In this document: positions 1 through 64,000 of the stretch, piece by piece | Position numbering within the stretch: position 1 is the first letter of the stretch | Layout: each line of letters opens with the position of its first letter | NCBI GenBank assembly: GCA_018062825.1 | Contig: JAGORL010000002.1 | Coordinates: 1,629-65,628, forward strand | Length of the DNA stretch: 64,000 nucleotides | Direction: 5' to 3' | Source of the DNA: Patescibacteria group bacterium | GTDB taxonomy: Bacteria > Patescibacteriota > Patescibacteriia > UBA9934 | Translations under genes and position numbers: made by a program | The notes under the pieces: model-generated | The model's input: the letters and a program-made list of their open reading frames with translations, nothing else | The model's database searches: none | What the model was told of the DNA's origin: nothing

Positions 1-145
1 TACCATCGCCCACGACAACAAGCGGCGCGTCGTGATACCGAGCGAGCATGATGCCCTTGAACAGACGACCGTACCAAATCTCCTCATTGCCAGCGGCGTT
101 CTTGTAGTGTGGTGCCGCCGGAACCACGATAACCTTGCGTGACAC
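1..145 (-). CDS. partial CDS (N-terminal part only; gene continues beyond window start), unknown function
   Basis: Minus-strand frame reads (GTG)SRKVIVVPAAPHYKNAAGNEEIWYGRLFKGIMLARYHDAPLVVVGDG... and stays open to the window edge. The GTG start at 145 is preceded by AGGAG. Confidence 0.4.
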   Translation of the reverse strand, partial: MSRKVIVVPAAPHYKNAAGNEEIWYGRLFKGIMLARYHDAPLVVVGDG

Positions 146-200
146 GAGAGTCTCCTGAAGTGAAGTGAGGGATCTTGAGGCCCGCATGTCGACATACGAG

Positions 201-308
201 CCAAAACCCCCCACCTCACCTCCGGCCCCAACGTAGTCCGGCTCTGCCGGACGAAGTGGACCTACTCCCTATCCCCTAACCCCTATACCCTATTCCCTAA
301 TCCCTCCC
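201..308 (-). repeat. composite intergenic repeat: conserved hairpin module (227-269) plus C-rich CCCTAA/CCCTAT tract (264-308), G-rich on the sense strand
   Basis: A related copy lies at 38243-38348. The hairpin arm GTCCGGCTCTGCCGGAC differs from GTCCTCAAGGAC in the second copy but keeps its pairing. The 13-mer CCGGCTCTGCCGG recurs at 24594-24606. Confidence 0.6.
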
Positions 309-1074
309 ACATCGCATCAAAGATCATTTCTTGCGTTGACGAAATTGCCTCGTCATCAATCACCGCCCCAAACAACCTGCCATCACTCCCAGCGGAAATG
401 TAGGCCGTCTTCTTGCCGTACATCAGAATGTACGCCGACGAACTTGCACTCGTTGAAAGCCAACGTCGTTCATCAAGGCCATGCTCCGCTCCCCCTGGCC
501 CAATTGCAATCGCCCGTACATGCACCTTGCGTTTTACACGCAAAGCCGTGTAATTCGGCCACGCTTGAGCAATGAGTTCACGAACTTCGGCAGACGAGTA
601 CACGCGATACACGCGCTCAGGCAACAATTCGGCAGTCGAAAGTACATCGTTTAAGATGTCACGAATACCAGCATCGCCTTCGTAGTAGCGCACCGCCGCT
701 CTATGCATCGCAGAGCCGGAAAGTGCTCGCAGCGCCGGAATTGCCGTATCGATCGCTAGTTGCGCCTCTTTAAGCGCCATCTCTTTACGAATGGCGAGTG
801 TACGCAGCTTCTGAGGATCTTCCGCTGTAAAGTACCGATGCGACTTAGCATCAACGTAACTCACCACCCCGGAATCAAGCAGGCGCTTTAAAGCGTCATA
901 CGTCGTACCACGGTTGTAGCCAACCTCCTCAGCGATTCGACGCAGTGGAGCGCTTCCTAGCCGCAACAGGGCAACGTAGATGGCTAAATCCTTCTCAGTT
1001 AAACCAAGAAGGGTTAACGACTGCTTGGAAACTATAGGTGTGGACGACATAGTATGACAAAAATATTCCGACAC
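283..1074 (-). CDS. TrmB-family transcriptional regulator
   Basis: N-terminal winged HTH (LTEKDLAIYVALLRLGSAPLRRIAEEVGYNRGTTYDALKRLLDSGVV) with a C-terminal TrmB-like domain. The last codons GNRV-stop are encoded by the G-rich repeat. Confidence 0.7.
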   Translation of the reverse strand: MSEYFCHTMSSTPIVSKQSLTLLGLTEKDLAIYVALLRLGSAPLRRIAEEVGYNRGTTYDALKRLLDSGVVSYVDAKSHRYFTAEDPQKLRTLAIRKEMALKEAQLAIDTAIPALRALSGSAMHRAAVRYYEGDAGIRDILNDVLSTAELLPERVYRVYSSAEVRELIAQAWPNYTALRVKRKVHVRAIAIGPGGAEHGLDERRWLSTSASSSAYILMYGKKTAYISAGSDGRLFGAVIDDEAISSTQEMIFDAMWEGLGNRV

Positions 1075-1189
1075 TTCAGTGAATATGTCAAAAGTACCCT
1101 TATTTCATTAGCTAAAACGAATAGTTATTTTGTCTGGATTCAGCCGGCATTTTAGTAAGCATCAGCCAAAATCTCTATACCGGCTAAAA

Positions 1190-1218
1190 TTGACGTCCTT
1201 TTTTGAAAAAGCTATCAT
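1190..1218 (+). promoter_or_regulatory. sigma70-like promoter for tRNA-Gln (TTGACG-17nt-TATCAT)
   Basis: Read directly; the -10 element ends 11 nt before the tRNA 5' end. Confidence 0.5.
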
Positions 1219-1229
1219 GTCGGCGCCGA

Positions 1230-1303
1230 TCCGAGATCGTCTAACGGCAGGACAGAGGACTCTGAATCCTCTAATCATGGTTCGAATCCATGTCTCGGAA
1301 CCA
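1230..1303 (+). tRNA. tRNA-Gln (anticodon CUG)
   Basis: Manual cloverleaf: acceptor TCCGAGA/TCTCGGA, anticodon stem GAGGA/TCCTC, loop CTCTGAA, T-arm CATGG-TTCGAAT-CCATG, discriminator A, CCA encoded. Confidence 0.85.
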
Positions 1304-1307
1304 AAAT

Positions 1308-1335
1308 AAGACCACCTTCGGGTGGTCTTATTTTG
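1308..1335 (+). terminator. rho-independent terminator (AAGACCACC-TTCG-GGTGGTCTT + ATTTTG)
   Basis: Perfect 9-bp stem with a tetraloop and a U-tract immediately after the tRNA. Confidence 0.8.
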
Positions 1336-1473
1336 TCCTGAGCATGACATCATTCGTCATGCGAAGGACCCGTCACGACCTGTTCCTACAAGACCGGGAC
1401 AGGGGGTGACCAAGAAAACCCTCCTCCCTTCATTGGGTGGCGGGTTTTCGATTTATTGGATAAAATTTAGAAT

Positions 1474-2202
1474 ATGCTCCCAGTTCCGGAAGAATCTCGT
1501 GAAAAAGTCTATTGCCTTGAGGACCCGAGATGGTTTGCACCTATTAATGTCATTTCGCATTACAGTAGCCATCTCGATTCCTTGCCGCGCGAACAGAAGA
1601 AAACCAAAGCTTTTCGTAAAGCATATGAACTGTTTCTTGGTGCGATTATGCTGTTGGGCATTCAAGAAGTAGAGAATGACGTGTACTGGATACAGCCAGT
1701 TTCAGATGAGGAGCAATCTCCAGATGTTCGCACCGGTCGACAAGTACCAGTGAATAACGGTCACGCCCCAGATTTTGAAAGGCAGGATATCGAGGTTGTT
1801 GCATTCATTCCTAAACCTGGCGAGAATCTATCCGAATTTCTTCAACGTACAAAACTGTCTGGAAACAAATCCTACGACTCGAAAACAACCATCTTGTGTC
1901 ACATCCAGACAGGCTCACCCGTTCCGAAAATCACTATTACAGATGAGTTAAGAAAAACAAAAGCTGTTTGCCCGGTTCTTGTATTGGGTCGCACTCACCC
2001 GACGGACCATCAATATCTCTTACTTCAAGTATCCCCAAATTATAAAATTATTGCTCAATACGATGCTAAGGCATTATTGTTAAAACAGGCTCATCAAGGA
2101 TCACTAAACCTTCGGCGAGGTTCAAAACCAGATAATGAGCATCGTCCGAACGATAAGCACTATCCCTTTGAATCCATGGGTTTCACATGTTCTTTGATTT
2201 AG
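1474..2202 (+). CDS. hypothetical protein (AT-rich island)
   Basis: 242-aa ORF in the tRNA-adjacent AT-rich segment; no recognisable motif. Confidence 0.45.
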   Translation: MLPVPEESREKVYCLEDPRWFAPINVISHYSSHLDSLPREQKKTKAFRKAYELFLGAIMLLGIQEVENDVYWIQPVSDEEQSPDVRTGRQVPVNNGHAPDFERQDIEVVAFIPKPGENLSEFLQRTKLSGNKSYDSKTTILCHIQTGSPVPKITITDELRKTKAVCPVLVLGRTHPTDHQYLLLQVSPNYKIIAQYDAKALLLKQAHQGSLNLRRGSKPDNEHRPNDKHYPFESMGFTCSLI

Positions 2203-2215
2203 AAGATAGTACATT

Positions 2216-2956
2216 ATGAGCAATCAACGCCCCAAGATTTCAGACCCCATCCGTCGAAAAATCCGCCAACGTTGCGGCTTTGGTTGTGTATTGTGTGGCT
2301 ACCCTCTCTACGAGTATGACCATATCGAGGGCTGGGCGAATGTTAAGCGGCATCAGGAAGAAGACATCACTCTTTTATGTGTAACGCATCATACTGAGGT
2401 TACTCATAAACTATTGTCACGAGAGGCGGTGAAGGCAGCAAATAAGGATCCATATAATCATCGTCAGGGAGTGAGTAAGCCCTATTTTTTGAATTATGCT
2501 GGGGGCGATCTAGAGACGGAGATTGGTGGAAATATATTTCAGGCCGCAGTCCCGCTCATAATCGAGGATCAACCGATCATCGGATATCAGTCGGATGGAG
2601 AAAACCTCTTACTCTATGTAAAATTATTTGATAAAGACGGAAATCTTGTATTGGACATAGATGCGAACGAGCTCGTTTACTCAATTGACCGGTGGGATAT
2701 AGAGTTGGTTGCTAATCAGCTAACTATACGTGCAGATAAGGGTAAATTCTTAGTTCGAATGCGATTTATCGTGCCTCATAAACTCTACATTGATAGGGGT
2801 ATTATCCAGTATAAAAATCGGTCAGTGTTTATTCAAGATCAGCAGATGACTGTGGATAATGCTGCCATCTTGAGCGGCAGTCGTATTACAGCACCGGTAG
2901 GAATTGCGATTGGTACCTATACGCGTCCGTTCTCATGCGCTATTAGGATCAATTAA
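2216..2956 (+). CDS. HNH endonuclease-domain protein with unknown C-terminal domain
   Basis: N-terminal CGFGCVLCGYPLYEYDHIEGWANVKRHQEEDITLLCVTHHTEV fits the HNH pattern C-x-x-C ... DH ... N ... H-H. The stop TAA is followed by a G-rich tract. Confidence 0.65.
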   Translation: MSNQRPKISDPIRRKIRQRCGFGCVLCGYPLYEYDHIEGWANVKRHQEEDITLLCVTHHTEVTHKLLSREAVKAANKDPYNHRQGVSKPYFLNYAGGDLETEIGGNIFQAAVPLIIEDQPIIGYQSDGENLLLYVKLFDKDGNLVLDIDANELVYSIDRWDIELVANQLTIRADKGKFLVRMRFIVPHKLYIDRGIIQYKNRSVFIQDQQMTVDNAAILSGSRITAPVGIAIGTYTRPFSCAIRIN

Positions 2957-3103
2957 AGGGGGAACAGGGTTTAGGGGCATATAGAAAGGGGTCCCAAAGC
3001 CTCCCCAAAGGCTCAGTCCGTGACCGGGCCATAGAAAACAAGATAAAAATCAAAAACTGACTTTTCTTTTGTTCTTATAAGTATATGATATGTTGGAATC
3101 TAT

Positions 3104-3277
3104 ATGAAAAAATGTATTAAATGCGGACATGCTGAGATGCACACATCAGAACCAATCAGAATTCAAATCAACAGTGAATCAAATCCTTCAAAATTCTTAG
3201 ATATCAATAGATGCAATACTGAAGACTGTGAATGCATTTTAACGCTACAAGAAAAAAGAGACCTCGAAATTGATTAG
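3104..3277 (+). CDS. small zinc-ribbon protein (57 aa), hypothetical
   Basis: MKKCIKCGHAEMHTSEPIRIQINSESNPSKFLDINRCNTEDCECILTLQEKRDLEID, found by manual translation; it is below the ORF-track length cutoff. Confidence 0.3.
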   Translation: MKKCIKCGHAEMHTSEPIRIQINSESNPSKFLDINRCNTEDCECILTLQEKRDLEID

Positions 3278-3307
3278 GAAAATTTACTAAAATCACAACT
3301 AATATAT

Positions 3308-3709
3308 ATGGGATTCTGGATGAACTTTAGAAAAAAAATGTTATGCGAAACATTTTTTTCATCCTACTGCTCAAGAAAGGCTCACTACCCGATGGAAGAC
3401 GAAAATCAATGGTTGAAAGCAGCTATTGAGGAAATATTAACAGATTTTGTTAATCATGATCTCAAAATGATGCCTGAGTTGCTAAATCAAAATGCAGAAT
3501 CAATTTTAAGTCGGATAAAAAACACAGACCCTTACCGACAGGCAATAATTGAACTCTGGAGTTCCTATAAATTTAGTAAACAAATAAGTAAAAATGACTT
3601 TAGTCAAATGTTTAATAACTTTTACGAAAGCGAAAAAGAAATCGAACCACATTACTCAAAGGCCTATATTAAGTATAAAAATAAATTCCCTAAACTGATT
3701 AACTCTTAA
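3308..3709 (+). CDS. hypothetical protein (AT-rich island)
   Basis: 133-aa ORF. The true start may be the internal Met (MEDENQ...). Confidence 0.4.
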   Translation: MGFWMNFRKKMLCETFFSSYCSRKAHYPMEDENQWLKAAIEEILTDFVNHDLKMMPELLNQNAESILSRIKNTDPYRQAIIELWSSYKFSKQISKNDFSQMFNNFYESEKEIEPHYSKAYIKYKNKFPKLINS

Positions 3710-3763
3710 AGTATTGCATTGATCTCTCAGCAGCATGCAATGTAAAGAGGCAACATGCACAAG

Positions 3764-3779
3764 CCCCCCCCTTTTTTTT
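3764..3779. repeat. adjacent homopolymers C8 then T8 between convergent genes
   Basis: AAGCCCCCCCCTTTTTTTTA read directly. Confidence 0.9.
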
Positions 3780-3780
3780 A

Positions 3781-4329
3781 TCACATCTCCTCCCTCTTAA
3801 TCTTATCAACGAGCGCATCAGGCTCAAGGCGAACCTTGAACGAGTCACTCAACAAAGTGTCATACGTGGTGTGATGTGGTCGGACGGTTTTCTCAAGAGC
3901 AACTCCCTGCCCTTCTAGCTGCAAAGCAAAATCATCAAGTGAACCAGTTAGCGGATAGATCTCGATATGATCAAAACCACTGACCTGGCTGCCATCAGGC
4001 TTTTGATCGGACAATTCTAAGTACCAAATATCACCGAGCTCCGTCGCAATTGGAGTCGTAAATTTAACGATCGCAATACGGCGCGCTGAAATGATCGACT
4101 GATACACAAAATCACTGTGGTAATCAAAGAAAGCTCGCAGCTCTTCATACTCTTCCTGACTCCCACACTTATAACAGATATGGTCGGCGCGAGCGGCTGG
4201 CTGAGTTTTCGCTACCCAGGCATTGAAGAGATCAAGCTCTTTCTGGGCGGCTAAAAAGAATTCGTTGAGATTTTTATACATACAAGGCTCAAAGCACCAT
4301 AGCATGAGGTAAAAACAATGAGTACTCAA
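3781..4329 (-). CDS. hypothetical protein
   Basis: 182-aa ORF. Segments FDHIEIYPLTGSLDD / GQGVAL faintly resemble a VOC/glyoxalase-like fold, with low confidence. The true start is probably an internal Met. Confidence 0.45.
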   Translation of the reverse strand: MSTHCFYLMLWCFEPCMYKNLNEFFLAAQKELDLFNAWVAKTQPAARADHICYKCGSQEEYEELRAFFDYHSDFVYQSIISARRIAIVKFTTPIATELGDIWYLELSDQKPDGSQVSGFDHIEIYPLTGSLDDFALQLEGQGVALEKTVRPHHTTYDTLLSDSFKVRLEPDALVDKIKREEM

Positions 4330-4397
4330 GCAGTGGAAAAGACCTGTCGTTTACTTGGCGTTTAAGTGCTATATTTTGCACTAAAATAAAACATCCT

Positions 4398-5699
4398 GTG
4401 GCTACCGAACAACCCCCAAAAACCCCAACAAAACCAACGATCAAACTCACGAAAGAACTTCGAGAACTCTTAGAGGTCTTAGAAAACACTTCAGAGAACG
4501 TTTTCCTAAGCGGTAAAGCCGGCACCGGAAAATCAACTTTCTTGAGATACTTTCGATCGATCACCAAAAAGAATGTAGTCGTCCTGGCGCCAACTGGCAT
4601 TGCCGCCGTTGGGATTCAAGGGCAAACAATTCACTCCTTTTTTAAATTTGGCATTGATACCACGCTCAATGATGTGGAGCCGGTTGCAAAAAGCGCTATC
4701 TATAAAAAGATTGATCTCCTGGTTATTGATGAAATCTCCATGGTGCGCTCGGATCTTTTTGATTGCATGGAAAAGTTCATGCGCTTAAATGGCAGAGAGA
4801 AGCACCTCCCCTTTGGTGGCGTGCAGCTACTTGTAATTGGAGACTTACATCAACTGCCACCGGTCGTAAAAAGAAATGGTGAAGAGAACATTTTTACCGA
4901 ACTCTACGAAGGGCCGCATTTCTTTGACGCCATGTCATACCGCAGTGCCGAATTTAAAAAGATGGAACTTACCCACGTTTTTCGTCAAAATCAAAAACAC
5001 TTCATCGAGGCGCTTGATGCGATTCGGATCAACAAGTACACCGCCAAGCACCTAAAGCTCATTAACGATCGAGTAGCTAAAAATAACGATCACGAGCTTG
5101 ATTTCACTATCTCAATTGTTACTACCAACAAAACCGCGGATGAGATCAACAAGAAAAAACTAGAAAGTTTGAGTACCAAAAAGAAGGTGTACAAAGGCGC
5201 TATTCAAGGCAAGTTCAAAGAAACACTCCCAACCGATGAAAGCCTTGAACTCAAATGCGGTTCGCAAGTCATGCTCATTAAAAACGACCCAGAGGGCCGC
5301 TTTGTAAATGGCGATATCGGTAAAGTGAAATCACTGACCGATAGTGAAGTAGAGGTTATTTTCGAAAGCGGCAAGTGCGTGAGCGTGAGTTCAGAAACCT
5401 GGAACAATATCAATTTCAAACTTGATTCCGCCAAAAGAAAGATTGAAACCGAAACCGTCGGATCATTCACACAAATTCCGATCAAACTCGCCTGGGCGAT
5501 CACCATTCACAAAGCTCAGGGCAAAACCTTTGATAAAGTACATATTGATATGGGCCGCGGCGCCTTTGATTCAGGGCAGACATACGTTGCTCTGAGTCGA
5601 GCACGAACACTCGAAGGTATAACATTAAAGCAACCAATTTATCCGAGAGATATTTATACAAATTCTAGAGTCGATGCTTTTATGAGCAATGACCGTTAG
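4398..5699 (+). CDS. Pif1/RecD-family ATP-dependent DNA helicase
   Basis: Walker A LSGKAGTGKST, FGGVQLLVIGDLHQLPPV, AITIHKAQGKTFDKV, YVALSRAR. Confidence 0.8.
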   Translation: MATEQPPKTPTKPTIKLTKELRELLEVLENTSENVFLSGKAGTGKSTFLRYFRSITKKNVVVLAPTGIAAVGIQGQTIHSFFKFGIDTTLNDVEPVAKSAIYKKIDLLVIDEISMVRSDLFDCMEKFMRLNGREKHLPFGGVQLLVIGDLHQLPPVVKRNGEENIFTELYEGPHFFDAMSYRSAEFKKMELTHVFRQNQKHFIEALDAIRINKYTAKHLKLINDRVAKNNDHELDFTISIVTTNKTADEINKKKLESLSTKKKVYKGAIQGKFKETLPTDESLELKCGSQVMLIKNDPEGRFVNGDIGKVKSLTDSEVEVIFESGKCVSVSSETWNNINFKLDSAKRKIETETVGSFTQIPIKLAWAITIHKAQGKTFDKVHIDMGRGAFDSGQTYVALSRARTLEGITLKQPIYPRDIYTNSRVDAFMSNDR

Positions 5700-6333
5700 C
5701 ACTATGGAAAAATCATACGGAAATATTGCCGCCGCTCTTATCTTCAACGGCGCCATGGTCGCACTTTTCATGCAAGCACTCTTAAGGCCAGAGGCTAATG
5801 CCGAATGGATCTTTCGAGGAGCATTTCTCATCTTCATCTTTGAGTTCTTAGCGATCTTTGCCCAACTCTGGCCTATTAAGCTCGTAGATGAATGGAAAAA
5901 GTCTGATGCTATTAAGAAAACCGGCGTCGTAGTGCAGGGCGTTATTATCTCCCTCTTTATTCTTGGCTTCACCTTTGGCTTTAGTTACCTTGCAGGCAAC
6001 GTAGCCGCCGGTGGCTACTTTGTGATCTCAATGATCGCTAAGTACGTAAGTCATGCAAAAAACGGCATGGACATGAAAGCGACCTATGCCGGTATTTTAA
6101 TCTTCATGGGAACTCTCATGGCAGTCTCGTTCACCTCCCCGGTGTGGCCAGCCATCTTTCCGTTCCCAGAGTCGGTACTCGCACAAAAAATCGACGGTTC
6201 AAGCGGTATGTTTGTCGATGCCCCGCAAGTGCAACTTGTCTGGGGAGCCCTCTACTTCCTCGGTCTCACGATGTACGAACTTAAGAAACCCATCATCGAC
6301 GCCTGGTTTACGAAGTATCAAGTAAAGAAGTAA
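5689..6333 (+). CDS. hypothetical multi-pass membrane protein
   Basis: Several hydrophobic segments. It overlaps the end of the helicase gene, so the two are probably co-transcribed; the start may be at 5704. Confidence 0.5.
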   Translation: MTVSTMEKSYGNIAAALIFNGAMVALFMQALLRPEANAEWIFRGAFLIFIFEFLAIFAQLWPIKLVDEWKKSDAIKKTGVVVQGVIISLFILGFTFGFSYLAGNVAAGGYFVISMIAKYVSHAKNGMDMKATYAGILIFMGTLMAVSFTSPVWPAIFPFPESVLAQKIDGSSGMFVDAPQVQLVWGALYFLGLTMYELKKPIIDAWFTKYQVKK

Positions 6334-6365
6334 GAAAAAATCCCGCTAGCAGGCGGGATTTTTCT
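6334..6365. terminator. bidirectional rho-independent terminator (AAAAAATCCCGC-TAGCA-GCGGGATTTTT)
   Basis: Sits between convergent genes. Confidence 0.8.
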
Positions 6366-6395
6366 ATAACGCACCAAAATCACGAACTCTTCGCA

Positions 6396-8048
6396 CTACA
6401 CAACATTTCCTCCAAAAGCCCCCAAAAGCGCATCGACCGTATTTTCTACCTGTTCACGCTTTTGAAGTACCACCTCAAGGTGAACCGGGCGCATCACAAT
6501 CGTCTCAATGCCCGCACATACCATAAGAGACGTTTTATTATCCTTGAACTTCTCAGCGTGAATAGCGTACGGAACCTCCAAGATAATACGACCTCCGGAA
6601 ACATCCGCAACCGTTGCTGTCTTCATAAGAAGCGAAACAGCCACGCTCTTCTCAGCAACAACACTAATACAGCGCCCCCACTTATCCTTAACGTCATCAA
6701 GCGTAAGCGCAGGTAGTTCAGCGCCATCAGCCGAACTAACGACAGGCTGCCTTGGCGAGCTCTCTTCTACCAGCTTGGAGCCATTTGGCGCACTTGGCGG
6801 CAAGACGGCTCTATTGGTCGGCTTTGCAAATGACGGCATCGGGGCACGCGCAGGAGCGGCGGGAGCAGCTACAGCGGCTGGCGCAGGCTGCGGCGCACGA
6901 ACAACTGGAGCCACAACAGGTGCCGACGGTGTTGCAATAGGAGCAACTGCTGCAACCGGAACGACTGGATAACAAAACCGTACAAAAGCAATCTCAAGCG
7001 GCGCTTGCGGCAAATTACCAAGCGTGGACCTAAAACGCGCCTCTAAAACAAGATCGAGGAGCGATCCAATCTCAGCCGGTTTCAAAGCCTTACTCGCCTC
7101 AGTTTGCGAGCGTCCAAGTTCAGGATCAGCGGATAAAGACGCTTGATCGCCAAGAGAAATATAAAGGGTGTCACGCACCGCCTCCGCAAGTTCATCCGCT
7201 AAATGCTTACAATTACCACCAGATTCCGTGAACGCCAAAAGCTCATTCATCGCTCCATACGCCTCGCGCTTACTTAAAGCTCGCAAGATACCAGCGATCG
7301 TTCGGGCCGCACTTTGCGGTAACAACAAAGAGGCTGTGCTCATGCCAATATGCTGCTCACCGAGTGCTAACAGCTGACCAAATAAACTCTCCGCATCACG
7401 CAAACAACCCTCAGAGCTCTTCGCAATTGCGGCAGTAACGTCATCATCCACCGTCACCGCTTCAGAAGCAGCAATCTTCTGCAAGCGCTTCATGATCTCA
7501 ACCTCTGGAATACGACGAAAATCAAAACGCTGACAACGAGAAAGGATGGTAGCCGGAATTTTATGCAATTCCGTAGTCGCTAAAATAAAAACGGCATGCT
7601 TTGGCGGCTCCTCGAGTGTTTTCAAAAGGGCATTAAACGACGACGTTGATAGCATGTGTACCTCGTCGATGATGAAGACCTTGAATTTAGCGGTGGTTGG
7701 AGCAAACCGTACGTTCTCGATGATATTTTCACGAACATTATCAACACCGGTCTGCGAAGCGGCATCAACCTCCAAAATATCCATCGCTCGACCCTCCTGA
7801 AAGGCCACACACTGCGCACAAGCGCCACAAGGCTCAAACTCCCCCTGCCCCTTACCCTCACACTGCACTGACTTAGCCAAAAGTCGGGCGATCGTGGTTT
7901 TACCCACACCGCGCGGGCCAGCAAAAAGATAGGCCTGGGCGGTTTTTCCCGAGGCAATTTGATTAGTAACTGTACGAATAACATGCTCTTGTTCGCTAAC
8001 ATCAGCGAAACGTTGAGGTCGGTATTTTCGGTAGAGTGCTTCAGCCAT
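6396..8048 (-). CDS. dnaX: DNA polymerase III subunit gamma/tau
   Basis: YRPQRFADV, GPRGVGKTT, Zn-module CxxC..C, DEVHML, and a Pro/Ala-rich linker. Confidence 0.9.
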   Translation of the reverse strand: MAEALYRKYRPQRFADVSEQEHVIRTVTNQIASGKTAQAYLFAGPRGVGKTTIARLLAKSVQCEGKGQGEFEPCGACAQCVAFQEGRAMDILEVDAASQTGVDNVRENIIENVRFAPTTAKFKVFIIDEVHMLSTSSFNALLKTLEEPPKHAVFILATTELHKIPATILSRCQRFDFRRIPEVEIMKRLQKIAASEAVTVDDDVTAAIAKSSEGCLRDAESLFGQLLALGEQHIGMSTASLLLPQSAARTIAGILRALSKREAYGAMNELLAFTESGGNCKHLADELAEAVRDTLYISLGDQASLSADPELGRSQTEASKALKPAEIGSLLDLVLEARFRSTLGNLPQAPLEIAFVRFCYPVVPVAAVAPIATPSAPVVAPVVRAPQPAPAAVAAPAAPARAPMPSFAKPTNRAVLPPSAPNGSKLVEESSPRQPVVSSADGAELPALTLDDVKDKWGRCISVVAEKSVAVSLLMKTATVADVSGGRIILEVPYAIHAEKFKDNKTSLMVCAGIETIVMRPVHLEVVLQKREQVENTVDALLGAFGGNVV

Positions 8049-8103
8049 ATGGAAGGAGTGTAAAACATACGGCGGAATGGCGGAAGGGTAAAGGTGGGAA
8101 GGT

Positions 8104-8460
8104 TTAATGCTTGAAAATCTTTGAATAGCTAGCGATCATGCGTGATAATTTTCGTGAATCATCGAGGCCTTTAGTAAAAGTATCCTGAGAAAAATAACCC
8201 AAATCAAAACCTGCATAAAATAACGAACGAACTTCACCACACGAACCTTTTGCAATCAGTAAATAATTAGCCATGGTTTTAGTTGAATGCGATTCATGAC
8301 CTTCCGCTATATTGTTCATCACCGACAAAGAAGCACGACGCATTTGAGAACGAAAATCACGATCAATGACACTTTTTGTAGAGGAATAAACAAAAGTAAC
8401 AAGCTGCCTAGCCTCTTGCCAGATACGCAAATCTTCGAATGTCTTATATGCCTTATCCAT
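8104..8460 (-). CDS. four-helix-bundle protein (23S rRNA intervening-sequence protein family; Avd-like)
   Basis: 118 aa; RIWQEARQLVTFVY ... MNNIAEGHE ... GSCGEVRSL is characteristic of the TIGR02436-type family. Confidence 0.8.
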   Translation of the reverse strand: MDKAYKTFEDLRIWQEARQLVTFVYSSTKSVIDRDFRSQMRRASLSVMNNIAEGHESHSTKTMANYLLIAKGSCGEVRSLFYAGFDLGYFSQDTFTKGLDDSRKLSRMIASYSKIFKH

Positions 8461-8470
8461 ATCACTAACG

Positions 8471-8547
8471 ACCCCTTCTTGCCCTCCACCTTCACCCCTC
8501 CTCCCTTCACCCTTCCGCCCTTCCTCCTTTCCACCCTTCCGCCCCCA
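8471..8547 (-). repeat. G-rich (sense-strand) purine repeat tract, GGCGGAAGGG / GGAAAGG units
   Basis: Minus strand reads GGGGGCGGAAGGGTGGAAAGGAGGAAGGGCGGAAGGGTGAAGGGAGGAGGGGTGAAGG. It starts at the TAG stop of the upstream ATPase gene. Confidence 0.6.
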
Positions 8548-11088
8548 CTACCCCATCGGCGGCTTCACCGGTGGAGCCACTGGACGTGCCTTGTTCATAC
8601 CCGAACGCTCCATAATGTCTCGCTCTACGATCGATTTATCCTGACCGTACTGCAAACGAGAGATCTCCTTAAGAGCATCACCAACCCGGCGGTTACCTTT
8701 CTCAATCGGAATCGCCTTCATGGTAAACGGCTTAGCCTGGGCGTTCTCAATGATCATCTTCACGTTCCAGGTGTACATGTCGGTATTCATGAGGTCATAG
8801 CCGCTAAAAGTTGGAGCAAACACCTTCTCGAGTGTTTCAACATCTTCCGGACCAACACGCGCCACAAACATGTTTCCAACGTTACCCAAAACTGCATCAC
8901 GGATCTCACTCTTCCCATCTTTCACAAGCTGACCCATGTACTGGTGCGCCAAAATCATGTTCAAACGATACTTACGCGCCTCAGACAAAATCGTGGCAAT
9001 ACTTGGGGTAATAAAGTTCTGGAACTCGTCGATATACAGGTAAAAGTCATGGCGTTCACTCTCTGGAATATCAGCACGTGAAAAGGCTGCCATCTGCAAC
9101 TTAGCCACAAGAATCAAACCAAGAAGCGAAGCATTCACTTCACCGGTCTTACCCTTAGAAAGATTAACGAGCAAAATCTGCTTCTTATCCATGATTTCAC
9201 GGAAATTGAAAGCACTCTTTTGCTGACCAATAATGTTACGCATCATCTCGTTCTCCACGAAGCGACCAACCTTAGAAACCAAGTAACCCATCATTTCACT
9301 CTTATGGTAGTCGCTCGTTTTAGCCATCTCATCCTCCCAGAACGATCGAACAACCGGATCCTTTACCTTGGAAACCCATTCCTTCTGGAAAGCTTCATCA
9401 GCAATCATGCGTGGAATTTCTACAATCGTTCCTGGATTCTGCACATCAGCCATCAAGGTCAACATGTAGTTACGCATGTTGTGTTCAAACATCGGACCGA
9501 TCATTTCCGGTGGGAACAACATGTAGAAAATGCTAATCATTTCCTGCACCACGAAATCGCGCATCTCATCATTTGGTGATTCAAGCATGTTCAAACCCAT
9601 CGGACGCTCAAGGTCTGACGGATTGAAGTAAACAACGTCATCAATACGATTCTTTGGAATGAGCTCAAGAACGCCGTCAGCCAAATCTCCGTGCGGATCA
9701 ATAATACAAACACCTTTGCCGTTTCGAATATCCTGTACGGCCATGTTCTTAATAAACTCCGATTTACCGGAACCCGTTTTACCAATGATGTACATGTGAC
9801 GTCGGCGGTCACTATCTGTCATGTGAATATCAGTACGCACACCCCGATACTCGTTATAACCAACGAGGAGCCCTTCTTTAGGAATGTTTGTTGGAGCAGG
9901 CTGAGTACGCGCAAGCATCCAGCGAATGTTTGGTGTTTCAGTACTAGCAAGCGGCAAGTGCCACAAACTCGCTAACTCTTCAGTGTTAGCGATCAAACGG
10001 TGGCTGTCATCAAACAAGCGGAAAATAAACTCATCAATAATCTTACGCTTAGTGCGAGGAATGCTCTTTTCAAACGAATTGCCGTATTCGTAAATACTGT
10101 ACTGAGAAAAAGCCTGCAAAACGTTACCAAGATACGCTTGAGCCATGTCTGCGGTCTGCGCGGAAGCAACAATGCGAATATTCACCTCAAGCGCTGCCTT
10201 AGTCATCTTGTTCTCAATGCCCTCAAGCATCTTTGTTTCAGCAGCAGACAACCGGCGCTCTCGGCGTTTTGCAGCCTGCTTCTCAATATCTTCCTTAGAA
10301 GACATCCAGCCAGCTTTGGTAGCCCCCGTTTTCGCCTCCTCAAGTGTCATGCCCGCCTGCATGTTGCGCACGATCTTTGAACCAAATGCTCGCCAATCAC
10401 TTGCGGCCGGACGCACCAAAAACTGCACCGCTACGCCATCGGTCTCAAGCACTTTTGATAGTGCATTAGTAAGCGCGTTAACCGGATCACCCTCAATCTC
10501 TTTAAAGGTTTTAATCGGGAAAGCATTTTCACGCTTAAACTTCACGTGACCAGCCACGGTAACGCCGGTTGGTGAAAAAATATTGTAATCAACGATCTCC
10601 TCAAGGTAGGCATCGCTCCATTGTGCATGAAGTTGCTGTTCAAAAAATTCCTGATGCTTCTTCGGAACCGTAACGTAAAACGTAACCAACTTCTCATGTG
10701 CAACAAGTTCAAAAGCAAAAACATCATTCCTGCCTTTAAGCCAAGCATTAAAACCCTTCTCAGGCTTCAAGCCGCCAATCGCGGCATAGAGCGTTTCTGC
10801 AATAGCGATCTTCTCTTTAATAGTTGCCGGCGTATCATTTTGCCGCGCCTCGTCCTGATTTTTATAACGAGGAATAGTCACACGCAACGTCACCTGGGCA
10901 TTCTCACCACCTTTAGCACGCGCCGAACGCATAGCCCGAGCTCGCCAATAGAAAACAAAACCAACCAAGCATCCGACCACCGCCAAAACCGCAGCTAGGA
11001 AAAGAAAAAGGAGCGCTATTGGATCAAGACCAGCGCCGACCGTTGTTTCAAGATCCGTTCCTCCAAGGATTTGCAACATAATCACCAT
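8548..11088 (-). CDS. membrane-anchored FtsK/HerA/TraD(VirD4)-superfamily P-loop ATPase (DUF87/TraG-D_C-like)
   Basis: N-terminal TM segment; Walker A YIIGKTGSGKSEF; Walker B FYLYIDEFQNF; RKYRLNMILAHQYMGQL ... VLGNVGN motif typical of TrwB/TraD coupling-protein ATPases. Confidence 0.7.
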   Translation of the reverse strand: MVIMLQILGGTDLETTVGAGLDPIALLFLFLAAVLAVVGCLVGFVFYWRARAMRSARAKGGENAQVTLRVTIPRYKNQDEARQNDTPATIKEKIAIAETLYAAIGGLKPEKGFNAWLKGRNDVFAFELVAHEKLVTFYVTVPKKHQEFFEQQLHAQWSDAYLEEIVDYNIFSPTGVTVAGHVKFKRENAFPIKTFKEIEGDPVNALTNALSKVLETDGVAVQFLVRPAASDWRAFGSKIVRNMQAGMTLEEAKTGATKAGWMSSKEDIEKQAAKRRERRLSAAETKMLEGIENKMTKAALEVNIRIVASAQTADMAQAYLGNVLQAFSQYSIYEYGNSFEKSIPRTKRKIIDEFIFRLFDDSHRLIANTEELASLWHLPLASTETPNIRWMLARTQPAPTNIPKEGLLVGYNEYRGVRTDIHMTDSDRRRHMYIIGKTGSGKSEFIKNMAVQDIRNGKGVCIIDPHGDLADGVLELIPKNRIDDVVYFNPSDLERPMGLNMLESPNDEMRDFVVQEMISIFYMLFPPEMIGPMFEHNMRNYMLTLMADVQNPGTIVEIPRMIADEAFQKEWVSKVKDPVVRSFWEDEMAKTSDYHKSEMMGYLVSKVGRFVENEMMRNIIGQQKSAFNFREIMDKKQILLVNLSKGKTGEVNASLLGLILVAKLQMAAFSRADIPESERHDFYLYIDEFQNFITPSIATILSEARKYRLNMILAHQYMGQLVKDGKSEIRDAVLGNVGNMFVARVGPEDVETLEKVFAPTFSGYDLMNTDMYTWNVKMIIENAQAKPFTMKAIPIEKGNRRVGDALKEISRLQYGQDKSIVERDIMERSGMNKARPVAPPVKPPMG

Positions 11089-11579
11089 TATTCACGTACT
11101 TTGAGCACGCTATCTGTAATAATTTTTGCCTCTTGCGTCAAAAACTCCCGAGTCACCTTTGGAACAAGCTTGAGCCAACCTTCAACAAGATCAAGAACGG
11201 TGCCTTCAGAAAGACGACCGCTGGCAATCATGGCGCGAATCTTCACCGCGATCTCTTCCCCGCGCTTTCGAAAAGCTGGCTTAACGCCATCCGGGATCTG
11301 AACGTAGAGATTTTTCAAGCGAGCAGACAAGGCCTCCTCAACATGCGAGAGGAGTTCATCTTTTGCTCGTGGTACTTCTCGTGCTGCCTGAAGCGCCGCG
11401 GCACGTGCCTCGGAAACCGCTGCTGGATCTGCCTCCATCTGCACCGGAGCCTGTTCGGGAGCAGCTATCTCAGGGGAGTATTCCGCCTGCGGAATCTCCC
11501 GCTCTGACACAGTAGTCAAATCTAAAACCTCCGCGCCAAGCAGATTTGGGGCTTCACCCGTCGTCTCACGATCGCTCAT
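11088..11579 (-). CDS. hypothetical protein (acidic N-terminus, helical C-terminus), translationally coupled to the ATPase
   Basis: Stop overlaps the ATPase start (ATGA). An extended -10 (TGTTACAAT) lies upstream. Confidence 0.5.
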   Translation of the reverse strand: MSDRETTGEAPNLLGAEVLDLTTVSEREIPQAEYSPEIAAPEQAPVQMEADPAAVSEARAAALQAAREVPRAKDELLSHVEEALSARLKNLYVQIPDGVKPAFRKRGEEIAVKIRAMIASGRLSEGTVLDLVEGWLKLVPKVTREFLTQEAKIITDSVLKVRE

Positions 11580-11600
11580 ATAGGCATATTGTAACAGATA

Positions 11601-11634
11601 AACAAAAGAGCACGGACGTCAGGTCGCGTGCTCT
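11601..11634 (-). terminator. rho-independent terminator of cysS (AGAGCACG ... CGTGCTCT + TTTTG)
   Basis: 8-bp stem followed by a U-tract on the minus strand. Confidence 0.75.
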
Positions 11635-11649
11635 TTCTCACACTATCCC

Positions 11650-13038
11650 CTATACCCTATTCCCTTCCTTCACCCTCTGCCCCTCAGCTGTATCCTCAAC
11701 CACAAACCCAAGTTCGGCAATTGCATCACGCAATCTATCTGAAGCTGAAAAATCTTTGTTAGATCGAGCGGCGGCACGTTCATCAAGTAGTGCCTGCACA
11801 CTTGGCGGCACAAGTACCGGTCGCGCGACCACGTCATCAAGCGTCAAACCAAGCACTTCATCAAAAGCCAAAAGAGTAGCGGCTTTAGTCGAACTAACAA
11901 CATTTGCGTCACTAACAAGCTCCCACAAGACCGCCAAAGCCCCTGGCGTATCAAGGTCATCGCTAACGCGTGCCATAAAGCGATCAACGTACCCAGTATC
12001 AGGAGTACTTGGCTTTTCAAGCGTACGAGCAAGATCGATCAAGCGATTTAGTGCTTGATGAGAAGCGCCAAGCGCTTCAAACGTAAAGTTCTGCGGGGTT
12101 CGGTAATGCGCCTGCAAAATAAAGTAACGGAAATCGAACGGGGAAAAACCCTTAGCTTCAAGATCATCAAGAGAGTACGTATTTCCAAGCGATTTACTCA
12201 TCTTGCCGCCATCAACCAGTAAAAACTCATTGTGCATCCAAAGGTTTGCCTCCAAAACTCCACGAGCACCAAGGGTTTGCGCCAACTCATTCTCATGATG
12301 CACCGCAATGTGATCAATGCCACCCGTATGAATATCAAAAGGAACGCCTAAATACTTCTCCCCCATGGCTGAACACTCAATATGCCAACCCGGAAAACCC
12401 TTACCCCATGGCGACTCCCACTCCATATGACGCTTCTCGCCAGCCGGTGAAAACTTCCACAAGGCAAAGTCAGCGGCACTACGCTTACCATCGGTCTCAA
12501 CACGAGCTCCCCCTTCTTTCTCCTCCATCTTCTGCCCAGAAAGCTGGCCGTACTCCGGCAGCTTGGCAACATCAAAATAAATGCCGTCATCCGTGCGGTA
12601 CGTAAAACCATTCTTCTGAAGCTCTTCAACCATGGCAATCTGCTCAGCAATATGATCAGTAGCCTTAGGAATAACGGTTGGCATCAGATTGTTCACTCGA
12701 CGAATATCGGCAAGAAAAAGTTTAGTGTATTCGTCAGCAATATCCCACGCCGTTTTACCCTTCTTCTTGGAAGCAACCTCAAGCTTATCCTCGCCGCTTG
12801 ATGCGTCATCAGTTAAATGACCAACATCCGTAATATTCATGACCGCCGTCACCGCAAAACCATTCTTTTCTAGTGTACGTCGTAAAAGGTCAGCAAAAAT
12901 AAATGATCGCAAATTTCCGATGGAAGCTCGATCGTAAACCGTTGGTCCACAAGAATACATTCCGACCTTGCCCGGTACCTGAGGAGTAAAAATCTCTTTT
13001 TTGCGACCAAGGGTATTGAAAAATGCGATGACATGCAT
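11650..13038 (-). CDS. cysS: cysteine--tRNA ligase
   Basis: YSCGPTVYD, HIGH-like and KMSKS motifs. Start set at the internal Met (MHVIAFFNTLGRKKEIF). The C-terminal GNRV-stop is encoded by the G-rich repeat. Confidence 0.85.
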   Translation of the reverse strand: MHVIAFFNTLGRKKEIFTPQVPGKVGMYSCGPTVYDRASIGNLRSFIFADLLRRTLEKNGFAVTAVMNITDVGHLTDDASSGEDKLEVASKKKGKTAWDIADEYTKLFLADIRRVNNLMPTVIPKATDHIAEQIAMVEELQKNGFTYRTDDGIYFDVAKLPEYGQLSGQKMEEKEGGARVETDGKRSAADFALWKFSPAGEKRHMEWESPWGKGFPGWHIECSAMGEKYLGVPFDIHTGGIDHIAVHHENELAQTLGARGVLEANLWMHNEFLLVDGGKMSKSLGNTYSLDDLEAKGFSPFDFRYFILQAHYRTPQNFTFEALGASHQALNRLIDLARTLEKPSTPDTGYVDRFMARVSDDLDTPGALAVLWELVSDANVVSSTKAATLLAFDEVLGLTLDDVVARPVLVPPSVQALLDERAAARSNKDFSASDRLRDAIAELGFVVEDTAEGQRVKEGNRV

Positions 13039-13088
13039 AGATGTCAGCACAGTAACAGGGGCAACACACTTCATCAAATTCCCTGCCC

Positions 13089-13131
13089 ACAAAAAGAAGA
13101 CCCACCCTCGCCGTTTGGCAAAAGGTGGGTC
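13089..13131 (-). terminator. terminator of GC-rich cassette a1 (GACCCACC ... GGTGGGTC + UUCUUUUUG)
   Basis: Read directly. Confidence 0.6.
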
Positions 13132-13140
13132 GCGCGGTCA

Positions 13141-13704
13141 TCACCACGTGATGCCCACAGAAGCACCCTGGTACTCGGTACCCGTATCCACCCGCCAGCG
13201 AGGGATATCATCCCCCTCAGCGAAGGGCGAGAAGTCGATCCCGCGCTCAGTGCCACCCTGGAGTCCGAAAGCCAGATGCATCGGGAACACGACCACGGTC
13301 GTGACCACACGCTGCTGACCCGCAAACATCACCGGGCGACCAATGAGGTGAAACGGTGAGACACCGAGGTCGCTCGCGGCCACAACGAGCACGCGCGAGA
13401 ACTCCGGAAACGCCGCCGCTACGGCATTAACCGAAACTCCCTGAACGCTGTCCCGCTTCAAGTAGCGCGGCACCTCCACATCCGCCCCCACTGAGCAGTG
13501 AGGACCCTTGAGACGCATGCGACGCTCGACAAACGACCGCCTCACAACGCTCAGAACCGACCACTGCGGCACGAGCACCTGGTTCAAGGGAACGAACAAC
13601 CCATCAGCCTCCTTGCCGAGACCGGCGTAGAGAAAACGACGTCCAAACTCCTGGTGCAGGAGCACGTGCCCGAACAAGAAACCTTCTTGACCATCGTCGC
13701 TCAT
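13141..13704 (-). CDS. hypothetical protein, GC-rich cassette a1
   Basis: Start at MSDDGQEGF preceded by CTTGGAGGTG. The strongly GC-rich segment yields spurious antisense ORFs. Confidence 0.5.
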   Translation of the reverse strand: MSDDGQEGFLFGHVLLHQEFGRRFLYAGLGKEADGLFVPLNQVLVPQWSVLSVVRRSFVERRMRLKGPHCSVGADVEVPRYLKRDSVQGVSVNAVAAAFPEFSRVLVVAASDLGVSPFHLIGRPVMFAGQQRVVTTVVVFPMHLAFGLQGGTERGIDFSPFAEGDDIPRWRVDTGTEYQGASVGITW

Positions 13705-13745
13705 CTCACCTCCAAGGCGACAAGGTAGCGTAACAAAAAACACAA
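13705..13745 (-). promoter_or_regulatory. conserved cassette leader, copy a1 (CGCTACCTTG ... CTTGGAGGTG-ATG)
   Basis: Shared with leaders at 14447-14510, 20870-20898 and 45758-45813. Confidence 0.45.
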
Positions 13746-13792
13746 CAAAAAGCAAACAAAAGACTCGCCGCCCCTTCCGCAGCCGCGGAAGG
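13745..13792 (-). terminator. terminator of cassette a2 (CCTTCCGC-GGCT-GCGGAAGG + U-rich)
   Basis: 8-bp stem followed by a long T-rich run on the minus strand. Confidence 0.55.
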
Positions 13793-13810
13793 TAACGACG
13801 AGCCAGCGCC

Positions 13811-14446
13811 TCACCCGGACACGAACCGATCAACGACATCGGGTCCCTCCACGTGCCTCAGGAAGAGCGGATGAACCTGTTCGTTACGGTCGTACTGGGG
13901 CACCACAACGAACTTGCGAGTACCATCACCGTTTGCGCCCCACAGGTACAAACCGGCCTTGCGCTCCCCGTGATCACGTTCCACCTTGCGGTCGAACACG
14001 ATCGCGAAGCACTTGAGCACGTAGCGAACGCTGTGCGGATCACGCTCGAGGCGCACCAGCCGACCAAGTGACGAGAGCGGAAAGCGCGGCTCGCGCAGTA
14101 CGCCACGCAGAAGGTCGCGTCCCGTCGGCGTTGCCGCATCAAGGAAGCGTCGCCAGATATGCACGTAGGCTTCGTCATCACGCGGCAAAGCCACGATCTC
14201 GAAGCTCTGGAAAGGCTGCTCCACGCCGTTGATGGCAAAGTAGCTGCCACCGGCATCGATGAAACACTCCCGATCCGGATAGCCCGGCAAGGCTGCCGCC
14301 CGAAAGCGATCAATGCCATGCTCGGTACCCACCCGGGTGACAAAGGCCGCCACCACAGAACCACTCTCTTCCCCACGACCGTACACGACGATCGCGCTTG
14401 CTGCCGGGGCCTCACGGCCACGAGAGCTAGGCCGACTTTGACCCAT
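13811..14446 (-). CDS. hypothetical protein, GC-rich cassette a2
   Basis: Start at MGQSRPSS with RBS GGAGGGG. The alternative-frame ORF 13858-14421 has an implausible composition. Confidence 0.5.
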   Translation of the reverse strand: MGQSRPSSRGREAPAASAIVVYGRGEESGSVVAAFVTRVGTEHGIDRFRAAALPGYPDRECFIDAGGSYFAINGVEQPFQSFEIVALPRDDEAYVHIWRRFLDAATPTGRDLLRGVLREPRFPLSSLGRLVRLERDPHSVRYVLKCFAIVFDRKVERDHGERKAGLYLWGANGDGTRKFVVVPQYDRNEQVHPLFLRHVEGPDVVDRFVSG

Positions 14447-14510
14447 GACCCCTCCAGTCCTCGGGATGAATTCCCGCGCCAAGGTTAGATGAAAAATGAC
14501 AAAAACGCAA
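14447..14510 (-). promoter_or_regulatory. conserved cassette leader, copy a2 (TTGCGT-17-TAACCT; CTAACCTTGGC; ACTGGAGGGG-ATG)
   Basis: Aligned by eye with three other copies. Confidence 0.45.
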
Positions 14511-14520
14511 GGTCTTGACC

Positions 14521-15573
14521 CTATCCCTCCTTAAGGCCCAACTCCTCAAGTGCCGTTTTTTGCTGCTTACTCAACTTGGTAGGCGTTACAACCTGTACAA
14601 CCACGATTTGATCACCTCGATTACGACCATGTGGCACACCCTTACCCTTTAAGCGCAATTCGTCACCGGCTTGCGTGCCAGCAGGGATCTTCATCTCAAC
14701 CGGGCCATCTACCGTATCAATACGCACGGTGTCACCAAGAGCAGCCTGAGTAAAACCAATCTTTAACTTGGTAAAGATGGTTACGCCATTACGCGTAAAC
14801 CGTGGGTCCGGCGTCACGTTCACATCAATATATAAGTCACCCGTGTCGCCACGCACACCGATACTGTCGCCTTCACCTCGTACGCGCAAGCGAGTGTCAT
14901 CCTCAATACCAGCCGGAATATCCACCCGTACAGTTTTCTTACCCTGCACCGTACCCTCGCCGTGACACGTTGAACAAAACTTTTCAGGCTTCTCACCACG
15001 TCCTTGGCAATCATCACACGCTGCTCGCACCTGCATAGCCCCAAGCATAGTGCGCTGCACCTTGATCACATAACCGTTACCTTTACAGGTGGTACAAGCC
15101 GCCATCTTGGAACCAGGCTCCGCCGTTGTACCAGCACAACGATCACAAGTATTTGATCGATTGATAACGATCTCTTTGCTCACGCCAAAAATCGCGTCAT
15201 GAAATGAGAGCGTAACGTGAACACCAAGATCAGAGCCTCGTTCACGGCGCGTACGACCACCTCCACCCATGCCGAACATATTGCCAAAAATATCTCCCAA
15301 GTCTTCAAAACCAGCTGCTCCGCCAAATTGCGAAAAATCAAAGCCACCAGGGAATCCCCCGGCGCCTGCATCAGCTGAACCAAATTGGTCGTACCGTTGG
15401 CGCTTTTCAGGGTCACCAAGCGCCTGGTACGCCTCATTGATCTCTTTAAACTTATCGGCGTTACCACCCTTATCAGGGTGGTGTTCATGCGCAAGCTTTC
15501 GAAAAGCACGCTTAATCTCATCAGCTGAAGCCGACTTCGAAACGCCTAAAATGCTGTAATAATCTTTCGCCAC
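14521..15573 (-). CDS. dnaJ: molecular chaperone DnaJ
   Basis: J-domain with HPD; G/F region; four CxxCxGxG zinc-finger repeats. Confidence 0.9.
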
Positions 15574-15578
15574 AGAAT

Positions 15579-15803
15579 TTATTCATCAGCCTCACCGGCA
15601 CCACAATCTTCACAGTCGTCACAACAACGATCAGTATCAGACTCTTCATCGCAACAATCACAACTTTCACCACAGCTCACCTTTCCGCCATTCCCCCCTT
15701 CCGCCATTCCGCCTTTCTTCACAGGCATAGCGCAAACGCCATCATGACAGGTGGCCTTTGGTGCTTCTTTCTTTGCCCCAAACACTGACGAAAGCCATGA
15801 CAT
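15579..15803 (-). CDS. Cys/Asp-rich microprotein (74 aa), hypothetical
   Basis: [74 protein letters not shown]. It lies 5 nt upstream of dnaJ. The middle part is encoded by a GGCGGAAGGG-type repeat. Confidence 0.45.
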
Positions 15804-15806
15804 AGA

Positions 15807-15995
15807 CTATTTCTCATTAATAACCTCACCCGAAACATCAACCACCGAGGTGCCGTTCTTGCTCTTCTGTTTCACCTTTGATGACGTTCTACGCCACAAC
15901 AGAGCAACTAAGGGGACAATAACAAGTGTTATTGCTCCCCAAATAAGTTGCGCATAGTGCCCTGCTTTCTTTAATCGTAAAAGGAGGGACCACAT
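15807..15995 (-). CDS. small single-TM membrane protein (62 aa), hypothetical
   Basis: One hydrophobic helix then a basic tail; tightly packed between its neighbours. Confidence 0.35.
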   Translation of the reverse strand: MWSLLLRLKKAGHYAQLIWGAITLVIVPLVALLWRRTSSKVKQKSKNGTSVVDVSGEVINEK

Positions 15996-16000
15996 AGTAC

Positions 16001-16384
16001 TTAGGCTTGTTTCTTAGCGTCGGCAGCACTCCAAGAACACAAACGCATTGGTTCGCCACCATCAAAACGTGCCCACATGATGTACTCGCCGTTGCCAGCA
16101 ATTGGCACTCCAGGAATACGCATCACAATCTGTGCTCCAGGGCCCTTGATCACGCCCTTATAGAGATTGCCCTTCTCAACAAGCACCTTATCAGCATTTG
16201 TCATGTAAAGCTCAATCTCATGCTCTGGCGACAAACCTTCAAAACGCGTAGCAAAGAATCCGCGCAAAGCCTTGGGAGCACCAACGGCAAAGTTTGTTCG
16301 ATCAAACACATTCACAAACGTGTGCAAACCATTGACCGACAACGTCGCGAGCTCACAGAACAGTGCGTATTCTTTGGTAATCAT
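16001..16384 (-). CDS. hypothetical protein (127 aa) immediately downstream of dnaK
   Basis: ORF with plausible composition in an operon position. Confidence 0.5.
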   Translation of the reverse strand: MITKEYALFCELATLSVNGLHTFVNVFDRTNFAVGAPKALRGFFATRFEGLSPEHEIELYMTNADKVLVEKGNLYKGVIKGPGAQIVMRIPGVPIAGNGEYIMWARFDGGEPMRLCSWSAADAKKQA

Positions 16385-16410
16385 AAGATAATAGACGTCG
16401 AGTGAATAAA

Positions 16411-18312
16411 TTAGCTCTTCGCATCTGCGTCACCCGCATCCTTGAACTCAGCATCCTTTGGTTCAGCAGCAGCGTCAGGGGTGGCGCCAGGAGGAGGAGT
16501 TTGCTCGCCCTGCGTTGCCTGATACATCTTAGTGCCAATAGCCTGCGCATCCTTAGATAGTTCGTCGACCGCATTCTTCAAAGACTCGAGATCATCACCG
16601 TCCTTCAAGTCCTTGACGCGCTTCATCTTCTCTTCAAGATTCGTCTTTTCAGCGTCTGAAATCTTATCTTTGTGTTCGCTCATCATCTTCTCAACGGTGT
16701 ACACGGTTGTATCAGCAATATTACGAGCCTCAACCGACTCCTGCTTCTTCTTATCTTCCTCAGCATGCGTTTCGGCATCAGCCTTCATCTTCTCAATATC
16801 TTCCTTAGAAAGACCGGAGCTAGAAGTGATGGTGATGTTCTGCGTCTTGTTCGTTGCTTTATCAGTAGCTACAACCTTCAAGATACCGTTCGCATCAATG
16901 TCGAAAGTAACCTCAACCTGTGGAACGCCACGTGGTGCCGGTGGAATACCGGTCAGATCAAACTGACCAAGAAGCTTGTTGTCATTGAACATGGCGCGCT
17001 CTCCTTGGGCAACACGAATGGTAACGGCTGGCTGATTGTCAGTGGCCGTTGAGAATGTCTGTGACTTACTCGTTGGAATAGTGGTGTTACGCTCAATCAC
17101 CTTAGTAAAGACGCCACCCATCGTTTCAATACCAAGAGAAAGTGGGGCAACGTCCAAAAGCAAGATGTCCTTAACGTCGCCTTGCAAAACACCAGCCTGT
17201 ACCGCCGCACCGATTGCTACCACTTCATCCGGGTTCACGGTGACGTTTGGCTTCTTGCCAAAGAAATCTTCAACCTGCTTGAGAACAAGCGGCATGCGGG
17301 TCATACCACCAACCATCACAATCTCACCAATCTCTTGCGCGGTCATCTTGGCGTCACTAAGCGCCTTCTTAACCGGACCAAGTGTCTGAGCAACAAGTGG
17401 TGAAACAAGCTCCTCAAGCTTAGCGCGGGTAAGGGTCATCACTAAGTGCTTTGGACCTTCAGCGCCAGAAGTAATGAATGGCTGATTGATCTCAGTCTGT
17501 TGTGCTGTTGAAAGTTCGATCTTAGCGCGTTCAGCCGCATCCTTAATACGCTGCATAGCAAGCGGGTCGCCAGAGAGATCAACACCCTCCAACTTCTTAA
17601 ACTCCTCCAAGATGTAACGCATGATGGTCAAATCAAAGTCATCACCACCAAGGTGCGTATCACCGTTTGTGGCAAGCACCTCAACCGTACCCTCGGAAAC
17701 ATCAAGAACGGAAACATCAAATGTTCCACCACCCAAATCGTAAACCACAATCTTCTGACCAACCTTCTTATCAAAGCCGTACGCCAAAGCCGCAGCCGTT
17801 GGCTCGTTGATAATACGCATGACCTGCAAGCCAGCAATTTCACCAGCATCCTTAGTTGCTTGGCGCTGGGCGTCGTCAAAGTACGCAGGAACAGTGATAA
17901 CGGCCTGAGTGATCTTTTCACCAAGCTTCTCTTCCGCATCAGCCTTCAGCTTCTGCAACACCATAGCCGCAACTTCCTGTGGCGTGTGCTCTTTATCACC
18001 CATCTTTACCGCCACACCTTCACCGCGAGCAACGATCTCAAACGGCATGAGTTTAATGTCACGCTGTACCTCTTCATCCTGAAAACGGCGACCAATCAAA
18101 CGCTTCACGGAGTAAAGCGTGCTCTTAGGATTAGTAACGGCCTGTCGTTTTGCTGGAACACCAACCACACGCTCCCCCGCCTTGGTTGTGGCAACCATGG
18201 ACGGCGTGGTGCGCATACCTTCCTTATTTTCTAAAACCTTAGGCTGGCCACCTTCAAGAACGGCCATGCAGGAGTTTGTTGTACCAAGATCGATTCCAAG
18301 AATTTTTGCCAT
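16411..18312 (-). CDS. dnaK: molecular chaperone DnaK (Hsp70)
   Basis: [16 protein letters not shown], full-length Hsp70. Confidence 0.95.
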
Positions 18313-18320
18313 ACTTATTT

Positions 18321-18872
18321 TTATACTTTCGCAGGAAACTGATAGATAAATTTTAACAACATCTCAACAAAGTGAATGATTTTTTCAGCCTCGTCCCTAG
18401 TGCGACTTTGGATTTCATGATTAGCGTCATTGCCAAGCTGTCTTATTGCATCGACCCAGTCACGACTACCTGGTGGAGTATAGTGATTCTCTACAAGCCA
18501 ATTCACATATTCCGCGAATTTCAGACCTTTATCTGCACCTTGCGACACAGCGACATTCATTAATACTTTGCGCATACACATAACTGAAGCCGTATAAGCA
18601 CTTACAGAAAAAGACTTTCTTCCTTCCGTGTATATTCCAAGAACATCAGTCGGCAAATCGCTTACATCATTGCCATACGCAACTCCTGGATATTGAACCC
18701 CTTCGCCAGAAAAATAAGTCGGATGATTACAAGCGTGACAAATGTATATACTCGCATGTGGGCTAGATGCATGAGAGCCTACAAAATATCCAACATTTGA
18801 TGCCAAAGGATTATGACAATACCCACAGGTATATGATCGAGACTTAATTATATGAGTCTGTATCCAAGCCAT
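18321..18872 (-). CDS. zinc-ribbon + DUF4145-domain protein
   Basis: N-terminal CGYC ... CHAC ribbon. The C-terminus ([18 protein letters not shown] ... [15 protein letters not shown] ... [17 protein letters not shown]) matches the DUF4145 pattern (IR..GN.AAH ... LL..LY). Confidence 0.7.
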
Positions 18873-18873
18873 A

Positions 18874-19422
18874 TTACTCGCTTACCACAACCTTCGACGG
18901 ACGAATGACTAAGTCACCAAGTTTCCAACCACGCACAATCTCTTCAAGAACAACGCCAGGCTCTTTACCGTCCTCCTTACGAGAACTCGCTGACTCATGA
19001 AGCATCGGATCAAACTTGGCGCCAACGGCCACAATCGGTTCAACGCCAAGGACCTTTAAGGCTTCAGCAAACTGACGATCAATGTGCCCGATCCCTTGAA
19101 ACCACACATCAAACTTTTTCTTAGCGTCGTCTGTGAGTCCACTAACGTCCGGCACATGCTGCAAAACGTAGCCAAAGTTATCAACGACCGGGAGCAATTC
19201 TTCAGCAAGTGAGAGTTGCGCGCGACGACGATCCTCGACCCGACGCTCTGACATCTGCTTTTGAATATTCTCGTAATCAGCAAGCGCACGCTTCCAGCCA
19301 GCTAAGTATTCATCACACTTTGCTTGCAAGTCAGAGGCAGGCGCCGCGGATGCCGTTTCTGGCGCTCCTTCTGGAGTAGGTTGATCATTATTTACTGTCG
19401 TGTCCTTTTGTTCTTCATCCAT
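18874..19422 (-). CDS. grpE: nucleotide exchange factor GrpE
   Basis: Conserved GrpE core ([12 protein letters not shown] ... [18 protein letters not shown]). Confidence 0.9.
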
Positions 19423-20152
19423 AGGTTAGAGCTTGAGGTTCAATAAGACGTTTGGCGTGCATGAGAAGCGCGGCGTTATGCGCATAATCCATACGCATCG
19501 GCCCAACAATGCCCATCACACCTCTACCACCGTCTGGCAACGTATGCCCGATAACAACCGAGGCGAGCGCCGGACCAAACGGACTGTCACTCCCTAAAAT
19601 GATCTGCACATCCTCACGCGTAGTTTTAGCCATGCCGCGCAAGGTGGCATCAAGCTTCTCAAGTGAGTCAGCGAGCGCGAGGCGCGCCTGTACCTCTTGA
19701 AAGTCCGGCTTACGCAAAAGGTTAGCGATGCCGACCGTTTCACTCCACGGCCGAGTAGTAGCAAGCATAACTGCGTCTCCGGAGGCCTGCGCAAGCGCAA
19801 GACCGATTTCATGCATGCGCTCTTCAGAACTTTTCTGCCGAGGCTGAATTCTGAGCGTCACCCGGATCTGCACCGCCGGACGTGCCGGCTTAGTAGCTGT
19901 ACCGGTTGCGGGACCTACATAGGAAGCAATGTAATGCTTGTAGGCCTTCTCAGTTGGCACACGGCCAGCCGAGGTATGTGGCTGCGCAATGTACCCAGCC
20001 TCCTCAAGGGCTGCCATGTCATTACGAACCGTGGCGGGCGAGCAATCAAGATCAGCCCGTTCACAGACCTGTTTGGAACTCACAGGCTCGGCGGTACGCA
20101 CGTACTCGTCCACGATGCACTTGAGAATTCGTTCTCGTCTGGAATCCATCAT
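19415..20152 (-). CDS. hrcA: heat-inducible transcription repressor HrcA
   Basis: N-terminal wHTH ([21 protein letters not shown]) with an HrcA C-terminal domain; operon context. Confidence 0.9.
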
Positions 20153-20161
20153 AAAAGGATA

Positions 20162-20188
20162 TTAGCACTCGGTATTATAGACTGCTAA
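20162..20188. promoter_or_regulatory. CIRCE operator (TTAGCACTC-N9-GACTGCTAA)
   Basis: One mismatch to the consensus inverted repeat; directly upstream of hrcA. Confidence 0.8.
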
Positions 20189-20201
20189 ATCGGAACGTCA
20201 A
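20174..20201 (-). promoter_or_regulatory. sigma70-like promoter of hrcA operon (TTGACG-17-TATAAT), -10 inside CIRCE spacer
   Basis: Read on the minus strand. Confidence 0.6.
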
Positions 20202-20204
20202 GTG

Positions 20205-20244
20205 TATAAAAAGAGGCCCCGTGAAGCGCGTGCTTCACAGGGCC
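20205..20244 (-). terminator. terminator of GC-rich cassette b (13-bp stem with 1 mismatch + UCUUUUUAU)
   Basis: GGCCCTGTGAAGC-ACGC-GCTTCACGGGGCC on the minus strand. Confidence 0.6.
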
Positions 20245-20251
20245 TTGAGGG

Positions 20252-20869
20252 CTACCGCACAACCGAGACCGTGAGAGCGATCTCGTTGTTGCAGGGGCGT
20301 GGCATCCCCAGACCGACGTAGCTACTAGCGTCGAAGGAGATCGCCGCCCCGCCTTCGAAGATGAAGAGTGCTCGTTGCCCAGCCTCGATCTCGCCAGAAG
20401 TCGGTGGGCACTCCAGGCTCCTGGCCTCGTAGTCGAACCACTCCAGAGTCGCGGTTCGACCACGCAATCGGATGCGCGGGCCGTCGATCTGAGTGACGAG
20501 GACACGTTGATCGTCGTGCGCTACGAAGCGCGGGATAACCATGTGCGCCCCTCGGCGCATGATGTAGGTGATGCCGATGCCGTGGAAGTCCTCCGGCTTC
20601 GGCAGGTGAATCACCCGCTGCTTGGGAACCGCGAGCTCGAGCACGAGCTCGTACTGCACACCGGAAGACGTACGCCTTCCTTGCCGCTGTCGGCGACGCT
20701 GAGAACGAACCTCCTTGCCCTGGGCAGACTCTCCGTCGATCACCCGGACACGGAAGCTGATGATCCGGTGGATCATCGCCAGTTGATCATAGGCCCCGCA
20801 CCGTGCGTAAGGCCCCTCCTTGCTGTTGCTCGACCCTGTGGAATCACGGGTCGCTGGCATGCCACACAT
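20252..20869 (-). CDS. hypothetical protein, GC-rich cassette b
   Basis: Start MCGMPATRD preceded by ACTGGAGGG; no recognisable domain. Confidence 0.5.
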   Translation of the reverse strand: MCGMPATRDSTGSSNSKEGPYARCGAYDQLAMIHRIISFRVRVIDGESAQGKEVRSQRRRQRQGRRTSSGVQYELVLELAVPKQRVIHLPKPEDFHGIGITYIMRRGAHMVIPRFVAHDDQRVLVTQIDGPRIRLRGRTATLEWFDYEARSLECPPTSGEIEAGQRALFIFEGGAAISFDASSYVGLGMPRPCNNEIALTVSVVR

Positions 20870-20898
20870 TGGCCCTCCAGTAAGGCCAAGGTTAGCGG
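20870..20898 (-). promoter_or_regulatory. conserved cassette leader, copy b (TTGCGC-17-TAACCT; CGCTAACCTTGGCC; ACTGGAGGG-ATG)
   Basis: Aligned by eye with the other copies. Confidence 0.45.
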
Positions 20899-20931
20899 AA
20901 AAACAAAAAGAGCGCAAGACCGCGCTCTTTC
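20898..20931 (-). terminator. terminator of PP2C gene (AAAGAGCGC-GGTCTT-GCGCTCTTT + UUGUUUUU)
   Basis: Read directly. Confidence 0.75.
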
Positions 20932-20935
20932 TAAC

Positions 20936-22768
20936 TTAACTCGCTTTTTGAAAGGCTTGAACCGCAGCTTTTTTAGCAGCCGCGACATCAGTTACTGTAG
21001 ATTCTTGAGCCTTTTGGCGCTGTAATTCAACAATATACGCCATCTGCTCTCTATTAAGGCTTGGGTGCGGCTTAGACCAGCGCCCTTTAGGGTCAAGTGT
21101 GCCGGAATCCACTAAATGCTGCCGCCACTGCTCCCAAGTATCAGCCTCATCTTCAGCATTGTTCTTTTCACCAACTTCCACCTCATTACCAAGCGCCTCA
21201 ATATTGGCCTCATCGAGCTCTTCAAGCTCCTCAGGTAAAGCTGAGGCGCGCATACGCTCAACGGACACCTGACCAACCGGAACGTCACGTCTTAGCGCCT
21301 CTTGCAGCTTACTTGCGGCCAACGAAGAATCCCCCGCCCGAGAACGGCGCTTACGAACCGCTGCTCCAACAACAGCGGACGTATCATCCGGCTTACTACG
21401 ATCATTTTTCTCATCCTTTTCAATACTCACCGCCAGTTCTTGAAGTAGGCTCTCAGCAAGAAGTGGATTGCCTTCGCTCTTCTGCATCACTTCCTCCATC
21501 TGCTTGCGAGTAGCGTTGTCATGAACGCCATCTGAAGTAATAACAAACCGCTGGCCAGGCTCAAGATCGACCCACAAAATATCAGAATTCTTTGGATTCT
21601 CTGGATCAAATTTTAAATCTTCTATTTTAGATGTACCAGAACCTATCGCTTCAGTAATAACGTTTCGCTTACCGACAAATTCTTTCTGCCGCTCAGTGAG
21701 TGCATTGTAATCAGTGTACTGATCAAGCGCGTCTAAATCTTCTGGGGTAAGTTTCGTTGGTAATTCAATAGCTCTGTTTAAAACCTTAACCAAACGATCC
21801 GCCTTATCAGCGTCAATCTCGCGTTTGGCAGCATCCGTAAGAAAACGGACATCTGACTCTGACAGGCCCCGTGGATCAGCTAAGAATGACGATAGAGCAG
21901 ACTGAATTTCAGCCGAAGAAACACTGTCACCCTTACGACCCGCCGCCATCTGCTTTAACTTCTCAAGCCCACTGACTACATCTAGATCAAGCGGCACATC
22001 ACGAAATGTCTCATTCTCTGCCCGCAACCGATTATCGTCCTCGGTCAGCGTCACAAGTGACCCATCTTCATTTTCAAGATAGACACGACTGTCACCTATG
22101 CTCGTGTAATACAAACGCATCTTGCCGTCAGGCATTTCAACGAGCTTGGCAAGTGAAAGCGTAGTACATGCCCCACGATACTCTGGATTAACTTTTTGAA
22201 TTTTCTCAACTGCTTCATTGGAGTCTCGAACACTCTCCTGCATGGCCTTAGCCACGGCTTCATTAATCCAATCTTCATCCCCCTCAGAAAGCTGGGACGC
22301 CTTCTCAAGAACAGCATCAAGCTTCTCACCCATGCGATCAGCAACCACGCGACTCGTAATCTCAGAGGCAATGGCGCCGTGACCCGAGGACACGCCATCC
22401 ATCACCGCATACAAACCACGTTCTGGATCGTTGATCTTGCGATCATCACAACGGTTCTTGGGCTTCTCTAAAGTTTTCTCACCAATAACGCGGCGTTCAA
22501 AACCCTTCACTTCATCAACACCAACGTTCACAATGTCACGAGCCGCAACCTCTGGCGGTAGCACAGCCTCAATATCTTTAGCAGCTTGCTCCCACTCCCC
22601 CTCCTTCCAAAGCTTCTCCATCTTGGCCTTTTGCGCAACAACCCAATCCTTCGGTTTCTCGACCGGCTTTACCTGCTCAACCTTAACAGTCGGCTGAGGT
22701 GCCTGCTCTTTTTTTGGCGCTCCGTAGCCCATCATGCCACGAGCTCGTTCCATCATTGATCCGATCAT
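20936..22768 (-). CDS. PP2C-family Ser/Thr phosphatase domain protein with long N- and C-terminal extensions
   Basis: GLYAVMDGVSSGHG, GACTTLSLA, IGDSRVYL, ITSDGVHD. Confidence 0.75.
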   Translation of the reverse strand: MIGSMMERARGMMGYGAPKKEQAPQPTVKVEQVKPVEKPKDWVVAQKAKMEKLWKEGEWEQAAKDIEAVLPPEVAARDIVNVGVDEVKGFERRVIGEKTLEKPKNRCDDRKINDPERGLYAVMDGVSSGHGAIASEITSRVVADRMGEKLDAVLEKASQLSEGDEDWINEAVAKAMQESVRDSNEAVEKIQKVNPEYRGACTTLSLAKLVEMPDGKMRLYYTSIGDSRVYLENEDGSLVTLTEDDNRLRAENETFRDVPLDLDVVSGLEKLKQMAAGRKGDSVSSAEIQSALSSFLADPRGLSESDVRFLTDAAKREIDADKADRLVKVLNRAIELPTKLTPEDLDALDQYTDYNALTERQKEFVGKRNVITEAIGSGTSKIEDLKFDPENPKNSDILWVDLEPGQRFVITSDGVHDNATRKQMEEVMQKSEGNPLLAESLLQELAVSIEKDEKNDRSKPDDTSAVVGAAVRKRRSRAGDSSLAASKLQEALRRDVPVGQVSVERMRASALPEELEELDEANIEALGNEVEVGEKNNAEDEADTWEQWRQHLVDSGTLDPKGRWSKPHPSLNREQMAYIVELQRQKAQESTVTDVAAAKKAAVQAFQKAS

Positions 22769-22774
22769 AAGTGG

Positions 22775-24457
22775 TTATTCGAAATCGTGAATACGATCCA
22801 TGTAGGCAATCTCATCTTTAGCGAGCGTACCCCAAGATGTCTTTGTCGTCTTTTTCTTCTTCAACAGATTAGCGAAATGCTCGCCGCCAAGCATGCTCGG
22901 CACAATCACGAACGTTGCCCCAAGTGCATAACAACGTGCAGCGTCACTTGATGACTTCACGGTCATGATGGCGGAACCTGCATAGTGATGTGCTGACAGA
23001 TAATCCATGATGTCATCATTCACCTGCATATCAGGCACAGTGGAGATAACCATCTTTGCCTTATCGGTTTTGATAAAGTGGAGCACATCTTCGCTGCCAA
23101 CGTCACCATACATACAAGGAATGCCGCGTGCCGCTAAAAGCTCAATAACTGCCGGATTGTAATCCACAACCAAATAGTGCTTCGTAATCGCCTGAATTTC
23201 CGGCAAAATACGCGCGCCCATCCGATCATAACCAAACAAAATGATTTGCGGAGTAACTGCATGCCTCGCCTCTTTATCAAGTCCCTTGCTACGCAAAAAC
23301 GGCAAAAACTTGGCAGCAAAATCAAAGATACGTTCGTTGTATGAAATGAGGTAGGAGGAACCGGCGATCGTTGCGAGTCCAACAACGGTTGCAAGCGGCA
23401 TAGCGCTTGGAGCGATCAAACCGGCAGCAACACCACCAGCAATTAAAATAAATGAGAACTCGCTAATCTGGGCCACTGTAGTACCGACCAAAAAGCCAGT
23501 ACGGGCGTGGTACCCCATGAAGCGCATGATAAGTAAGACCAAGAGCGGATTACCAATAAGGATAAATAGGCTGAAGATAACGCTCGGAACAAGCAGTGCG
23601 CCAAAATCTCCGCCCGCCAAATGCGTACCAAGAACAATAAAGAAAATAACCAAGAAGAAATCACGAAGCACACGCACCTTGGCCTCAATCTCATGCTGAA
23701 AGCCACTACCTGCTAACGTGATACCAGCCATAAGCGCTCCTATCTCAATACCAAACCCAAGAAGTAAAAGCGCTGATGAAATAGCAAAACACCAAGCGAT
23801 CGCCATCAAGAACAAAAGCTCGGTTGAACGAGCGGCAAATCTAAACAGGTGCGGCACAATGAACTTCCCAAGAAATGCCAACGAGACAACGGCGATAAGC
23901 GCCTTACCAAAAGAAACCGTAAGAATGTTGGACCACGTACCGCCGTCTTGCATGGCTGCAAGCAAAAGCAACAAGACCATGGCGAGTAAATCCTGAACGA
24001 GCAGCATGCCAACCGCTACCCGACCATATAAACGATCAATATCTTCTTTGTCAGAAAGCATCTTCACGATGATAATCGTGGAAGAAAAGGCAAACGCCGT
24101 GGACAAAAAGAGCGCCGTCACCGGATCAAACCCCAACCCCACACCAATGAGCCAACCAACAGCTGTTGTAAACGCTACCTGGCCAAACCCGAGCATGAGC
24201 GCCACACGCCCAACCTCGGCAATGTTGCGCCAGTTTAAATTAAGACCAACGATAAAAAGCAGAAACGCGATACCGATCGAGGACATGGTTTCAAAGAGCT
24301 CCATGCTCTGCGCAAAGCCAAGCGTGCCAGGGCCAACGATCATGCCGGTAACAATATAGGCAATAATAAGTGGCTGCCTCAGCTTAAAAGCCAAGAGCGA
24401 CAGTAACCCGGCAATCATGATGACAACCGCAATTTCAAGAAAGAGTTCATTGAACAT
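22775..24457 (-). CDS. CPA2-family cation:proton antiporter with RCK/TrkA domains (Kef-like)
   Basis: Multi-TM Na+/H+ exchanger region plus TrkA-N (ILFGYDRMGARI ... VVDYNP) and a C-terminal RCK. Start set at MFNELFLEIAVV. Confidence 0.8.
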   Translation of the reverse strand: MFNELFLEIAVVIMIAGLLSLLAFKLRQPLIIAYIVTGMIVGPGTLGFAQSMELFETMSSIGIAFLLFIVGLNLNWRNIAEVGRVALMLGFGQVAFTTAVGWLIGVGLGFDPVTALFLSTAFAFSSTIIIVKMLSDKEDIDRLYGRVAVGMLLVQDLLAMVLLLLLAAMQDGGTWSNILTVSFGKALIAVVSLAFLGKFIVPHLFRFAARSTELLFLMAIAWCFAISSALLLLGFGIEIGALMAGITLAGSGFQHEIEAKVRVLRDFFLVIFFIVLGTHLAGGDFGALLVPSVIFSLFILIGNPLLVLLIMRFMGYHARTGFLVGTTVAQISEFSFILIAGGVAAGLIAPSAMPLATVVGLATIAGSSYLISYNERIFDFAAKFLPFLRSKGLDKEARHAVTPQIILFGYDRMGARILPEIQAITKHYLVVDYNPAVIELLAARGIPCMYGDVGSEDVLHFIKTDKAKMVISTVPDMQVNDDIMDYLSAHHYAGSAIMTVKSSSDAARCYALGATFVIVPSMLGGEHFANLLKKKKTTKTSWGTLAKDEIAYMDRIHDFE

Positions 24458-24565
24458 AACAATGCAGCAAGTATAACAAGAATTTTCGATGCACCGCGTG
24501 ATAATGAACAATCACCTCCGAGCTTTGACGGCACAAAAAAGCTCTGCTATTCTATCGTTCGTCAG

Positions 24566-24871
24566 AAATACGGCCTTATCGTCTAGCGGCTATCCGGCAA
24601 AGCCGGACCCGGCTCTGCCGGGGGACGTCATATGTACATCGTCTATATACTTTCGTCCGAAAGCAATAATCGCTGGTACATTGGAATGACTGCAGACATT
24701 AAGGTTCGTTTAGGTGAACACAATGCAGGTCGCGTGCGCTCCACAAAGCCATATGTTCCGTATCGCATTATTTATACGGAAACATATCCAGACAAAACAA
24801 CTGCGCGGAAAAGAGAGATTCAGATTAAAAAATCTGGATTAATCCGCAAGCAGTTAAAAGACAGGATTACC
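24566..24871 (+). mobile_element. 306-bp GIY-YIG mini-element inserted at the 5' end of tRNA-Glu, bounded by 26-bp direct repeats (24566-24591 and 24872-24897)
   Basis: The repeat AATACGGCCTTATCGTCTAGCGGCTA covers the first 21 nt of the tRNA. Two tandem hairpins (TCCGGCAAAGCCGGA, CCCGGCTCTGCCGGG) precede the ORF. Confidence 0.45.
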
Positions 24872-24898
24872 AATACGGCCTTATCGTCTAGCGGCTAG
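24632..24898 (+). CDS. GIY-YIG nuclease family protein (small, YhbQ/UPF0213-like)
   Basis: MYIVYIL ... WYIGMT ... R ... EHN ... motif set. The stop codon TAG lies inside the D-arm of tRNA-Glu. Confidence 0.8.
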   Translation: MYIVYILSSESNNRWYIGMTADIKVRLGEHNAGRVRSTKPYVPYRIIYTETYPDKTTARKREIQIKKSGLIRKQLKDRITNTALSSSG

Positions 24899-24951
24899 GA
24901 CGGCACCCTCTCACGGTGCAGACCCGGGTTCGATTCCCGGTAAGGTCACCA
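24877..24951 (+). tRNA. tRNA-Glu (anticodon CUC)
   Basis: Acceptor GGCCTTA/TAAGGTC (one G-U), anticodon stem GCACC/GGTGC, loop CTCTCAC, T-arm CCGGG-TTCGATT-CCCGG, CCA encoded. Confidence 0.85.
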
Positions 24952-24983
24952 AAAAACCACTTCAGCCATGAAGTGGTTTTTTG
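24952..24983. terminator. bidirectional terminator (AAAAAACCACTTC-AGCCAT-GAAGTGGTTTTTT)
   Basis: Read directly. Confidence 0.8.
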
Positions 24984-25003
24984 TTATCTCGTATTATGAA
25001 GTG

Positions 25004-25570
25004 CTACTCGAACCGCAACGTCTCAAGAATCCACTCTGCAAAATATGAATCGGAACCTATCGAAGAAAAGTGATACGCACGAGCCGAATCACGAGGGTCT
25101 ACGATGTACCACGTATGACTAGGGTTCATGTCGGTAACAAAAAAATGAATTGTCGGAATATCACGGATCATCTCGGTTCGATAATATGACTCGTCCTGCA
25201 GGGTAAAAATAGAAGAATTCTCAGGTGGATCGATGAAGCCATGACGACCAGCCACAAGATCCTCAAGCGAGGTCCCCTCTGGAATATCCACGGTCTCAAT
25301 ACTTAAAGTCGGAAAACTCTTGAAATCACGGTAAGTCAAATTATTCTCATGCCAAATATCACCTTCAAACAAGACAAACGACGGATCAGGAAGATCAAGA
25401 ATGACACCATGTGTGCGAACCGTGAGATCAATCTCTTGCTGAGGCTTTGCAACCTCTTCACGAATCTCCCGGAGCATCATGGTTTGATTACCAAGCATGA
25501 CAATGATGATCGCAATGATAGCAAGTTGAAAGCTGATGATAACAAGATGAGATTTTTTCATATTATTCAA
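25004..25570 (-). CDS. hypothetical membrane-anchored protein
   Basis: N-terminal TM segment followed by a 160-aa soluble part. Confidence 0.45.
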   Translation of the reverse strand: MNNMKKSHLVIISFQLAIIAIIIVMLGNQTMMLREIREEVAKPQQEIDLTVRTHGVILDLPDPSFVLFEGDIWHENNLTYRDFKSFPTLSIETVDIPEGTSLEDLVAGRHGFIDPPENSSIFTLQDESYYRTEMIRDIPTIHFFVTDMNPSHTWYIVDPRDSARAYHFSSIGSDSYFAEWILETLRFE

Positions 25571-26849
25571 GCCACTGTGGTTCTTGGCGGACTAAAAGAT
25601 CAGCAGCCCGTAGTGGTTCAGCCATAACATCTTTCACCACCTTTTCCATACGCTGCGACTGCGAACCCTTAACATACACCACATCTCCTTTTTCAAGGTT
25701 GGCATCGAGGTATCGACCGGCATCTTCCGCAGAAGCAAACCATTCCATCTTGTCACGCGCCATGCCAGCGGCCTCGGCTTCCTCCATGGCGTAACGCATC
25801 TCAGGACCAACAAAAAGCGCAACGTCTGCTGTTTCCGCAACCTTACGACCAACCGCACGGTGCTCGGCCTCGCTCATACCACCAAGTTCCGCCATATCAC
25901 CAAGAACAGCCACATGACGATCCCATTCCTCACCAGGCGTAAACATCTTGAGCGTCTCAAGGCCAGCAATCATGCTCGCTGGAGCGGCATTGTAGCTATC
26001 ATCAAGAATGAGCGAGCCTTTAATGCCCGCTAGTGGACGCAACCGACCAGCCACCGCCGTAAAGCCTTCACTGATAGCAGTAGCCGCATCAGCAAGTGGC
26101 ACACGGTAATAAGACGCAACTGCAATGCCAGCAACCGCTGAACGAACAAGCGCTTCACCTACGCAGTTTTTCAACTCAACAACAACTTCATCATCTGGCG
26201 TTTTGACAGTAAAACGAGTAACAGCAAACACTTCACCAATATCAAAGCTCTCTTCTTTTGGAGTAACAAGTTCAAGATCGGTGGCGTAAACATCACCCTC
26301 CCCCACACCAAAGGTCATGACTTGCGCTTCATAGCGACCACGCATCAGCTTTACGAATTGATCATTCGCATTCAAAAGCACCAAACCACCTTTCTCAACC
26401 TTATCGCCAAGTGAAGCCTTCTCTTCAATGAGCGCTTCAAAGTTTGGATAGTTGCCAACATGTACAGAAGAGATCGCTGTAATAACCGCCACATTCGGGC
26501 AGGCAATCGCAGACAGGTAAGCTAAATCTCCAGGGCGATCAGCGCCGTACTCTAAAACAAGATACGCCGGCAAGCCTTTAATCTTCTTAGCTCGCCAAAT
26601 GAGCTTCAACCATTCCCAGGCATTCTTCCCAGGACTCTTCTCCCCCAAGATAGCAAGTGGTACGCCGATTTCATTATTGTAATTCTTATACGGCGTACGA
26701 ACGGTATGCGTGGAGCCAAGAGCAAGCGCGATAGCAGTCCGGGTTGAAGTCTTGCCGACTGAACCGGTAACCGCCACCACCTGCGGCTTATAACGGGCAA
26801 CAAGACCGTGAGCGATCTTGCCAAGCTTACGAGTGACGAGTGCTTTCAT
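25563..26849 (-). CDS. murF: UDP-MurNAc-tripeptide--D-Ala-D-Ala ligase
   Basis: Mur ligase P-loop VTGSVGKTST and a C-terminal KGSQSQRMEKVV. Start trimmed to MKALV to avoid overlapping the PBP gene. Confidence 0.85.
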   Translation of the reverse strand: MKALVTRKLGKIAHGLVARYKPQVVAVTGSVGKTSTRTAIALALGSTHTVRTPYKNYNNEIGVPLAILGEKSPGKNAWEWLKLIWRAKKIKGLPAYLVLEYGADRPGDLAYLSAIACPNVAVITAISSVHVGNYPNFEALIEEKASLGDKVEKGGLVLLNANDQFVKLMRGRYEAQVMTFGVGEGDVYATDLELVTPKEESFDIGEVFAVTRFTVKTPDDEVVVELKNCVGEALVRSAVAGIAVASYYRVPLADAATAISEGFTAVAGRLRPLAGIKGSLILDDSYNAAPASMIAGLETLKMFTPGEEWDRHVAVLGDMAELGGMSEAEHRAVGRKVAETADVALFVGPEMRYAMEEAEAAGMARDKMEWFASAEDAGRYLDANLEKGDVVYVKGSQSQRMEKVVKDVMAEPLRAADLLVRQEPQWLE

Positions 26850-26865
26850 ACAGGTATATTGTACC

Positions 26866-28872
26866 TTATTCAGTTCTATTTGGCGGAACGTTATAGTAGG
26901 ACAATAAGAACTCAGCAATTTCTCCAAAAAGCGGTGCAGCCGTGCTCTCAGCGTAAATAACTCCGTTCTTCGGATTCTCGATCTTCACAACCATGGCAAA
27001 AGCCGGATCTTCAATCGGACCGTAGCCAGCAAAGGAACCGTTAAACTCATTTTTAGAATACACACCATTACGCGCAATCTGCGCCGTACCGGTTTTTCCC
27101 GCAATGTAATACCCAGGAACAGCTGCTTTCTGTCCATGACCGTACTCAACAACCGATACCATCATGCCGCCAATCTTAGCAGCGGTGTCTTTACTCACCA
27201 CCTGACGTAATTCACGCGGACGCGTTTCTTCAATAGTGCCATCAGGATACTTCTTCTGTGCAACAATATATGGCTGCATGAGGACGCCGTCATTAGCAAG
27301 CGCTGCATACGCGGCCGCCATCTGCATGGGTGTAGTGGTAATACCCTGTCCGAATGAAGCAGTTGCCGGATACACCTCCGAACTCTTCCAAAGCGAAGCA
27401 ATGGTGCCAGCCGCCTCGGTATTAAGCTCAATGCCGGTAATCTCACCAAAGCCAAAACGCTCAATTGCGTCACGCATGGTGTCTCGACCCATCTTACGCA
27501 TGATCCAAATCATTCCCGTGTTAATTGAATCCTCAAGAACTTGAATCATCGAGACCGTGCCGTACACCTTTTCGTCAGCATTGCGAATAGTAAAGTCATC
27601 AATCTCAACCGAACCTGGATCAGTAAAAGTTGTCTCTGGTGTAATCACCCCAACGTCAAGCGCCGCCGCGAGAACAAGCGGCTTGAAAATAGATCCCGGC
27701 TCATACGGAGTAAAGATCACGTCGTTGTTATAAACACGCGCATCATCAACGTTGCCATAATCTGAAGAAGCGAAGTCTGGCCAATTGCACATTGCAATCA
27801 CCGCCCCTGTTTCAGGCGCCAAAATAACAAGCGCCCCACTGTCAGCCTCAAACTCCTCAACCTTATTGCGAAGCATGCCGCAAGCCACCACCTGCACTGT
27901 GCGATCAATGGTCAAAAGTAAATCTCCGCCATCAATAGCAGGCGTGAAGTCAGAATCCCCTACACCAATAAAACGACCGGAAACATCCTTACGAAAAGCG
28001 AGCGAACCCGGAACGCCGGCTAAGAAATCTTCAAAATATCCTTCAAGGCCATAATAGCCTCGTGGGTTATCTTCTGCATCCTTACCTAAGAAACCAATAA
28101 CCTGACCACCAAAGCCAATCTCAGGGTACGACCTCGCGTCTTCAAAAATATACGCAAGCGCTGGCTCGTTCAAAGCCTCAATGAGTTCAATCTTCTCTTG
28201 AGAAACGTTACGAGCAACCGGTTCGTACGGGTCGTCCGTCTTTGCTAAACGCGTAATAAGACGAGCGATCTCATTTGTATTCCAAAGCGCCTCAAGATCA
28301 AGTGACGGCATCTCGGGAAGCGCTGGCGTCTCGGGCGCAATCTCCTCACCAGTAACCGGATCAATCTCAGGCGGTGGTGGTGGATTCTTAGCTAACTCTT
28401 CCGCCTGCTCAATTAAGAAAAGATCACGAGCCTCCTCAGTTAACAAATCTTCAATCGCTTGTGCAGCCTCATACTGACCTGACTCGCGCAATTTGCGAAG
28501 CGTATCCAGACGCTCATACTCCTCCAAACCCTCTAAACCAATAATTCGAGCAAGCGTTAAACCAAGCACGACCGGATCGGTTACCTTGCGCGGATCAGCG
28601 TACACAAAAGCACGCGGAGCAACAGTTGCTACCGGGTACCACGTGTCATCGCCGCGATCGGTGACGTACACACTTCCCCGACGCGGCACAAGCGTTTCAT
28701 ACAACTCGTGCTGCGTTTCAGCGAGTGCATTATACGTTTTTGCTTCAAAGATCTGGAGCGAGATCAAACGAGCAATGATCACACACGCAGAAATTAAAAG
28801 TATGACCCGCAAAAATCGTAAGCGAGTCATACCTCCCCAATCCTGCGTCCTCCGCTCGGCCGAAACGGCCAT
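26866..28872 (-). CDS. penicillin-binding protein (PBP2/FtsI-type transpeptidase)
   Basis: N-terminal TM, SIFKP (SxxK), SIN, KTGTAQ. Confidence 0.85.
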   Translation of the reverse strand: MAVSAERRTQDWGGMTRLRFLRVILLISACVIIARLISLQIFEAKTYNALAETQHELYETLVPRRGSVYVTDRGDDTWYPVATVAPRAFVYADPRKVTDPVVLGLTLARIIGLEGLEEYERLDTLRKLRESGQYEAAQAIEDLLTEEARDLFLIEQAEELAKNPPPPPEIDPVTGEEIAPETPALPEMPSLDLEALWNTNEIARLITRLAKTDDPYEPVARNVSQEKIELIEALNEPALAYIFEDARSYPEIGFGGQVIGFLGKDAEDNPRGYYGLEGYFEDFLAGVPGSLAFRKDVSGRFIGVGDSDFTPAIDGGDLLLTIDRTVQVVACGMLRNKVEEFEADSGALVILAPETGAVIAMCNWPDFASSDYGNVDDARVYNNDVIFTPYEPGSIFKPLVLAAALDVGVITPETTFTDPGSVEIDDFTIRNADEKVYGTVSMIQVLEDSINTGMIWIMRKMGRDTMRDAIERFGFGEITGIELNTEAAGTIASLWKSSEVYPATASFGQGITTTPMQMAAAYAALANDGVLMQPYIVAQKKYPDGTIEETRPRELRQVVSKDTAAKIGGMMVSVVEYGHGQKAAVPGYYIAGKTGTAQIARNGVYSKNEFNGSFAGYGPIEDPAFAMVVKIENPKNGVIYAESTAAPLFGEIAEFLLSYYNVPPNRTE

Positions 28873-28883
28873 AGGTCAAAACG

Positions 28884-29312
28884 TTAGGCGCCTTGAAGCT
28901 CCTCTTCCGTAATCTGTGCGCCGTAGGCAAAGCTCAAGTCACCGGTTGACTCATCCTCCATGATACGGATAATTTTACCCGTTGGACCCTCATAGTCCTT
29001 AAACGACAAAATCGTTCCGCCATCCTCTTCTAGGATAGTCGCTTTCGCTTCATATGAGAATTCATGGTCCTCGCCGCTATACACAACAGTATCATCTTCT
29101 GGCTCAAGCTCTTCTTCAAGATCCTCAAACAACCAGACCTCTTCTCCTTCAGGGTCAATAGAAAGCCACATGCCTTCAATACCACGAATCCAAAAGACAC
29201 TTTCACCGGTATCAAGGGTAACTTCATCAACGCCACGAGGGCTAAAAGTCATGTCACGAACAACGATAGGCTCGTCGTTTTTAAGGAGTTCTAATGCTTC
29301 TGGGATGTTCAT
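28884..29312 (-). CDS. hypothetical acidic protein
   Basis: 142-aa ORF; no motif. Confidence 0.45.
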   Translation of the reverse strand: MNIPEALELLKNDEPIVVRDMTFSPRGVDEVTLDTGESVFWIRGIEGMWLSIDPEGEEVWLFEDLEEELEPEDDTVVYSGEDHEFSYEAKATILEEDGGTILSFKDYEGPTGKIIRIMEDESTGDLSFAYGAQITEEELQGA

Positions 29313-29449
29313 AAGTATTTCAAGTACGACAACAAGTATACAAACCTAATGTTTTACGCAAGCCCGGCTTGTCCACAGCGGAACAAAAGGCGCAGATTAA
29401 AGAGTTTGGAGTATAAAGGAAAGTGAAGATAATGAATAGGTGGCCAAGC

Positions 29450-29482
29450 GTTAATAAATGGCCAAAATGAAAAGGGGCTGCG
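29450..29482 (-). terminator. terminator of nrdA (imperfect GGGTGCTGTGG ... CCGCAGCCCC stem + UUUUCAUUUU)
   Basis: Preceded on the minus strand by an A-rich TTAAAG repeat tract (29483-29530). Confidence 0.55.
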
Positions 29483-29544
29483 GAATATGCCACAGCACCC
29501 TCTTTCTTTAACACTTTTAACTTTAATACTTTAACCCAACAATC

Positions 29545-31452
29545 CTACTGACAAACCGCACACTCTTCCGTGGAGACATCTCGCTTCTGAGATTCCATAG
29601 AGATGCTGTCAGCTTGGATTGGCGCTGAAGAGCGGAAGTAGTAAAGAGACTTCAGACCAAGCTTCCAAGCAAGCAAGTGAACCTCATGCATGTACTTTCC
29701 AGAAACCGGCGTCTGGAAGAAGAGGTTAAGCGACTGCGCTTGATCAATATACGGCTGACGATCAGCAGCTTGCTGAACAAGTTCGCGCATGTTCATCTCG
29801 TAACCGGTACGGAAGATCGCCTTTTCCTCTACAGTAAGGAATTCCAAATTCATAACACTGCCCTTATCAGCGATCACCTTTTTCCAAACATCGGAAGTAT
29901 TCTGTCCCTTTGTTTCCAAGAATGCTTCCAGGTGACGATTCTTTACAAGGAAGCTACCAGAAAGTGTCTTTTGCAAGTACGCATTTCCAGCAATTGGCTC
30001 AATAGCTGGCGTTGCCTCACCACACAAGAACGCTGTTGAAGCCGTTGGCTGAATAGAAGTGACGTAGCTATTACGCTGCGTACCGCCATCAAGCGGCAAA
30101 CCACGCTCTTCACCAAGCTTCACACTTGCCTTGCGCGCTGCCTCACCAAACTTAGTAAAGATTGCCTTGTTAATGTTGCGTGCTTGCAAACTCTCAAATG
30201 GCACACCCTTACTCATGAGGTAACCGTGATAACCCATGGTACCAAAACCGATGGAGCGTTCGCTCTTCACCGAGAAGATCGCTTTTTTGTACTCCTTCGG
30301 ATCAGCCATGTCGAGGAAGGTCTCGAGGTTGTTATCAAGACCCTTTACCGCTGCATAACAAATGTCATCGATCTGATCAGAAAACTCATCCCAACGCTCA
30401 AGGTTGATAGAAGCCAAGCAGCACACTGCCGTACGATCGTTATCGGTTGGCAAAACAATCTCCGTACACAAATTAGACTGACGAACCTGCAAACCTTTCT
30501 CTTTGTGATGCGGAGGAATGAACTTATTTACTGTATCAATGAACAAAAGATACGGCTCACCACTTTCAGCGCGCATGGAAAGAATCTTGCGCCACATGGT
30601 AACGGCATCAAGCTCCTTGGTGACCTTCTTGAAGTGTGGATCGATCAATTGGTACGTAGTGCCCTTCTCAACCGCTTCCATGAAGGCATCCGTAATAGTG
30701 ATACCAATGTTGATATTCAAAGTCTTACGATCTTGATCGCCACCGGTTGGCTTACGAACTTCCAAGAAGTCCTCAATATCTGGGTGATCAATACGCAAGT
30801 AGGCCGCTGCCGCACCACGACGAACACCATTACGAGCAATCGCGATCGTTTCCGAATCCATGATCTTCAAAAACGGAATAACGCCGGAAGACTTCAAGCC
30901 GGAAGAGATAAGCGGCGCATCCATACCGCGCAACTGCGACCAATCAGTACCGATACCACCACCGTACTTAGCAAGAAAAGCATTCTCACGGAAAACATCA
31001 AAGATACCACCAAGATCGTCTGGAACGGTGTTCAGGAAGCATGAAATCGGCAAACCCTTCTTGGTACCAATGTTCATGAGTGTTGGCGATGACGGCAAGA
31101 ACCAGTTCTTACTCATGATGTCATACAGGTACTGGGCATGCTGCTTGTCACCACGCGCCATACCGATCGCAATGCGCGCAAAAAACATCTGCGGATCCTC
31201 AATCACCTGACCAGCAACGTTACGCAAGGCATAACGATCACGGAAGTTCTCAAGGCCAAAGTAGGTAAAGTTGGTATTACGCTCTGGGGCAAGAACCAAA
31301 GACTGCTGAGCCTCTTTGTATTCCTGCATGTAATACTCAGAATCCCAACTGCCTTTGCCAGCTGTGCTCGCTAAAATTTCACCAAGTAAGATATTGCGCG
31401 CCGCCAAGAGATCGTTAGCACTCAAAGCGTCGATAACTGATGCGTAATCCAT
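29545..31452 (-). CDS. nrdA: ribonucleoside-diphosphate reductase alpha subunit (class I)
   Basis: Large-subunit core with a C-terminal CAVCQ redox pair. Confidence 0.9.
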   Translation of the reverse strand: MDYASVIDALSANDLLAARNILLGEILASTAGKGSWDSEYYMQEYKEAQQSLVLAPERNTNFTYFGLENFRDRYALRNVAGQVIEDPQMFFARIAIGMARGDKQHAQYLYDIMSKNWFLPSSPTLMNIGTKKGLPISCFLNTVPDDLGGIFDVFRENAFLAKYGGGIGTDWSQLRGMDAPLISSGLKSSGVIPFLKIMDSETIAIARNGVRRGAAAAYLRIDHPDIEDFLEVRKPTGGDQDRKTLNINIGITITDAFMEAVEKGTTYQLIDPHFKKVTKELDAVTMWRKILSMRAESGEPYLLFIDTVNKFIPPHHKEKGLQVRQSNLCTEIVLPTDNDRTAVCCLASINLERWDEFSDQIDDICYAAVKGLDNNLETFLDMADPKEYKKAIFSVKSERSIGFGTMGYHGYLMSKGVPFESLQARNINKAIFTKFGEAARKASVKLGEERGLPLDGGTQRNSYVTSIQPTASTAFLCGEATPAIEPIAGNAYLQKTLSGSFLVKNRHLEAFLETKGQNTSDVWKKVIADKGSVMNLEFLTVEEKAIFRTGYEMNMRELVQQAADRQPYIDQAQSLNLFFQTPVSGKYMHEVHLLAWKLGLKSLYYFRSSAPIQADSISMESQKRDVSTEECAVCQ

Positions 31453-31503
31453 AGCAGATGTACTCCTCTTTAATCTTTTAACTTTAATCTTTGCTCTGAA
31501 ACC
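31453..31503 (-). repeat. A-rich GATTAAAG repeat spacer between nrdB and nrdA, ending in RBS AGGAG
   Basis: Minus strand reads AAGATTAAAGTTAAAAGATTAAAGAGGAGTACATCTGCT-ATG. Confidence 0.5.
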
Positions 31504-32499
31504 TTAGGTCCAATCCTCAAGCACCGAACCCTTTGAATACTCCGTGGCACGCGCTTCAAAGAAGTTTGCATGCTCCTTAGCGTTCACCATGACATCAAGC
31601 CATTCAAGTGGATTGGTAACGTTGTACATGGCATCAAGCCCCAGGTCATGCAACCGGCGATCAGCAATGTAACGGATGTACTGCTTCACTTGCTCAGGCT
31701 GCAAACCAGGAACCGCACCCTTTGAGAAACAGGTATCAATGAAGGCATCCTCAAGTTTCACCATGTCGTTACAAGCCGCGTACAGCGTATTTTGAAACTC
31801 CTTGGTCCAGAGGTAACGATTCTCAGCGATCAAGTCACGGAAGAGGTGACAAACGCCCTTGCTGTGCAGCGATTCATCACGGATGCTCCATGTCACAATC
31901 TGACCTACACCCTTCATCTTTCCCATGCGTGGGAAGTTCATCAAAATGGCGAACGAGGAGAAAAGTGACACGCCCTCCATGAAACCTCCAAAGACTGCAA
32001 GGTTCATGGCCAGCTCTTCAACGTTATGTACGTTGAACTGCTGAACGTAATCGTACTTTGCCCTCATGGATTCATACTCCAGGAAAGCTGAGTATTCCTT
32101 CTCCGGAAGCCCGAGCGAATCATTCAAATAGGAATAGGCCCAAACGTGTATCGATTCCATGGCCGCAAAGGCCGACAGCATCATTTTAATTTCAGGTTTT
32201 GGAAAGGCCGGGATGAGGTGCTGGTTGTAATTATTATTCACCTCAATGTCTCCTTGGGTAAAAAAGCGGAGAATGTTGATGATGAGGTTTGATTCCTCAG
32301 GCGTGAGACGGAATCGATAGTCCGCAATATCACTTTCCATTGGCACCTCAGTTGGCAACCAATGCGCCTGATTTTGCTTCTGAAAATATTCGTAAAAATG
32401 TGGGTACTCAAACGGTCTGTAAAACGATCGGGATTGAAAGAGTGTTGATGGCTTGCCGGCAGCAGTCGAGACCATCTGTTGAATCGATGTTTGGTACAT
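31504..32499 (-). CDS. nrdB: ribonucleoside-diphosphate reductase beta subunit
   Basis: Ferritin-like di-iron protein (MESIHVWAYS ... EGVSLFSSF). Confidence 0.9.
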   Translation of the reverse strand: MYQTSIQQMVSTAAGKPSTLFQSRSFYRPFEYPHFYEYFQKQNQAHWLPTEVPMESDIADYRFRLTPEESNLIINILRFFTQGDIEVNNNYNQHLIPAFPKPEIKMMLSAFAAMESIHVWAYSYLNDSLGLPEKEYSAFLEYESMRAKYDYVQQFNVHNVEELAMNLAVFGGFMEGVSLFSSFAILMNFPRMGKMKGVGQIVTWSIRDESLHSKGVCHLFRDLIAENRYLWTKEFQNTLYAACNDMVKLEDAFIDTCFSKGAVPGLQPEQVKQYIRYIADRRLHDLGLDAMYNVTNPLEWLDVMVNAKEHANFFEARATEYSKGSVLEDWT

Positions 32500-32530
32500 A
32501 GAAAATCAAGAGTAATCAGTCACTCGTCTT

Positions 32531-32569
32531 AAAAATGACACAAAAAGAATCCCGAAGGTGGGATTCTTT
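32531..32569 (-). promoter_or_regulatory. terminator-like hairpin in nrdB 5' leader (AAAGAATCCC-ACCTTC-GGGATTCTTT + UUUUGUGUCAUUUUU), possible attenuator
   Basis: It sits between the candidate promoter/NrdR boxes and the nrdB start. Confidence 0.4.
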
Positions 32570-32593
32570 CCCTGCCCCCTCCATCGACGATAG

Positions 32594-32641
32594 ACACAAC
32601 ATCTTGTGTCTCGCCAGGGCATGATACCACTAGGGATAGTG
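32594..32641 (-). promoter_or_regulatory. two candidate NrdR boxes (ACACAACATCTTGTGT perfect palindrome, and CACTAGGGATAGTG) about 33 bp apart, overlapping a TATCAT -10
   Basis: Palindrome architecture and spacing resemble NrdR operators upstream of nrd operons. Confidence 0.5.
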
Positions 32642-32729
32642 TTTCCTAGTTCAGAATGTGGATAAGGAAAATACGTCGCACAAGTTCGCCAAGGATTGGC
32701 TGTCGCGTCGCAAAATGGAATTGGAGCGA

Positions 32730-33308
32730 TTAAAAACCGAGCGTGAAATTGACCGCGGTTGCCGCTTGTTGAGGGGCAACATTGATCTCAACGGCGTGGC
32801 GTTCACCGCGCTTGTCATCGTACAAAATAAACCCGTTTTTCAAGGCAAATTCGTACACCTCTTTCGTGACCTTTACGTCTTGCAAACAATACTCACGAAT
32901 CGCTTCAATATTACCCTCTTTCCACCAAGCTACCGCCTGCAAGCCGTGAGCACTCTTTTCAGTGCCGATCGTCGCCTTGGCAACGTCATCAAGCTTAATG
33001 CGATACCCCAGTGATTTGTTAATAAGCGCCAAAAGATCGAGCTGCGGCAACTGCAAAAGGTCTCCAGCGTAATAATTATTCAAAACCGGCATATCAAAGC
33101 CGATAGTGTTGTAACCGATAATACGTCCGCTCTTTTCCAAACGAGCAAACAACTTTGGCAGATCAGCCTCTAAAAATGACTCGTAGGTATCGGTTTCATA
33201 AAAGTAACAACCAACCAAAGAAACTTTCAATTTATCCGTAAAAAAGCCACCAACCTCATCAAAGGTATTCTGGGTTTCAATGTCTAAAACAACGTCGGTA
33301 TTGGTCAT
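32730..33308 (-). CDS. DEDDh-family 3'-5' exonuclease (DnaQ/RNase T-like)
   Basis: VLDIETQ (Exo I), H-x4-D near the C-terminus (YCLQDV). Start set at the internal Met. Confidence 0.65.
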   Translation of the reverse strand: MTNTDVVLDIETQNTFDEVGGFFTDKLKVSLVGCYFYETDTYESFLEADLPKLFARLEKSGRIIGYNTIGFDMPVLNNYYAGDLLQLPQLDLLALINKSLGYRIKLDDVAKATIGTEKSAHGLQAVAWWKEGNIEAIREYCLQDVKVTKEVYEFALKNGFILYDDKRGERHAVEINVAPQQAATAVNFTLGF

Positions 33309-33387
33309 AGCGCATGCAGTGTAACGAAACGAAACCGAATAAGAAAGTACGCATGTGGCCAACATCTCTCACCAAAAACTAGGAGAA

Positions 33388-34809
33388 CTATTCGCGAACA
33401 ATGCTCAAAATCTCTGAATACGTCGGGTAAGCCCGAGTTACATCCTGAAGTTCACTCATCGTAATACCAAAGCGCATGGCAAGCGCTACTTCATGCATCA
33501 CCTCCCCTGCTCGCTCACCAAGCATGTGGCCACCAAGAATAAGGTCACTCTTGGCGTCCACAATGATCTTACACATGCCCGTAGTGGCGCCATCAGTCAG
33601 CGCCCTACCAAGCGAGGCAACACTCGCCTTAAATACCTTAATCTTTTTCTTTTTCAAAACTGCTTGCTCGGCCGTAATACCAACTGAAGCAAATTCAGGA
33701 TCACAAAATGTAACGCCTGGCGTAATCGAATGATCAATCTTTCGTAGGCGACGTGGCTTAGAAACATTCGCCGCATTCCAGCCTGCAATCCAACCGCCCC
33801 GGTGAGCAACATGCGTAAACTGCAAACCACCAGCTGCGTCTCCTGCAAAGAAAACATGCTTAGCCTTAGAACGCTGAAAATCATCAAGCGCTTGGCCGGT
33901 ATAAATATCCTCCAAAGAAAGACCTAGTCGATCAAGACCAAGGCCGTTCACACTTGGTCGCCGGCCGGCAGCCACAAGCACATGATCGGTAGCAAGCATC
34001 TGGCGTGGCTTACGGCCAACCTGATACGTAAGATTGATAGTTCTGCCATCAGCCACCGCTGACAACACCGTTGATTTTGTAATAATGCGAACACCACGCT
34101 TACGAAGCTCCTCGCTTGCTAAAAGTGCGAGCTCTTCATCAGCACGAGACAAAATACGGTCACTACGTTGCAAAATAGTCACCGGCACCCCTAAACCAGA
34201 AAAATAGGTGGCGTATTCAACGCCCACCGGACCCGCGCCAATAATAACAAGGGAGCGCGGCAACGTTTGTAAGCGAGCAATATCGCGATGCGTCCAATAC
34301 GGCACCGTTTCGAGCCCAGCAATCGGTGGCAAAACCTCTTCAGAACCGGTCGCAATCACAAAGGCCTGAGCTTGTAGCTTAGTACCATGTGCTACCGCTT
34401 CATACTCTTCCAAAAAATGACCCCTACCAGAAACAACACGCACCCCAAGTGACTTCACAAGCGCCGGTAAACGCTTACCACTACCAGTTAACAAATGTAC
34501 AACCGCATCACGACGCGCAGCAATCGCCCCAAAGTCCGCAGTAATGCCGCGCGAACGAATACCAAAGCGCCCAGCATGTAATTGCAAATCACGAAACACT
34601 TTCACCGACTTCAAACCAGCCTTTGACGGCACGCAACTCCACCATGGGCACTCACCTCCCAAACGATCCTCTTCAATGATGGCGATCTTCTGCGCCCCTG
34701 CTGCTGCCGCGCCTTCAGCGGCCGCAATACCAGCGCTACCACCACCAAAAATAACGACGTCATACGCCGTAGCATCCAAACGAGTACGTGGGGTGCGTGC
34801 TGATGCCAT
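33388..34809 (-). CDS. FAD-dependent pyridine nucleotide-disulfide oxidoreductase (class I; Lpd/MerA-like)
   Basis: GGGSAG FAD site, redox pair GGECPWWSCVPSK, C-terminal dimerisation motif AYPTYSE. Confidence 0.8.
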   Translation of the reverse strand: MASARTPRTRLDATAYDVVIFGGGSAGIAAAEGAAAAGAQKIAIIEEDRLGGECPWWSCVPSKAGLKSVKVFRDLQLHAGRFGIRSRGITADFGAIAARRDAVVHLLTGSGKRLPALVKSLGVRVVSGRGHFLEEYEAVAHGTKLQAQAFVIATGSEEVLPPIAGLETVPYWTHRDIARLQTLPRSLVIIGAGPVGVEYATYFSGLGVPVTILQRSDRILSRADEELALLASEELRKRGVRIITKSTVLSAVADGRTINLTYQVGRKPRQMLATDHVLVAAGRRPSVNGLGLDRLGLSLEDIYTGQALDDFQRSKAKHVFFAGDAAGGLQFTHVAHRGGWIAGWNAANVSKPRRLRKIDHSITPGVTFCDPEFASVGITAEQAVLKKKKIKVFKASVASLGRALTDGATTGMCKIIVDAKSDLILGGHMLGERAGEVMHEVALAMRFGITMSELQDVTRAYPTYSEILSIVRE

Positions 34810-34816
34810 ACCTCCT

Positions 34817-35800
34817 CTACGGCTTCATAATCTCACGGGCCGCTTCAAGTAAGCGGTCGTCTCCTGACTCGTGCAAATAATACCACCATTCAACACCCCA
34901 GAAGAGAATTTCCGACGCGCCCGTCTGGCGAGCAAAAGTCACATGCTCACGCAAGCGAGTCTCAGTAAAATGAAGGTAGCCCGTAACAGGGTCCGGTGGC
35001 CACTCACCAACAGGAATCCACGGCTCAGCCTGAAGCTCGGAAATGCTCACTTGAGCAAACGCCGCAATCGCTAAACGCTGCGTACGATACCAAAGAGGCG
35101 TATGGAAAAATGGGATCGGCCCCAAGAGCGCATCCCAGGTATAACGGTATAAACTCACGCCAACCACATCCGCCGGGCCAGCAACCGAGGACCAAAGCTG
35201 CTGTTCACCACTAGCGGTAAGCTGAATCGGTAAATCAGTGAGCTGACGAACAACCGCAATCTCACGCAGCAAAAGTGACGGACTCGGTTCCGGGCAATCA
35301 CCAAACGGGAAAAGCGCTTCATTCTCTACCTGAAAACGTACAATCGCCGGATGATCGCCGTAACGAGAAGTCAGTTGCGTAATATAAGAAATAAGCTGCT
35401 CTTCTCGCTCAAAATCAGACAAGCTGTCAGTCCAGGCTGGCAAGAAACATTCTGGGTACCGCGGCACTTTCTGACCAATCGCTAAAATAATGTCGACATC
35501 GTAATTATATGCAGTGGCCAAAAGGGTATCGATCGAATTAAAAACAAATTGATCATCACTAACTTCAACCTCGTCCCAATACACCGGCAAGCGAACAATT
35601 GAGGGCTGCAGATCAGCTAAAGCCCGCTCAAACGTGCCGTAATCATCTAAGCCAAATGAGCGAGCATGACGCGCCGAATACGTAAAACCATATGACGGTG
35701 CCGGCATGCGTAGCTGCGCTAAAGCAAAAATCGTTACTCCGCAAAGAAGTAGCGCCATTGCGACCAAAAGTGTGATTGTGCGTCCTCCTCGCACAGACAA
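34817..35800 (-). CDS. membrane-anchored TIM-barrel glycoside hydrolase (GH5/GH113-like)
   Basis: N-terminal TM; VENEALFPFGDC contains the NEP catalytic-acid signature. Confidence 0.55.
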   Translation of the reverse strand: MSVRGGRTITLLVAMALLLCGVTIFALAQLRMPAPSYGFTYSARHARSFGLDDYGTFERALADLQPSIVRLPVYWDEVEVSDDQFVFNSIDTLLATAYNYDVDIILAIGQKVPRYPECFLPAWTDSLSDFEREEQLISYITQLTSRYGDHPAIVRFQVENEALFPFGDCPEPSPSLLLREIAVVRQLTDLPIQLTASGEQQLWSSVAGPADVVGVSLYRYTWDALLGPIPFFHTPLWYRTQRLAIAAFAQVSISELQAEPWIPVGEWPPDPVTGYLHFTETRLREHVTFARQTGASEILFWGVEWWYYLHESGDDRLLEAAREIMKP

Positions 35801-35806
35801 TGTAGA

Positions 35807-37378
35807 TTAAATCTCTTCCTTCTTCTGACGAATGAAACTCAGCCACCCTTCCGCTAGTTCAATAATAACCTTCACCGGTGCTTCAACAATAAAGTCAAAG
35901 AAATAAATGAAAACGTTAATATCAGCGATCTTCAAGCTAAGCCACTGACCAGCGCGTACAATTGGCAAAAGCAAAATATCAAACGCCGTACCTATCCAAC
36001 CTGACCTACTATCGGACACCACGATATCACGCGTACTCCAACGAATACGGATACCAAAGAAAGCAACGAGCGATAAGAAGAATAGGAACAAACTGATAGA
36101 AAGCCAGTGGAAACCGACTTGGCTTAAAGCAAAAGCGATCGCTCCGTACACACCTAAGAAAAGCACGGTGTACATAGCCGCAAACAACGACTGCCAACGA
36201 CTACGCTTCTCATGCTTCACGCGCGTATGCAAAAGCGGATGATCCTCTTCTTTCCAAAGCGCTGATAATGCCTCGGCATAATTCTGCGCATTGTCCTCCT
36301 TAGGAATCGAAACCGTAAGACTAATTAACGCCAAGAAAATCGGTGGGAAAAAGATATTAACCGCCAGTGGCTGCCACGGAATATGATCTTCAAATAAAAG
36401 ATCATACGGAACCTCCATGATAATCGCCACCAACATCTTGGTCAGGAACAGAAAAACGATCGAACGAGTAACGGTTCTACGCAAACGCTTAGAAAAATTG
36501 ATCGTACGCGCCTCGAGCGCCTTGTGACCAGCCTTCATGAAGGTAGCAGCGCCGTCAGTACGCAAATCAATGTCTGGATCAGATAAAATATCTCCAATTA
36601 CTCGGTAGACACCGGTCTTACGACGCACAAGTCGCATTAAACGATCCGTAAACGGATGCGCAATCTCCCCATCAATGGCCCGAACAATAGTTAAAAAGTT
36701 GGCCTCAACCTCAGCCTGCAAATCCGGACGCGACGGCTTGCCGCCCCAATCAGGGTAATACAACGTTAAAACCTTATAGCGTAAAATTGCTGGATTGCTC
36801 TTTAACAGCATCTTATGAATGGCGATGTACAATCGTAAATCACGCTCTTCTTCAGAAACAGGAAGTGCCGGATCCCAATCAATGCGCTTCTTAGTCTCTT
36901 CATACATGTAACTCACCAAGTGCTCCTCAGCAACTGCTGGCGCAAGCACCGCCTCAACCTCCGTAGCAATAACATCCAGTAACCACTTAATTAAATATTC
37001 CCGATCCTGCGGGTGACGTTCCGCAATAGCAAAAAGTGGCTCGTACTTTCCAATGATCGCCGCCAAGCGCTCGCCAAGGGAAATGGGAATGGTTTTATTT
37101 GGTAAATACCTTGCCCACACCAGTTCTTTTAAAAGATCTCCTGCAAAAGAAGAAAGCGGCGCATCAACACCAAGGTAACGCTTGAGCATGCGCGAAATAG
37201 CATTGCGGCGCAAAAGATGCTCTTCTTGATAATCAAAACTGTTACGAACACGCTCATACAAAACAGCTGCCGTACTTGTTGGCACGCTAACCTCAATCAT
37301 CTCTTCTGTTGATTCGGAAGAAAATGGGTCATGCGGCAAACGAATGTGCTTAGCCAGCTGAATTAAACGTTCGGACAT
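35807..37378 (-). CDS. hypothetical integral membrane protein
   Basis: 523 aa; C-terminal half with multiple TM helices. Confidence 0.45.
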   Translation of the reverse strand: MSERLIQLAKHIRLPHDPFSSESTEEMIEVSVPTSTAAVLYERVRNSFDYQEEHLLRRNAISRMLKRYLGVDAPLSSFAGDLLKELVWARYLPNKTIPISLGERLAAIIGKYEPLFAIAERHPQDREYLIKWLLDVIATEVEAVLAPAVAEEHLVSYMYEETKKRIDWDPALPVSEEERDLRLYIAIHKMLLKSNPAILRYKVLTLYYPDWGGKPSRPDLQAEVEANFLTIVRAIDGEIAHPFTDRLMRLVRRKTGVYRVIGDILSDPDIDLRTDGAATFMKAGHKALEARTINFSKRLRRTVTRSIVFLFLTKMLVAIIMEVPYDLLFEDHIPWQPLAVNIFFPPIFLALISLTVSIPKEDNAQNYAEALSALWKEEDHPLLHTRVKHEKRSRWQSLFAAMYTVLFLGVYGAIAFALSQVGFHWLSISLFLFFLSLVAFFGIRIRWSTRDIVVSDSRSGWIGTAFDILLLPIVRAGQWLSLKIADINVFIYFFDFIVEAPVKVIIELAEGWLSFIRQKKEEI

Positions 37379-37385
37379 AGAAATA

Positions 37386-38138
37386 CTAGAAGAGGATGCG
37401 TTCCTTGGACTTACTAACGATCATAAACGCCTCCTGCGCGGTATCAACAAGGATCGGTAATCGAATATCCTCCTTATCAATCGTAGCGTACTTCTCGTAC
37501 AACGTCTCCTCAATCCAAACAAGTACCGGCGTCCAGTAATCCTTGCCAACGAGCACAACCGGCATGGATTCAGACTTTTTCGTTTGAATAAGGGTTAAAA
37601 TCTCGAAAAGTTCATCGAGCGTACCATAACCACCCGGAAAAAACACGTAGGCCTGAGCCGCCGCCGCCAACATCACTTTACGCGTAAAAAAGTAATAAAA
37701 AGCCCGCGCATGAGTAACGTATGGATTAATACGCTGTTCACGCGGCAACTGAATGTTTAAACCAACCGAAGTACCACCTGCCTCAAAGGCTCCTTTATTG
37801 GCCGCCTCCATAATACCCGGGCCTCCCCCGGTCACAACGGTAAAACCTTTCGTTGCTAAAAGTGTACCGAGTCTTTCTGCCTCTTGATACCAATGACTAC
37901 CCGGTGACAAACGAGCTGAACCAAAAACAGAAACTTCTTTGGTTGTGGTAGCGATAAACTGAAAGCCCTCAACAAACTCCGCCATAATGCGGAACACACG
38001 CCACGTCATATCCGACGTGCGTGGAGGGCGAGCACCCATGCGACACATCGCCTTTTCTTCATCGGTGAGCGGAATACGAGCAACCGTATCAAGGTGCTGT
38101 GAACTATTGCCCGATTTTCCACTCGAAAAGAAATCCAT
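37386..38138 (-). CDS. LOG-family protein (cytokinin riboside 5'-monophosphate phosphoribohydrolase-like)
   Basis: GGGPGIMEA and PGGYGTLDELFE. Start set at MDFFSSGK because a terminator hairpin lies inside the longer ORF. Confidence 0.8.
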   Translation of the reverse strand: MDFFSSGKSGNSSQHLDTVARIPLTDEEKAMCRMGARPPRTSDMTWRVFRIMAEFVEGFQFIATTTKEVSVFGSARLSPGSHWYQEAERLGTLLATKGFTVVTGGGPGIMEAANKGAFEAGGTSVGLNIQLPREQRINPYVTHARAFYYFFTRKVMLAAAAQAYVFFPGGYGTLDELFEILTLIQTKKSESMPVVLVGKDYWTPVLVWIEETLYEKYATIDKEDIRLPILVDTAQEAFMIVSKSKERILF

Positions 38139-38213
38139 ACGCTGTATATTGTAACAGATGAGAGGTGAGGATTCGGAGTTCGAGGTTCGGGGTTTTGAAC
38201 ATGTTAAATAAAA

Positions 38214-38242
38214 GCACCCGACTTTCATCGAGTGCTTTTTTT
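38214..38242 (-). terminator. terminator-like hairpin (GCACCCGA-CTTTCA-TCGAGTGC, 1 mismatch) with T-runs on both sides
   Basis: Follows the ugd gene and the repeat element on the minus strand. Confidence 0.55.
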
Positions 38243-38348
38243 AAACTCCCAACTCACCAGCCCCAACGTAGTCCTCAAGGACGAAGTGGAGCTACTCCCA
38301 ACTCTTAACTCTTAACTTTAATCTTTTCACTTTACTCTTTAATCTCCA
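38243..38348 (-). repeat. composite intergenic repeat, copy B: A-rich GATTAAAG/GTTAAGAG tract + conserved hairpin module (38261-38299)
   Basis: Minus strand reads GGAGATTAAAGAGTAAAGTGAAAAGATTAAAGTTAAGAGTTAAGAGTTGGGAGTAGCTCCACTTCGTCCTTGAGGACTACGTTGGGGCTGGTGAG. An inverted partial copy lies at 38162-38197. Confidence 0.6.
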
Positions 38349-39572
38349 CTACGGCCTTGCATCCACAAACGGGATACGAGAAGCGCTTGGATCACGAAGT
38401 TCTGCAAAGTCTGGCCAGTCCGTAGCAATAACAGCTACCTGGGCACTTTGGAGCGCCTCAGGAATACTCTCTACAAAAACTACGCTTGGATACAACGTGG
38501 TCAAACGCGTAGCTGGCGCTGGATCATACACGCGCACCAAAGCTCCGCGCCGAAGCAACTCTTCCATAAGAAAAATCGCTGGTGATTCACGCACGTCATC
38601 GGTTCCCGCCTTAAACGCCAAACCAAACTGAGCCACCACAACGCCAGCAAGAGATCCGCCAGCAGCTTGAGCAATCTTGTCTGCGTAATACGAAATACGA
38701 TCAGCGTTAACGCTATAGGCAGCGCTCAGAATACTCGTTGGCGCCGAAGCCTCTACCGAAAACCGCTGAAGCGCCCGAACATCTTTTGGAAAGCAACCAC
38801 CACCCCAGCCAAGACCGTATCGCAGAAACTTCTTGCCGATACGATCGTCAAAACCCAGTGACTGCAAAACCGCCGCCGGATTTGCACCAACCGCCTCGGC
38901 AATGCGTGAAAGCTCATTCGCGTAACTCACCTTCACCGCTAAAAATGCATTCGCAGCATATTTACTCATCTCAGCAGAAGCGCAATCAAGCGCCACATAC
39001 GGCGTACCGCTCTCAATCCAAAAGGCATACACCTGACGTAGTAACGCATGGTCCTGTTCATTCAAAGCACCAACCACAATCCGACTCGGCTCACGAGCAT
39101 CACGTAACGCGGTTGATTCTGCTAAGAACTCAGGATTAGTCGCTACCGCATACCCGCCAAGCTGCGCCGACAAAGCTGCAGCAGTACCAGGGGGCGTCGT
39201 TGACTTCACAACAAGGAGCGCATTCTGCGGCAACCTTGCTACACTCCACAAAGCAGCTGACTCAAGAATCGAAAGATCAGCCGAGCCATCCTCGCCAGAT
39301 GGCGTTGGTACACACAAAAATGCTACCTGTGCAGTAAGCGCACCAACACCCTCAGGAACATCATCAAGCGCCGCGAATTGCAACCTACCTGTAGCAAGCG
39401 CCGTCTGCAGCGCCTCAGTAAAACCTGGCTCATGAAACGGCACCTCACCTCGTTGAAACGAAGCGACGCGTTCAATGTTGTTGTCAAAAGCAATAACACT
39501 ATGACCGGCTTCAACAAGCACTACTGCCATAACCGCTCCCACCCAACCCGCACCAACAACTGCAATGTCCAT
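38349..39572 (-). CDS. UDP-glucose/GDP-mannose dehydrogenase family nucleotide-sugar dehydrogenase
   Basis: N-terminal GAGWVG Rossmann fold, catalytic GGGCFPKD. Start set at MDIAVVGAG. Confidence 0.8.
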   Translation of the reverse strand: MDIAVVGAGWVGAVMAVVLVEAGHSVIAFDNNIERVASFQRGEVPFHEPGFTEALQTALATGRLQFAALDDVPEGVGALTAQVAFLCVPTPSGEDGSADLSILESAALWSVARLPQNALLVVKSTTPPGTAAALSAQLGGYAVATNPEFLAESTALRDAREPSRIVVGALNEQDHALLRQVYAFWIESGTPYVALDCASAEMSKYAANAFLAVKVSYANELSRIAEAVGANPAAVLQSLGFDDRIGKKFLRYGLGWGGGCFPKDVRALQRFSVEASAPTSILSAAYSVNADRISYYADKIAQAAGGSLAGVVVAQFGLAFKAGTDDVRESPAIFLMEELLRRGALVRVYDPAPATRLTTLYPSVVFVESIPEALQSAQVAVIATDWPDFAELRDPSASRIPFVDARP

Positions 39573-39579
39573 ACCCTTT

Positions 39580-40167
39580 CTAGTTGCTAAATCGTCCTTC
39601 AGCGATACGATCACCAGACGGAGCAGAATTACCATCACGCGGCTCACGCATGATCACAACGCTCACATACGTATGCGGATCAGCAATCCCGTTCGCTGGA
39701 TTTGCAATAAAATCCAAAACCCAACTGCCATCAGCGCGTACAACAAGTTCACCCATATCACGCACATCAGCCAAACCATCTTTCAATAACCACACTTCAT
39801 ATGAAGCCTGCGTGGCATCAAGTGCCGGCAAATACGCAAGCACGCTAAAACGGGCCTCGCCACGTTCAAACACCCGCGTTACCCGACCGGTATCTTGACC
39901 ATCAAATGTTGAAAGAAGAGTAGCCTCATCACGCAACACCTCTCCCTCTTTTAACGTTAAAATCGGATTTTCAACCGCTAGCGTTGCCACTGGCACAACA
40001 GCTTGCGCTTCTAAGTCTCTAGCAGCCTGACGTTCTCGAGCCTGCGCACGAAAAGTCGAAACCCCGTAAAAGAACACCGCACCCGCAGCAATACACAACA
40101 AAACTATGGCCATTGGGCCTAAAACAGGTCGTTTCTTAGTGTATCGTCGGCGGGCGCGCCAGCTCAT
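39580..40167 (-). CDS. hypothetical membrane-anchored protein
   Basis: Basic N-terminus, one TM, 150-aa extracytoplasmic part. Confidence 0.45.
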   Translation of the reverse strand: MSWRARRRYTKKRPVLGPMAIVLLCIAAGAVFFYGVSTFRAQARERQAARDLEAQAVVPVATLAVENPILTLKEGEVLRDEATLLSTFDGQDTGRVTRVFERGEARFSVLAYLPALDATQASYEVWLLKDGLADVRDMGELVVRADGSWVLDFIANPANGIADPHTYVSVVIMREPRDGNSAPSGDRIAEGRFSN

Positions 40168-41309
40168 ACTCGGGTAACGGCTAAAGCAATGTCTTCAGCA
40201 GGATTATACTCGAGAATCGATGGAATGATGAGTTCAGCCGTTGGATTTTTTACAGCGCTAGCGAGCGCCACAGCTGCCGCGATCTTAATGGTCGGCGTAA
40301 GTTTCACTCCCTTTTTACGCAAGAGTCCAGCAAAAATACCCGGATACACAAGCACATTATTCACTTGATTGGCAAAGTCGGATCGACCAGTAGCAATCAC
40401 CTCTGCCCCCGCCGCCTTGGCCTCATCCGGCATGATCTCTGGCGTTGGATTAGCAAGCGCAAAAACAATTGATCGTGGCGCCATGGAACGAACCATGTCC
40501 TGGGTAATAACCCCTGGCTTACTCACCCCAACAACTACATCAGCTCCCTGCATAGCGTCCGCAAGCGTACCAAGCTTACCTTGCGCATTAATACGTTTAG
40601 CAAGGGCATCCTTCTGCGGGTTCATACCATCTCGACCAAGAGCAATCATGCCCTTGGAATCAAGCACGGTCATGCGTGTCACTCCCGCATCAAGCAAAAG
40701 TTCCGCAATAGCATGACCAGCAGCACCAGCACCATTAATAACAACTGCGATATCCTCCATACGCTTTTCAACTACCTTCAAAGCGTTGTACAGCGCACCA
40801 AGAGTAACAATCGCAGTTGCATGCTGATCGTCATGCATCACCGGAATTGATAATTCTTCAGACAAACGTCGTTCGATCTCAAAACAGGCAGGTGCCGCAA
40901 TGTCCTCAAGGTGAATGCCACCAAACGTTGGCGAGATCATTTTCACCGCTCGGATAATCTCTTCCGGATCTTTACTCGCAAGTACAATCGGTACGCCATC
41001 AATCCCGGCGTATTTTTTATAAAGGACCGCTTTACCTTCCATAACCGGCAGTGCAGCCAGCGGGCCAATATCACCAAGACCAAGAACCGAGGTGCCATCG
41101 CTCACAATAGCGACAGCGTTACCCTTCATGGTGAGCTCATACGCCTGCGCTGGATCCTGAGCAATCACGCGGCACGGTTCAGCAACGCCAGGAGTATAGG
41201 CGATCGATAAATCGTCCTTCGTTTCTAAAGGCAAACGTGAAGTAACTGCAAATTTCCCTCGGGCAGCACGGTGTGCCGCTAGTGACAGTTCGTTATAGTT
41301 CGAAGACAT
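40164..41309 (-). CDS. NAD(P)-dependent malic enzyme
   Basis: [31 protein letters not shown]. Confidence 0.85.
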
Positions 41310-41378
41310 AAGTGAAAACAGGTGAATAAGAAACTACACTTATGACTTCCGAATTACAACATAGGACAGAAAAAATAA

Positions 41379-41432
41379 TGGAGATTAAAGATTAGAGTGG
41401 AAAGTGGAAAGAGTAAAGGAAAAACGTGGGGA
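41379..41432 (+). repeat. purine-rich GGAGATTAAAGATTAGAGTGGAAAGTGGAAAGAGTAAAGG tract (plus-strand orientation)
   Basis: Same repeat family as 38300-38348, but in the opposite orientation relative to the flanking genes. Confidence 0.45.
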
Positions 41433-41436
41433 CAAC

Positions 41437-43587
41437 CTATAGCTCATCAATATCGCGCAAGAAAGAGCCAGGAGAAGCCCGTTTTGGCGTTGATTGCTCA
41501 CCAAGATCGTTCAAAACAATCGTCGGCTCATCGTCGTCTGAAAAACGGGCTGAACGACCTGACTTTGGAGCTGCGTACTTATTCGCATAATACGAACTTG
41601 CGCCACCGCCGAAACGTGGAGCTGCCCGCAGCTTGATTGTCTCGATCGCGTCCTTGGGAATCTCATCCAAAAACGGTGACGGCTGACGCAACTCCAAGTG
41701 GTCAAAACCGCTCGTGATTGGATACGTCAAAAAGAGCTTGCGGCGTGCCCGTGTGGCTGCCACGTAAAACAAACGTCGCTCCTCTTCCATGCCAGCCTCA
41801 TCATACGAACGCTGACTTGGAAATGCGCCTTCGGCAAGATTGAGCACAAAGACCGTGTTCCACTCAAGTCCTTTTGCCTGATGAATCGTAGATAAAATAA
41901 CGCGCGAAGTTTCAGTTTGCTGGGGTGGCTTTTCCGGGTCAGAGAGCCCGCCGGCTTCACCAGTAAGCGTTACCGCATCTAAAAATGCCCCAAGCTCATC
42001 ATACTGATCGGCAAAAAGACCAAACTGCTCCAAGTCCTCTAAACGCTCACGAGAATTCTGATATTCAGACTCCAAATATTCTTTATACGTTTCACTTCCT
42101 GCAAAGCGCCGTAGTGCCTCACCAGGGCTTGTCGCGCGCGCCATGACGCCAATGATCTTTGCTGCCCGCTGCCAACCAGCCTGCGCCTTAGCGCCAAGCT
42201 TTGGCATCATCTGACTTGCCTGTTCTGCGCTATCACACATCGCCGCTTGATTAGCGACTTTGGCCGCCGTCGCTAAACCAAAACCATCCTGAATCTGCAG
42301 CGCCCGCATCCAAGCCATCTCATCTTTCACGTTACGCAAAACTCGCAAATGCGCCAGCGCGTCTTTAACGTGCGCACGCTCAAAAAACTTCAAACCACCC
42401 CGATACTCGTAAGGAATATTGCGCTTCATGAGTTCAAACTCGAGCGCCTGCGAATGAAAAGCGGCGCGGAAAAGTACCGCAATATTCTCCATGCGCTCCC
42501 CCTCGTTAATAAGTTGCAACATCTGCTCAGCAACAAATTGCGCCTCCTGCTGTTGATCAGCAGCCGGCACTACATTCGGCTTTTCTCCTGAACGTGAAGC
42601 AGCAACTAATTCTTTTTCAAACTGATCGCCATTATTCGCAATAACCGCATTTGCTACAGCTAAAATCTCTGGCGTTGAGCGATAGTTAACAACGAGTCGC
42701 TGCATGACCGCCTCCGGAAAACGCTTTGGAAAATCCAAAATATTACGAATCTCCGCCGCACGGAAGGAATAAATACTCTGGGCGTCATCACCAACAACCG
42801 TCAGATTCTTGTGGGCCTCAGCAAGCTTGTACACGATCTCTGCCTGAATCGCATTCGTATCCTGATACTCATCAACAAAGATGTACTCAAAACGATTGCT
42901 AAGCGCACTGCATACTTCCGGATGCGTTTCTAGAAGCTTCAACCACTCATTTAAGAGGTCATCAAAGTCCATCGTCTTCTGCCGAAGCTTATGATCTTGG
43001 TATGTACGAGCGATGCGGATAATCTCTTCTTCAAACGCGGTAAAAGTAGAGGCTCGACGTTCGATAGCTTGCGGAAGTGAAATACGCGCATTTGTCGCAA
43101 ACGAAATAATACCTTTGAGCACGTTTGCACTCGGGAAACGCTTCCCGCGAGCATCTTGCACCTCATCTTTAATGCAAAGCTTCATTAGGTCCGTTGAATC
43201 CTCATCATCCATGATAGAAAAGTCTCTGCCGTATTCCGTACGATCTCCATACATTCTCAGTATGCGGTTCGCAATACTGTGAAATGTTCCACTCCATAAA
43301 CCCTGCGGATACACTTTCAAAAGCGCTTCAACACGCGTGGCCATCTCTTTGGCCGCCTTGTTCGTAAACGTCAAAAGGAGCATCCGATCAGGTTGCACGC
43401 CATGTTCCAAGAGCCAAGCAACGCGATAAGTAACAGTGCGCGTTTTGCCGCTACCAGCGCCCGCTAACACGAGTACAGGGCCACCAGGATGCTCAACAAC
43501 CGCTAACTGTTCCTCATTAAGCTCCGCTTTATAATCGATCTTTAAATCAGGACTCCCCTGCGCGCCAGTCAAGATAAATTCCTTCAT
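41437..43587 (-). CDS. UvrD/PcrA/Rep-family ATP-dependent DNA helicase
   Basis: LAGAGSGKTRT, TFTNKAA, VDEYQDTN, full set of helicase motifs. Confidence 0.9.
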   Translation of the reverse strand: MKEFILTGAQGSPDLKIDYKAELNEEQLAVVEHPGGPVLVLAGAGSGKTRTVTYRVAWLLEHGVQPDRMLLLTFTNKAAKEMATRVEALLKVYPQGLWSGTFHSIANRILRMYGDRTEYGRDFSIMDDEDSTDLMKLCIKDEVQDARGKRFPSANVLKGIISFATNARISLPQAIERRASTFTAFEEEIIRIARTYQDHKLRQKTMDFDDLLNEWLKLLETHPEVCSALSNRFEYIFVDEYQDTNAIQAEIVYKLAEAHKNLTVVGDDAQSIYSFRAAEIRNILDFPKRFPEAVMQRLVVNYRSTPEILAVANAVIANNGDQFEKELVAASRSGEKPNVVPAADQQQEAQFVAEQMLQLINEGERMENIAVLFRAAFHSQALEFELMKRNIPYEYRGGLKFFERAHVKDALAHLRVLRNVKDEMAWMRALQIQDGFGLATAAKVANQAAMCDSAEQASQMMPKLGAKAQAGWQRAAKIIGVMARATSPGEALRRFAGSETYKEYLESEYQNSRERLEDLEQFGLFADQYDELGAFLDAVTLTGEAGGLSDPEKPPQQTETSRVILSTIHQAKGLEWNTVFVLNLAEGAFPSQRSYDEAGMEEERRLFYVAATRARRKLFLTYPITSGFDHLELRQPSPFLDEIPKDAIETIKLRAAPRFGGGASSYYANKYAAPKSGRSARFSDDDEPTIVLNDLGEQSTPKRASPGSFLRDIDEL

Positions 43588-43657
43588 ATCGAGAATGAGT
43601 TTAGCACTCCAAGGATAAAATCAAAAACAGCCCTGGTGACAAGGCTGTTTTACAAAA

Positions 43658-44527
43658 CTATTGATTGAACACGACATTAGCCTCGTACTCCTGCCCTGAC
43701 TCATTAGCTTCGATTGTAAGACGGGCTCGATCCCCAGTTGGCAGCAAGAAATCAATACCTGAAGCCGTGGTTACGATGTTAGAAAACAGCGGTGTCGTCA
43801 TCTGGCCGTCAACATCAATACATGGCACCCGTTTTGCAATCGGAAGTGCAAAAACGAGTGGCACCACCTGCGTCGAGATCGATGAACTTAATACAACTCC
43901 TGACACCTCCGCTGTCGCGCCTTGCTCTTGTGAACATTCCTCCGTCACATATAAATCAACCGTATCGTGCGCAGGATAAAGAATCGCGTTGAATTTTATC
44001 TTCTCTAAGCCCCAACCCCTCTCAGAACGCATCCTTAGGACATCGAATCCCGATTGATCAAATGCAATTTCAAGATATTCGCCCACCTCTGGAGCACCAT
44101 TCCACATTGAAAATGTATGCGAACCATCTTCATTTTTTACAAAACCAAAAACTTTTCTAATCGGACTCAATGCAACAGTATAAACAACCTCCTCTTCACC
44201 GTTTTGAATATTTTTACGATTAAGTTGATATAAATATCCCCCATCATTCTCAACTACCTCGTCAGAAAAGAAAAATTCACCAATACTATATTCGAGACCT
44301 CGAATCTCATTCTCAACATTCAAGATAGCGTTCTCTTGCTTAAGAATTTCGTTTTCAATGCCGACGGCATGCATCCTCTCGCCCATAGCGCCCAAGCTCT
44401 CACGAAGATAGATAGTTACAAAAATCAAAACAAGTACCGCAGCAGCTGTCGACAAAAAAGCTAATAACAAAGCAACAGACACCCCGAGCAAACCGTTGCT
44501 CTTCTTTACCACTTTTTTGTTCGCCAT
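43658..44527 (-). CDS. hypothetical membrane-anchored protein with coiled-coil segment
   Basis: 289-aa ORF. Confidence 0.45.
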   Translation of the reverse strand: MANKKVVKKSNGLLGVSVALLLAFLSTAAAVLVLIFVTIYLRESLGAMGERMHAVGIENEILKQENAILNVENEIRGLEYSIGEFFFSDEVVENDGGYLYQLNRKNIQNGEEEVVYTVALSPIRKVFGFVKNEDGSHTFSMWNGAPEVGEYLEIAFDQSGFDVLRMRSERGWGLEKIKFNAILYPAHDTVDLYVTEECSQEQGATAEVSGVVLSSSISTQVVPLVFALPIAKRVPCIDVDGQMTTPLFSNIVTTASGIDFLLPTGDRARLTIEANESGQEYEANVVFNQ

Positions 44528-44542
44528 ATTATCAACGAGTAT

Positions 44543-44582
44543 AACAGAAAACGACCCCCGCTCCAGGTGAGCTAGGGGTCGT
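44543..44582 (-). terminator. terminator of GC-rich cassette c (ACGACCCC ... GGGGTCGT + UUUUCUGUU)
   Basis: Read directly. Confidence 0.6.
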
Positions 44583-44590
44583 GAGTGGGT

Positions 44591-45757
44591 TTACGCCGCC
44601 GCGATGATCGGCTTCACCGCGTTGTAGACCGCCTTGGCGTTCAGACCAGGCCGAGCGAGCTCGCCCTGGAGAACCATGAACTGACCGCGCATGCCAGGCA
44701 GAACCGGGCGCTCGAAGTCGTCGTCCGTGAGGTCGGTCGAACCAAGCGCGTAGGCGATGTCGCCGGCAGTCGCGATCGCGTTGCGGCGATCGATGTCAGA
44801 GAGCGGCTGATCACGCTCCTTCGCGACCGAGGCGACGGTGAGCACTTCGTCGAGACTCTCGCGGATGGCGAGGATCTCGAGCGAACGACGCACCTTGTCG
44901 ACGTGCACGAACGCCGTGATGAGATCACCGGTCTTGATCGCCTCGATGGCGATCTTGAGGTCGATCACGTCACGCACGAACGAGCGGCGGCCGTCCGGAG
45001 CGATCACGATCGCGTTCAGGATGGCGACCTGCGCCTCGAACTGCTGCACGTAGTAGCTCTGGGTCTTGAGCTTCTCCGGCTCACGGCGCCAGCGCAGGAA
45101 CGCCTGCGTGACCCGCATGAGCTCCGAGCGTACTCCATCGAGCTGATCGCGGATGGCGAGCAGCACACGGGCGCGGACGTCGATGAACGCCCCGATCCGC
45201 CGCATGTTGCCCTTGCGAGTCGCGAGACGGTGCTCCGCCGACCAGATGATCGGCAGCCGAGACATCGGGTTCACCCGCTTGATCGAATCCTTCGGAAGCG
45301 CCGCCCGACCGGTCTGGTCGCGCGCGTACATCTTCGATTCGTCACGGAAGTGCGGGTGCTTGGCGTAGAAGTCCTCCATCTGCCGCCGCACCATGTTCTG
45401 TTCGTCGATCGGCAGGCGCTGCAGATCGACGAACACCGAGTACCCCCACGCGAGGGTGCCGAGCCACGCCTTGATCTGCGTCTCCTCGTCCTCGTAGCTG
45501 TTCGGCACGTGCCGGGCAACCGCGCGGATCGCCGAGTACAGACCATCGTTGTACGTGGAGAAGGCGCCGCTCTCCTGGTTGTAGAGGAGCACAGCACCCT
45601 TCTTGATCTCCCCCGCCGCCACCGCGGCAATGAGCACACGCCCCGGCAGGGGCTCCTTCACGGCGAGGGCCACATCGCCCTCCTTGACCGTGATCTTTCG
45701 CTCGACGATCTGCCCGTTTCCGGGGATTCGACCGTCAGTACCAGTACGCACGTCCAT
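44591..45757 (-). CDS. hypothetical protein (388 aa, largely helical), GC-rich cassette c
   Basis: Minus-strand frame has a protein-like composition. The plus-strand 395-aa ORF is an R/D/L/H-rich antisense artefact. Confidence 0.5.
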   Translation of the reverse strand: MDVRTGTDGRIPGNGQIVERKITVKEGDVALAVKEPLPGRVLIAAVAAGEIKKGAVLLYNQESGAFSTYNDGLYSAIRAVARHVPNSYEDEETQIKAWLGTLAWGYSVFVDLQRLPIDEQNMVRRQMEDFYAKHPHFRDESKMYARDQTGRAALPKDSIKRVNPMSRLPIIWSAEHRLATRKGNMRRIGAFIDVRARVLLAIRDQLDGVRSELMRVTQAFLRWRREPEKLKTQSYYVQQFEAQVAILNAIVIAPDGRRSFVRDVIDLKIAIEAIKTGDLITAFVHVDKVRRSLEILAIRESLDEVLTVASVAKERDQPLSDIDRRNAIATAGDIAYALGSTDLTDDDFERPVLPGMRGQFMVLQGELARPGLNAKAVYNAVKPIIAAA

Positions 45758-45813
45758 GCCACCTCCAAGTGATTGGCGGCTGAAAGGTTAGCGAAATTTT
45801 AGAACTTTGTCAA
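45758..45813 (-). promoter_or_regulatory. conserved cassette leader, copy c (TTGACA-17-TAACCT; TCGCTAACCTTTC; CACTTGGAGGTGGC-ATG)
   Basis: Aligned by eye with the other copies. Confidence 0.45.
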
Positions 45814-45816
45814 CGT

Positions 45817-45841
45817 AAAAGACCGCCTAGGCGGTCTTTTA
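45817..45841. terminator. bidirectional terminator (AAAAGACCGCC-TA-GGCGGTCTTTT)
   Basis: Follows mltG on the minus strand. Confidence 0.75.
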
Positions 45842-45848
45842 CATCTTC

Positions 45849-46877
45849 TTAATCAAGATACTGTCGATTATCAATGTGCTCATCAAACGTCTCGGCGTAA
45901 TACACCTTACCAAGCGGATCCGTTAAAAAGTAAAAATACGGGTTTTCCGCCGGATCAAATACGGCTCGTAAAGCATTCATACCGGGGTTACTAATCGGCC
46001 CAGGTGGCAAACCCGCATTCTGATACGTGTTGTACGGGCTATTAAGTCGTGTTTCTTCAAGGGTGATGGATGGATCTTTACCGCCCGTCACATAATTCAC
46101 CGTAGAATCAGCCTGAAGCGCCATCCCGATCTCAATACGCTTCAAAAAGATATCAGCAACGTCACGCATCTCGTCAGAGCTACGCACTTCCCGCTCAACG
46201 ATAGAAGCAAGTGTAATCGCCTCATGAAGCGTCATCCCGGCAGCATCCCCCTTAGGCTCACCAAGCGCCTCAATGCGACGCTCCATGGTATCGATCATGA
46301 TACCAACAACGTCCTCAGCCTGAGCGGTCACAAAAAACCGATACGTATCAGGGAAAAGGTAGCCCTCAAGATCAACATTCTCCGGTTTATCAGCCCGAAC
46401 AACAAGTGGATGATCCTCATACGCTGAAGTCATGCCAGTAGCAACCTCCCACTCCTCCACTGAAATAGTCGGGATTTTTTCACGCACCACTTCACCAATT
46501 TGAGCAATGGTATAGCCTTCCGGAATCGTAACGCTTACCTCAGCAACGGCACCGGACGGATACATAAGCGCTCCCAAGATATCTGCATAGCGATCACCAG
46601 GAACAAACCAGGTAGTACCCGCTTTAACATCATCTGCAAGGCCAGCAAAACCAGCGGTCATCCGAAACCAAAAGGCGTTCGCAATATATCCCTCCTCATG
46701 CAAGCGCTTAGCAACGCTACGAATAGATTCACCGGAGTCAACAGTAAACGAAACCTCAACCGCATCCTTAGCTGGCTGCTGCCACTTATAGCGATAAAAT
46801 TGCTGCAAAGAAACACCAATGAGTACGGCGCTACAAAGAAGTATCAAGGTAAACAGCTGTCCAAGGCGGCGGAGCAT
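45849..46877 (-). CDS. mltG: endolytic murein transglycosylase MltG (YceG-like)
   Basis: N-terminal TM; LEGYLFPDTY, LASIVEREV, LQADSTVNYV. Confidence 0.85.
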   Translation of the reverse strand: MLRRLGQLFTLILLCSAVLIGVSLQQFYRYKWQQPAKDAVEVSFTVDSGESIRSVAKRLHEEGYIANAFWFRMTAGFAGLADDVKAGTTWFVPGDRYADILGALMYPSGAVAEVSVTIPEGYTIAQIGEVVREKIPTISVEEWEVATGMTSAYEDHPLVVRADKPENVDLEGYLFPDTYRFFVTAQAEDVVGIMIDTMERRIEALGEPKGDAAGMTLHEAITLASIVEREVRSSDEMRDVADIFLKRIEIGMALQADSTVNYVTGGKDPSITLEETRLNSPYNTYQNAGLPPGPISNPGMNALRAVFDPAENPYFYFLTDPLGKVYYAETFDEHIDNRQYLD

Positions 46878-46883
46878 AGTCGT

Positions 46884-47624
46884 TTATCGTTTACGTAAAT
46901 AATCTTCTACGCGAGCAAGTCGTTCATGCGTCCCTGAATCAAACCATGGCTCTGTTGCCGCGTAAAAACCAAGCGGCAAACCACTTGCAGACAACGCCGG
47001 CCAAACATGCGTTTCATTTGAAATTGGCATAGCGTCTGGCACCACGTCCCGGACACGCTTTGTCATCACGTACCAACCGGAAGATACATACACCGTATCA
47101 GCAAGCGCCCGTAATGGCTCGGCATCCTTACGATCAACGTAAGAAACAAGTCGCGTGTGATCACCATTTGGCGCAAGAAGCTCATAGTTAATCGCCGTCT
47201 CGCTCGGAATGCCAATCGCCGCAATCGTTGCTGCTGCCCCAGTCTCTTTATGGCGAGCAAGAAAAGCGGGAACATCAATCCAAAAAAGATTATCAGCGTT
47301 CAGAACCATGAAATCATCAGCAAGATCATCCCAATCAATGAGCTTAGTCCAGCCACCGGTTCCCATCGGTTCCGGTTCATGCAAATACGAAAGCTGCATG
47401 CCAAGCGCTGCTCCATCCCCGAGCGCTTCTTCAATCATGTGACCAAGATGCGCAACCGATAACGCAACCCGCGTAATACCAGCGTCGCGCAGGTGCTCAA
47501 GGACGTATAAAATCATCGCTCTCCCAAGAACGGGCACAAGCGGCTTTGGGAGATTGTCGGTAAGTGGTGCAAGGCGAGTTCCCTTACCACCAGCGAGCAC
47601 AACTGCCTGAATCGGGGTCGACAT
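46884..47624 (-). CDS. sugar-phosphate nucleotidyltransferase (NTP_transferase family)
   Basis: AVVLAGGKGTRLAPLT. Confidence 0.75.
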   Translation of the reverse strand: MSTPIQAVVLAGGKGTRLAPLTDNLPKPLVPVLGRAMILYVLEHLRDAGITRVALSVAHLGHMIEEALGDGAALGMQLSYLHEPEPMGTGGWTKLIDWDDLADDFMVLNADNLFWIDVPAFLARHKETGAAATIAAIGIPSETAINYELLAPNGDHTRLVSYVDRKDAEPLRALADTVYVSSGWYVMTKRVRDVVPDAMPISNETHVWPALSASGLPLGFYAATEPWFDSGTHERLARVEDYLRKR

Positions 47625-47637
47625 ATGAGAAAACCTA

Positions 47638-48150
47638 TCACCCAAGAATGAAAACGTACAGTGCGCTAATAACGGTCCCTAAAAAGAAACCAGCAATGAT
47701 ATCAAAGAGGAAATGAACACCGATAAAAACTCGTGACAAACTAATAAGAATCGCAAAGCTGTAAAGAATAACTCCAGCGACCATCATTACTTCCATTGAT
47801 GGAAAAACTGGCAAGAACGTAAGTGCGGTTGCGGCTGCGAAACTCTCGGTCGCATGACCAGACGGAAACGACGGCGTTTCAACCCACATCTCATACGCTT
47901 TTTTATCATAATGCGGTCGGCGTCGATGAATAACCCACTGCACAGCAATCACCCAAAAATAGGCGATCATGACTGGAAAAATAGCGTGATACCACGTAAG
48001 CCAACCAAGAATGACAAGTGCAAGCGCTGCTATCGGATAAATCCAGATAGCTTGCCCGGCCACAAACAACCAGAAAGGTTGAGTGGTTTTAGCACTCGCT
48101 CGCATGCTAGCTGATAGCTTTCTATCAATCGCCCCTAATCGTGCTTTCAT
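47638..48150 (-). CDS. PAP2-family phosphatase (undecaprenyl-diphosphatase-like)
   Basis: Multi-TM; PSGH and SR ... G.H ... D motifs. Confidence 0.7.
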   Translation of the reverse strand: MKARLGAIDRKLSASMRASAKTTQPFWLFVAGQAIWIYPIAALALVILGWLTWYHAIFPVMIAYFWVIAVQWVIHRRRPHYDKKAYEMWVETPSFPSGHATESFAAATALTFLPVFPSMEVMMVAGVILYSFAILISLSRVFIGVHFLFDIIAGFFLGTVISALYVFILG

Positions 48151-48884
48151 ATATTTCGCAACTGTTCAGCGGTTTCATCAACAAGATGCACAAGGGCTTT
48201 TCGAACTTCATGGGCTCGAGCAAGCGATTGTTGTGCCTTAGTAGTTGATAGCAAATTCTTCTGAGAGTATGCACACAGATCAACAACCGGACAAGCAAAG
48301 CATGACGGTGAACGCGCGGTGCATATTTCACGACCAAACGGCACCATAGTCTCATTCACAGTCGCCTGCAGCTCTTCCGGAACGATCGCTAGCAAGTCTT
48401 GCTCAATCGCCTCAGGAGTAATCGCCTTCGACCACCCGAGTCGTGTCACAATCCGAGCAACATGCACATCAACCGCCACAGCCGGCTGAGCAAAAACTGT
48501 GGTCAAAACCACGCTTGCTGTTTTTCTGCCAACGCCCGGCAAGCGTATAAGCTCCGCAAGCGTACCCGGCACCCCTCCCCCAAAGTCATGCACGAGCATT
48601 AGGGCCAGCGCCTTAGCATTCTTGGCCTTTTGCCGAAACATCCCAATCGTTGATAGTCGCGCCTCGATAACAGACAAGTCAGCATTCGCTAATATCTGCG
48701 GCGTAGGAAATTCTCGAAAAAAACCTGGCAATAACTTCAACACCTGCTCATCTTTCGTGCGAGCCGAAAACATGACCGCAAGCAAAACAACAAACGGCGA
48801 ACCAACAGCAAGTGCCCCAGGTTCTGGGTACCGATCACGCAAACGCGCCAAAGCCTCTACTATTTGCTTACCATCACCCACCAT
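48147..48884 (-). CDS. nth: endonuclease III
   Basis: HhH-GPD (LPGVGRKTASVVL) and a C-terminal 4Fe-4S cluster C-x6-C-x2-C-x5-C. Confidence 0.85.
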   Translation of the reverse strand: MVGDGKQIVEALARLRDRYPEPGALAVGSPFVVLLAVMFSARTKDEQVLKLLPGFFREFPTPQILANADLSVIEARLSTIGMFRQKAKNAKALALMLVHDFGGGVPGTLAELIRLPGVGRKTASVVLTTVFAQPAVAVDVHVARIVTRLGWSKAITPEAIEQDLLAIVPEELQATVNETMVPFGREICTARSPSCFACPVVDLCAYSQKNLLSTTKAQQSLARAHEVRKALVHLVDETAEQLRNI

Positions 48885-48886
48885 AC

Positions 48887-49684
48887 TTACTCTTGAGCAA
48901 AGGCATGCTCAAGAAAGCACACGTATTCAATCCGCTCATCTACTTCACGAGCTGTACATGATTCAGCGGCATTAAGCTGATACCCAACACGCTGCCCTTT
49001 ATTGAAAGTGTCGATCTCAAGTCGCCACGCATTCCAAGACGGCAGTAGCGCAAACGGCTCGCCCGTTACAAAAAGTTCATACCCGGTATCGATTGCTGAA
49101 ATATAGTACGGCGCCGTCAGGCCACTGATCGCCGGCATAATCCAAGGCTGACTATCACGCCACGCAAAAATCGAAACCTGCTCAAGTGAAGAGCCAAACA
49201 AGAAAGCAACCTTATCGTCATCAGTACAAACGTAGGCAACACCAACCCCCTCAGAAGCCAGCGCCTCAGCATAGGCATCCTCAAATACCGGGCGATCAAT
49301 GCTTGGAATATACTCATCAAAATACTGGGCGATTCGAGGATCAAATGCATCGCTACCTGTTGCAACACCATTCGCGAGCACCTTGTCAGTTAAAAGACTA
49401 CTGACTGGCAGGCAACGATTCGTTGCGCCACTCTTCGTAAGAAAAGCCAGGCGTTGCAAAAGCGGAGTTGGCACAAACGGATCACGCACTATACGACGCT
49501 CCTCATCTTGAACATCACCTACCTCGGAAAGAAGCGCCTGATCAATCACTGGCTCCACCTGCTGGGTCTTAATAAGCTCATGAGCAGCAACCCCAAGTAG
49601 CACCGCTAAAATAACAGTCAAAATAAGTAACGAGATTGTTATACCGGGAAACGAACGCTTAGCTGGCGGCATGGGGTTATACAT
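48887..49684 (-). CDS. hypothetical membrane-anchored protein
   Basis: N-terminal TM followed by a soluble domain. Confidence 0.45.
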   Translation of the reverse strand: MYNPMPPAKRSFPGITISLLILTVILAVLLGVAAHELIKTQQVEPVIDQALLSEVGDVQDEERRIVRDPFVPTPLLQRLAFLTKSGATNRCLPVSSLLTDKVLANGVATGSDAFDPRIAQYFDEYIPSIDRPVFEDAYAEALASEGVGVAYVCTDDDKVAFLFGSSLEQVSIFAWRDSQPWIMPAISGLTAPYYISAIDTGYELFVTGEPFALLPSWNAWRLEIDTFNKGQRVGYQLNAAESCTAREVDERIEYVCFLEHAFAQE

Positions 49685-49688
49685 AGAA

Positions 49689-51266
49689 CTACATCACGCT
49701 CTCTTTCAAAAATCGCTCAGCCTCAGTCAGCGCCTCCTCAAAGGTGTCGATCTTGCCGTCATCACGCAAGCGCTCGATGTGCTGAATAACCTTACCGACC
49801 CACGGACCAGGATTCCCACCCTTCCCAATATCACGAGCAATGCCAAGCACGTCACGTCCTTGAATTAAACTCGTCTTCGCTTCATGGTCAAGAGCAAATT
49901 TTGCAACAATCTCACGCATGCGTTCACCAGGAAGGTATGTAGCGTGATGAACTCCTGGAATAGTACGACCTCGAAAATCAGACTCGCTCGCCGCCAAAAT
50001 TACCTGTGCTCTTGTTGGCGCTACTTTACGCAACAACTTACGCGTAGCATTAGCGTACGACCTTTCAGTCAAATCACCTTTTTCTAATTGACGAAACAAC
50101 ATCCCAGGCTGCAGGTGCGAGGTGGTTACATGAACCGCGGAATCAACAACTGCGCCAGAAAGTGCCAATCGATCAAAAAATACGCGCGCCGGCTCCTCAC
50201 CTTCCGCTTCATGATTCTTAGAAGTAATGCGGCCATTCTCAAACTTGGTTGTTCCTGGTTTGCCAAAATCATGCACAACGGCACCAAACATCACCGCCAT
50301 CTGCTCATCAGTAGTCAAAACATTTTTCTCGCGTTTAATAATCTTCGCTGCGGCATCTGTCACCATAAGCGTATGAATCCACACATCACCCTCTGGGTGC
50401 CATTCAGGCTCCTGTGGGCAATCAATACACGCTGCTAGTTCCGGCAAATGCTTTTCAACAATCCCAAGTTCACGCATGAGTTCCAATCCAACACTTGGCT
50501 TTTCCGATTTCAACAACAACTTCTTCCATTCTTCAGTAACCCGTTCTTTTGAAAGTTCAGCCAAATCACCACGATCAACCATCTCACGCATCAGATCCAT
50601 CGTTTTTTTCTCAACCGTCAAACCAAAACGCGCAGCAAACTGAATTGCTCGATATACACGAAGTGGATCATCTTGAAAGCGCTCTGCATCAGTAACGCGC
50701 AATAGACGATTTGCAATATCCTCAAGACCACCAAAGCCGTTGAATATCTCACCATTGAGTGGATCAAGCGCCAGCGTATTGATAGTAAAATCACGGCGCC
50801 TCGCCGCCTCCCAAACATCAAGGGCCGGATCACTCTGCACCAAAAAACCCTGATGACCTTTACCAACTTTTGACTCACGGCGCGGCACGGAAACATCAAG
50901 CTCACGCCCATCAGCAAGGGGAACTTTCAAAATACCAAAGGCCTGACCAACGCTATTCACTTTGCCATACAAACGTTCAAGAAGCGGTGCAAGCTCCTGG
51001 GTGGCAACGCCATATACCTCAATATCAGCATCTTTAGGCGAAAGACCAAGAGCTAGATCACGAACATACCCACCAACAATAACGGCCTTAGGATCAACAT
51101 CAAATTTCTCTTCTGGTTCAAAATCAGCAATAGCGTCTGCCAAGCGCATCGAGGCCTCAGTACAAAGCGGATCCCGCTCGCGAGCGCGATCTAAAACATC
51201 CTGCGGCAAGCGAACGATCTCGGGACGCGTTTCATTAGGCATATGCTCACGACGCATTTCAGACAT
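49689..51266 (-). CDS. cca: CCA-adding tRNA nucleotidyltransferase (polymerase head + HD domain)
   Basis: GGYVRDLALG ... DADIEV nucleotidyltransferase motif and an HD domain (HDFGK). Confidence 0.8.
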   Translation of the reverse strand: MSEMRREHMPNETRPEIVRLPQDVLDRARERDPLCTEASMRLADAIADFEPEEKFDVDPKAVIVGGYVRDLALGLSPKDADIEVYGVATQELAPLLERLYGKVNSVGQAFGILKVPLADGRELDVSVPRRESKVGKGHQGFLVQSDPALDVWEAARRRDFTINTLALDPLNGEIFNGFGGLEDIANRLLRVTDAERFQDDPLRVYRAIQFAARFGLTVEKKTMDLMREMVDRGDLAELSKERVTEEWKKLLLKSEKPSVGLELMRELGIVEKHLPELAACIDCPQEPEWHPEGDVWIHTLMVTDAAAKIIKREKNVLTTDEQMAVMFGAVVHDFGKPGTTKFENGRITSKNHEAEGEEPARVFFDRLALSGAVVDSAVHVTTSHLQPGMLFRQLEKGDLTERSYANATRKLLRKVAPTRAQVILAASESDFRGRTIPGVHHATYLPGERMREIVAKFALDHEAKTSLIQGRDVLGIARDIGKGGNPGPWVGKVIQHIERLRDDGKIDTFEEALTEAERFLKESVM

Positions 51267-51270
51267 AGGT

Positions 51271-52902
51271 TTACGGTAAGAGTGGTGAACCAGTCATCTC
51301 TGGTGGCTGATCAATATTGAGAAGCGCCAAAAATGTGGGAGCTACATCAGCTAGCATACCAATAGGTGGCAACAGTGAGAGGTCACCATCCGGAACATCA
51401 CCTGAAATTCCCGCCTTGCCCTCAAATTGTTTACCAATGATAAAGAACGGAACAGGATTTGTACTGTGCTCTTTATCAATATCGCCCGTCACGAGGTTCT
51501 TCACCTCTTCAGCGTTACCGTGATCAGCAGTAATGCAAACCACCCCATCTTCAGCAAGTACCGCATTCACGATCTTGCCAACGCATTCATCAATCACCTC
51601 AACAGCCTTCACCGTGGCATCAAAATTTCCTGTATGACCAACCATGTCAGGGTTAGCAAAATTCATGATGATCACATCGTAATTACCCGTTGACACCTCC
51701 TTAACAACGCGCTCAGTGATCTTGTACGCACTCATCTCCGGCACAGTGTCATATGAGGCAACGTGAGGAGACGGGATAAGCGCCCGATCTTCATGCGGGA
51801 ACGGCTCTTCACGGGTTCCGTTAAAAAAGAAGGTAACGTGCGCATACTTCTCCGTCTCTGCAACGTGCAGCTGTACAAGTCCGGCCTTTGAAACAACTTC
51901 AGAAAGCGTGTTCGTTAACTTCTCAGGAGGAAAAGCGACATCAACCGGCAAACTCTTTTCATACTCAGTAAGCGTAACCACATGAACTCCCTGCAAATAC
52001 GTGCGCTCAAACTTATCAAAGTTCGGCACAGCAAAAGCCTGCGTAAGTTCACGCGCGCGATCAGCGCGATAGTTAAAGAAAATAATAGCGTCACCCTCTT
52101 TGACGGTCGCAACCGGCACACCACGCTTTGTTATCACGGTCGGTGGAAACTCTTCGTCGTACACCTCTTTGCCGTACGACTCCTGAAGCGCTGCAATGGC
52201 ATTCTCTGCCGTATGTTCGGCCTTGCCAAGAACAATAGCGTTATACGCTTTCTCAACTCGATCCCAACGGTTATCACGATCCATGGCAAAAAATCGCCCA
52301 GACAAAGAAGCGAGCGTGCCGACACCAAGCTTTTTCAAACGAGCCTCAAGCTCCTCAATAAAACCAACGCCCGAGTTATACAACGTGTCACGACCATCAA
52401 GAATAGCGTGCACCGCCACATCCTTCACACCAAGCGCCTTAATCGCTTCAAGAGTCGCGTAAGCGTGCTCGTTGAAACTATGCACCTTACCTGAAGACAT
52501 GAGGCCAACAAGATGCACCTTGCCTTTAGACTTCTTCACCTGGTCGGCAACGCGTTGAAATGAAGGAATCTGGGCAAACGAACCATCGGCTACCGACTTA
52601 TTAATGCGTGGCAGTGTTTGGTAATACACGCGACCAGCGCCGACCGCCAAGTGACCAACCTCAGAGTTTCCCATTTCACCCCAAGACAAACCAACCTCTT
52701 CACTAGAGGCGCGCAGCGTTACCACCGGATATCGCTCAGTCAACATCTTGAAAACCGGTGTTTGTGCTCGAGTAACTGCATTTCCATCATTATCCGGAGC
52801 TACTCCAAGACCATCAATCATCATGAGTACTGCCGGACGTGGTCGTCCCGCTCGTTCAGAACTTGCCATACGGGTCCAAGTATAACAGGTAAGGAGGAAC
52901 AA
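51271..52902 (-). CDS. gpmI: 2,3-bisphosphoglycerate-independent phosphoglycerate mutase
   Basis: Metalloenzyme domain (MMIDGLG, GNSEVGH) with a full-length iPGM. Confidence 0.9.
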   Translation of the reverse strand: MFLLTCYTWTRMASSERAGRPRPAVLMMIDGLGVAPDNDGNAVTRAQTPVFKMLTERYPVVTLRASSEEVGLSWGEMGNSEVGHLAVGAGRVYYQTLPRINKSVADGSFAQIPSFQRVADQVKKSKGKVHLVGLMSSGKVHSFNEHAYATLEAIKALGVKDVAVHAILDGRDTLYNSGVGFIEELEARLKKLGVGTLASLSGRFFAMDRDNRWDRVEKAYNAIVLGKAEHTAENAIAALQESYGKEVYDEEFPPTVITKRGVPVATVKEGDAIIFFNYRADRARELTQAFAVPNFDKFERTYLQGVHVVTLTEYEKSLPVDVAFPPEKLTNTLSEVVSKAGLVQLHVAETEKYAHVTFFFNGTREEPFPHEDRALIPSPHVASYDTVPEMSAYKITERVVKEVSTGNYDVIIMNFANPDMVGHTGNFDATVKAVEVIDECVGKIVNAVLAEDGVVCITADHGNAEEVKNLVTGDIDKEHSTNPVPFFIIGKQFEGKAGISGDVPDGDLSLLPPIGMLADVAPTFLALLNIDQPPEMTGSPLLP

Positions 52903-52949
52903 AAAAGAGCACGCGGCCTCGGCCGGTGCTCTTTTCTGTATAAAAACGT

Positions 52950-53267
52950 CTAGTCTCTAACTGCGATCTCAAGGCCTGCGTGCGTATCAATGTAGACAAC
53001 ATCCGTAATCTTTACGAGTCCTAGGAACGATTGACGCTCATTAATACTCGCAAGTGATCGCAAGCGAACAATTTCGGCACTCAGCTTATCGTTCTCCATG
53101 CGCAACTCCCGGCTGCGAGATTCAAGATCTCGTAACACAAAGCCGCTCGTGGAAGCCGTATTAACCTGCGCCACGTAAGAAATACCAAGAACAATCGTAA
53201 AGACCCCGAGCATAATCTGCCCTAGTGCGATCATTTTCGTATACTTCTCCTCCTTATACGCGATCAT
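52950..53267 (-). CDS. FtsL-like small membrane/coiled-coil protein
   Basis: One TM followed by a coiled coil; sits downstream of rsmH as in dcw clusters. The start is uncertain. Confidence 0.45.
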   Translation of the reverse strand: MIAYKEEKYTKMIALGQIMLGVFTIVLGISYVAQVNTASTSGFVLRDLESRSRELRMENDKLSAEIVRLRSLASINERQSFLGLVKITDVVYIDTHAGLEIAVRD

Positions 53268-53274
53268 AGCCTCC

Positions 53275-54138
53275 TTATATTTTGGTAGCGATTCGTAGCT
53301 TTGCACTGCGTGAACGCGGATTAGCAACTATCTCTTCACGGGTGGCCGTCATTGGCCGCTTGGTTACAATCGATAGTCCTTTCTCACCTTTCATGAACAA
53401 CTTTACTAACCGATCCTCAAGCGAGTGAAACGTGATGACTACTAATCGACCGCCAGGCTTCAAAAGCGCCACCGCCGAACGAAGTCCACGCTCTACCTCA
53501 CCAAGTTCGTCGTTCACAACGATCCGAAGTGCCTGGAATGTACGAGTTGCCGGATGCGCTTTGCCCACGCGACGCACATGCGCCTCGATAAGTTCAGCGA
53601 GTTCACTGGTGCGAGTAAATTTCTTCACTCGGCGCGCCGTCATGATCGCAACCGCAATCTTCATTGCCCACGGCTCTTCACCGTATTTGCGCAGCATCCA
53701 TGCTAAGTCATCCTTAGACCAACTGTTAACAACCATTGCGGCCGTTAATTCCTGACGGGTGTCGTACCGCATATCAAGCGGCCCATCATGCATGAAGCTA
53801 AATCCTCGTTCAGGATCATCAACGTGCACTGATGAGAAACCAAGATCCATGAGCACGCCATCAAGCGGTGGTACGCCGTATGCTTCCATGCTGGCAAACG
53901 AATCGTTTACCAACCGAACACGATCTCCAAATGGCGCGAGGTGTTCACGAGCAAGCGCCAAATTACGCTCATCTCGATCAAAACCGATCACCATTCCTTG
54001 CGGCGCTGTCTTTTCAAGGATCAAGCCGGCATGGCCTCCAAGGCCAACGGTGCCATCAAGAATCACTGCACCAGGTTGCAGAGCCAAACCCTCCAATACT
54101 TCCGCCGCTAAAACAGGCTTGTGCTCAAATCGCGTCAT
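53275..54138 (-). CDS. rsmH: 16S rRNA (cytosine1402-N4)-methyltransferase
   Basis: HKPVL, DGTVGLGGH, and the 4-nt overlap with mraZ typical of the dcw cluster. Confidence 0.9.
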   Translation of the reverse strand: MTRFEHKPVLAAEVLEGLALQPGAVILDGTVGLGGHAGLILEKTAPQGMVIGFDRDERNLALAREHLAPFGDRVRLVNDSFASMEAYGVPPLDGVLMDLGFSSVHVDDPERGFSFMHDGPLDMRYDTRQELTAAMVVNSWSKDDLAWMLRKYGEEPWAMKIAVAIMTARRVKKFTRTSELAELIEAHVRRVGKAHPATRTFQALRIVVNDELGEVERGLRSAVALLKPGGRLVVITFHSLEDRLVKLFMKGEKGLSIVTKRPMTATREEIVANPRSRSAKLRIATKI

Positions 54139-54566
54139 ATCCCAATGCCTCCTAACTGTTCAGCAATAGCTATCGCATCTGCCTCAGTTTGTAAAGCATA
54201 TGCCTGCCATCGCTCCTTATCCCAAATTTCTAAACGATTCTGAATACCGACGATGACGGCATCTTTTTTGATGCCAGCAAACGTTCTGAGGTATTCCGGA
54301 ATCACGAATCGCCCCTGCTGATCCAAGCCAACATCCATTGCGCCCGCGAGCATAAAGCGCGCAAACGCCCGGCTATTTGCTTGTCCCAAGGGTAAGTTAG
54401 CGATTTTATCTGCCAACTTCCCCCACTCCTCCAAGGAGAGCAGGAACAACGAAGTTTCAAGCCCTCGCGTCACAACCGCCCCACCCGCGAGAGCTGCACG
54501 AAACTTCACTGGGACCGCGATGCGGCCCTTGTCGTCGATGGACAAGTTGTACTCGCCAATGAACAT
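54135..54566 (-). CDS. mraZ: division/cell-wall cluster transcriptional regulator MraZ
   Basis: MFIGEYNLSIDDKGRIAVP and a second copy of the motif (DQQGRFVIP). Start set at MFIGEY. Confidence 0.85.
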   Translation of the reverse strand: MFIGEYNLSIDDKGRIAVPVKFRAALAGGAVVTRGLETSLFLLSLEEWGKLADKIANLPLGQANSRAFARFMLAGAMDVGLDQQGRFVIPEYLRTFAGIKKDAVIVGIQNRLEIWDKERWQAYALQTEADAIAIAEQLGGIGI

Positions 54567-54703
54567 GACGGTTGTGGTTATTCCGCCACGAGCCATTGCC
54601 CCAAACATTGGCAGTGGTTCACGGCGGGGGAAGTATTCCAAAAGGGGGACATTGCGCAGATAACGCAATTCGGGCACCCCCATAAGTGCTTACAGGCATT
54701 CTA

Positions 54704-54732
54704 CTTCCCCACTTCTCCCCACGCAACCCCAC
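54704..54732 (-). promoter_or_regulatory. three direct GTGGGG repeats at 10-bp periodicity (candidate MraZ boxes) within a G-rich mraZ leader
   Basis: Minus strand reads GTGGGGTTGC GTGGGGAGAA GTGGGGAAG. Confidence 0.5.
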
Positions 54733-54800
54733 AAACAACCACTTATACACATCTAATGCCGCCCCTTCCCCCTTTCCGCCTTTCCACCTACACTCTCCAC

Positions 54801-55826
54801 ATGCCTACCTGGTGGCCATTAGTAGTTTTAGGAGGATTCCTGATCACGGCGGTAACCACGCCGCTTTTAGGCATACTTGCTCAAAAAAATGGCCTTCTCG
54901 ATCACCCAGACGGCAAACGCAAACTCCACACCAAACCAGTACCGCTCGTAGGCGGCTACGCTATCGCACTTGGTATTGTCATACCAACGAGCATCATCCT
55001 TTGCGCCAGTGATTACCTGACAAGCGGCGATATCGGACTAAACGAGTACGCAGGTTACGCCGCTGGTGCAAGCATTTTACTTTTTGGAGGCTTCCTAGAC
55101 GACAAGTACAACCTTCGAGCTCGTTATAGCGCCCTCTTTCCAGTAGTAGCCGCGATAGCCGTTGCACTCTTTGGCGTAGGCGTCTCCAAAGTCACCAATC
55201 CACTTGGAGGCGCCTTCATGATCCCAGCCATGATCTCAGCGCTTATTACCTTTGTCTGGGTGCTATGCGTTACCTACACCACCAAACTTCTTGATGGTCT
55301 TGATGGCTTATCAAGTGGCGTCTCGGGCGTCGGTATGCTCGTCATTGCCACGATCGCGCTTTCACCAAGCTTCTTTCAACCCGACGTCGGACTTGTAGCG
55401 CTCATTTGTGCCGCCGCCGTTGGTGGATTCCTGCTCTACAACATCGCACCCGCTCGGGCATATCTTGGTGAAGGCGGGAGCACGCTCCTTGGCTTTACCC
55501 TCGGCGTCCTCTCTGTCATCTCCGGTAGCAAATTCGCCACCTTGCTCATGGTCATCGGCGTTCCCGCGCTCGACGTTGCGTTTGTCATGATCCGTCGCAA
55601 ACTCACCGGCGCACCACTCTTCTCCGGTGATCGCCGTCATTTGCATCATTCACTTATCGATCGCGGCTTTTCACCAACCGCCATCGTCAGCATCTATATT
55701 GGCATCGCTGCTCTCTTTGGCGGCATAAGCGTGTTCCTCCCCAGTATTGCCAAAGTAGTAGCGCTTTTTCTGGTATCGTTAGTAGCAATCGGTTTAACGA
55801 TCTATAGCTCTCGATCACGTGTATGA
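54801..55826 (+). CDS. WecA/TagO/MraY-family (GT4) polyprenyl-phosphate HexNAc-1-phosphate transferase
   Basis: LLDHPDGKRKLH ... PLVGG and the FLDDKYNL DD motif; about 10 TM segments. Start set at MPTWWPL because the longer ORF reads through a C-rich repeat. Confidence 0.75.
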   Translation: MPTWWPLVVLGGFLITAVTTPLLGILAQKNGLLDHPDGKRKLHTKPVPLVGGYAIALGIVIPTSIILCASDYLTSGDIGLNEYAGYAAGASILLFGGFLDDKYNLRARYSALFPVVAAIAVALFGVGVSKVTNPLGGAFMIPAMISALITFVWVLCVTYTTKLLDGLDGLSSGVSGVGMLVIATIALSPSFFQPDVGLVALICAAAVGGFLLYNIAPARAYLGEGGSTLLGFTLGVLSVISGSKFATLLMVIGVPALDVAFVMIRRKLTGAPLFSGDRRHLHHSLIDRGFSPTAIVSIYIGIAALFGGISVFLPSIAKVVALFLVSLVAIGLTIYSSRSRV

Positions 55827-56311
55827 AAGATTCTCCACTAGCCTACTTTCTTGTTGGGATGGCCTGTACCATCGCTATTGTGAACTGGGTAATTGCTCCC
55901 CGGATTACCTCTCTATTTCCCAAACAAGTAGCCAGCTTTGAAGCCGGATCGGTCAAAGTAAATGATACGGATTACGCTGTCCTCATTGCCGAAACCAATC
56001 TCCAGCAGTCCCAAGGCTTATCAGGGCAATCACTAGGTACATTTGAATATGAAGGCATGTATTTCGACTTCGACACCACTGAGGAACGAACCTTCTGGAT
56101 GAAAGACATGCTCTTTGCCCTTGATATCTTCTGGATCCGTGATGGCGTAATCGTAAAGCATGAAGCCAATATTCAAATCCCACAAGAAGGCGAAGAACCA
56201 CGCACTATGGTGTCAGATCCAGAAGCCACCGACGCCGTCCTAGAAATGCCAGCAGGCTCCGCGGAAAGACTAGATATCAACGTAGGCGATACCGTGGTGA
56301 GAAATTTTTAG
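55823..56311 (+). CDS. DUF192-domain protein
   Basis: N-terminal TM; MLFALDIFWIRDGVIV core. The stop TAG is followed by GGGGGTAGGAAG. Confidence 0.6.
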   Translation: MKDSPLAYFLVGMACTIAIVNWVIAPRITSLFPKQVASFEAGSVKVNDTDYAVLIAETNLQQSQGLSGQSLGTFEYEGMYFDFDTTEERTFWMKDMLFALDIFWIRDGVIVKHEANIQIPQEGEEPRTMVSDPEATDAVLEMPAGSAERLDINVGDTVVRNF

Positions 56312-56345
56312 GGGGTAGGAAGTAAAAAGTAGGCACCAGTACAAA

Positions 56346-56375
56346 AAAGCACGCGACCAAAAGTCCGTGCTTTTG
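56346..56375 (+). terminator. terminator (AAGCACG-CGACCAAAAGTC-CGTGCTTTT)
   Basis: Read directly. Confidence 0.6.
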
Positions 56376-56401
56376 ACTTTTTGGCTAAAATTTGCTATAA
56401 T
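56373..56401 (+). promoter_or_regulatory. sigma70 promoter TTGACT-17-TATAAT followed by RBS GGAGGA
   Basis: Near-consensus; drives the 56425 ORF. Confidence 0.65.
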
Positions 56402-56424
56402 AAAGAGGTTGCCTGGAGGACAAG

Positions 56425-56790
56425 ATGACCCTTTTTCTGCTCTTTTTCGCCTGTATCATCCCCCCACAGGAAGATCTCACCACTGCTACGTCACCGGCCG
56501 CCAAGACCAAAGCGGAGCCGACTGCCGAAGTCATCGATCACAAACCCATCGGTAAGATCGCCTGCGCCGAGATGGAGCGCGTCACCTGGAAGGGTGACGT
56601 CTGGCTTACCGGAGGCGATGAACCTACCCTCGCCTACATCGAAGAGGTCGCAGATGGGAAGAAAGTGGCCTGTGCCCTCGCCTGGCCATTTCGCCACCCG
56701 AAGTTCGCGGAGTTCTCCTTCTGCGAGAAGCGAAGCGGGCGTGGCGAATGCATCACCGTGCACCCCGAGCTCGAGACGCTCGACGAATAA
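56425..56790 (+). CDS. putative lipoprotein, hypothetical
   Basis: Signal-like N-terminus ending in FFAC (lipobox-like). Confidence 0.45.
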   Translation: MTLFLLFFACIIPPQEDLTTATSPAAKTKAEPTAEVIDHKPIGKIACAEMERVTWKGDVWLTGGDEPTLAYIEEVADGKKVACALAWPFRHPKFAEFSFCEKRSGRGECITVHPELETLDE

Positions 56791-56803
56791 ACTCTGCAAC
56801 ACA

Positions 56804-56840
56804 AACGCCCGACGGCTATCCGTCGGGCGTTCATCTTTTT
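56804..56840. terminator. bidirectional terminator (AACGCCCGACGG-CTAT-CCGTCGGGCGTT + CATCTTTTT)
   Basis: 12-bp perfect stem. Confidence 0.8.
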
Positions 56841-59463
56841 AACTCGATGATCCAGGAACTACCACATGTACCTGACCACCAGCATCGTACACAATTTTAT
56901 CGCGTCGCTTCACCTGCTGAGTAAGAATCAGATCAGCTACCGCATTCTCTACTCGCTCTTGCATAACACGCCGCAAAGGTCGCGCGCCAAACTTTGGATC
57001 ATAGCCTGCTTCAGCAAGCTCATGAAGCGCGGCGTCGGTAATTTCAAGCACCATGCCCTGCTCTTCAATACGCTTGGCGAGCGACTTGGTCATCAAGTAG
57101 GCAATCGCCACTACATCCTCTCTGGTTAATGGCGTAAAGACGATCAGATCATCAAAGCGATTTAAAAACTCCGGTCGGTACACGTGTCGCAATTCACCAT
57201 TCACAAGCGCCTCCTTTAGCGCCTCAGGTGACGTTCCCTTAACAACTTCATCTTGAATGTAAACAGCGCCCACGTTTGAAGTAGCAATGATGATCGCATT
57301 AGTAAAGTCAACCGTTCTGCCAAACCCGTCAGTCAACCGACCATCATCAAGCACCTGCAAGAAAAGATTAAGCACATCAGGGTGCGCCTTCTCTAACTCA
57401 TCAAGCAAAATAAGGGAGTACGGCGAGCGGCGTACAGCCTCCGTAAGTAGTCCCGCCTGACTATTCCCACCAACAAGCCGCGTTGAAGACGTGGCATCTT
57501 GATACTCGCTCATATCAAAACGCAACATAGCGTTTTCATTCCCAAAGAAAACTTCAGCGGTCGTTTTTGCAAGCTCAGTCTTACCAACACCAGTTGGACC
57601 AAGGAATAAAAACGCCGCAATCGGTCGCTTATCGCTACGCAACTTGGCACGAGCACGCCGAAGCGCCGAAGAGACGGCTTTTACCGCATGCTCCTGACCG
57701 ATAACGCGTGCATGAAGCTGCTCTTCTAAGTGCAGAAGCTTCTGACCTTCATCTTGCGTAACTGTCGTGACGTTTACTTTGGCTTTCTGAGAAACAAGTT
57801 CCGCTACATCCTCTTTCGTGATCCAGGCAAGTTTTTGACCACGCTTCGCTACAAAAAGCGCTACTTCTTTAGCAAGTTCAATCGCGCTCTGCGGCATAGC
57901 AACGTCATGCAAATAGCGTGTAGCAAAATCTACAACCGATGCTACTGCTGCATACGTAAAAATAACTTGGTGCTTGGCTTCGATCGCACCAACCTTTGCT
58001 TCCAAAATACGAATCGCGTCCTGAGCGAGCGGCTCACCAATATCAACACGCGAGAGCGCCGGGCCAAGCACGGAGCGCTCCAGAACATTGGCGTACGCCT
58101 CAGGCGTGGTGGTAGTAATGGCAAACGTATAACCCCGACTAAGCTCTTGCACAAGAACGCTCGCTAAATCAATCGAACCTCCCGCACCAACAAGTTCATG
58201 CACGTTCTCAATCACAATAATCACGTTGCCGGCCCGTGCCGCCTCACGCAGTGCATACAAAAATCGCTCATCAGCACTCCCCTGGCCAGAACTAATGATG
58301 TGCGGAACGGACAATCGCAACAATCGCTTATCAGCAAGTTGCCTTGGAACACGCTCTTCCACCATTAAATCAGCTAAGCCATCAATGAGTGCGCTTTTGC
58401 CACTACCCGGCTGCCCAACTAAAACCACACTCTTTTCACCACCCTCAATAGCACGCAGCATGTTGGCCATCTCCTGATCTCGCCCAACAAGAAGCGCCGT
58501 GCGGCCGTACACCGCTTGGCGAGTAACGTCTTCAGATACCGCATCAAGAAACGGCGTAGCAACAGCTGTCATCGCGCGATCAAGATTGCCCGTTGGTTTA
58601 AAAGCAGCCGCAGCTCTAAAAGCCTTATAGCGAGCGACAAGTTCATCAGAAATATGCAGCCAGGCAATCGCGTGCTCCATGTCACTGGCGGTCACGGCAT
58701 GATCGGCAAAAATCTCTTGTGTAAACTCATCAGCGGCAAAAGATGCCGCAAAAAGATCAAGCGCTGTCACCTGCTTACGACCACCCCGAGCCGCTAATGC
58801 AAACGCTTGCGCCACGAGCGCTCGCCCGGCTTCTGAAAAATGCGCCTCACCCGCCACACCACCCTGCATACGAATAGCAAGCGGATCTTTAAGGTACGAG
58901 CTTGGCAAACCAAGACGCGCTAAAAGCGTCCGAACACTCACGGAGGATAGCGCCGCCGTAATAACATGCTCAGCATTCACCTCCACCGCCTGCGCGGTAT
59001 CTGCAATCACAAGTGCGTCCTCAATAGCTTGCCAAGCATCAGCCGAAAATACCGTTGCAATATCTCGACTGCCCGTAGGCGGCATGCCGACAGTGACAAC
59101 CTCCGGAACCTCCTCATGCTTTGATCGAGCAATAAGCGCATGCTCATCTTCCGGCATTTTTGAAAGATATGCACCAAACAAACCAGACATAACACCAGCT
59201 CCCAAAGCAACAAAGGCTGGATTAGCAGACGTGAAGTAAACATCAATCGGCACAACACCCTGACCTTGATAAAGAGCAAAGTCGACAATAACAGCTCCAA
59301 CGCCAAGAAGCGCGCCAGCGTACGCCAAGGTCCTCAACATGCCGCGGCCACGAATCCTCCCTAAGCGTGACGCAATAGTTGCCGGCGTAATCTCAGGATG
59401 AAAATACCAAAATACTCCTTGGTATTGAACGCCGGTGATGTCTGTTGGCATGGCGGAAATCAT
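56839..59463 (-). CDS. Clp-family AAA+ chaperone (ClpB/ClpC-like) with N-terminal membrane-spanning segment
   Basis: Two AAA modules (GQPGSGKS ...; LFLGPTGVGKTELAKT), sensor and ClpB_D2-small regions. The first ~100 aa contain 2-3 hydrophobic helices. Confidence 0.85.
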   Translation of the reverse strand: MISAMPTDITGVQYQGVFWYFHPEITPATIASRLGRIRGRGMLRTLAYAGALLGVGAVIVDFALYQGQGVVPIDVYFTSANPAFVALGAGVMSGLFGAYLSKMPEDEHALIARSKHEEVPEVVTVGMPPTGSRDIATVFSADAWQAIEDALVIADTAQAVEVNAEHVITAALSSVSVRTLLARLGLPSSYLKDPLAIRMQGGVAGEAHFSEAGRALVAQAFALAARGGRKQVTALDLFAASFAADEFTQEIFADHAVTASDMEHAIAWLHISDELVARYKAFRAAAAFKPTGNLDRAMTAVATPFLDAVSEDVTRQAVYGRTALLVGRDQEMANMLRAIEGGEKSVVLVGQPGSGKSALIDGLADLMVEERVPRQLADKRLLRLSVPHIISSGQGSADERFLYALREAARAGNVIIVIENVHELVGAGGSIDLASVLVQELSRGYTFAITTTTPEAYANVLERSVLGPALSRVDIGEPLAQDAIRILEAKVGAIEAKHQVIFTYAAVASVVDFATRYLHDVAMPQSAIELAKEVALFVAKRGQKLAWITKEDVAELVSQKAKVNVTTVTQDEGQKLLHLEEQLHARVIGQEHAVKAVSSALRRARAKLRSDKRPIAAFLFLGPTGVGKTELAKTTAEVFFGNENAMLRFDMSEYQDATSSTRLVGGNSQAGLLTEAVRRSPYSLILLDELEKAHPDVLNLFLQVLDDGRLTDGFGRTVDFTNAIIIATSNVGAVYIQDEVVKGTSPEALKEALVNGELRHVYRPEFLNRFDDLIVFTPLTREDVVAIAYLMTKSLAKRIEEQGMVLEITDAALHELAEAGYDPKFGARPLRRVMQERVENAVADLILTQQVKRRDKIVYDAGGQVHVVVPGSSS

Positions 59464-59466
59464 AAG

Positions 59467-59856
59467 CTAAACAAACAACAACGAGATCTCAAACACGATC
59501 AAAAGAAAGGCGACCAAAGGTGCCACAACATAGCCGATCAAAACGGCAAACATAAAAACTGACCACAAACAAAGTCCAATGCCTCGGAAGATCAACTGAA
59601 AAACGCGCACCACGAAACTAATAATACGACTCTGCCAGTCATACATGCCGTACATTGGCACAAGAAGATTCTTAAGCCAGACCGATACACCAAATGATCG
59701 AGCGGTAGATTCAATGCTTCCCAGGCAATACAAAGCCATGCGGCGCAAACCACGTGTATACCACCACGGTAAAAAACCCACTACGTCAGCAACAAGTCCG
59801 GTAAATGCTGAAGTCGCTCCAGAAACCATATATGCAAAGTATAGCAGGCTACCCAA
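59467..59856 (-). CDS. small multi-TM membrane protein, hypothetical (co-transcribed upstream of clp)
   Basis: 129 aa with 3-4 hydrophobic segments. Confidence 0.45.
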   Translation of the reverse strand: MGSLLYFAYMVSGATSAFTGLVADVVGFLPWWYTRGLRRMALYCLGSIESTARSFGVSVWLKNLLVPMYGMYDWQSRIISFVVRVFQLIFRGIGLCLWSVFMFAVLIGYVVAPLVAFLLIVFEISLLFV

Positions 59857-59886
59857 AGAATCACCGAAAACGTATAGTGCCGCTAT

Positions 59887-60591
59887 ATGGATATCTTCAT
59901 TGTCTGCGGATACGGCATCCCTGAAAACATGGAAACTGATACCAATTACCTCGTCTACCTTCGTACAGTCTTTAATAAGCTGTACAGCAAAGTAAACCTC
60001 AAACCTGCGGCCATCATTTCATGCGGTGGACCAACCTCAATGAAGGCCCCGTACACCAACACCGAAGCTGCGGTGATCACGCAAGCACTCGTTAAACAAA
60101 CGCAACGAGAAGAGCTGCAAAGCGCCACGAAACTCTGGAAATTCTATGAAGAAGGTACCTCGCTTTCAACGCTTGAGAATCTACTCAATGCTAAAAAGAT
60201 CATAGAAGATCAGCAGCTTTCAGGTAACATAACCATTTTTTGCGAAGCAACACGTGAGCATCGCATTACCGAAACCGCAAAAAAGATCTTCCAAAGGAGC
60301 ATTAATGTTGAACCTATTGATTTTGACACCAGCATTAACCGCTATCTAAATCCTGAACGCATAAAAGAAAAAGAAGAGATCGGTTTGCAAGAATCACTTT
60401 GGACGCTGGAAGACGCAAATCGACTAGCGCTCCACCACGAATTATTTGAGAAGAAGTTCATTTTCTTCAGAAATGAAAAGGAGAAAGGGCTCTCAGAGAC
60501 GGAAATCGTAAAACGCTGGTACGAAAAAATGGATGACATCATAAAAGAAGCGATGCCAGATCATCCGCTTTTCAAAAACAAAACGGGCTAA
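59887..60591 (+). CDS. DUF218/YdcF-like protein
   Basis: IFIVCGYG ... ISCGGPTS pattern. Confidence 0.5.
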   Translation: MDIFIVCGYGIPENMETDTNYLVYLRTVFNKLYSKVNLKPAAIISCGGPTSMKAPYTNTEAAVITQALVKQTQREELQSATKLWKFYEEGTSLSTLENLLNAKKIIEDQQLSGNITIFCEATREHRITETAKKIFQRSINVEPIDFDTSINRYLNPERIKEKEEIGLQESLWTLEDANRLALHHELFEKKFIFFRNEKEKGLSETEIVKRWYEKMDDIIKEAMPDHPLFKNKTG

Positions 60592-60607
60592 GCCCGTTTT
60601 GTTTTTT
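60580..60607. terminator. bidirectional terminator (AAAACGGGC-TAA-GCCCGTTTT + GTTTTTT)
   Basis: Sits between convergent genes. Confidence 0.8.
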
Positions 60608-61565
60608 ATGCCATCGCCTCTAGCGCCTCCATCACGCGCGCAATATCATCGGTGAGAATCGCATCTTTAAGTGCCTTAGCTCTCTCTTGCACGCCCGCAT
60701 TGGTCATTGCGCCAGCATCTCCCAAGTTTGCAATCACTCGATACGCAAGCGGTGACATGATCGCCTTGCGAAGATCACTTTGCGGATACTGCTTATCCCA
60801 AGCCTCGAGCGTGTTCACTAAAAACTCATGTGCCATCTTTGGCTGATGCAAAAGCCCCGCTGACTGCAGTACAAAATACGCCGGATCATAGCCGGTCATG
60901 CCAACACGTGCATACTCACCATCAAGGAGTGCCAAGCGTCCATCCTCAGATCGCATGAGATTAAACGGAACAATGTCGTGATGTTGAAATGAGGCAACTT
61001 CAAAATGCGATTCCCAAATCTCACGTAATCCATCCCGATCACGAACGGTCATCAAGCCTTTGTCTATTGGATTCTGAGCATTTGCAAGCAAACGACCCGC
61101 ATAGAAATCTTTGTTCCAGCCGCTTTCAGCGATCTGCCTAAAATACTTCGGCATGTCTTCCACTGAAATACCACGAATCGCGACGAGCGACTCAACAAGA
61201 GCCTTGATCTCGTCAGACGACAAGGTTGATCGCATACCATCGGGCACCGATTCAGCCAACACCTCTCCCGACACCTTTGCAGAAATAGCCATTGTCCAAC
61301 CATCACGAAGAAGCAGTGTGCTCGCCGGCACAAAAACCTTGTCACCAGGCAGCTTGTCAGACAAAAAAGCATCCGCACGCTGCTGATTCTCAACAAGATC
61401 AATGCCATGCTCGGTACGACGACCAACTTTAATAACAACATCCTCGCCCTCATGCTCAGCAGCATAAACACCACCCTCACCACGACGCTTCATCAAAGAA
61501 ACGTTACGAAATCCTTCACGTGATAACACCTGTTCAGGACCCTGGGGGATTTCACGATTCTCCAT
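60606..61565 (-). CDS. aminoglycoside/choline-kinase-like phosphotransferase family protein
   Basis: Kinase-like fold; HHDIVPFNLM matches the APH catalytic loop (H.D ... N). Confidence 0.6.
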   Translation of the reverse strand: MENREIPQGPEQVLSREGFRNVSLMKRRGEGGVYAAEHEGEDVVIKVGRRTEHGIDLVENQQRADAFLSDKLPGDKVFVPASTLLLRDGWTMAISAKVSGEVLAESVPDGMRSTLSSDEIKALVESLVAIRGISVEDMPKYFRQIAESGWNKDFYAGRLLANAQNPIDKGLMTVRDRDGLREIWESHFEVASFQHHDIVPFNLMRSEDGRLALLDGEYARVGMTGYDPAYFVLQSAGLLHQPKMAHEFLVNTLEAWDKQYPQSDLRKAIMSPLAYRVIANLGDAGAMTNAGVQERAKALKDAILTDDIARVMEALEAMA

Positions 61566-61581
61566 AAAAGATGGTTAAATT

Positions 61582-62709
61582 TTATGATGATAGCACTGCT
61601 CGCAACTCCTCCATTAACCGCAAATAGAATCGCAAGTTTTGCGCAGTTGCAATACGCATACCAAGCGTCTCACCCGTCTTAAATAAGTGACGTAAATACG
61701 CTTTAGAAAAATCGCGAGACAGCGCATTGTCGGCAAATGGATCAATGGCGCTCGTGTCTTTTGTAAAACGCTCATTAGTGATCTGAATTTTCTCGTACAG
61801 CACCTGCGCAATCTCAACATCCGTTGCGCCCGACTGGGCAAGTTCAAGCGCCTTGCGCGTAGCTTGAGCTGGTTCATCCTTCCAAACAAACAACTGACCG
61901 TGTCGAGCATTTCGAGTCGGAAGCACGCAGTCAAACATATCAACGCCAACCGAAACGTAATACACAATCTCTTCGGGCATACCTCCTCCCATGAAATAAC
62001 GCGGTTTATCTTCCGGCAAAATCTCAGCTACCCGCTTAGCAATGCGAAAAGCATCTTCACGCTTCTCGCCAACAGACAGTCCACCGATCGCGTACCCGTC
62101 AAAGCCAATATCAATAAGTCCGCGTGCGGATTCAAGTCGCAAGTCCTCATGCACTCCCCCTTGCACAATACCAAATAACTTACGCTCAACGTTACGCGCT
62201 GCCTTAGAACGAATCGCCCACCGCAGCGATCGCTGCATTGCCTCTTCAGTACGCTCACGTGCGGAATCGCCAGCTGCTACATCATCAAACTGCATCATGA
62301 TGTCAGCGCCAATCGCATCCTGTACATCCATGGAACTCTCCGGCGTTAAACGGACCTCAGCGCCATCAATATGTGATCGAAATGTCACGCCATCTTCATC
62401 AATGGTGCGAATAGCTCCCAAACTAAATACTTGAAAACCACCGCTATCGGTCAACATCGGGCCCTCCCAACGCATCATGGGCTTAATACCACCAACCTCA
62501 CGCAATAATTCTGTACCAGGACGAAGAAGTAAGTGATACGTATTCCCAAGAATAATTTGCGCCCCAAGCTCCTTAACCTCGCTCGCCGTCATGGTCTTAA
62601 TCGCACCAACGGTTGCGATCGGCATAAAAATAGGCGTCTGTACGTCACCGCTTGGAAGCGACAAAATACCACGACGTGCTGCGCCATGTTTTTTAAGGAG
62701 CGTAAACAT
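61582..62709 (-). CDS. tgt: queuine tRNA-ribosyltransferase
   Basis: TPIFMPIATVGA, GGLSVGE, zinc site C-x-C-x2-C ... H. Confidence 0.9.
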   Translation of the reverse strand: MFTLLKKHGAARRGILSLPSGDVQTPIFMPIATVGAIKTMTASEVKELGAQIILGNTYHLLLRPGTELLREVGGIKPMMRWEGPMLTDSGGFQVFSLGAIRTIDEDGVTFRSHIDGAEVRLTPESSMDVQDAIGADIMMQFDDVAAGDSARERTEEAMQRSLRWAIRSKAARNVERKLFGIVQGGVHEDLRLESARGLIDIGFDGYAIGGLSVGEKREDAFRIAKRVAEILPEDKPRYFMGGGMPEEIVYYVSVGVDMFDCVLPTRNARHGQLFVWKDEPAQATRKALELAQSGATDVEIAQVLYEKIQITNERFTKDTSAIDPFADNALSRDFSKAYLRHLFKTGETLGMRIATAQNLRFYLRLMEELRAVLSS

Positions 62710-62711
62710 AC

Positions 62712-63389
62712 CTAACTATCTAAACGAGTTGAACGAGCGTAAAGCGCAATGCTCACTGCCATAGCAACATTCAAACTCTCAAGTGCTGGATCCATTGGAA
62801 TCATCACCGATCCCTGGCCATCAGCAATACGAATGCCCTGGCCTTCACTTCCCGCAATAAGCGCAATTGGCGCCTTTGGCAGTTGCTCAGGAGTAATGGC
62901 ACGATCTTTATACTCAAGTCTGAAAATCGGACGGTGAAGCGCCACTAGCCACTCATGAATATCAGAGCGGCGCACCTCAGCCCACGGTACTTTCACAACG
63001 GCAGCCGCAGATGAACGCACAACTTTAGGATTTGTTGGGTCAGCTGACTCAACAAGAATGACCGAAGCGTTAAATGCCAAAGCAGCACGCAATAGCGTGC
63101 CTACGTTTCCCGGATCTTGAACGCCGTCTAAAATAAGCACTGTATCGCGCGCTGCAATCTGCTCCTTCGTAAAACGAGGAATACGAGCAACCGCCGCTAC
63201 ATCCTGCGGGGATTCTGTTGAAACAACCTCGAAGAAAGCCGGAGTATCCTTCTTCTTAAAAACAAACTCTACATGCGCCTTAGCGTCACGAACGAACTTT
63301 TCACCTTCAATAATGAACAAACCAAGGCGCTCTCGCTCCTTTTTCTTACGTAAATTGAGAAGTAGACGATTTTGGGGCTTCGATAACAT
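62712..63389 (-). CDS. TrmH/SpoU-family RNA 2'-O-methyltransferase (RlmB-like)
   Basis: GVQDPGNVGTLLRAA, LIAGSEGQGI. Start trimmed to MLSKPQ. Confidence 0.8.
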   Translation of the reverse strand: MLSKPQNRLLLNLRKKKERERLGLFIIEGEKFVRDAKAHVEFVFKKKDTPAFFEVVSTESPQDVAAVARIPRFTKEQIAARDTVLILDGVQDPGNVGTLLRAALAFNASVILVESADPTNPKVVRSSAAAVVKVPWAEVRRSDIHEWLVALHRPIFRLEYKDRAITPEQLPKAPIALIAGSEGQGIRIADGQGSVMIPMDPALESLNVAMAVSIALYARSTRLDS

Positions 63390-63399
63390 ATGCGCAACC

Positions 63400-64000
63400 T
63401 TATACCACGAGTGGCAAAGGATGAATACTCCACGGCTGATCCGAGACGGCATCAGCAATTCGGTACGCCCCGTGGGTTGGAGCGTTCGTAAAGCCATTCC
63501 AGGCCATACGAGCCAGAGCTCCCCCCTCTACCCAATCAAATAACCACTCATGAGCATATTTAGGATCAAGGGCATCCGCTCCCGCTCCCACCTGGAATAA
63601 CCATGATCGATTAAATTCTTCCTGACTTCCCACCGGCTCACTCATAATCATCGGAATGCCAAGACCTACATAAAACGAAAGCTCTGACGGCTTTGTCCAA
63701 AGCACATCGGTTTCACCCATAAGCTTAGTGAACCCCTTAAAGTAATCAGCTCGCTTTTCAGAATAGTGAATGCGAATACTTCCCTGCTTGATATAGCGAT
63801 CAAGTCCACGCTTAGTAAGTTCGTTAACAAAGTAGGTATTAATTTCAGGACGTGTTCCTGCGACTAGATTTAAAACAATACGTTTCTTGCCAAGATCTTT
63901 ACTCAAACTCTCAGCAAGAGTGATGCCGATTTCACGCTGAGCACCTGCTCCTCCAACCGCAAATGTTAACGATAACGGCGTAGGCTTCTTGGCGCCAACC
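63400..64000 (-). CDS. partial CDS (C-terminal part), GT28/MGDG-synthase-like glycosyltransferase C-terminal domain; N-terminus beyond window end
   Basis: The frame stays open to the window edge (... TFAVGGAGAQREIGITLAESLSKDLGKK ...). Confidence 0.5.
   Translation of the reverse strand, partial: VGAKKPTPLSLTFAVGGAGAQREIGITLAESLSKDLGKKRIVLNLVAGTRPEINTYFVNELTKRGLDRYIKQGSIRIHYSEKRADYFKGFTKLMGETDVLWTKPSELSFYVGLGIPMIMSEPVGSQEEFNRSWLFQVGAGADALDPKYAHEWLFDWVEGGALARMAWNGFTNAPTHGAYRIADAVSDQPWSIHPLPLVV

Follow-up and report, generated by a model that had tools for sequence, protein, structure and literature searches.

A predicted hairpin-bracketed four-helix-bundle gene cassette beside the p163-ATPase gene pair of Patescibacteria

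Introduction

Patescibacteria are rich in VirD4-like T4CPs. A total of 5,713 have been counted in 2,918 genomes, only 148 of which are near virB4, and Southlakia epibionticum can grow epibiotically without its homologue of this "orphan" T4CP (Quinonero-Coronel et al., 2025, PMC12102498). The intervening sequences (IVSs) that interrupt 23S rRNA form a second, separate body of work. ORF-bearing 23S IVSs are found in Coxiella burnetii, Leptospira, Brucella and Haemophilus and encode S23p proteins (PF05635/TIGR02436). They measure 428-760 nt, lack a promoter of their own and rely on the host transcript, and a stem made by terminal complementary sequences encloses their ORF in its loop; in Coxiella this stem has 28 bp, heptamer repeats (GACAGAT) of variable copy number stand just before the S23p ORF, and RNase III cuts the IVS out (PMC4990558). 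The IVS-type protein 2GSC belongs to a family of toroidal homopentamers (cited in PMC4990558). PF05635 is also the commonest family adjoining the reverse transcriptases (RTs) of diversity-generating retroelements (DGRs) (PMC10053308), to which the accessory protein Avd belongs. Finally, intergenic arrays of the heptamer TAACTGA occur in Beggiatoaceae, Cyanobacteria and Bacteroidetes; these direct repeats encode no protein, only one inverted set is reported, and 4HB (four-helix-bundle) proteins are not mentioned in that study (MacGregor, 2015, PMC4679880).

Here we describe a locus of a Patescibacteria genome, analyzed within a window of 64 kb, which is the whole stretch of DNA under study. The reading that we favor, with a probability of about 0.7, is that two independent features lie side by side: an inherited p163-ATPase module and an inserted, hairpin-bracketed 4HB cassette.

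The p163-ATPase module

Three ORFs, all on the - strand, make up the locus at the coordinates of the preliminary description: the p163 gene (11088-11579), the gene for an ATPase of 846 aa (8548-11088) and the 4HB gene of 118 aa (8104-8460). The TAA stop of p163 overlaps the ATG of the ATPase by 1 nt (TAATG). The NCBI annotation and the sister genome place the ATPase start three codons further on (843 aa), with 8-10 nt between the genes, and the proposed translational coupling is tight with either start.

The ATPase contains the motifs GKTGSGKS at residue 436 (Walker A, 9760-9783, - strand), YIDEFQNF at residue 685 and RKYRLNMILAHQ at residue 705. Classification with profile HMMs placed PF10412 (TrwB_AAD_bind), PF01935 (DUF87) and PF12696 (TraG-D_C) above their cut-offs; the NCBIfam equivalog scores are far under cut-off (54 vs. 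250 bits). TrwB was matched by the ATPase sequence (E = 1e-4), and in the AF2 model (pLDDT 81) the C-terminal half can be overlaid on TrwB (TMt of 0.62-0.67). These lines of evidence delimit a P-loop motor with an all-alpha domain at residues 406-830 (8599-9873, - strand), and they agree with the earlier assignment to the membrane-anchored ATPases of the TraD/TrwB/VirD4 type. A single N-terminal trans-membrane helix, followed by an Arg/Lys run, is predicted at residues ~23-47 (10948-11022, - strand; hydrophobic stretch IALLFLFLAAVLAVVGCLVGFVFYW), where the AF2 model has a helix at residues 23-58; by the positive-inside rule, the C-terminus would be located in the cytoplasm. Between this anchor and the motor is an N-domain (residues 58-405; 9874-10917, - strand), to which precomputed Pfam annotation assigns DUF8128 (PF26449), a family listed for all ATPase homologues. 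When the N-domain was modeled separately (pLDDT 88, pTM 0.86), the 13 best PDB matches were all TrwK/VirB4 chains (E of 1.8e-6 to 7e-4, TMq mostly 0.43-0.46), and the modeled fold resembles the N-terminal part of VirB4/TrwK. We propose that the protein belongs to the VirB4/VirD4 superfamily as a membrane-anchored motor in which a VirB4-like N-domain precedes a T4CP-type nucleotide-binding and all-alpha domain. Most likely, its role would be to translocate or couple substrates, p163 being its adaptor.

Like TrwB, TraD and VirD4 of conjugative plasmids, the ATPase has Walker A and B motifs, an all-alpha domain and a TraG-D_C region, and its C-terminal half fits TrwB with a TMt of about 0.65. It differs from them in its one predicted trans-membrane helix instead of two, in the 350-aa N-domain inserted between the membrane anchor and the motor, and in having neither a type IV secretion system nor a relaxase as neighbor. 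The layout, with the N-domain ahead of the motor, resembles VirB4, and the low equivalog score is a further difference from both groups. The preliminary description had seen no other type IV secretion genes, and none was found among the window ORFs tested; the ATPase appears to be encoded apart from any such genes. It is an already reported orphan VirD4-like T4CP homologue of Patescibacteria: a chromosomal VirD4/TrwB-type ATPase, far from virB4, without a relaxase and widespread in the phylum (PMC12102498). To that report our analysis adds a fixed gene order, cysS-p163-ATPase-(third gene)-dnaX, p163 as a conserved small partner, the DUF8128 N-domain whose model matches only VirB4/TrwK, and full-length distant ATPase homologues in large Bacillus phages.

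The p163 protein (163 aa) was described as acidic, which holds for the whole protein (pI 4.96) and its N-terminal 80 aa (pI 4.3) but not for its C-terminal 83 aa, which are basic (pI 9.5). It has no Pfam, NCBIfam, PADLOC or PHROG match. Homologues of p163 with 26-46% identity are found directly upstream of the ATPase gene in 77 of the 80 related Patescibacteria loci compared, and the order cysS-p163-ATPase-dnaX is kept in nearly all of them. At least 511 relatives were confirmed by scan, and more than 2,398 ATPase homologues are 50-75% identical. The p163-ATPase pair is a vertically inherited module in Uhrbacteria, Magasanikbacteria, Falkowbacteria and their relatives, where both genes are ubiquitous and keep this housekeeping synteny. 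An intrinsic-terminator-like palindromic hairpin with a T-run (11606-11636), recognized by sequence reading and in the palindrome listing, lies just past the cysS stop and probably marks the boundary between cysS and the transcription unit of p163 and the ATPase, and a TACAAT box at 11588-11593, 8 nt ahead of the p163 ATG, is a candidate promoter. Transcription of the module would begin past this putative terminator and continue into dnaX.

The 4HB cassette

The 4HB gene, by comparison, is a recent and unrelated acquisition of the ATPase gene pair. In the sister genome, with an ATPase of 96% identity, the 4HB gene is missing and the spacer measures 107 nt; an HMM scan detected the gene in only 1 of the 80 loci. 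In close relatives the ATPase-dnaX spacers measure roughly 30-400 nt. The cassette is identical across four independent assemblies. A second, independent 4HB cassette is found at the 3' end of the ATPase gene in one distant relative (L038); a weak site preference or a functional link is conceivable.

The encoded protein is intact, basic (pI 9.4) and retains all 16 invariant columns of a 33-sequence alignment. It matches PF05635 (E = 2.6e-27) and TIGR02436, the "S23p" family of 23S rRNA IVS proteins (86 bits vs. a cut-off of 24), and its PDB sequence search returned the IVS-type protein 2GSC (1.4e-9) and not Avd. Its assignment to the 23S-IVS/Avd-like four-helix-bundle family in the preliminary description is borne out by these matches.

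The "80-nt G-tract" of the preliminary description is real, with a length of 76 nt; it does not space two parts of an operon but forms one structural arm of the 4HB cassette. This 5' arm (8472-8547, - strand) begins 1 nt past the ATPase stop and is a degenerate, 8-nt-periodic purine array (GGNGGAAG-like) of 47 G, 21 A, 5 T and 3 C with eight G3+ runs, a period-8 self-match of 0.58-0.64 and TRF arrays of period 8, 15 and 24. Read on the + strand, it is the most C-rich 76-nt stretch of the 64 kb (0.63, against a 99.9th percentile of 0.51), a G-richness far beyond chance. Its C/T-rich complement, the 3' arm (8051-8103, - strand; inverted-repeat pairs I1-I6 and I9), begins 1 nt past the 4HB stop, and the distal part (ACTCCTTCC) stops 2 nt ahead of the dnaX ATG. 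The best arm pair is 37 nt long and 78% complementary, and several further registers pair as well. The local-alignment score of the arms is 17, while the 99th percentile of the window controls is 10, and among 2,536 same-sized placements along the window only one other site scores as high. A stem enclosing the 4HB ORF is present in both the minimum-free-energy and the centroid fold. The fold of the whole region is only modestly better than that of shuffled sequences (z = -2.0), because any pair of G/A-rich and C/T-rich tracts folds well.

This bracket, consisting of a purine-rich 5' arm with a 7-9-nt period and a complementary 3' arm, is found in 58 of 70 metagenome homologues and in none of 86 neighboring genes, as judged by a flank complementarity score of at least 13.5 (p = 7e-24); the 70 loci represent one subfamily, 40-58% identical to the query, in which some elements are redundant. 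Compared with random controls from the same locus, 61 of the 70 have a flank complementarity above the 99th percentile (p = 2.5e-36). In the 67 bracketed loci the arms have a median length of 32 nt, a median of 20 nt separates the end of the 5' arm from the ATG, a median of 11 nt separates the stop from the start of the 3' arm, the best arm period is 7-9 nt in 53, and the 5' arm is pyrimidine-rich in none. The 4HB gene points the same way as its upstream neighbor in 60 of 65 loci and the same way as the downstream one in 54 of 62. Moreover, 4HB ORFs that are 75-88% identical share arm units in unrelated contexts, and the collinear homology of related cassettes extends ~65-77 nt beyond the ATG on the upstream side and ~30 nt beyond the stop; the arms travel with the 4HB ORF.

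We propose that a self-contained cassette of ~500 bp, carrying the 4HB gene, was inserted between the ATPase gene and dnaX. It is oriented as the host operon and would depend on it for expression, as scans of 8040-8560 for E. coli-type consensus sequences detected no promoter-like or terminator-like site on the - strand. In a read-through transcript the arms may pair into a stem of at least 35 bp with the 4HB ORF in the loop, and RNase III may cut this stem, so that the 4HB mRNA is released and the ATPase and dnaX messages are parted. Such cleavage is known for the Coxiella IVS (PMC4990558).

The anatomy of the cassette is that of the ORF-bearing 23S IVSs, placed in an mRNA spacer: a protein of the same family, an ORF in the loop of a terminal stem, a short-period tandem array just upstream of the ORF (octamers here, heptamers in Coxiella), a similar size and dependence on the host transcript. 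Unlike the 23S IVSs, the cassette is located in the spacer of a protein-coding operon instead of rRNA, and a 23S-like sequence is near only 1 of 80 homologous loci. The arms, moreover, are long low-complexity arrays with many pairing registers, unlike the unique 28-bp stem. With the TAACTGA arrays the cassette arrays share a short period and an intergenic position; those arrays are also usually oriented with the downstream start codon and end just before it, vary in copy number and have a phyletic spread that suggests horizontal transfer (MacGregor, 2015, PMC4679880). Unlike them, the cassette arrays are paired in inverted orientation, on either side of genes of a specific family.

Alternative explanations

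The preliminary description had treated the ATPase operon and the Avd-like protein as one linked unit, with a DGR accessory role as an option. Tight packing of the genes on a single strand, the frequency of PF05635 beside DGR RTs (PMC10053308) and the 4HB gene directly after the ATPase gene in L038 speak for one functional unit or for an accessory protein of a DGR whose RT is encoded elsewhere, and the 4HB protein is, like bAvd of Bordetella phage BPP-1 (PDB 4DWL), a small and basic member of the same four-helix-bundle superfamily. The linkage nevertheless fails in the sister genome and in 79 of 80 other loci. A Pfam scan of 43 window ORFs revealed no RT, whose absence nearby had been noted before, and the 64 kb contain no direct repeat of the TR/VR type of at least 30 nt. 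The best PDB match is of the IVS type, and homologues reside in unrelated operons of housekeeping genes, recJ-rnhA and cvpA-tatD among them, a context unlike that of Avd. This explanation is largely refuted, and we give it hardly any weight. It is also improbable, if less extremely so, that the G-tract by itself acts as a G-quadruplex or a Shine-Dalgarno-like run controlling the downstream genes. Its eight G3+ runs match the canonical G4 pattern, it contains several GGAGG/AAGGAGG motifs, and other purine arrays of the window stop shortly ahead of start codons, as does the one 12 nt upstream of the RNR large-subunit ATG; yet what is constant across the family is flank complementarity and not G-richness, many arms are A/T-rich and incapable of forming a G4, and the partner arm at 8051-8103 would be left without a role.

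Two further explanations concern the arms. They may be host sequence, with the ORF alone inserted into the loop of a pre-existing hairpin or purine array, as IVSs replace the tips of rRNA helices. Some relatives do have long ORF-less hairpins in the ATPase-dnaX spacer (z = -9.1 in L010, -5.7 in L005 and -4.9 in L003), the spacer of the sister genome holds a purine-rich periodic tract, the arms follow the host in base composition, being AT-rich in L038 and L168 and G-rich here, and the arm unit is found elsewhere in this genome. The tract of the sister genome, however, has no complement, and its spacer does not align with the arms of the window; the arm units common to related ORFs in unrelated contexts, within a collinear homology that includes the arms, also make a host origin doubtful. 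Somewhat less unlikely, but still a minority view, is that the arms are putative protein-binding arrays, of DNA or single-stranded RNA, and that a pentameric 4HB protein binds its own 7-9-nt repeats (autoregulation) as well as solo arrays. The prevailing 7-9-nt periodicity, the co-variation of arm units with the ORF sequence, the basic protein and the pentamers of its family are consistent with this. So are the mismatches within the arms, among which G.U-type pairs (108) do not significantly outnumber A.C-type pairs (84; p = 0.10), so that RNA-level and DNA-level functions of the arms are inseparable by mismatch counts. The co-variation is explained equally well by common descent of a mobile unit, and strict inversion and tight abutment to the ORF are needed by a stem but not by binding sites. 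An inserted cassette whose arms form a stem remains our preferred reading.

Solo arrays that belong to the unit family of the cassette arms also favor binding. One is located upstream of dnaJ (15677-15721, - strand; GGCGGAAT/GGCGGAAG) and has the 18-mer GGCGGAATGGCGGAAGGG in common with the 3' arm read on the + strand, another is at 54757-54795 (- strand, where it reads GGTGGAAAGGCGGAAAGGGGG), and 11 of 38 other cassettes have similar ones in their vicinity, so that arms of this kind are not confined to the cassette. Against binding, the sequences of other arrays in the window (AAAGATTA type) are unlike those of the 4HB arms. Among finished genomes, the same bracket anatomy is found on a Nostoc plasmid and in Riemerella. 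The ORFs, motifs and G-rich tract first noticed at the locus are all present, divided between two unrelated features, and the remaining content of the window is housekeeping only.

Predicted Hairpin around the 4HB Gene

On the - strand, cysS (11650-13092) is followed by the genes for a 163-aa protein, p163 (11088-11579), an 846-aa VirD4/TrwB-type ATPase (8548-11088) and a 118-aa four-helix-bundle (4HB) protein (8104-8460), and then by dnaX (6396-8048). As the preliminary description stated, p163 is acidic (pI 4.96 overall; the N-terminal half is acidic, the C-terminal half basic) and coupled to the ATPase, the ATG of which shares one base with the p163 stop codon (TAATG); the ATPase start is placed three codons downstream in other annotations. 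The three ATPase motifs quoted there are found at residues 436, 685 and 705. Judging from the sequence, the p163-ATPase transcription unit seems to start after cysS: a palindrome resembling a terminator (11606-11636) comes first, and a TACAAT box is then found 8 nt ahead of the p163 ATG. The rest of the window is occupied by housekeeping genes, including dnaK, dnaJ, the grpE region, hrcA, RNR, murein genes, uvrD, clpB, tgt and others. Between cysS and dnaJ, at 13141-14482, a pair of ORFs (232 and 223 aa) overlap and have no Pfam family, and the cysS-dnaJ distance differs among relatives.

The ATPase part of this region is already known in kind, and the interesting part is the G-rich tract between the ATPase and 4HB genes, which was earlier taken for a spacer. 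Like the ORFs and motifs, the tract described earlier is confirmed: over 76 nt (8472-8547) its bases are 62% G and 89% purine, no other stretch of the 64 kb is as extreme, and it has a period of 8 nt (GGNGGAAG-like). It is not a mere spacer, however, but the 5' arm of a hairpin around the 4HB ORF. Its C/T-rich complement, the 3' arm (8051-8103), starts one base past the 4HB stop codon. Of the possible pairings, the best (8071-8107 with 8491-8527) spans 37 nt with 78% complementarity, and five more registers pair too. When a 512-nt transcript is folded, the minimum-free-energy and centroid structures both close a long stem round the entire ORF, which is predicted to be 35 bp or more in length, with bulges, and whose distal end stops 2 nt short of the dnaX ATG. 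Among 2,536 placements in the window, one other site equals the flank-complementarity score of the 4HB gene. No promoter-like or terminator-like sites were found on the - strand from the ATPase to dnaX.

The equal-scoring site is an inverted repeat of ~45 nt (32424-32465 and 32930-32972) with arms ~460 nt apart, found within coding sequence (RNR small-subunit and 3'-5' exonuclease-like genes) and not of low complexity.

In five loci of relatives (L001, L003, L004, L010 and L017), dnaX is preceded by a TAANAT box at 7-10 nt from its ATG, a position which suggests that the dnaX leader is very short or absent in those relatives. The corresponding region of the window (8049-8070) is taken up by the 3' arm, so that the cassette, i.e., the 4HB ORF with its inverted-repeat arms, may affect dnaX expression.

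Family and Insertion of the 4HB Gene

Membership in the 4HB family was judged by a profile match above curated cut-offs across the whole 105-110-residue domain, and the 4HB protein matches PF05635 with 95.6 bits (cut-off 33.8, residues 9-110) and TIGR02436 with 86.4 bits (cut-off 24), in agreement with the family call made before. The same call pointed to the accessory protein (Avd) of diversity-generating retroelements (DGRs), the reverse transcriptase (RT) of which had been noted as missing nearby. That absence holds for the 43 window ORFs scanned with Pfam, all ORFs of at least 300 aa included, none of which contains an RT domain. A search for template and variable repeats (TR/VR; ~100-150 bp, with adenine-specific differences) revealed no such pair in the 64 kb, where the longest direct repeats are 30-40 nt with 63-87% identity, i.e., at chance level. 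An Avd-specific model exists, and none is among the NCBIfam hits of the 4HB protein. A search of PDB sequences matched the IVS-type protein 2GSC (E=1.4e-9) rather than Avd. The lack of an RT and of a TR/VR pair within the scope of the window, the match to 2GSC and the family-wide evidence lead us to reject the DGR/Avd reading as the main explanation, and a lone Avd-like gene should not be read as a sign of a DGR.

Linkage of the 4HB gene to the ATPase, implied by the preliminary description, is not supported. A six-frame profile HMM scan of 80 ATPase loci identified a single 4HB gene, in L038, and the gene is absent from the sister metagenome contig, which shares the gene order and whose ATPase is 96% identical (843 residues). 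The ATPase-dnaX spacer of this contig is 107 nt long and can be aligned to the window only over the last ~25 nt before the dnaX ATG; in the closest 22 genome relatives the spacers range from ~30 to 400 nt. The cassette sequence is identical in four independent assemblies of one organism and is therefore not an assembly artefact. The nearest relatives of the 4HB protein are only 55-58% identical and belong to several phyla (Patescibacteria, Verrucomicrobiota and others), with their genes inside unrelated housekeeping operons. Judged by these sequence comparisons, the 4HB gene is an insertion between the ATPase gene and dnaX. No confirmed relative of the 4HB subfamily was found in a scan of 2.9 million viral contigs, and no PADLOC or PHROGs model matches the 4HB protein; thus, these searches gave no link to defence or phages.

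The cassette of L038 (Magasanikiibacteriota, ATPase 53% identical) is independent and divergent, with AT-rich inverted arms at 8584-9100. It directly follows the ATPase gene and thereby occupies the junction that the cassette has in the window; such a position would arise by chance with a probability of ~0.08.

Bracket Anatomy across 4HB Homologues

We fetched 80 metagenome loci with 4HB homologues of 40-58% identity, of which 70 were usable; the sample covers a single subfamily, contains about ten redundant copies of the same elements and has estimated ORF starts. Energies calculated with RNAduplex for 110-nt flanks separated the 4HB loci only weakly from controls, because long G+C-rich flanks pair regardless, and local-alignment complementarity scores were used instead. 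By these scores, complementarity of the 130 nt on the 5' side of the ORF to the 130 nt on its 3' side exceeded the 99th percentile of random intervals from the same locus in 61 of the 70 loci (Mann-Whitney p=2.5e-36), and a score of at least 13.5 was reached by 58/70 4HB genes versus 0/86 real neighbouring genes (p=7e-24).

Among the 67 bracketed loci, median arm length is 32 nt (range 14-101); the gap from the 5' arm to the ATG has a median of 20 nt, and that from the stop codon to the 3' arm a median of 11 nt. The mean purine fraction of the 5' arm on the coding strand is 0.67, and in no locus is this arm pyrimidine-rich. The best arm period is 7-9 nt in 53/67, although the repeat units themselves vary by locus (GAGTTACT, GTCTAAAG, GTTAAAAG, GGAAGGT and others), and the near-identical elements of loci L131, L133, L135 and L136 differ in repeat copy number. 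The upstream neighbour has the same orientation as the 4HB gene in 60/65 loci and the downstream neighbour in 54/62, and the 4HB gene starts a median of 67 nt after the upstream stop codon. The same anatomy is found in finished genomes of cultured organisms: GGGAAAAGGGG... precedes and CCCCTTTTCCC... follows the ORF on plasmid pNsp_c of Nostoc sp. ATCC 53789, where the cassette is at 96405-96910, and AAGGTTCAAGG... and CCTTGAACCTT... are found 5' and 3' of the ORF, respectively, in Riemerella anatipestifer. Based on this family-wide evidence, G-quadruplex formation by the G-rich tract was rejected as the main explanation.

Arm units are common to loci with 75-88% identical 4HB proteins and unrelated surroundings (L145/L148, L153/L159 and L101/L141/L146). 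In L145/L148 and L101/L141, collinear DNA homology extends from ~65-77 nt before the ATG to ~30 nt past the stop codon and then stops. The ~450-500-bp unit, arms included, therefore behaves as a discrete transferable cassette; no recognisable recombinase is encoded by it. The 4HB gene of the window is thus a free-standing hairpin cassette of the type found as intervening sequences (IVSs) in 23S rRNA, with an anatomy that is family-wide and gene-specific. No description of this anatomy outside rRNA was found in the literature that we searched, coverage of which is incomplete.

Comparison with 23S rRNA IVSs and Proposed Processing

The IVS of Coxiella burnetii is 428 nt long, has a 28-bp terminal stem and encodes an S23p ORF of the 4HB protein family, directly before which are three or four GACAGAT heptamers of variable copy number, and it is removed by RNase III (PMC4990558). 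The window cassette shares with it the S23p-family ORF, the terminal complementary arms and the repeats before the ORF, and has an octamer array where Coxiella has heptamers. As in 23S rRNA IVSs, complementary sequences at the two ends (8472-8547 and 8051-8103) surround the ORF and are predicted to form a long stem; unlike them, the element is located in an mRNA spacer, between the ATPase gene and dnaX, and not within a 23S rRNA helix. No rRNA was found in the window, where Rfam identified two tRNAs only, and the window ORFs tested do not include an rnc gene.

By analogy with these IVSs, we infer that the stem forms on a read-through transcript and is a substrate of RNase III, for which its predicted length would suffice. 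In the proposed mechanism, the arms would pair on the read-through transcript, and cleavage of the resulting stem by RNase III would set the 4HB message free and part the ATPase message from that of dnaX. When arm mismatches were tested for selection at the RNA level, 108 were G.U versus 84 A.C (p=0.10).

To our knowledge, the origin and purpose of rRNA IVSs and S23p proteins have been open questions since the 1990s. The S23p family is named after its rRNA copies, yet 79 of the 80 loci in the sampled subfamily are away from any 23S-like sequence, and in the remaining locus such sequence is nearby without flanking the ORF. The free-standing copies have the same stem-plus-ORF anatomy, which is specific to the 4HB gene family and moves as a unit. 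The S23p question thereby becomes testable in terms of RNase III cutting in mRNAs, uncoupling or tuning of essential neighbours such as dnaX, and binding of the arrays by the 4HB protein. For annotation, low-complexity purine/pyrimidine tracts round genes for a "four helix bundle protein" are to be treated as parts of one element.

Solo Arrays, ORF-less Hairpins and Wider Readings

Arrays of the arm-unit family of the 4HB cassette also occur alone in the window, at 15677-15721 and 54757-54795, and the former shares an 18-mer with the 3' arm. The array at 15677-15721, read at first as coding low complexity, is now seen as a solo member of the arm family. Upstream of dnaJ, a Cys-rich ORF of 74 aa (15579-15803) contains this GGCGGAAT/GGCGGAAG array in frame, and may be either a real gene or a 5' leader with a solo array. 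GGCGGAAGG is an array unit type in this genome.

Arrays of other unit types are found in several other window spacers. AAAGATTA/AAGTTAAA arrays, purine-rich on the - (coding) strand, flank the RNR large-subunit gene on both sides, and one of them (31464-31497) ends 12 nt before its ATG. Also purine-rich on that strand are (GGGNATA)n at 11638-11668, which overlaps the last cysS codons, and (GGGNNTA)n at 259-310, after a TrmB-like gene. An ORF-less hairpin (29394-29429 with 29507-29536), the loop of which contains a terminator-like stem, follows the RNR large-subunit gene, and a 55-nt pair of 71% complementarity (38292-38350 with 41376-41430) is 3 kb apart with three genes between. All these intergenic arrays are 7-9-nt-periodic and purine-rich on the coding strand, except for the arm at 41376-41430, which is rich in pyrimidines there. 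Outside the window, the arm unit is found again beyond the cassette in 11 of 38 other cassette loci.

ORF-less hairpins are also predicted in the ATPase-dnaX spacer of close relatives, at 8466-8570 in L010 (z=-9.1), 8500-8635 in L005 (z=-5.7) and 8395-8497 in L003 (z=-4.9), with stems of 20-33 bp and, in some, A-rich arms of ~8-nt period. Such hairpins could represent either empty forms or leftovers of cassettes.

The solo and other arrays, the recurrence of arm units, the ORF-less hairpins and the junction shared with L038 leave room for three models: the arrays may be binding sites for the 4HB protein, solo arrays may be footprints of cassettes, or cassettes may favour spacers already holding arrays. 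A wider reading, to which we assign a probability of roughly one in four, is that a PF05635 gene and its inverted 7-9-nt-periodic arrays constitute a widespread, discrete cassette that moves horizontally among the spacers of housekeeping operons in many phyla, that the ORF-bearing 23S IVSs are copies that landed in rRNA helices, and that the ring-shaped 4HB protein recognises the arms of its own cassette as well as solo arrays scattered elsewhere in that genome. If this were true, the 4HB protein would be a cis- or trans-acting partner in the processing, regulation or spread of the element.

The ATPase-p163 Module

The ATPase scores above the Pfam cut-offs for PF10412 (37.8 bits versus 20.5, residues 423-749), PF12696 (27.7 versus 22) and DUF87, the HerA central domain (36.7 versus 23.2), and below that for FtsK_SpoIIIE (17.9 versus 24), which matches the P-loop alone. 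The HMM classification proposed earlier thus upholds placement in the TrwB/TraD/HerA group: the ATPase shares a superfamily with FtsK/SpoIIIE and HerA and is probably not FtsK. It stays below NCBIfam equivalog/subfamily cut-offs, with conju_CD1115 (54.4 bits versus 250) as the best match and SXT_TraD at 53.7 versus 366. Its layout is that of a type IV coupling protein: an N-terminal membrane anchor precedes a RecA-like nucleotide-binding domain into which an all-alpha domain is inserted; the hydrophobic helix is at residues 23-47, and one TM helix is predicted versus the usual two.

TrwB and DotL are the closest solved relatives by sequence. In an AF2 model (pLDDT 81), the C-terminal half matches TrwB (TMt 0.62-0.67), with HerA structures placed lower, and full-length VirB4/TrwK give the best E-values against the PDB, yet with low TM-scores (~0.3). 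When the N-domain was modelled alone (pLDDT 88), all 13 significant PDB matches were TrwK/VirB4 chains (E 1.8e-6 to 7e-4; TMq 0.32-0.46, mostly 0.43-0.46; sequence identity 8-10%). VirB4 sequence models match the ATPase at the P-loop region alone.

ATPase homologues of 50-75% identity number more than 2,398, nearly all from Patescibacteria and all with a precomputed N-terminal DUF8128 (PF26449), and a scan with one genome per species identified at least 511 relatives. As to neighbourhood conservation, the order cysS-p163-ATPase-dnaX is near-invariant in the 80 best loci, whereas the 4HB gene is not conserved with the ATPase. A p163 homologue is directly upstream of the ATPase in 77/80; a word-index protein search returned three close relatives of p163 and no family, and its conservation was shown by tblastn on the fetched loci. 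ATPase and p163 are thus a core module of the lineage. A third conserved gene (~170-250 aa, with an acidic N-terminus and no Pfam family) is directly 3' of the ATPase gene in 52/80 loci, all from more distant relatives (9185-9934 in L038), and is absent from the window, its clade and closest relatives.

No other type IV secretion genes had been noticed in the window, and indeed none, and no relaxase, was found among the window ORFs tested. Neither relaxase nor mating-pair-formation genes are beside the ATPase in the window or the 80 relatives, where cysS, dnaX, dnaJ, dnaK and further housekeeping genes surround it. This agrees with the orphan coupling proteins of Patescibacteria, in which 5,713 VirD4-like homologues were identified in 2,918 genomes, 148 of them near virB4, and the orphans were possibly exapted (PMC12102498). 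To that known puzzle our results add a partner gene and a synteny that are both fixed, as well as an N-domain whose model resembles that of VirB4.

Full-length distant homologues of the ATPase (21-24% identity over ~86% of the protein) are carried by large Bacillus phages (phage G gp156, SP-10, Goe26 and Nachito), and PHROG 5156, the function of which is not assigned, matches the ATPase with E=1e-84.

Follow-up and report, generated by a model that had tools for sequence, protein, structure and literature searches.

Two unrelated proteins of an uncultured, Uhrbacteria-like bacterium of the Patescibacteria, a TrmB-like winged-helix regulator (ending …WEGLGNRV) and CysS (ending …KEGNRV), share their last residues, and this raises the question of where such a common end comes from. 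The DNA examined consisted of 64 kb of the host genome (the whole stretch that was analysed, referred to here as the window) and approximately 19 kb from close relatives, among which L127 is 97.2% identical in DNA to the window and L126, L128 and L129 show 84-85% identity. The shared tail probably arose as a by-product of a G-rich simple-sequence repeat close to the stop codon, the heptanucleotide (GGGNNTA)n, of which the G-rich strand lies on the mRNA.

Heptamer arrays at the ends of two genes

The open reading frame of the regulator gene (283..1074, minus strand) ends …FDAMWEGLGNRV-TAG, and Pfam recognized in its product a TrmB-type winged-helix domain (PF01978, E=3e-12) and also PF13412. 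The cysS open reading frame (11650..13092, minus strand) ends …EGQRVKEGNRV-TAG and encodes the domains tRNA-synt_1e, DALR_2 and CysS_C, the last of which stops at residue 473 of 480, just ahead of the tail. An exact look-up of cysS led to contig JAHZTO010000049.1 of assembly GCA_020049755.1. The end of this gene has the appearance of an 18-nt duplication (EGQRVK / EGNRV-stop) in which 13 of the 18 bases match; orthologues already carry [RK]EG at that place.

An exact 19-mer, AGGGAATAGGGTATAGGGG, encodes the final codons of both genes together with their TAG stop. It has two sites on the minus strand, 280-298 and 11647-11665, a pair for which the chance expectation is about 0.03. The 15-mer GGGAATAGGGTATAG occurs exactly twice, again on the minus strand only (283-297 and 11650-11664). 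When up to two mismatches were allowed it gave five matches; the expectation obtained by shuffling was 0.05, and none of 100 shuffles reached five. The original prediction had placed one and the same motif at both gene ends, at 283-300 and 11650-11668; the motif is there, although these coordinates are a few bases generous.

The 19-mer is part of a tandem array of 7-base units of the type GGGNNTA, with six units after the regulator gene (array A) and three after cysS (array B; Table 1). TRF delimited array A to 261-305 (period 7, 6.4 copies) and array B to 11643-11665 (period 7, 3.3 copies). The identity of the two arrays at the DNA level extends to untranslated bases past the stop, and the units follow each other in a common order: AATA, TATA and, after one skipped unit, GATA. 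This identical order of unit variants hints at copying between loci and is a counter-point to slippage. The reading frames of both genes meet the same two units, read as GGG-AAT-AGG-GTA-TAG, and both arrays contain stops in all three frames, TAG closing every frame. As had been proposed, both genes thus end within repeat DNA, which holds their terminal codons and TAG stops. An alternative genetic code was considered and rejected, as each of TGA, TAA and TAG serves as a stop codon in the window.

Table 1. Genes, arrays and hairpins discussed in the text, with positions in the window.
Feature	Position	Strand	Description
REP-like imperfect palindrome	210..269	-	Directly after array A; GGGAGTAGGT-CCACTTCGTCC-GGCAGAGCC-GGACTACGTT-GGGGCC
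Heptamer array A	261..308	-	GGGATTA GGGAATA GGGTATA GGGGTTA GGGGATA GGGAGTA; covers last TrmB-like codons and TAG stop 283-285
TrmB-like winged-helix regulator gene	283..1050	-	255 aa as annotated, MBP9827939.1; ends …WEGLGNRV-stop
Short G-rich array	2957..2990	+	GGGGGAACA GGGTTTA GGGG…; begins one base past TAA stop of ORF 2216..2956
Purine-only G-tract array	8470..8550	-	GGAAGGGYG-type units, period 7-8; begins at TAG stop of type IV coupling-protein-like gene 8548..11088
Intrinsic-terminator-like hairpin	11603..11637	-	Directly after array B; AAAGAGCACGCGACC-TGAC-GTCCGTGCTCTTTTG; MFE fold
Heptamer array B	11643..11668	-	GGGAATA GGGTATA GGGGATA; covers last cysS codons and TAG stop 11650-11652
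cysS	11650..13038	-	462 aa as annotated, MBP9827950.1; ends …GQRVKEGNRV-stop
A/T-rich 8-base array	29506..29544	-	GTTAAAGT-type units; between stop of gene 29545..31452 and terminator hairpin
A/T-rich array	31465..31503	-	AAAGATTA-type units; between stop of gene 31504..32499 and ribosome-binding site of next gene
Second module	38245..38348	-	A/G-rich 7-base array 38293-38348 after stop of gene 38349..39647; palindrome 38245-38299; terminator hairpin ~38205-38240
Array GGGGTAG GAAGTAA AAAGTAG	56312..56375	+	After stop of ORF 55823..56311; then terminator hairpin with cysS-terminator stem
RNA sequence for candidate G-quadruplex			r(GGGAAUAGGGUAUAGGGGUUAGGGG)

Position and orientation of the arrays

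Arrays with a period of 7 or 8 lie preferentially at gene ends: 8 of the 11 in the window overlap the 3' end of a gene or lie within 26 nt of one, in a window of which only 9.8% is intergenic. The succession of stop codon, array and hairpin was found at no fewer than seven sites. The window has four G-rich arrays, which follow the TrmB-like gene, ORF 2216..2956, the coupling-protein gene and cysS, and in all of them the mRNA carries the G-rich strand. Other arrays in the window lack G-richness or leave a frame open, and the array at 41385-41430 has the opposite orientation. A scan of a genome collection for four-unit GGGNNTA arrays returned at least 120 loci; many of the matches listed were cyanobacterial, and the host genome was not among them. 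Among the 134 arrays from diverse bacteria in the matches listed, those at 3' ends had the G-rich strand in sense in 45 cases and the C-rich strand in 4, a count made on crude ORF maps and inflated because stop-rich arrays necessarily end any ORF reaching them.

Position and orientation of this kind would be expected if the arrays were selected as 3' untranslated RNA elements and the tail were incidental. Such an element could act as a G-quadruplex, as a three-frame stop or spacer that shields the terminator hairpin from terminating or read-through ribosomes, or as a protein-binding purine tract. Array A contains seven G-tracts, and G-quadruplexes were predicted in silico at both sites (-51.4 vs -36.2 kcal/mol at site A and -32.2 vs -28.3 kcal/mol at site B), in line with the G4 formation of related heptamers in vitro, where four units were favoured (PMC4692102). 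However, the orthologous array in L128 (GGCAGTA GTAAGTA GCGAGTA) is not G4-competent and that in L129 is missing, A/T-rich arrays occupy the same position, and the published study found no regulatory role (PMC4692102). We therefore regard selection on the RNA as possible rather than likely; it is compatible with a tail that arises as a by-product of the repeat.

Hairpins that follow the arrays

Array B is followed by a predicted intrinsic terminator of which the stem recurs near-identically after ORF 55823..56311 (GCACGCGACC…GTCCGTGC), and arrays precede both copies. Compared with L129, the array and the terminator after cysS together form a 66-nt indel, both being absent from that relative. 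As a counter-point to slippage, this indel resembles a cassette more than a microsatellite.

The hairpin that follows array A is a palindrome of approximately 45 nt with the general form (NNNCC)ACTTC-GTCC[stem-loop]GGAC-TACGTTR(GGNNN). It was found twice in the 64 kb, with covariance-model scores of 54.6 bits beside array A and 40.2 bits in the second module, and at the site of array A it is present in the window and in L127 and absent in L126. It is REP-like in that it is an imperfect palindrome (20-40 bp in the definition of REPs) with stems kept by compensatory changes: in 51 distinct copies 86% of the cells were paired, and the covariation score was 0.238 compared to 0.084 in shuffles (none of 500 reached 0.238) and at most 0.054 for slid partners. 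The left arm CTTCGTCC contains CGTC, and CTAC (GTAG on the other strand) lies beside the right arm GGACTACGTT, in a placement relative to the stems that is unlike published diagrams. In metagenomes, copies with the exact core numbered about two per contig of 43-194 kb and came from many different organisms and gene contexts; the search pattern itself specified the 21-base core of every recovered copy, so the conservation of this core is not independent of that pattern. The palindrome abuts the 3' CCA of tmRNA and also occurs near tRNA genes, and copies within housekeeping genes such as recR are in frame, in all three frames, and would add a peptide segment (HFVP…GTTLG and similar). The strand test on its helices gave 19 G·U and 24 A·C pairs, and since these counts show no asymmetry they fit an RNA hairpin and a DNA hairpin alike.

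Searches for a known identity of the palindrome were negative within their scope. Among the 25 most frequent Pfam families of the 150 ORFs within 3 kb of palindrome copies there was no Y1/RAYT transposase, and these families were unrelated housekeeping ones only; a family matched by a single ORF would fall below this list. Rfam found only two tRNAs in the window at gathering thresholds. At E<=1 it gave, for 14 palindrome-bearing loci, no match at the palindrome and reported only neighbouring tmRNA, tRNA, 5S and riboswitch sequences. A literature search with the palindrome arms as strings returned unrelated primers only. A self-cleaving ribozyme and a bulge-helix-bulge splice site were rejected by inspection of the sequence and by the silence of Rfam. 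It is doubtful that the stop-proximal arrays and their following hairpins form a gene-end module that spreads in Patescibacteria and that the ~45-nt palindrome represents a new, widespread REP-like class or structured RNA.

The hairpins also bear on whether a discrete mobile or copy-pasted gene-end cassette (array with hairpin or terminator, or array with palindrome) was inserted at both 3' ends. The identical 19-mer and unit order at loci 11 kb apart, the joint absence of array and terminator after cysS in L129, the palindrome that the window and L127 have and L126 lacks, and the common stem of two terminators that each follow an array are all consistent with such an event. We nevertheless consider it unlikely, because neither target-site duplications nor fixed element ends were observed, and unit number and sequence are unlike at every site and between strains. 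Array ends vary by site and no duplication flanks array A or B, which sets the arrays apart from transposable elements and MITEs with their fixed ends, terminal inverted repeats and target-site duplications. Moreover, transposases or RAYT proteins were not enriched among the ORFs flanking palindrome copies (25 most frequent families), and published G-rich heptamer repeats generally have no association with mobile elements (PMC4692102). The proposal of a repeat element at the gene ends thus holds as far as the repeat DNA is concerned; in place of a discrete insertion we found a hypervariable tandem heptamer array, with no target duplication or transposase in sight.

Origin of the tail and its precedents

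In relatives at ~68-70% protein identity, arrays are absent at both gene ends. A TrmB orthologue at 70% identity ends TGG GAA TCA CTT GGT TGA and a CysS orthologue …GAA TTA CGC TAA, neither with an array. The orthologues of the regulator (~120 compared) are 252 aa long and end WESLG-stop, those of CysS (~120 compared) end GQRV[RK]E.[RW]-stop, and NRV was found in none of either group, which confirms that the tail is foreign to both proteins. The regulator is 3 aa and CysS ~2 aa longer than its orthologues. Because of these native endings nothing but N-R-V and the stop can count as new; the wider repeat-encoded tail of the original prediction, EG(L)G followed by N-R-V, has to be shortened accordingly, since orthologues already end WESLG-stop or …[RK]EG R-stop. 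In the regulator the boundary between native and repeat sequence is not sharp, because array-like GGGAGGGATTAGGG also spans the codons of the native-like residues E-G-L-G.

Among the closer relatives, unit number and unit sequence vary at every site and from strain to strain. L127 has just GGGGTTA and GGGAGGGAGTA at the regulator site, compared to six units in the window, and its protein ends GRE-stop. In L126, L128 and L129 the arrays are different or missing, with GNRVGYRQ-stop as a further variant of the regulator tail and KEGSSK-stop and KEV-stop as variants of the CysS tail. In another relative (L005), CTTTAAT arrays cover the DnaK stop and follow DnaJ. An identical four-residue end on two unrelated proteins might suggest that both acquired GNRV convergently, as a C-terminal peptide under selection such as a signal or degron. 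This is very improbable, as L127, despite its 97% DNA identity, and all the other relatives have a different tail, none of the ~240 homologues carries GNRV at its end, and the identity lies in the DNA, untranslated post-stop bases included. Chance similarity or an artefact of the metagenome-assembled genome is hardly credible either, since, although assemblies are error-prone at short repeats, the matches far exceed those in shuffles, the protein sequences are identical in NCBI and Logan assemblies, and other samples have related arrays at these very sites.

We favour the explanation that the tail is a by-product of the stop-proximal repeat. In this lineage of Patescibacteria, short arrays of period 7-8 occupy the gap from the stop codon to the next hairpin, be it an intrinsic terminator or a REP-like palindrome. 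They expand, contract and turn over fast, presumably by replication slippage and possibly also by exchange between arrays. Because each unit holds TAG and the unit length, 7, is not divisible by 3, a frame that enters an array closes within three units, so that an array could creep harmlessly over the native stop and the dispensable last codons. Both frames enter GGG-AAT-AGG-GTA-TAG, by which Asn-Arg-Val and TAG take the place of the native end. The tail itself is probably neutral, and any function of the array would lie at the level of the RNA (a G-quadruplex, a spacer or a three-frame stop before the terminator).

The observation is real but fairly ordinary: repeats that overlap stop codons have already been described in other bacteria, and given these precedents (PMC4692102, PMC3733652, PMC4679880) the suggestion of an unusual mode of C-terminal evolution was not borne out. 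Xanthomonas and Nostoc carry G-rich, quadruplex-forming heptamers (GGGNATC and GGGGA(C/T)T) that lie within 50 bp of stop codons or overlap them, with the coding strand G-rich, and that show extensive length and sequence variation among close relatives (Rehm et al. 2015, PMC4692102). The arrays described here likewise consist of few head-to-tail 7-nt units with a G3-4 tract, are strongly non-coding and not tied to mobile elements, lie 0-50 bp from a stop codon or overlap it with a G-rich coding strand, and differ among close relatives in how many units they have and in the sequence of these units. In contrast to the published consensus sequences, the unit here is GGGNNTA, each carrying TAG, and the arrays therefore represent a different sub-type of this kind. 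They also differ in their host, a small-genome Patescibacteria MAG, in the heterogeneous units within one array, in the A/T-rich arrays of the same period that share the position, and in the hairpin that typically comes next.

The termini of GTAG/CGTC-tagged REPs often provide the TAG stop of the flanking ORF; these REPs lie mostly just downstream of ORFs, and some have inserted into genes in frame, frequently into those for DNA repair (Di Nocera et al. 2013, PMC3733652). The palindrome beside array A resembles them in its CGTC arm, the GTAG on the opposite strand, its compensatory stems and the in-frame copy in recR, whereas the NRV tail comes from the tandem heptamer array and not from the palindrome, and a RAYT transposase was not found near palindrome copies (25 most frequent families). 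Most classic REPs are confined to one species or genus, whereas the 21-base core of this palindrome is identical across many metagenomic organisms, but as a core set by the search pattern. Rickettsia palindromic elements (RPE) are selfish DNA that lies in frame within protein-coding genes, and RPE-1 (100-150 bp) is not known outside Rickettsia. The palindrome is also found in frame within genes, but it has a core of ~45 nt and lies on Patescibacteria-type metagenome contigs.

TAACTGA direct repeats of 2-6 units occur in Beggiatoaceae, cyanobacteria and Bacteroidetes (MacGregor 2015, PMC4679880). In forward orientation they have stops in all three frames, so that they overlap ORFs only at the very end, and in 13 cases the overlap is with the stop of the gene that precedes them; most are found immediately before start codons, and they were proposed to act in translation (PMC4679880). 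The logic of stops in three frames is common to these repeats and the arrays described here; the unit and the preferred position differ, and here terminators often follow. The short tandemly repeated repetitive (STRR) heptamers of heterocystous cyanobacteria, reportedly described by Mazel and co-workers in 1990, are said to be intergenic tandem heptamers with G/C tracts, like the present arrays. Classic STRR units, such as CCCCAGT, differ from GGGNNTA, and STRR are not known to be linked specifically to stop codons.

The arrays extend the host range of stop-proximal G-rich heptamers from Xanthomonas and cyanobacteria to a reduced genome of the Patescibacteria. Their retention where intergenic space is ~10% argues that they either have a function at the mRNA 3' end or reflect a strong mutational bias. 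The palindrome may serve as a useful marker, and it may also represent a repeat family that is new for candidate-phyla bacteria. For annotation, the finding means that in array-rich genomes a fast-evolving repeat determines the last residues and the stop of many proteins, so that no functional reason has to be sought where strains differ at the C-terminus (NRV, RE, NRVGYRQ, SSK).

The shared tail and the arrays that encode it

The minus-strand genes of a TrmB-type winged-helix protein (283-1050) and of CysS (11650-13038) end in …WEGLGNRV-TAG and …KEGNRV-TAG, respectively. As originally predicted, the same DNA motif ends both genes. The 15-mer GGGAATAGGGTATAG has two exact copies in the window, both on the minus strand (283-297 and 11650-11664), and with up to two mismatches five matches were observed versus 0.05 expected from shuffles. 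The exact identity between the two sites is a 19-mer (280-298 and 11647-11665), and about 0.03 such pairs are expected. By exact protein match the window falls on contig JAHZTO010000049.1 of assembly GCA_020049755.1; Candidatus Uhrbacteria and the Patescibacteria group supply the nearest named homologues.

Comparison with orthologous C-termini showed that the native ends differ from the NRV tail. TrmB-like homologues end in …WESLG-stop or similar and are mostly 251-252 aa long versus 255 aa in the window, CysS homologues end in …GQRV[RK]E.[RW]-stop, and an NRV end was found in none of the approximately 120 homologues of either protein. At the DNA level, orthologous genes at ~68-70% protein identity have no array at their ends and carry an ordinary stop instead. 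The CysS C-terminal domain model stops seven residues ahead of the stop codon. Judged from these alignments, the NRV tail is non-native; the proposal that the repeat supplied tail and stop holds for N-R-V and the TAG, the only new parts, and fails for E-G-(L)-G, which are native positions.

The motif is not a discrete repeat element inserted into or replacing the two 3' ends, as had been proposed, but belongs to tandem arrays, a microsatellite with the 7-base unit GGGNNTA, in which the G-rich strand is the mRNA strand. Array B, over the cysS stop, resembles array A, over the stop of the regulator gene, minus units one and four. Both arrays have stops in all three frames, as follows from each unit containing a TAG and from 7 not being divisible by 3. 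Eight of the 11 period-7/8 arrays identified by TRF in the window overlap a gene 3' end or sit at most 26 nt away, while intergenic DNA makes up just 9.8% of the window. For most arrays, stop codon, array and hairpin follow each other in this order.

The A/T-rich arrays are built of 7-8 base units (AAAGATTA, AAAGTTA, AAGAGTT) and occupy the same post-stop place as the G-rich arrays. One of them (41385-41430) has reversed orientation, with CTTTCCA and CTTTAAT units. Among small hypothetical ORFs upstream of dnaJ, the minus strand reads (TGGCGGAA)n at 15683-15717, with 4.4 copies; this array is akin to the purine-rich one at 8470-8550.

Arrays, hairpins and palindromes in the window
Feature	Position	Strand	Units or remark
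Array A, after regulator gene	261-308	-	GGGATTA GGGAATA GGGTATA GGGGTTA GGGGATA GGGAGTA
Array B, after cysS	11643-11668	-	GGGAATA GGGTATA GGGGATA
Array at/just after stop codon	2957-2990	+	Same period
Array at/just after stop codon	8470-8550	-	Purine-only, G-tract
Array at/just after stop codon	56312-56340	+	
Array at/just after stop codon	29506-29544	-	A/T-rich
Array at/just after stop codon	31465-31503	-	A/T-rich
Array at/just after stop codon	38293-38348	-	A/T-rich
Terminator-like hairpin, after array B/cysS	11603-11637	-	Clear; predicted fold; common motif
Terminator-like hairpin	56341-56375	+	Common motif
Terminator-like hairpin	52900-52945	-	Common motif
Terminator-like hairpin	20880-20915	-	Common motif
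Imperfect palindrome, directly after array A	210-269	-	
Imperfect palindrome, second copy	38245-38299	-	

Turnover between relatives

Within 90%-identity clusters of the regulator and of CysS, variants differ mainly in the tail (GRE-stop and GNRVGYRQ-stop for the regulator, KEGSSK-stop and KEV-stop for CysS). L127, a locus of a close relative with 97.2% identical DNA and 253 of 254 identical regulator residues, has only GGGGTTA and GGGAGGGAGTA left at the array A site versus six units in the window. Two further close relatives (L126 and L128, ~85% DNA identity) carry other unit series at the arrays, in L128 GGCAGTA GTAAGTA GCGAGTA GGGAGTA. After cysS, a 66-nt indel leaves the relative L129 without array and without terminator.

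In L129 (1540-1600), cysS ends in …KEV-TAG and many orthologues end in …KEVW-stop, as could result from a TGG-to-TAG change. No terminator follows this stop, and the promoter of the next gene has its -10 box at most 10 nt further on. The more distant relative L005 (~68% CysS identity) has CTTTAAT heptamer arrays at 6175-6209 and 8043-8074, one overlapping the DnaK stop and giving a Leu-stop end (…CCA CTT TAA), the other following the DnaJ stop. It also has a 25-base tandem repeat upstream of cysS (9831-9879).

Four terminator-like hairpins in the window have the common motif AAGAGCAC…GTGCTCTTTT, also present at ~1660-1695 of L128 and ~4665-4700 of L129. Two of them, one behind cysS and one behind ORF 55823..56311, each follow an array and have a near-identical stem (GCACGCGACC/GTCCGTGC). 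Common motif and near-identical stems suggest that the terminators are a repeated family.

The arrays may act at the RNA level, as candidate G-quadruplexes or as a spacer or three-frame stop before the terminator; a G-quadruplex is predicted for arrays A and B, but orthologous arrays that are G4-incompetent or missing make such a role less likely. Copy-paste spread of the arrays as cassettes would account for the same unit order at two loci, for joint gain or loss of array and terminator as one indel and for the near-identical stems behind two arrays, but we consider it unlikely, as no fixed ends, target duplications or transposase were seen.

A REP-like palindrome and other features

The palindrome has the form CCACTTCGTCC-[variable stem-loop]-GGACTACGTT with complementary flanks NNNCC/GGNNN. 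The copy beside array A is present in L127 (896-934) and missing at the same site in L126. An exact-pattern metagenome scan gave 71 loci, or 51 distinct copies from many different organisms once duplicates and coding-sequence false positives were dropped; conservation of the 21-base core is built in by the search pattern. Both helices show compensatory changes, with a covariation score of 0.238 versus 0.084 for shuffles (0 of 500 reached 0.238) and at most 0.054 for slid partners. The helices show no excess of G·U over A·C, so that RNA and DNA hairpins are indistinguishable. No Rfam family matched, and the protein families that most often flank the palindrome include no transposase. A covariance model run on 120 kb of related sequence found only the two window copies and that of L127.

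Several copies start at the 3' CCA of tmRNA genes, and about 10 lie inside real genes, in frame and in sense orientation, using all three frames. In recR the palindrome corresponds to residues 136-153, 18 residues in place of a single one in the solved RecR chain 3vdp, a net insertion of ~17 residues. Other hosts, assigned by eye only, are ORFs like QueA, Fic, metallo-beta-lactamase and M16 peptidase. One arm of the palindrome carries CGTC, and the second arm carries GTAG in its opposite strand; the palindrome appears to behave like the tagged REPs of Di Nocera et al. and their intragenic REP/RPE elements. GTAG-type REP termini often give the flanking ORF its TAG stop (Di Nocera et al., 2013; PMC3733652).

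A lower-complexity stretch (1100-3750) with a tRNA gene (1230-1300, +) may be a small island beside the tRNA; its ORFs 1474..2202, 2216..2956 and 3308..3709 gave no Pfam matches, and ORF 2216..2956 has an HNH-like Cys/His pattern. A gene for a 23S-rRNA-intervening-sequence protein (four-helix bundle; 8104-8460, -) lies between a coupling-protein-like gene and dnaX and is missing from the corresponding position in L129 and L005.

Heptamer arrays as a published class and the origin of the tail

G-rich, G4-forming heptamer repeats have been described in Xanthomonas and Nostoc, at most 50 bp from stop codons or overlapping them and with the G-rich strand as coding strand, with extensive variation among close relatives and no function identified (Rehm et al., 2015; PMC4692102). 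For TAACTGA heptamers, 13 of which overlap the upstream gene's stop, the three-frame-stop argument has been made (MacGregor, 2015; PMC4679880). At least 120 loci in representative genomes carry four-unit GGGNNTA arrays; hosts among those listed are cyanobacteria, planctomycetes, acidobacteria, proteobacteria and candidate-phyla bacteria. On crude ORF maps of the listed loci, the sense strand of arrays at gene 3' ends is the G-rich one in 45 cases and the C-rich one in 4; another 15 arrays closely precede a start and lie antisense to it. This is the same pattern as in the published repeats, but the count of 45 is inflated, since stop-rich arrays necessarily terminate any ORF reaching them. The stop-overlapping arrays described here are a further case of this published class and not, as had been suggested, an unusual mode of C-terminal evolution.

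A selected C-terminal peptide is argued against by the tail differences from strain to strain. An array can run over the end of a gene, native stop and dispensable last codons included, with translation still stopping within a few residues. The two genes read the same pair of units in one frame, giving N-R-V-stop. The NRV tail is thus most likely a neutral by-product.

Follow-up and report, generated by a model that had tools for sequence, protein, structure and literature searches.

GC-rich, lineage-restricted gene units between core operons of a Patescibacteria bacterium: possible chromosomal counterparts of phage morons

Integron cassettes are promoterless, and an attC recombination site next to an integrase marks their 3′ end. 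Horizontally acquired islets are said, in the model of Lawrence and Ochman, to undergo amelioration, and bacterial orphan genes are usually AT-rich. The phage moron described in HK97 and HK022 is one ORF equipped with a promoter and a factor-independent terminator of its own; it sits between two genes, differs from its flanks in GC and is independently expressed (Cumby, Davidson and Maxwell 2012, PMC3594210). In the gene transfer agents of Alphaproteobacteria, a GC excess falls on first and second codon positions (GC1, GC2) through the use of cheap amino acids, and not on third positions (GC3; Kogay et al. 2020, PMC7360931).

Here we describe five GC-rich genes (a1, a2, c3, c4 and c5; Table 1) in a 64,000-nt stretch of Patescibacteria DNA (the window). 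Our preferred reading, to which we give a probability of roughly 0.55, is that they are moron-like, autonomous monocistronic units that were added at different times and then vertically inherited, with their high GC maintained. Each unit would comprise a −35-dependent, sigma-70-type promoter, a 5′-UTR estimated at about 12–28 nt and carrying GGAGG, an ORF restricted to the lineage and an intrinsic terminator, and would lie in the gap between one core operon's terminator and the promoter of the next. The original prediction considered a1, a2, c3 and c4 and knew of no named element with such an architecture; the moron is a named analogue (PMC3594210).

Composition and anatomy of the units

The segment at 13.1–14.5 kb had been singled out as richer in GC than the core genes on either side, and window-based and per-gene measurements agree. 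In 500-nt windows over positions 13001–14500, GC is 0.58–0.62, against 0.46–0.51 in the flanks. The values for a1, a2, c3 and c4 correspond to z-scores of 4.0–5.0 relative to 49 core genes (mean 0.485, s.d. 0.032); with c5 included, the units span 0.59–0.65 and z is 3.3–5.0. GC3 is 0.68–0.86, compared with a core mean of 0.467 (s.d. 0.048; z = 4.5–8.2), and amino-acid content is also shifted, R/(R+K) being 0.67–0.87 in a1, a2, c3 and c4.

In the reading frames of the minus-strand units GC3 exceeds GC1 and GC1 exceeds GC2, which is the coding pattern, and dN/dS against sister-species orthologues is below 1; the unit frames are therefore protein-coding, and a1 and a2 are real ORFs, as had been proposed. 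The long antisense ORFs are mirror-image frames that arise because GC3 is high, and searches of the antisense and alternative frames (for example 44585–45772, plus strand, 395 aa) gave no Pfam matches. An artefact, either an assembly or binning chimera from another organism or non-coding DNA with chance ORFs, might be suspected in a metagenome-assembled genome, given that high-GC DNA yields long ORFs on both strands. Yet the same junctions recur in sequences that were assembled independently (an NCBI contig of 197.7 kb; Logan contig L001, 99.9% identity) and in a second species, and codon-position GC together with dN/dS of 0.2–0.3 indicates protein coding. Refuted by the agreement between assemblies and by the pattern of substitution, this reading is almost certainly wrong. 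All five genes are protein-coding and are compositional outliers relative to the core.

Table 1. Features of the GC-rich units in the window (SD, Shine-Dalgarno sequence)
Unit	Feature	Coordinates	Strand	Details
a2	leader	14447..14510	−	88% identical to sister-species leader; ORF four-fold sites 47%
a2	promoter-like site	−35 14505-14510; −10 14482-14487	−	TTGCGT; 17-nt T-rich spacer; TAACCT
a2	SD	14450-14457	−	CTGGAGGG, within 5′-UTR
a2	ORF	13811..14446	−	211 aa, looks soluble, Arg-rich, pI 8.6; GC 0.621, GC3 0.679
a2	intrinsic terminator	13749..13805; stem 13783-13767	−	hairpin then T-run, −32.9 kcal/mol (RNAfold)
a1	leader	13705..13748	−	T-rich tract; −10-like GCTACCTT, TACCTT at 13722-13727; −35 ambiguous
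a1	SD	GGAGG 13709-13713	−	CTTGGAGGTG
a1	ORF	13141..13704	−	187 aa, looks soluble; GC 0.613, GC3 0.713
a1	intrinsic terminator	13089..13135	−	−27.5 kcal/mol (RNAfold); then leaderless-type cysS promoter
c3	leader	20870..20917	−	49/51 nt match to sister species
c3	promoter-like site	−35 20912-20917; −10 20889-20894	−	TTGCGC, within PP2C gene terminator; TAACCT
c3	SD	GGAGG 20874-20878	−	CTGGAGGG
c3	ORF	20252..20869	−	205 aa; conserved Arg-rich patch; pI 9.6; GC 0.626, GC3 0.752
c3	terminator	20214-20245	−	
c4	leader	45758..45813	−	~90% identical in sister species
c4	promoter-like site	−35 45808-45813; −10 45785-45790	−	TTGACA; TAACCT
c4	SD	GGAGG 45762-45766	−	CTTGGAGGTG
c4	ORF	44591..45757	−	388 aa; GC 0.647, GC3 0.859
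c4	terminator	about 44545-44585	−	
c5	whole unit	56373..56840	+	fifth unit, missed in the original prediction; architecture as in other units
c5	promoter-like site	56373-56378; 56396-56401	+	TTGACT; 17 nt; TATAAT
c5	SD	56415-56419	+	GGAGG
c5	ORF	56425-56790	+	121 aa, lipoprotein-like N-terminus; GC 0.593, GC3 0.721
c5	terminator	56804-56840	+	
sixth	possible partial unit	1..214	−	cut by window edge; GC 0.575, GC3 0.65; GGAGG upstream

The proteins themselves resemble nothing described. With a1, a2, c3 and c4 as queries, no match better than E = 0.015 was obtained in Pfam, NCBIfam or PADLOC and none at all in PHROGs; searches of PDB and phage collections with a1, of PDB, phage and IMG/VR with a2, and of Pfam with c5 were likewise empty. 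Profile-profile comparison found no paralogy among a1, a2 and c3, in keeping with the expectation of four proteins without a recognisable family. Judged by sequence, four of the unit proteins seem to be soluble and the fifth a lipoprotein. An N-terminal beta domain followed by C-terminal helical bundles is predicted for c4 (AF2 model, pLDDT 55), for which fold searches returned generic helical bundles only; both models are poor, that of a2 having a pLDDT of 33.

Leaders and expression signals

The anatomy supports the view that the units are lodged between core operons as autonomous modules of promoter, SD, ORF and terminator. As anticipated, each has its own terminator, a stable hairpin followed by a T-run downstream of every ORF (−22.9 to −32.9 kcal/mol). 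Ahead of all five lies TTGNNN, 17 nt and TAnnnT, conserved in the sister species. The specific form that had been noted in three copies at constant 17-nt spacing (TTGCGT, TTGCGC or TTGACA, then TAACCT) was recovered upstream of a2, c3 and c4, while a1 has GCTACCTT instead; at the a1 leader position the sister species carries TTGTCA, 17 nt and then TGCTAGTCT. A simple sigma-70 consensus scan does not call these promoters because TAACCT matches TATAAT at 3/6 positions. Transcripts would presumably start at these promoter-like sites and end at the terminator hairpins.

The proposal that the units share a leader holds in part. Across 128 kb (both strands) there are four copies of the 8-mer CTAACCTT, three of them 19–35 nt upstream of a GC-rich ORF. 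GGAGG also recurs; CTAACCTTGGC and ACTGGAGGG are common to the a2 and c3 leaders, and CTTGGAGGTG to those of a1 and c4. However, the −10 of a1 differs, and the short hairpin included in the proposed leader did not stand: 5′-UTR folds are weak and their shape is altered in the sister species, which rules out a conserved hairpin. No leader matched an Rfam family. The CTAACCTT leader is confined to the window species and the sister species, in which leaders are 88–96% conserved versus 39–63% identity at four-fold sites.

The near-perfect SD element of the original prediction was found in its full form, GGAGG, in all five units; of 50 core gene starts, 2 have it (Fisher p = 6e-6). No SD motif is present in 43 of the 50 core genes, and many of them look leaderless; several core promoters end 7–10 nt before the ATG, that of cysS (TTGATG-17-TACTGT) ending 10 nt ahead of it. 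Since the core is mostly SD-less and often leaderless in appearance, the units rely on expression signals of another kind. The leader had been expected to lose its significance if it proved to be an ordinary host signal. Its promoter half does resemble the organism's own (T/C)GCTAnnnT −10 class.

High GC and an SD are also associated in the related genomes L013, L003, L008 and L002, on unrelated proteins. A rather doubtful extension of these observations is that two expression regimes exist side by side: an SD-less or leaderless core with minimal extended −10 promoters, and a monocistronic, −35-dependent, SD-led orphan class held at very high GC3 by selection on the message, perhaps because translation is codon-biased under particular conditions, because the mRNA is stabilised or because an AU-directed nuclease is evaded. 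If this were true, high GC would not point to foreign origin but would functionally identify a gene class resembling a regulon, and newly recruited genes could reuse the CTAACCTT/GGAGG leader as an expression module. Nothing specific emerged from literature searches on Patescibacteria for SD sequences, leaderless genes or GC-rich orphans.

Relatives, age and maintenance of high GC

No homologue outside this Patescibacteria lineage was found among 5.8 billion proteins, nor by HMMER among 1.84 billion representatives, and no phage, viral or plasmid match in 50,697 phage records (tblastn), IMG/VR or plasmids (blastn). With no homologue in any collection searched, the high-GC actinobacterial donor that had been suggested is therefore without support. 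Nor were there flanking direct, inverted, att-like or terminal repeats around the window units, recombinases or integrases in the orthologous neighbourhoods (precomputed Pfam calls), or attC-like imperfect palindromes or a common 3′ element at the units, where only simple terminator hairpins occur. Because neither a donor or homologue nor mobility genes or flanking repeats came out of the searches, composition and expression signals are what we infer a horizontal origin from.

Inside the lineage, relatives are few. Those of a2 are itself and one 67% orthologue, and those of a1 a near-identical copy and one 48% positional orthologue, both orthologues belonging to the sister species. The single relative of c3 (P0007, 61%) occupies the PP2C–hrcA interval of the sister species (full HMMER scan, 1.84 billion representatives). 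For c4, which occurs in each of the three lineages seen, 5.8 billion proteins contain three relatives, all in Patescibacteria contexts; one occupies the same yceG..uvrD slot of a distant genome, L003, where core proteins are 47–64% identical to those of the window (YceG 47%, UvrD 52%, iPGM 64%) and c4 is 43% identical. Scanning the c4 alignment against metagenomes returned only another copy of the L003-type locus.

Recent acquisition, as originally proposed, is contradicted by these comparisons. All of a1, a2, c3 and c4 have positional orthologues in the sister species, at a core dS of about 1; orthologues of the units show dS of 1.2–1.5, the same as the core, and c4 has a dS of 0.46, below the 0.9–2.4 of its neighbours. 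The same gene, at high GC, in the orthologous locus of a relative had been named as the sign of ancestry over acquisition, and this is what c4 presents: it is GC-rich in the same slot of the distant genome and has co-diverged with its flanks. The unit proteins are 48–80% identical to their sister-species counterparts, compared with 89–99% for most core genes, and dN/dS is 0.205 for a2, 0.270 for a1, 0.305 for c3 and 0.20–0.31 for the units overall, against about 0.03 (mostly 0.01–0.06) for the core. The units are long-resident, fast-evolving and lineage-restricted, not fresh imports.

Relatives differ at the dnaJ|cysS slot. Other genes separate dnaJ and cysS in both L009, where an ECF sigma/anti-sigma pair fills the a1/a2 slot, and L013, where three different GC-rich orphan genes do so. 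At the sister-species locus L008, one more GC-rich unit, with a duplicated 30-nt terminator on its flanks, lies between genes that adjoin each other in the window, where the site is empty. These features, together with high GC, the shared CTAACCTT/GGAGG leader and insertion adjoining terminators, are what a recently acquired cassette family would leave behind, possibly one from an actinobacterial host with a common leader and dedicated mobilisation into intergenic targets, as first envisaged. We consider this quite improbable in view of the core-like dS of the sister-species orthologues, the antiquity and synteny of c4, the lack of flanking repeats, recombinases and homologues in protein, phage, plasmid or viral collections, and a leader that is limited to one species pair and has its −10 in the host GCTAnnnT class.

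The variable slot, the fast evolution and the adjacency of a1 and a2 in both the window species and the sister species could also suggest a two-gene module, either toxin-antitoxin or anti-phage defence, with the other units as single-gene defence or anti-defence systems. But each gene has a separate promoter-like site and terminator, their lengths of 187 and 211 aa exceed what is usual in classical type II toxin-antitoxin pairs, and neither PADLOC, Pfam and NCBIfam matches nor paralogy among a1, a2 and c3 were found; such a module is very improbable.

The c4 comparison also bears on the persistence of high GC. Four-fold sites are saturated between the window and L003 (identity 0.41 observed, 0.39 expected), which rules out polarising c4 substitutions with L003 as outgroup. 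Four-fold GC of c4 is nevertheless 0.81 (window) and 0.92 (L003), compared with 0.38–0.47 and 0.70–0.82, respectively, in flanking core genes, and c4 GC3 is 0.86–0.92 across the two, in genomes of 48% and 59% GC. As GC3 is still high despite saturation, GC has been maintained in c4 and is not the fading scar of a transfer. High GC is best read as a gene-specific, actively maintained property, at least in c4; composition is no marker of transfer here, and the argument for a foreign origin of the other units is weakened. For a1, a2 and c3, a rough estimate might still accommodate neutral decay, had they been acquired shortly before the species separated and come from a donor whose four-fold GC was about 0.9 or more.

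Two candidate causes can be set aside. The units prefer CTC/CTG, GTG and GCG/GCC, opposite to the T-ending choices of dnaK and RNR in four-fold families (CTT, GTT, GCT, GGT, CGT), which excludes host translational selection. Energy-cost selection of the gene transfer agent type predicts an excess at GC1 and GC2, and here it is largest at GC3.

These points bear on an account that is unlikely but deserves serious attention, in which the units are native genes that were never transferred, having arisen within the lineage or diverged until unrecognisable, and form an SD-led, −35-dependent class whose GC and codon usage are kept high by synonymous selection or by GC-biased gene conversion at accessory loci that would recombine often. 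It would explain why four-fold sites of c4 remain at their own stationary GC despite saturation, the reduced dS of c4, the recurrence of the high-GC/SD association on unrelated proteins in related genomes, and the restriction of the families to this lineage. Muto-Osawa regressions underlie the expectation of GC3 from GC1 and GC2, and c4 GC3 lies above it. Biased gene conversion predicts raised dN/dS together with raised GC, the combination seen in the units. Conversion-driven GC hot spots exist in bacteria (PMC7360931). The codon choices opposite to highly expressed dnaK and RNR, the R/(R+K) shift and the presence/absence variation of units count against native genes, as does the excess at GC3 in any version that appeals to energy cost.

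Proposed history and comparison with known systems

Under the moron-like reading, c4 would have arrived before a deep split, and a1, a2 and c3 before the split from the sister species, after which at least one further unit would have been gained or lost. Vertical inheritance would have followed arrival, with proteins evolving 5–10 times faster than the core while retaining purifying selection. The units may supply insulated, SD-dependent expression of accessory proteins in a mostly SD-less or leaderless genome. Because they evolve fast and vary in presence, we would guess at a role in interaction with hosts, phages or competitors.

If this reading is true, the units show clearly that a cellular chromosome, that of a reduced CPR genome, can accrete genes in moron style, and c4 is a counter-example to the rule that atypical GC marks recent, ameliorating transfer. 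SD-led, GC-rich orphans in a largely leaderless core may flag accessory or host-interaction genes in uncultured Patescibacteria, and offer an entry to the coexistence of two translation-initiation modes in one cell. Their proteins are structurally and functionally uncharted.

Several described systems share some of these features. Like integron cassettes, the units are small, single-gene and intergenic, with a2 and a1 in tandem, but every unit has a promoter-like site, an SD and a plain terminator, and there is no attC-like palindrome or nearby integrase. Unlike classical genomic islands or integrative elements, they have no flanking repeats, and the two tRNAs of the window are located away from them. 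Ameliorating islets resemble them in GC and codon usage that are atypical, in holding orphan genes and in varying between relatives; however, the orphans here are GC-rich, and the composition of c4 has outlasted complete turnover of its synonymous sites, an outcome not expected of amelioration. Gene transfer agent clusters provide a precedent for vertically inherited genes held above host GC by a gene-specific force, although in the units GC3 carries most of the excess. The closest resemblance is to the phage moron, in the single ORF, the individual terminator, a composition unlike the flanks and, putatively, the promoter. The units differ from morons in sitting among chromosomal housekeeping genes (dnaJ, cysS, hrcA, the PP2C gene, yceG/mltG and uvrD) instead of within a phage or prophage, in being stably inherited over long periods, some with a shared leader, and in a composition that persists rather than marking recent transfer.

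Composition and coding status of the GC-rich units

In 500-nt windows, the region that holds a1 and a2 (13001–14500) has a GC content of 0.58–0.62 against 0.46–0.51 on both sides, and further peaks occur at 19501–21000, 44501–46000 and 56501–57000. Relative to 49 core genes from the surrounding housekeeping set (GC 0.485 ± 0.032; G+C at third codon positions, GC3, 0.467 ± 0.048), the units deviate by 3.3–5.0 sd in GC and by 4.5–8.2 sd in GC3. Amino-acid content is shifted as well, with R/(R+K) values of 0.67–0.87 in a1, a2, c3 and c4. Full-length antisense ORFs show the mirror-image codon-position GC pattern and are an expected by-product of high GC3. A screen of all window ORFs for high GC3 recovered a fifth unit, c5, which had been overlooked and which encodes a protein with a lipoprotein-like N-terminus. 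A GC-rich ORF at the window start may be another unit of the class. The GC-rich cassettes of the original prediction are borne out by these deviations and by their protein-coding frames, and the set is extended by c5.

The same unit junctions are found in an independent assembly (L001, 99.9% identity) and are also present in a second species (run SRR17347193), with core-region nucleotide identity of 82–86%. As judged from the amino-acid identities and dN/dS ratios in the table, the units are protein-coding and under purifying selection, yet evolve fast. The NCBI MAG (locus tags KBC55_) lists a2, c3, c4 and c5 as hypothetical proteins and gives some of them shorter starts.

GC-rich units and other features of the window, with sister-species comparisons
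Feature	Position	Strand	GC1/GC2/GC3	Identity to sister (aa)	dN/dS	Sister contig, location or description
a1	13141–13704	minus	0.69/0.44/0.71	48%	0.27	L007, downstream of dnaJ
a2	13811–14446	minus	0.71/0.47/0.68	67%	0.21	L007, downstream of dnaJ
c3	20252–20869	minus	0.64/0.49/0.75	60%	0.31	L008, between PP2C gene and hrcA
c4	44591–45757	minus	0.67/0.41/0.86	80%	0.28	L002, downstream of yceG
c5	56425–56790	plus				TTGACT, 17 nt, TATAAT, then CTGGAGGA, 121-aa ORF, terminator
Possible sixth unit	1–214	minus				GC 0.575, GC3 0.65; GGAGG upstream; runs off window start
Most core genes				89–99%	0.01–0.06
Orphan gene	43658–44527					289 aa, AT-rich (GC 0.43)
hrcA promoter	20160–20201					TTGACG-16-TATAAT
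Empty site	24960–24995					Site of the additional L008 unit
GIY-YIG insert	24600–24951					~290 bp; 88-aa ORF at 24632–24898
Coupling-ATPase-like gene	8548–11088					846 aa; Pfam PF10412, PF12696
Tandem repeats	261–305, 8482–8545, 15683–15717, 54690–54750					Short, C-rich/G-rich; intergenic or gene-end

Unit leaders and the expression signals of core genes

Ahead of a2, c3 and c4, the hexamers TTGCGT, TTGCGC or TTGACA are followed, after exactly 17 nt, by TAACCT; the equivalent element of a1 is GCTACCTT. Three of the four occurrences of CTAACCTT in the window, both strands included, lie 19–35 nt upstream of a GC-rich ORF. When anchored at the −10, the a2 and c3 leaders are 69% identical over 42 nt and have one 11-mer and one 9-mer in common, while CTTGGAGGTG is common to the a1 and c4 leaders and CTAAAATTT to the promoter spacers of c4 and c5. 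A stable hairpin with a T-run lies downstream of every unit. The unit promoters were not called in a consensus promoter scan, as TAACCT shares only three of its six positions with TATAAT, and they stand as candidates. The leaders matched no Rfam family, and their short 5′-UTR hairpins are weak and differ in shape in the sister species. Leader identity between the window and sister species is 88–96%, compared with only 39–63% at four-fold sites of the same genes; the leaders are thus under constraint.

Core transcription units mostly carry a (T/C)G-n-TAnnnT element (e.g., GTGCTAAACT, CTGTTATACT, CTGTTACAAT) that ends just 7–10 nt ahead of the ATG, often with no −35, and core mRNAs are probably leaderless or nearly so. 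A Shine-Dalgarno (SD)-like motif is absent between −18 and −4 in 43 of 50 core genes and present in only ~5. In contrast, a complete GGAGG precedes each of the five units, with duplex energies of −9.3 to −10.6 kcal/mol, and the units account for five of the only seven GGAGG-N3-9-start arrangements at real gene starts in the window (enrichment over core starts, Fisher p = 6e-6). In related genomes with GC-rich genes of unrelated sequence (the sister species, L002 and L008; the distant relative, L003; and L013), high GC3 and an SD are again paired. The common leader that had been proposed to mark the cassettes is in part an ordinary signal of this organism: its −10, CGCTAACCT, fits the GCTAnnnT class, but its translation half sets the units apart from a core that mostly lacks SDs.

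Several core genes have a TGnTAnnnT-type −10 that ends 7–10 nt ahead of the ATG, and leaderless mRNAs thus seem to be common in this CPR bacterium. The gene starts at 11579, 13038, 43587, 44527 and 52869 are examples among many core starts, and most core genes lack an SD. The near-consensus hrcA promoter exemplifies a canonical promoter for this genome; a CIRCE-like inverted repeat, TTAGCAGTC-N9-GAGTGCTAA, spans its −10 and start site.

Slot turnover, age of the units and persistence of high GC

The nearest match to CysS (70% identical; one-genome-per-species GTDB) belongs to a genome that carries the label Candidatus Uhrbacteria. This makes the organism a member of the CPR, and there is no sign of Saccharibacteria. 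The original prediction likened the units to horizontally acquired cassettes, possibly from an actinobacterial host; read as recently acquired mobile cassettes, they find only partial support. In its favor, unit slots turn over between relatives. The dnaJ–cysS slot of L013 contains three different GC-rich, SD-led orphan genes, with a GC-rich ABC transporter just past cysS, and that of the Uhrbacteria-labelled L009 (8855–9960) contains an apparent ECF sigma/anti-sigma pair and no GC-rich genes. The L009 sigma factor was recognized by eye from its sequence; the downstream gene encodes 205 aa, and GC is ordinary. In the sister species, L008 carries an additional GC-rich unit at 5525–6392 (207-aa membrane protein, GC3 0.88, TTGACA-17-TAATAT promoter). 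A 30-nt terminator hairpin, AAAACCACTT(C/T)ATGGCTGAAGTGGTTTT, stands on either side of this unit; the window, with its empty site, has just one copy. This duplicated hairpin is the only insertion scar observed for any GC-rich unit. The orphan gene between c4 and uvrD is absent in the sister, where uvrD directly follows c4.

Against recent acquisition stand the sister orthologues, the descent of c4, and the lack of a donor, repeats or a recombinase. Searches of Pfam, NCBIfam, PADLOC, PHROGs, PDB sequences, phage genomes, IMG/VR and plasmids yielded no donor, nor did a full HMMER scan for c3; no direct or inverted repeats were found flanking the window units, and no recombinase in orthologous neighborhoods. 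Given the fast protein evolution, an old transfer would be compatible with the lack of homologues.

Among 5.8 billion proteins, c4 has only three relatives: itself, its sister orthologue and a 43% identical homologue from a Patescibacteria genome of 59% GC (L003–L006, L021). Gene order around the distant c4 is conserved (iPGM, HhH-GPD, PAP2, yceG, …, c4, uvrD, malic enzyme, RskA), and its divergence is in step with that of its neighbors (YceG 47%, UvrD 52%, iPGM 64%), which argues for vertical descent. The distant c4 is also a GC outlier (GC 0.695 versus 0.57–0.59; GC3 0.92 versus 0.68–0.73). At 95 four-fold sites in conserved residues the two genes are 41% identical, compared with 39% expected at saturation, and their four-fold G+C contents are 0.81 and 0.92 versus 0.38–0.47 in the window's flanking genes; dS between window and sister is 0.46 for c4 and 0.9–2.4 for its neighbors. 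Thus, the high GC of c4 is stationary and belongs to the gene itself; it is no relic. If a2 and c3 were decaying neutrally, their four-fold GC at the species split would have to have been ~0.9–1.0, according to a rough F81-type back-calculation with ~20–30% residual four-fold signal taken from core genes; only acquisition from a very GC-rich source just before the species diverged could account for this.

Host translational selection was rejected as the cause of high GC, as dnaK and ribonucleotide reductase prefer CTT, GTT, GCT, GGT and CGT, and the units CTC/CTG, GTG, GCG/GCC, ATC, AAC and TAC. The cheap-amino-acid effect known from gene transfer agents was also rejected; it lifts GC1 and GC2 but not GC3 (PMC7360931). 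High GC may instead reflect gene conversion biased towards G+C at accessory loci that are exchangeable, selection acting on the mRNA, or a GC-rich reservoir, as yet unseen, that re-supplies the genes repeatedly.

Two copies of a ~140-bp element (6585–6725 and 8505–8650) bracket two GC-rich orphans in the L013 dnaJ–cysS slot. The element contains inverted repeats (…AGTGTCAGGTGGA…) as well as promoter-like sites, and could be a site of recombination or a regulatory region rich in operators. The GIY-YIG nuclease insert (Pfam E = 1e-14) abuts tRNA-Glu(CTC), with 26 nt of one tRNA gene end duplicated at its flanks; it is absent in the sister (L008) and looks like a small homing-type insertion. The gene for the protein with a TrwB/TraG/VirD4-like coupling-ATPase domain lies 2 kb from a1 and has conserved counterparts in L013 and L010. 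Tandem-repeat units include CCTATTC, TCCACCCT and TTCCGCCA, with GGGTTAGGG-like sequence on the opposite strand.

Possible roles and comparison with known systems

None of a1, a2, c3 and c4 contains a hydrophobic stretch of membrane-spanning length, and no paralogy was found among a1, a2 and c3. The c3 protein has a conserved Arg-rich patch. The predicted c4 structure, confident in its C-terminal half only, has a beta domain at the N-terminus and helical bundles after it, and structure searches returned only generic four-helix bundles; the a2 model was unusable. Fast evolution, apparently autonomous expression and presence/absence variation suggest an accessory role, and our guess is that the proteins most likely act in interactions with hosts, phages or competitors.

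The most useful results are the distinction between SD-led units and a seemingly leaderless core, and a high GC that is maintained, not fading. The units were rejected as classical islands and as integron cassettes; unlike the latter, they have candidate promoters and lack attC and, in the orthologous neighborhoods, an integrase. Phage morons are independent promoter-ORF-terminator units that lie inserted between two genes and deviate from them in GC (PMC3594210). The units match this architecture in their ORF, terminator and deviant GC, with candidate promoters, and insertion between genes that adjoin in a relative is seen for the additional L008 unit. Unlike morons, however, they sit in a different context, among chromosomal housekeeping genes without phage signal, and they persist for long periods with their composition maintained.
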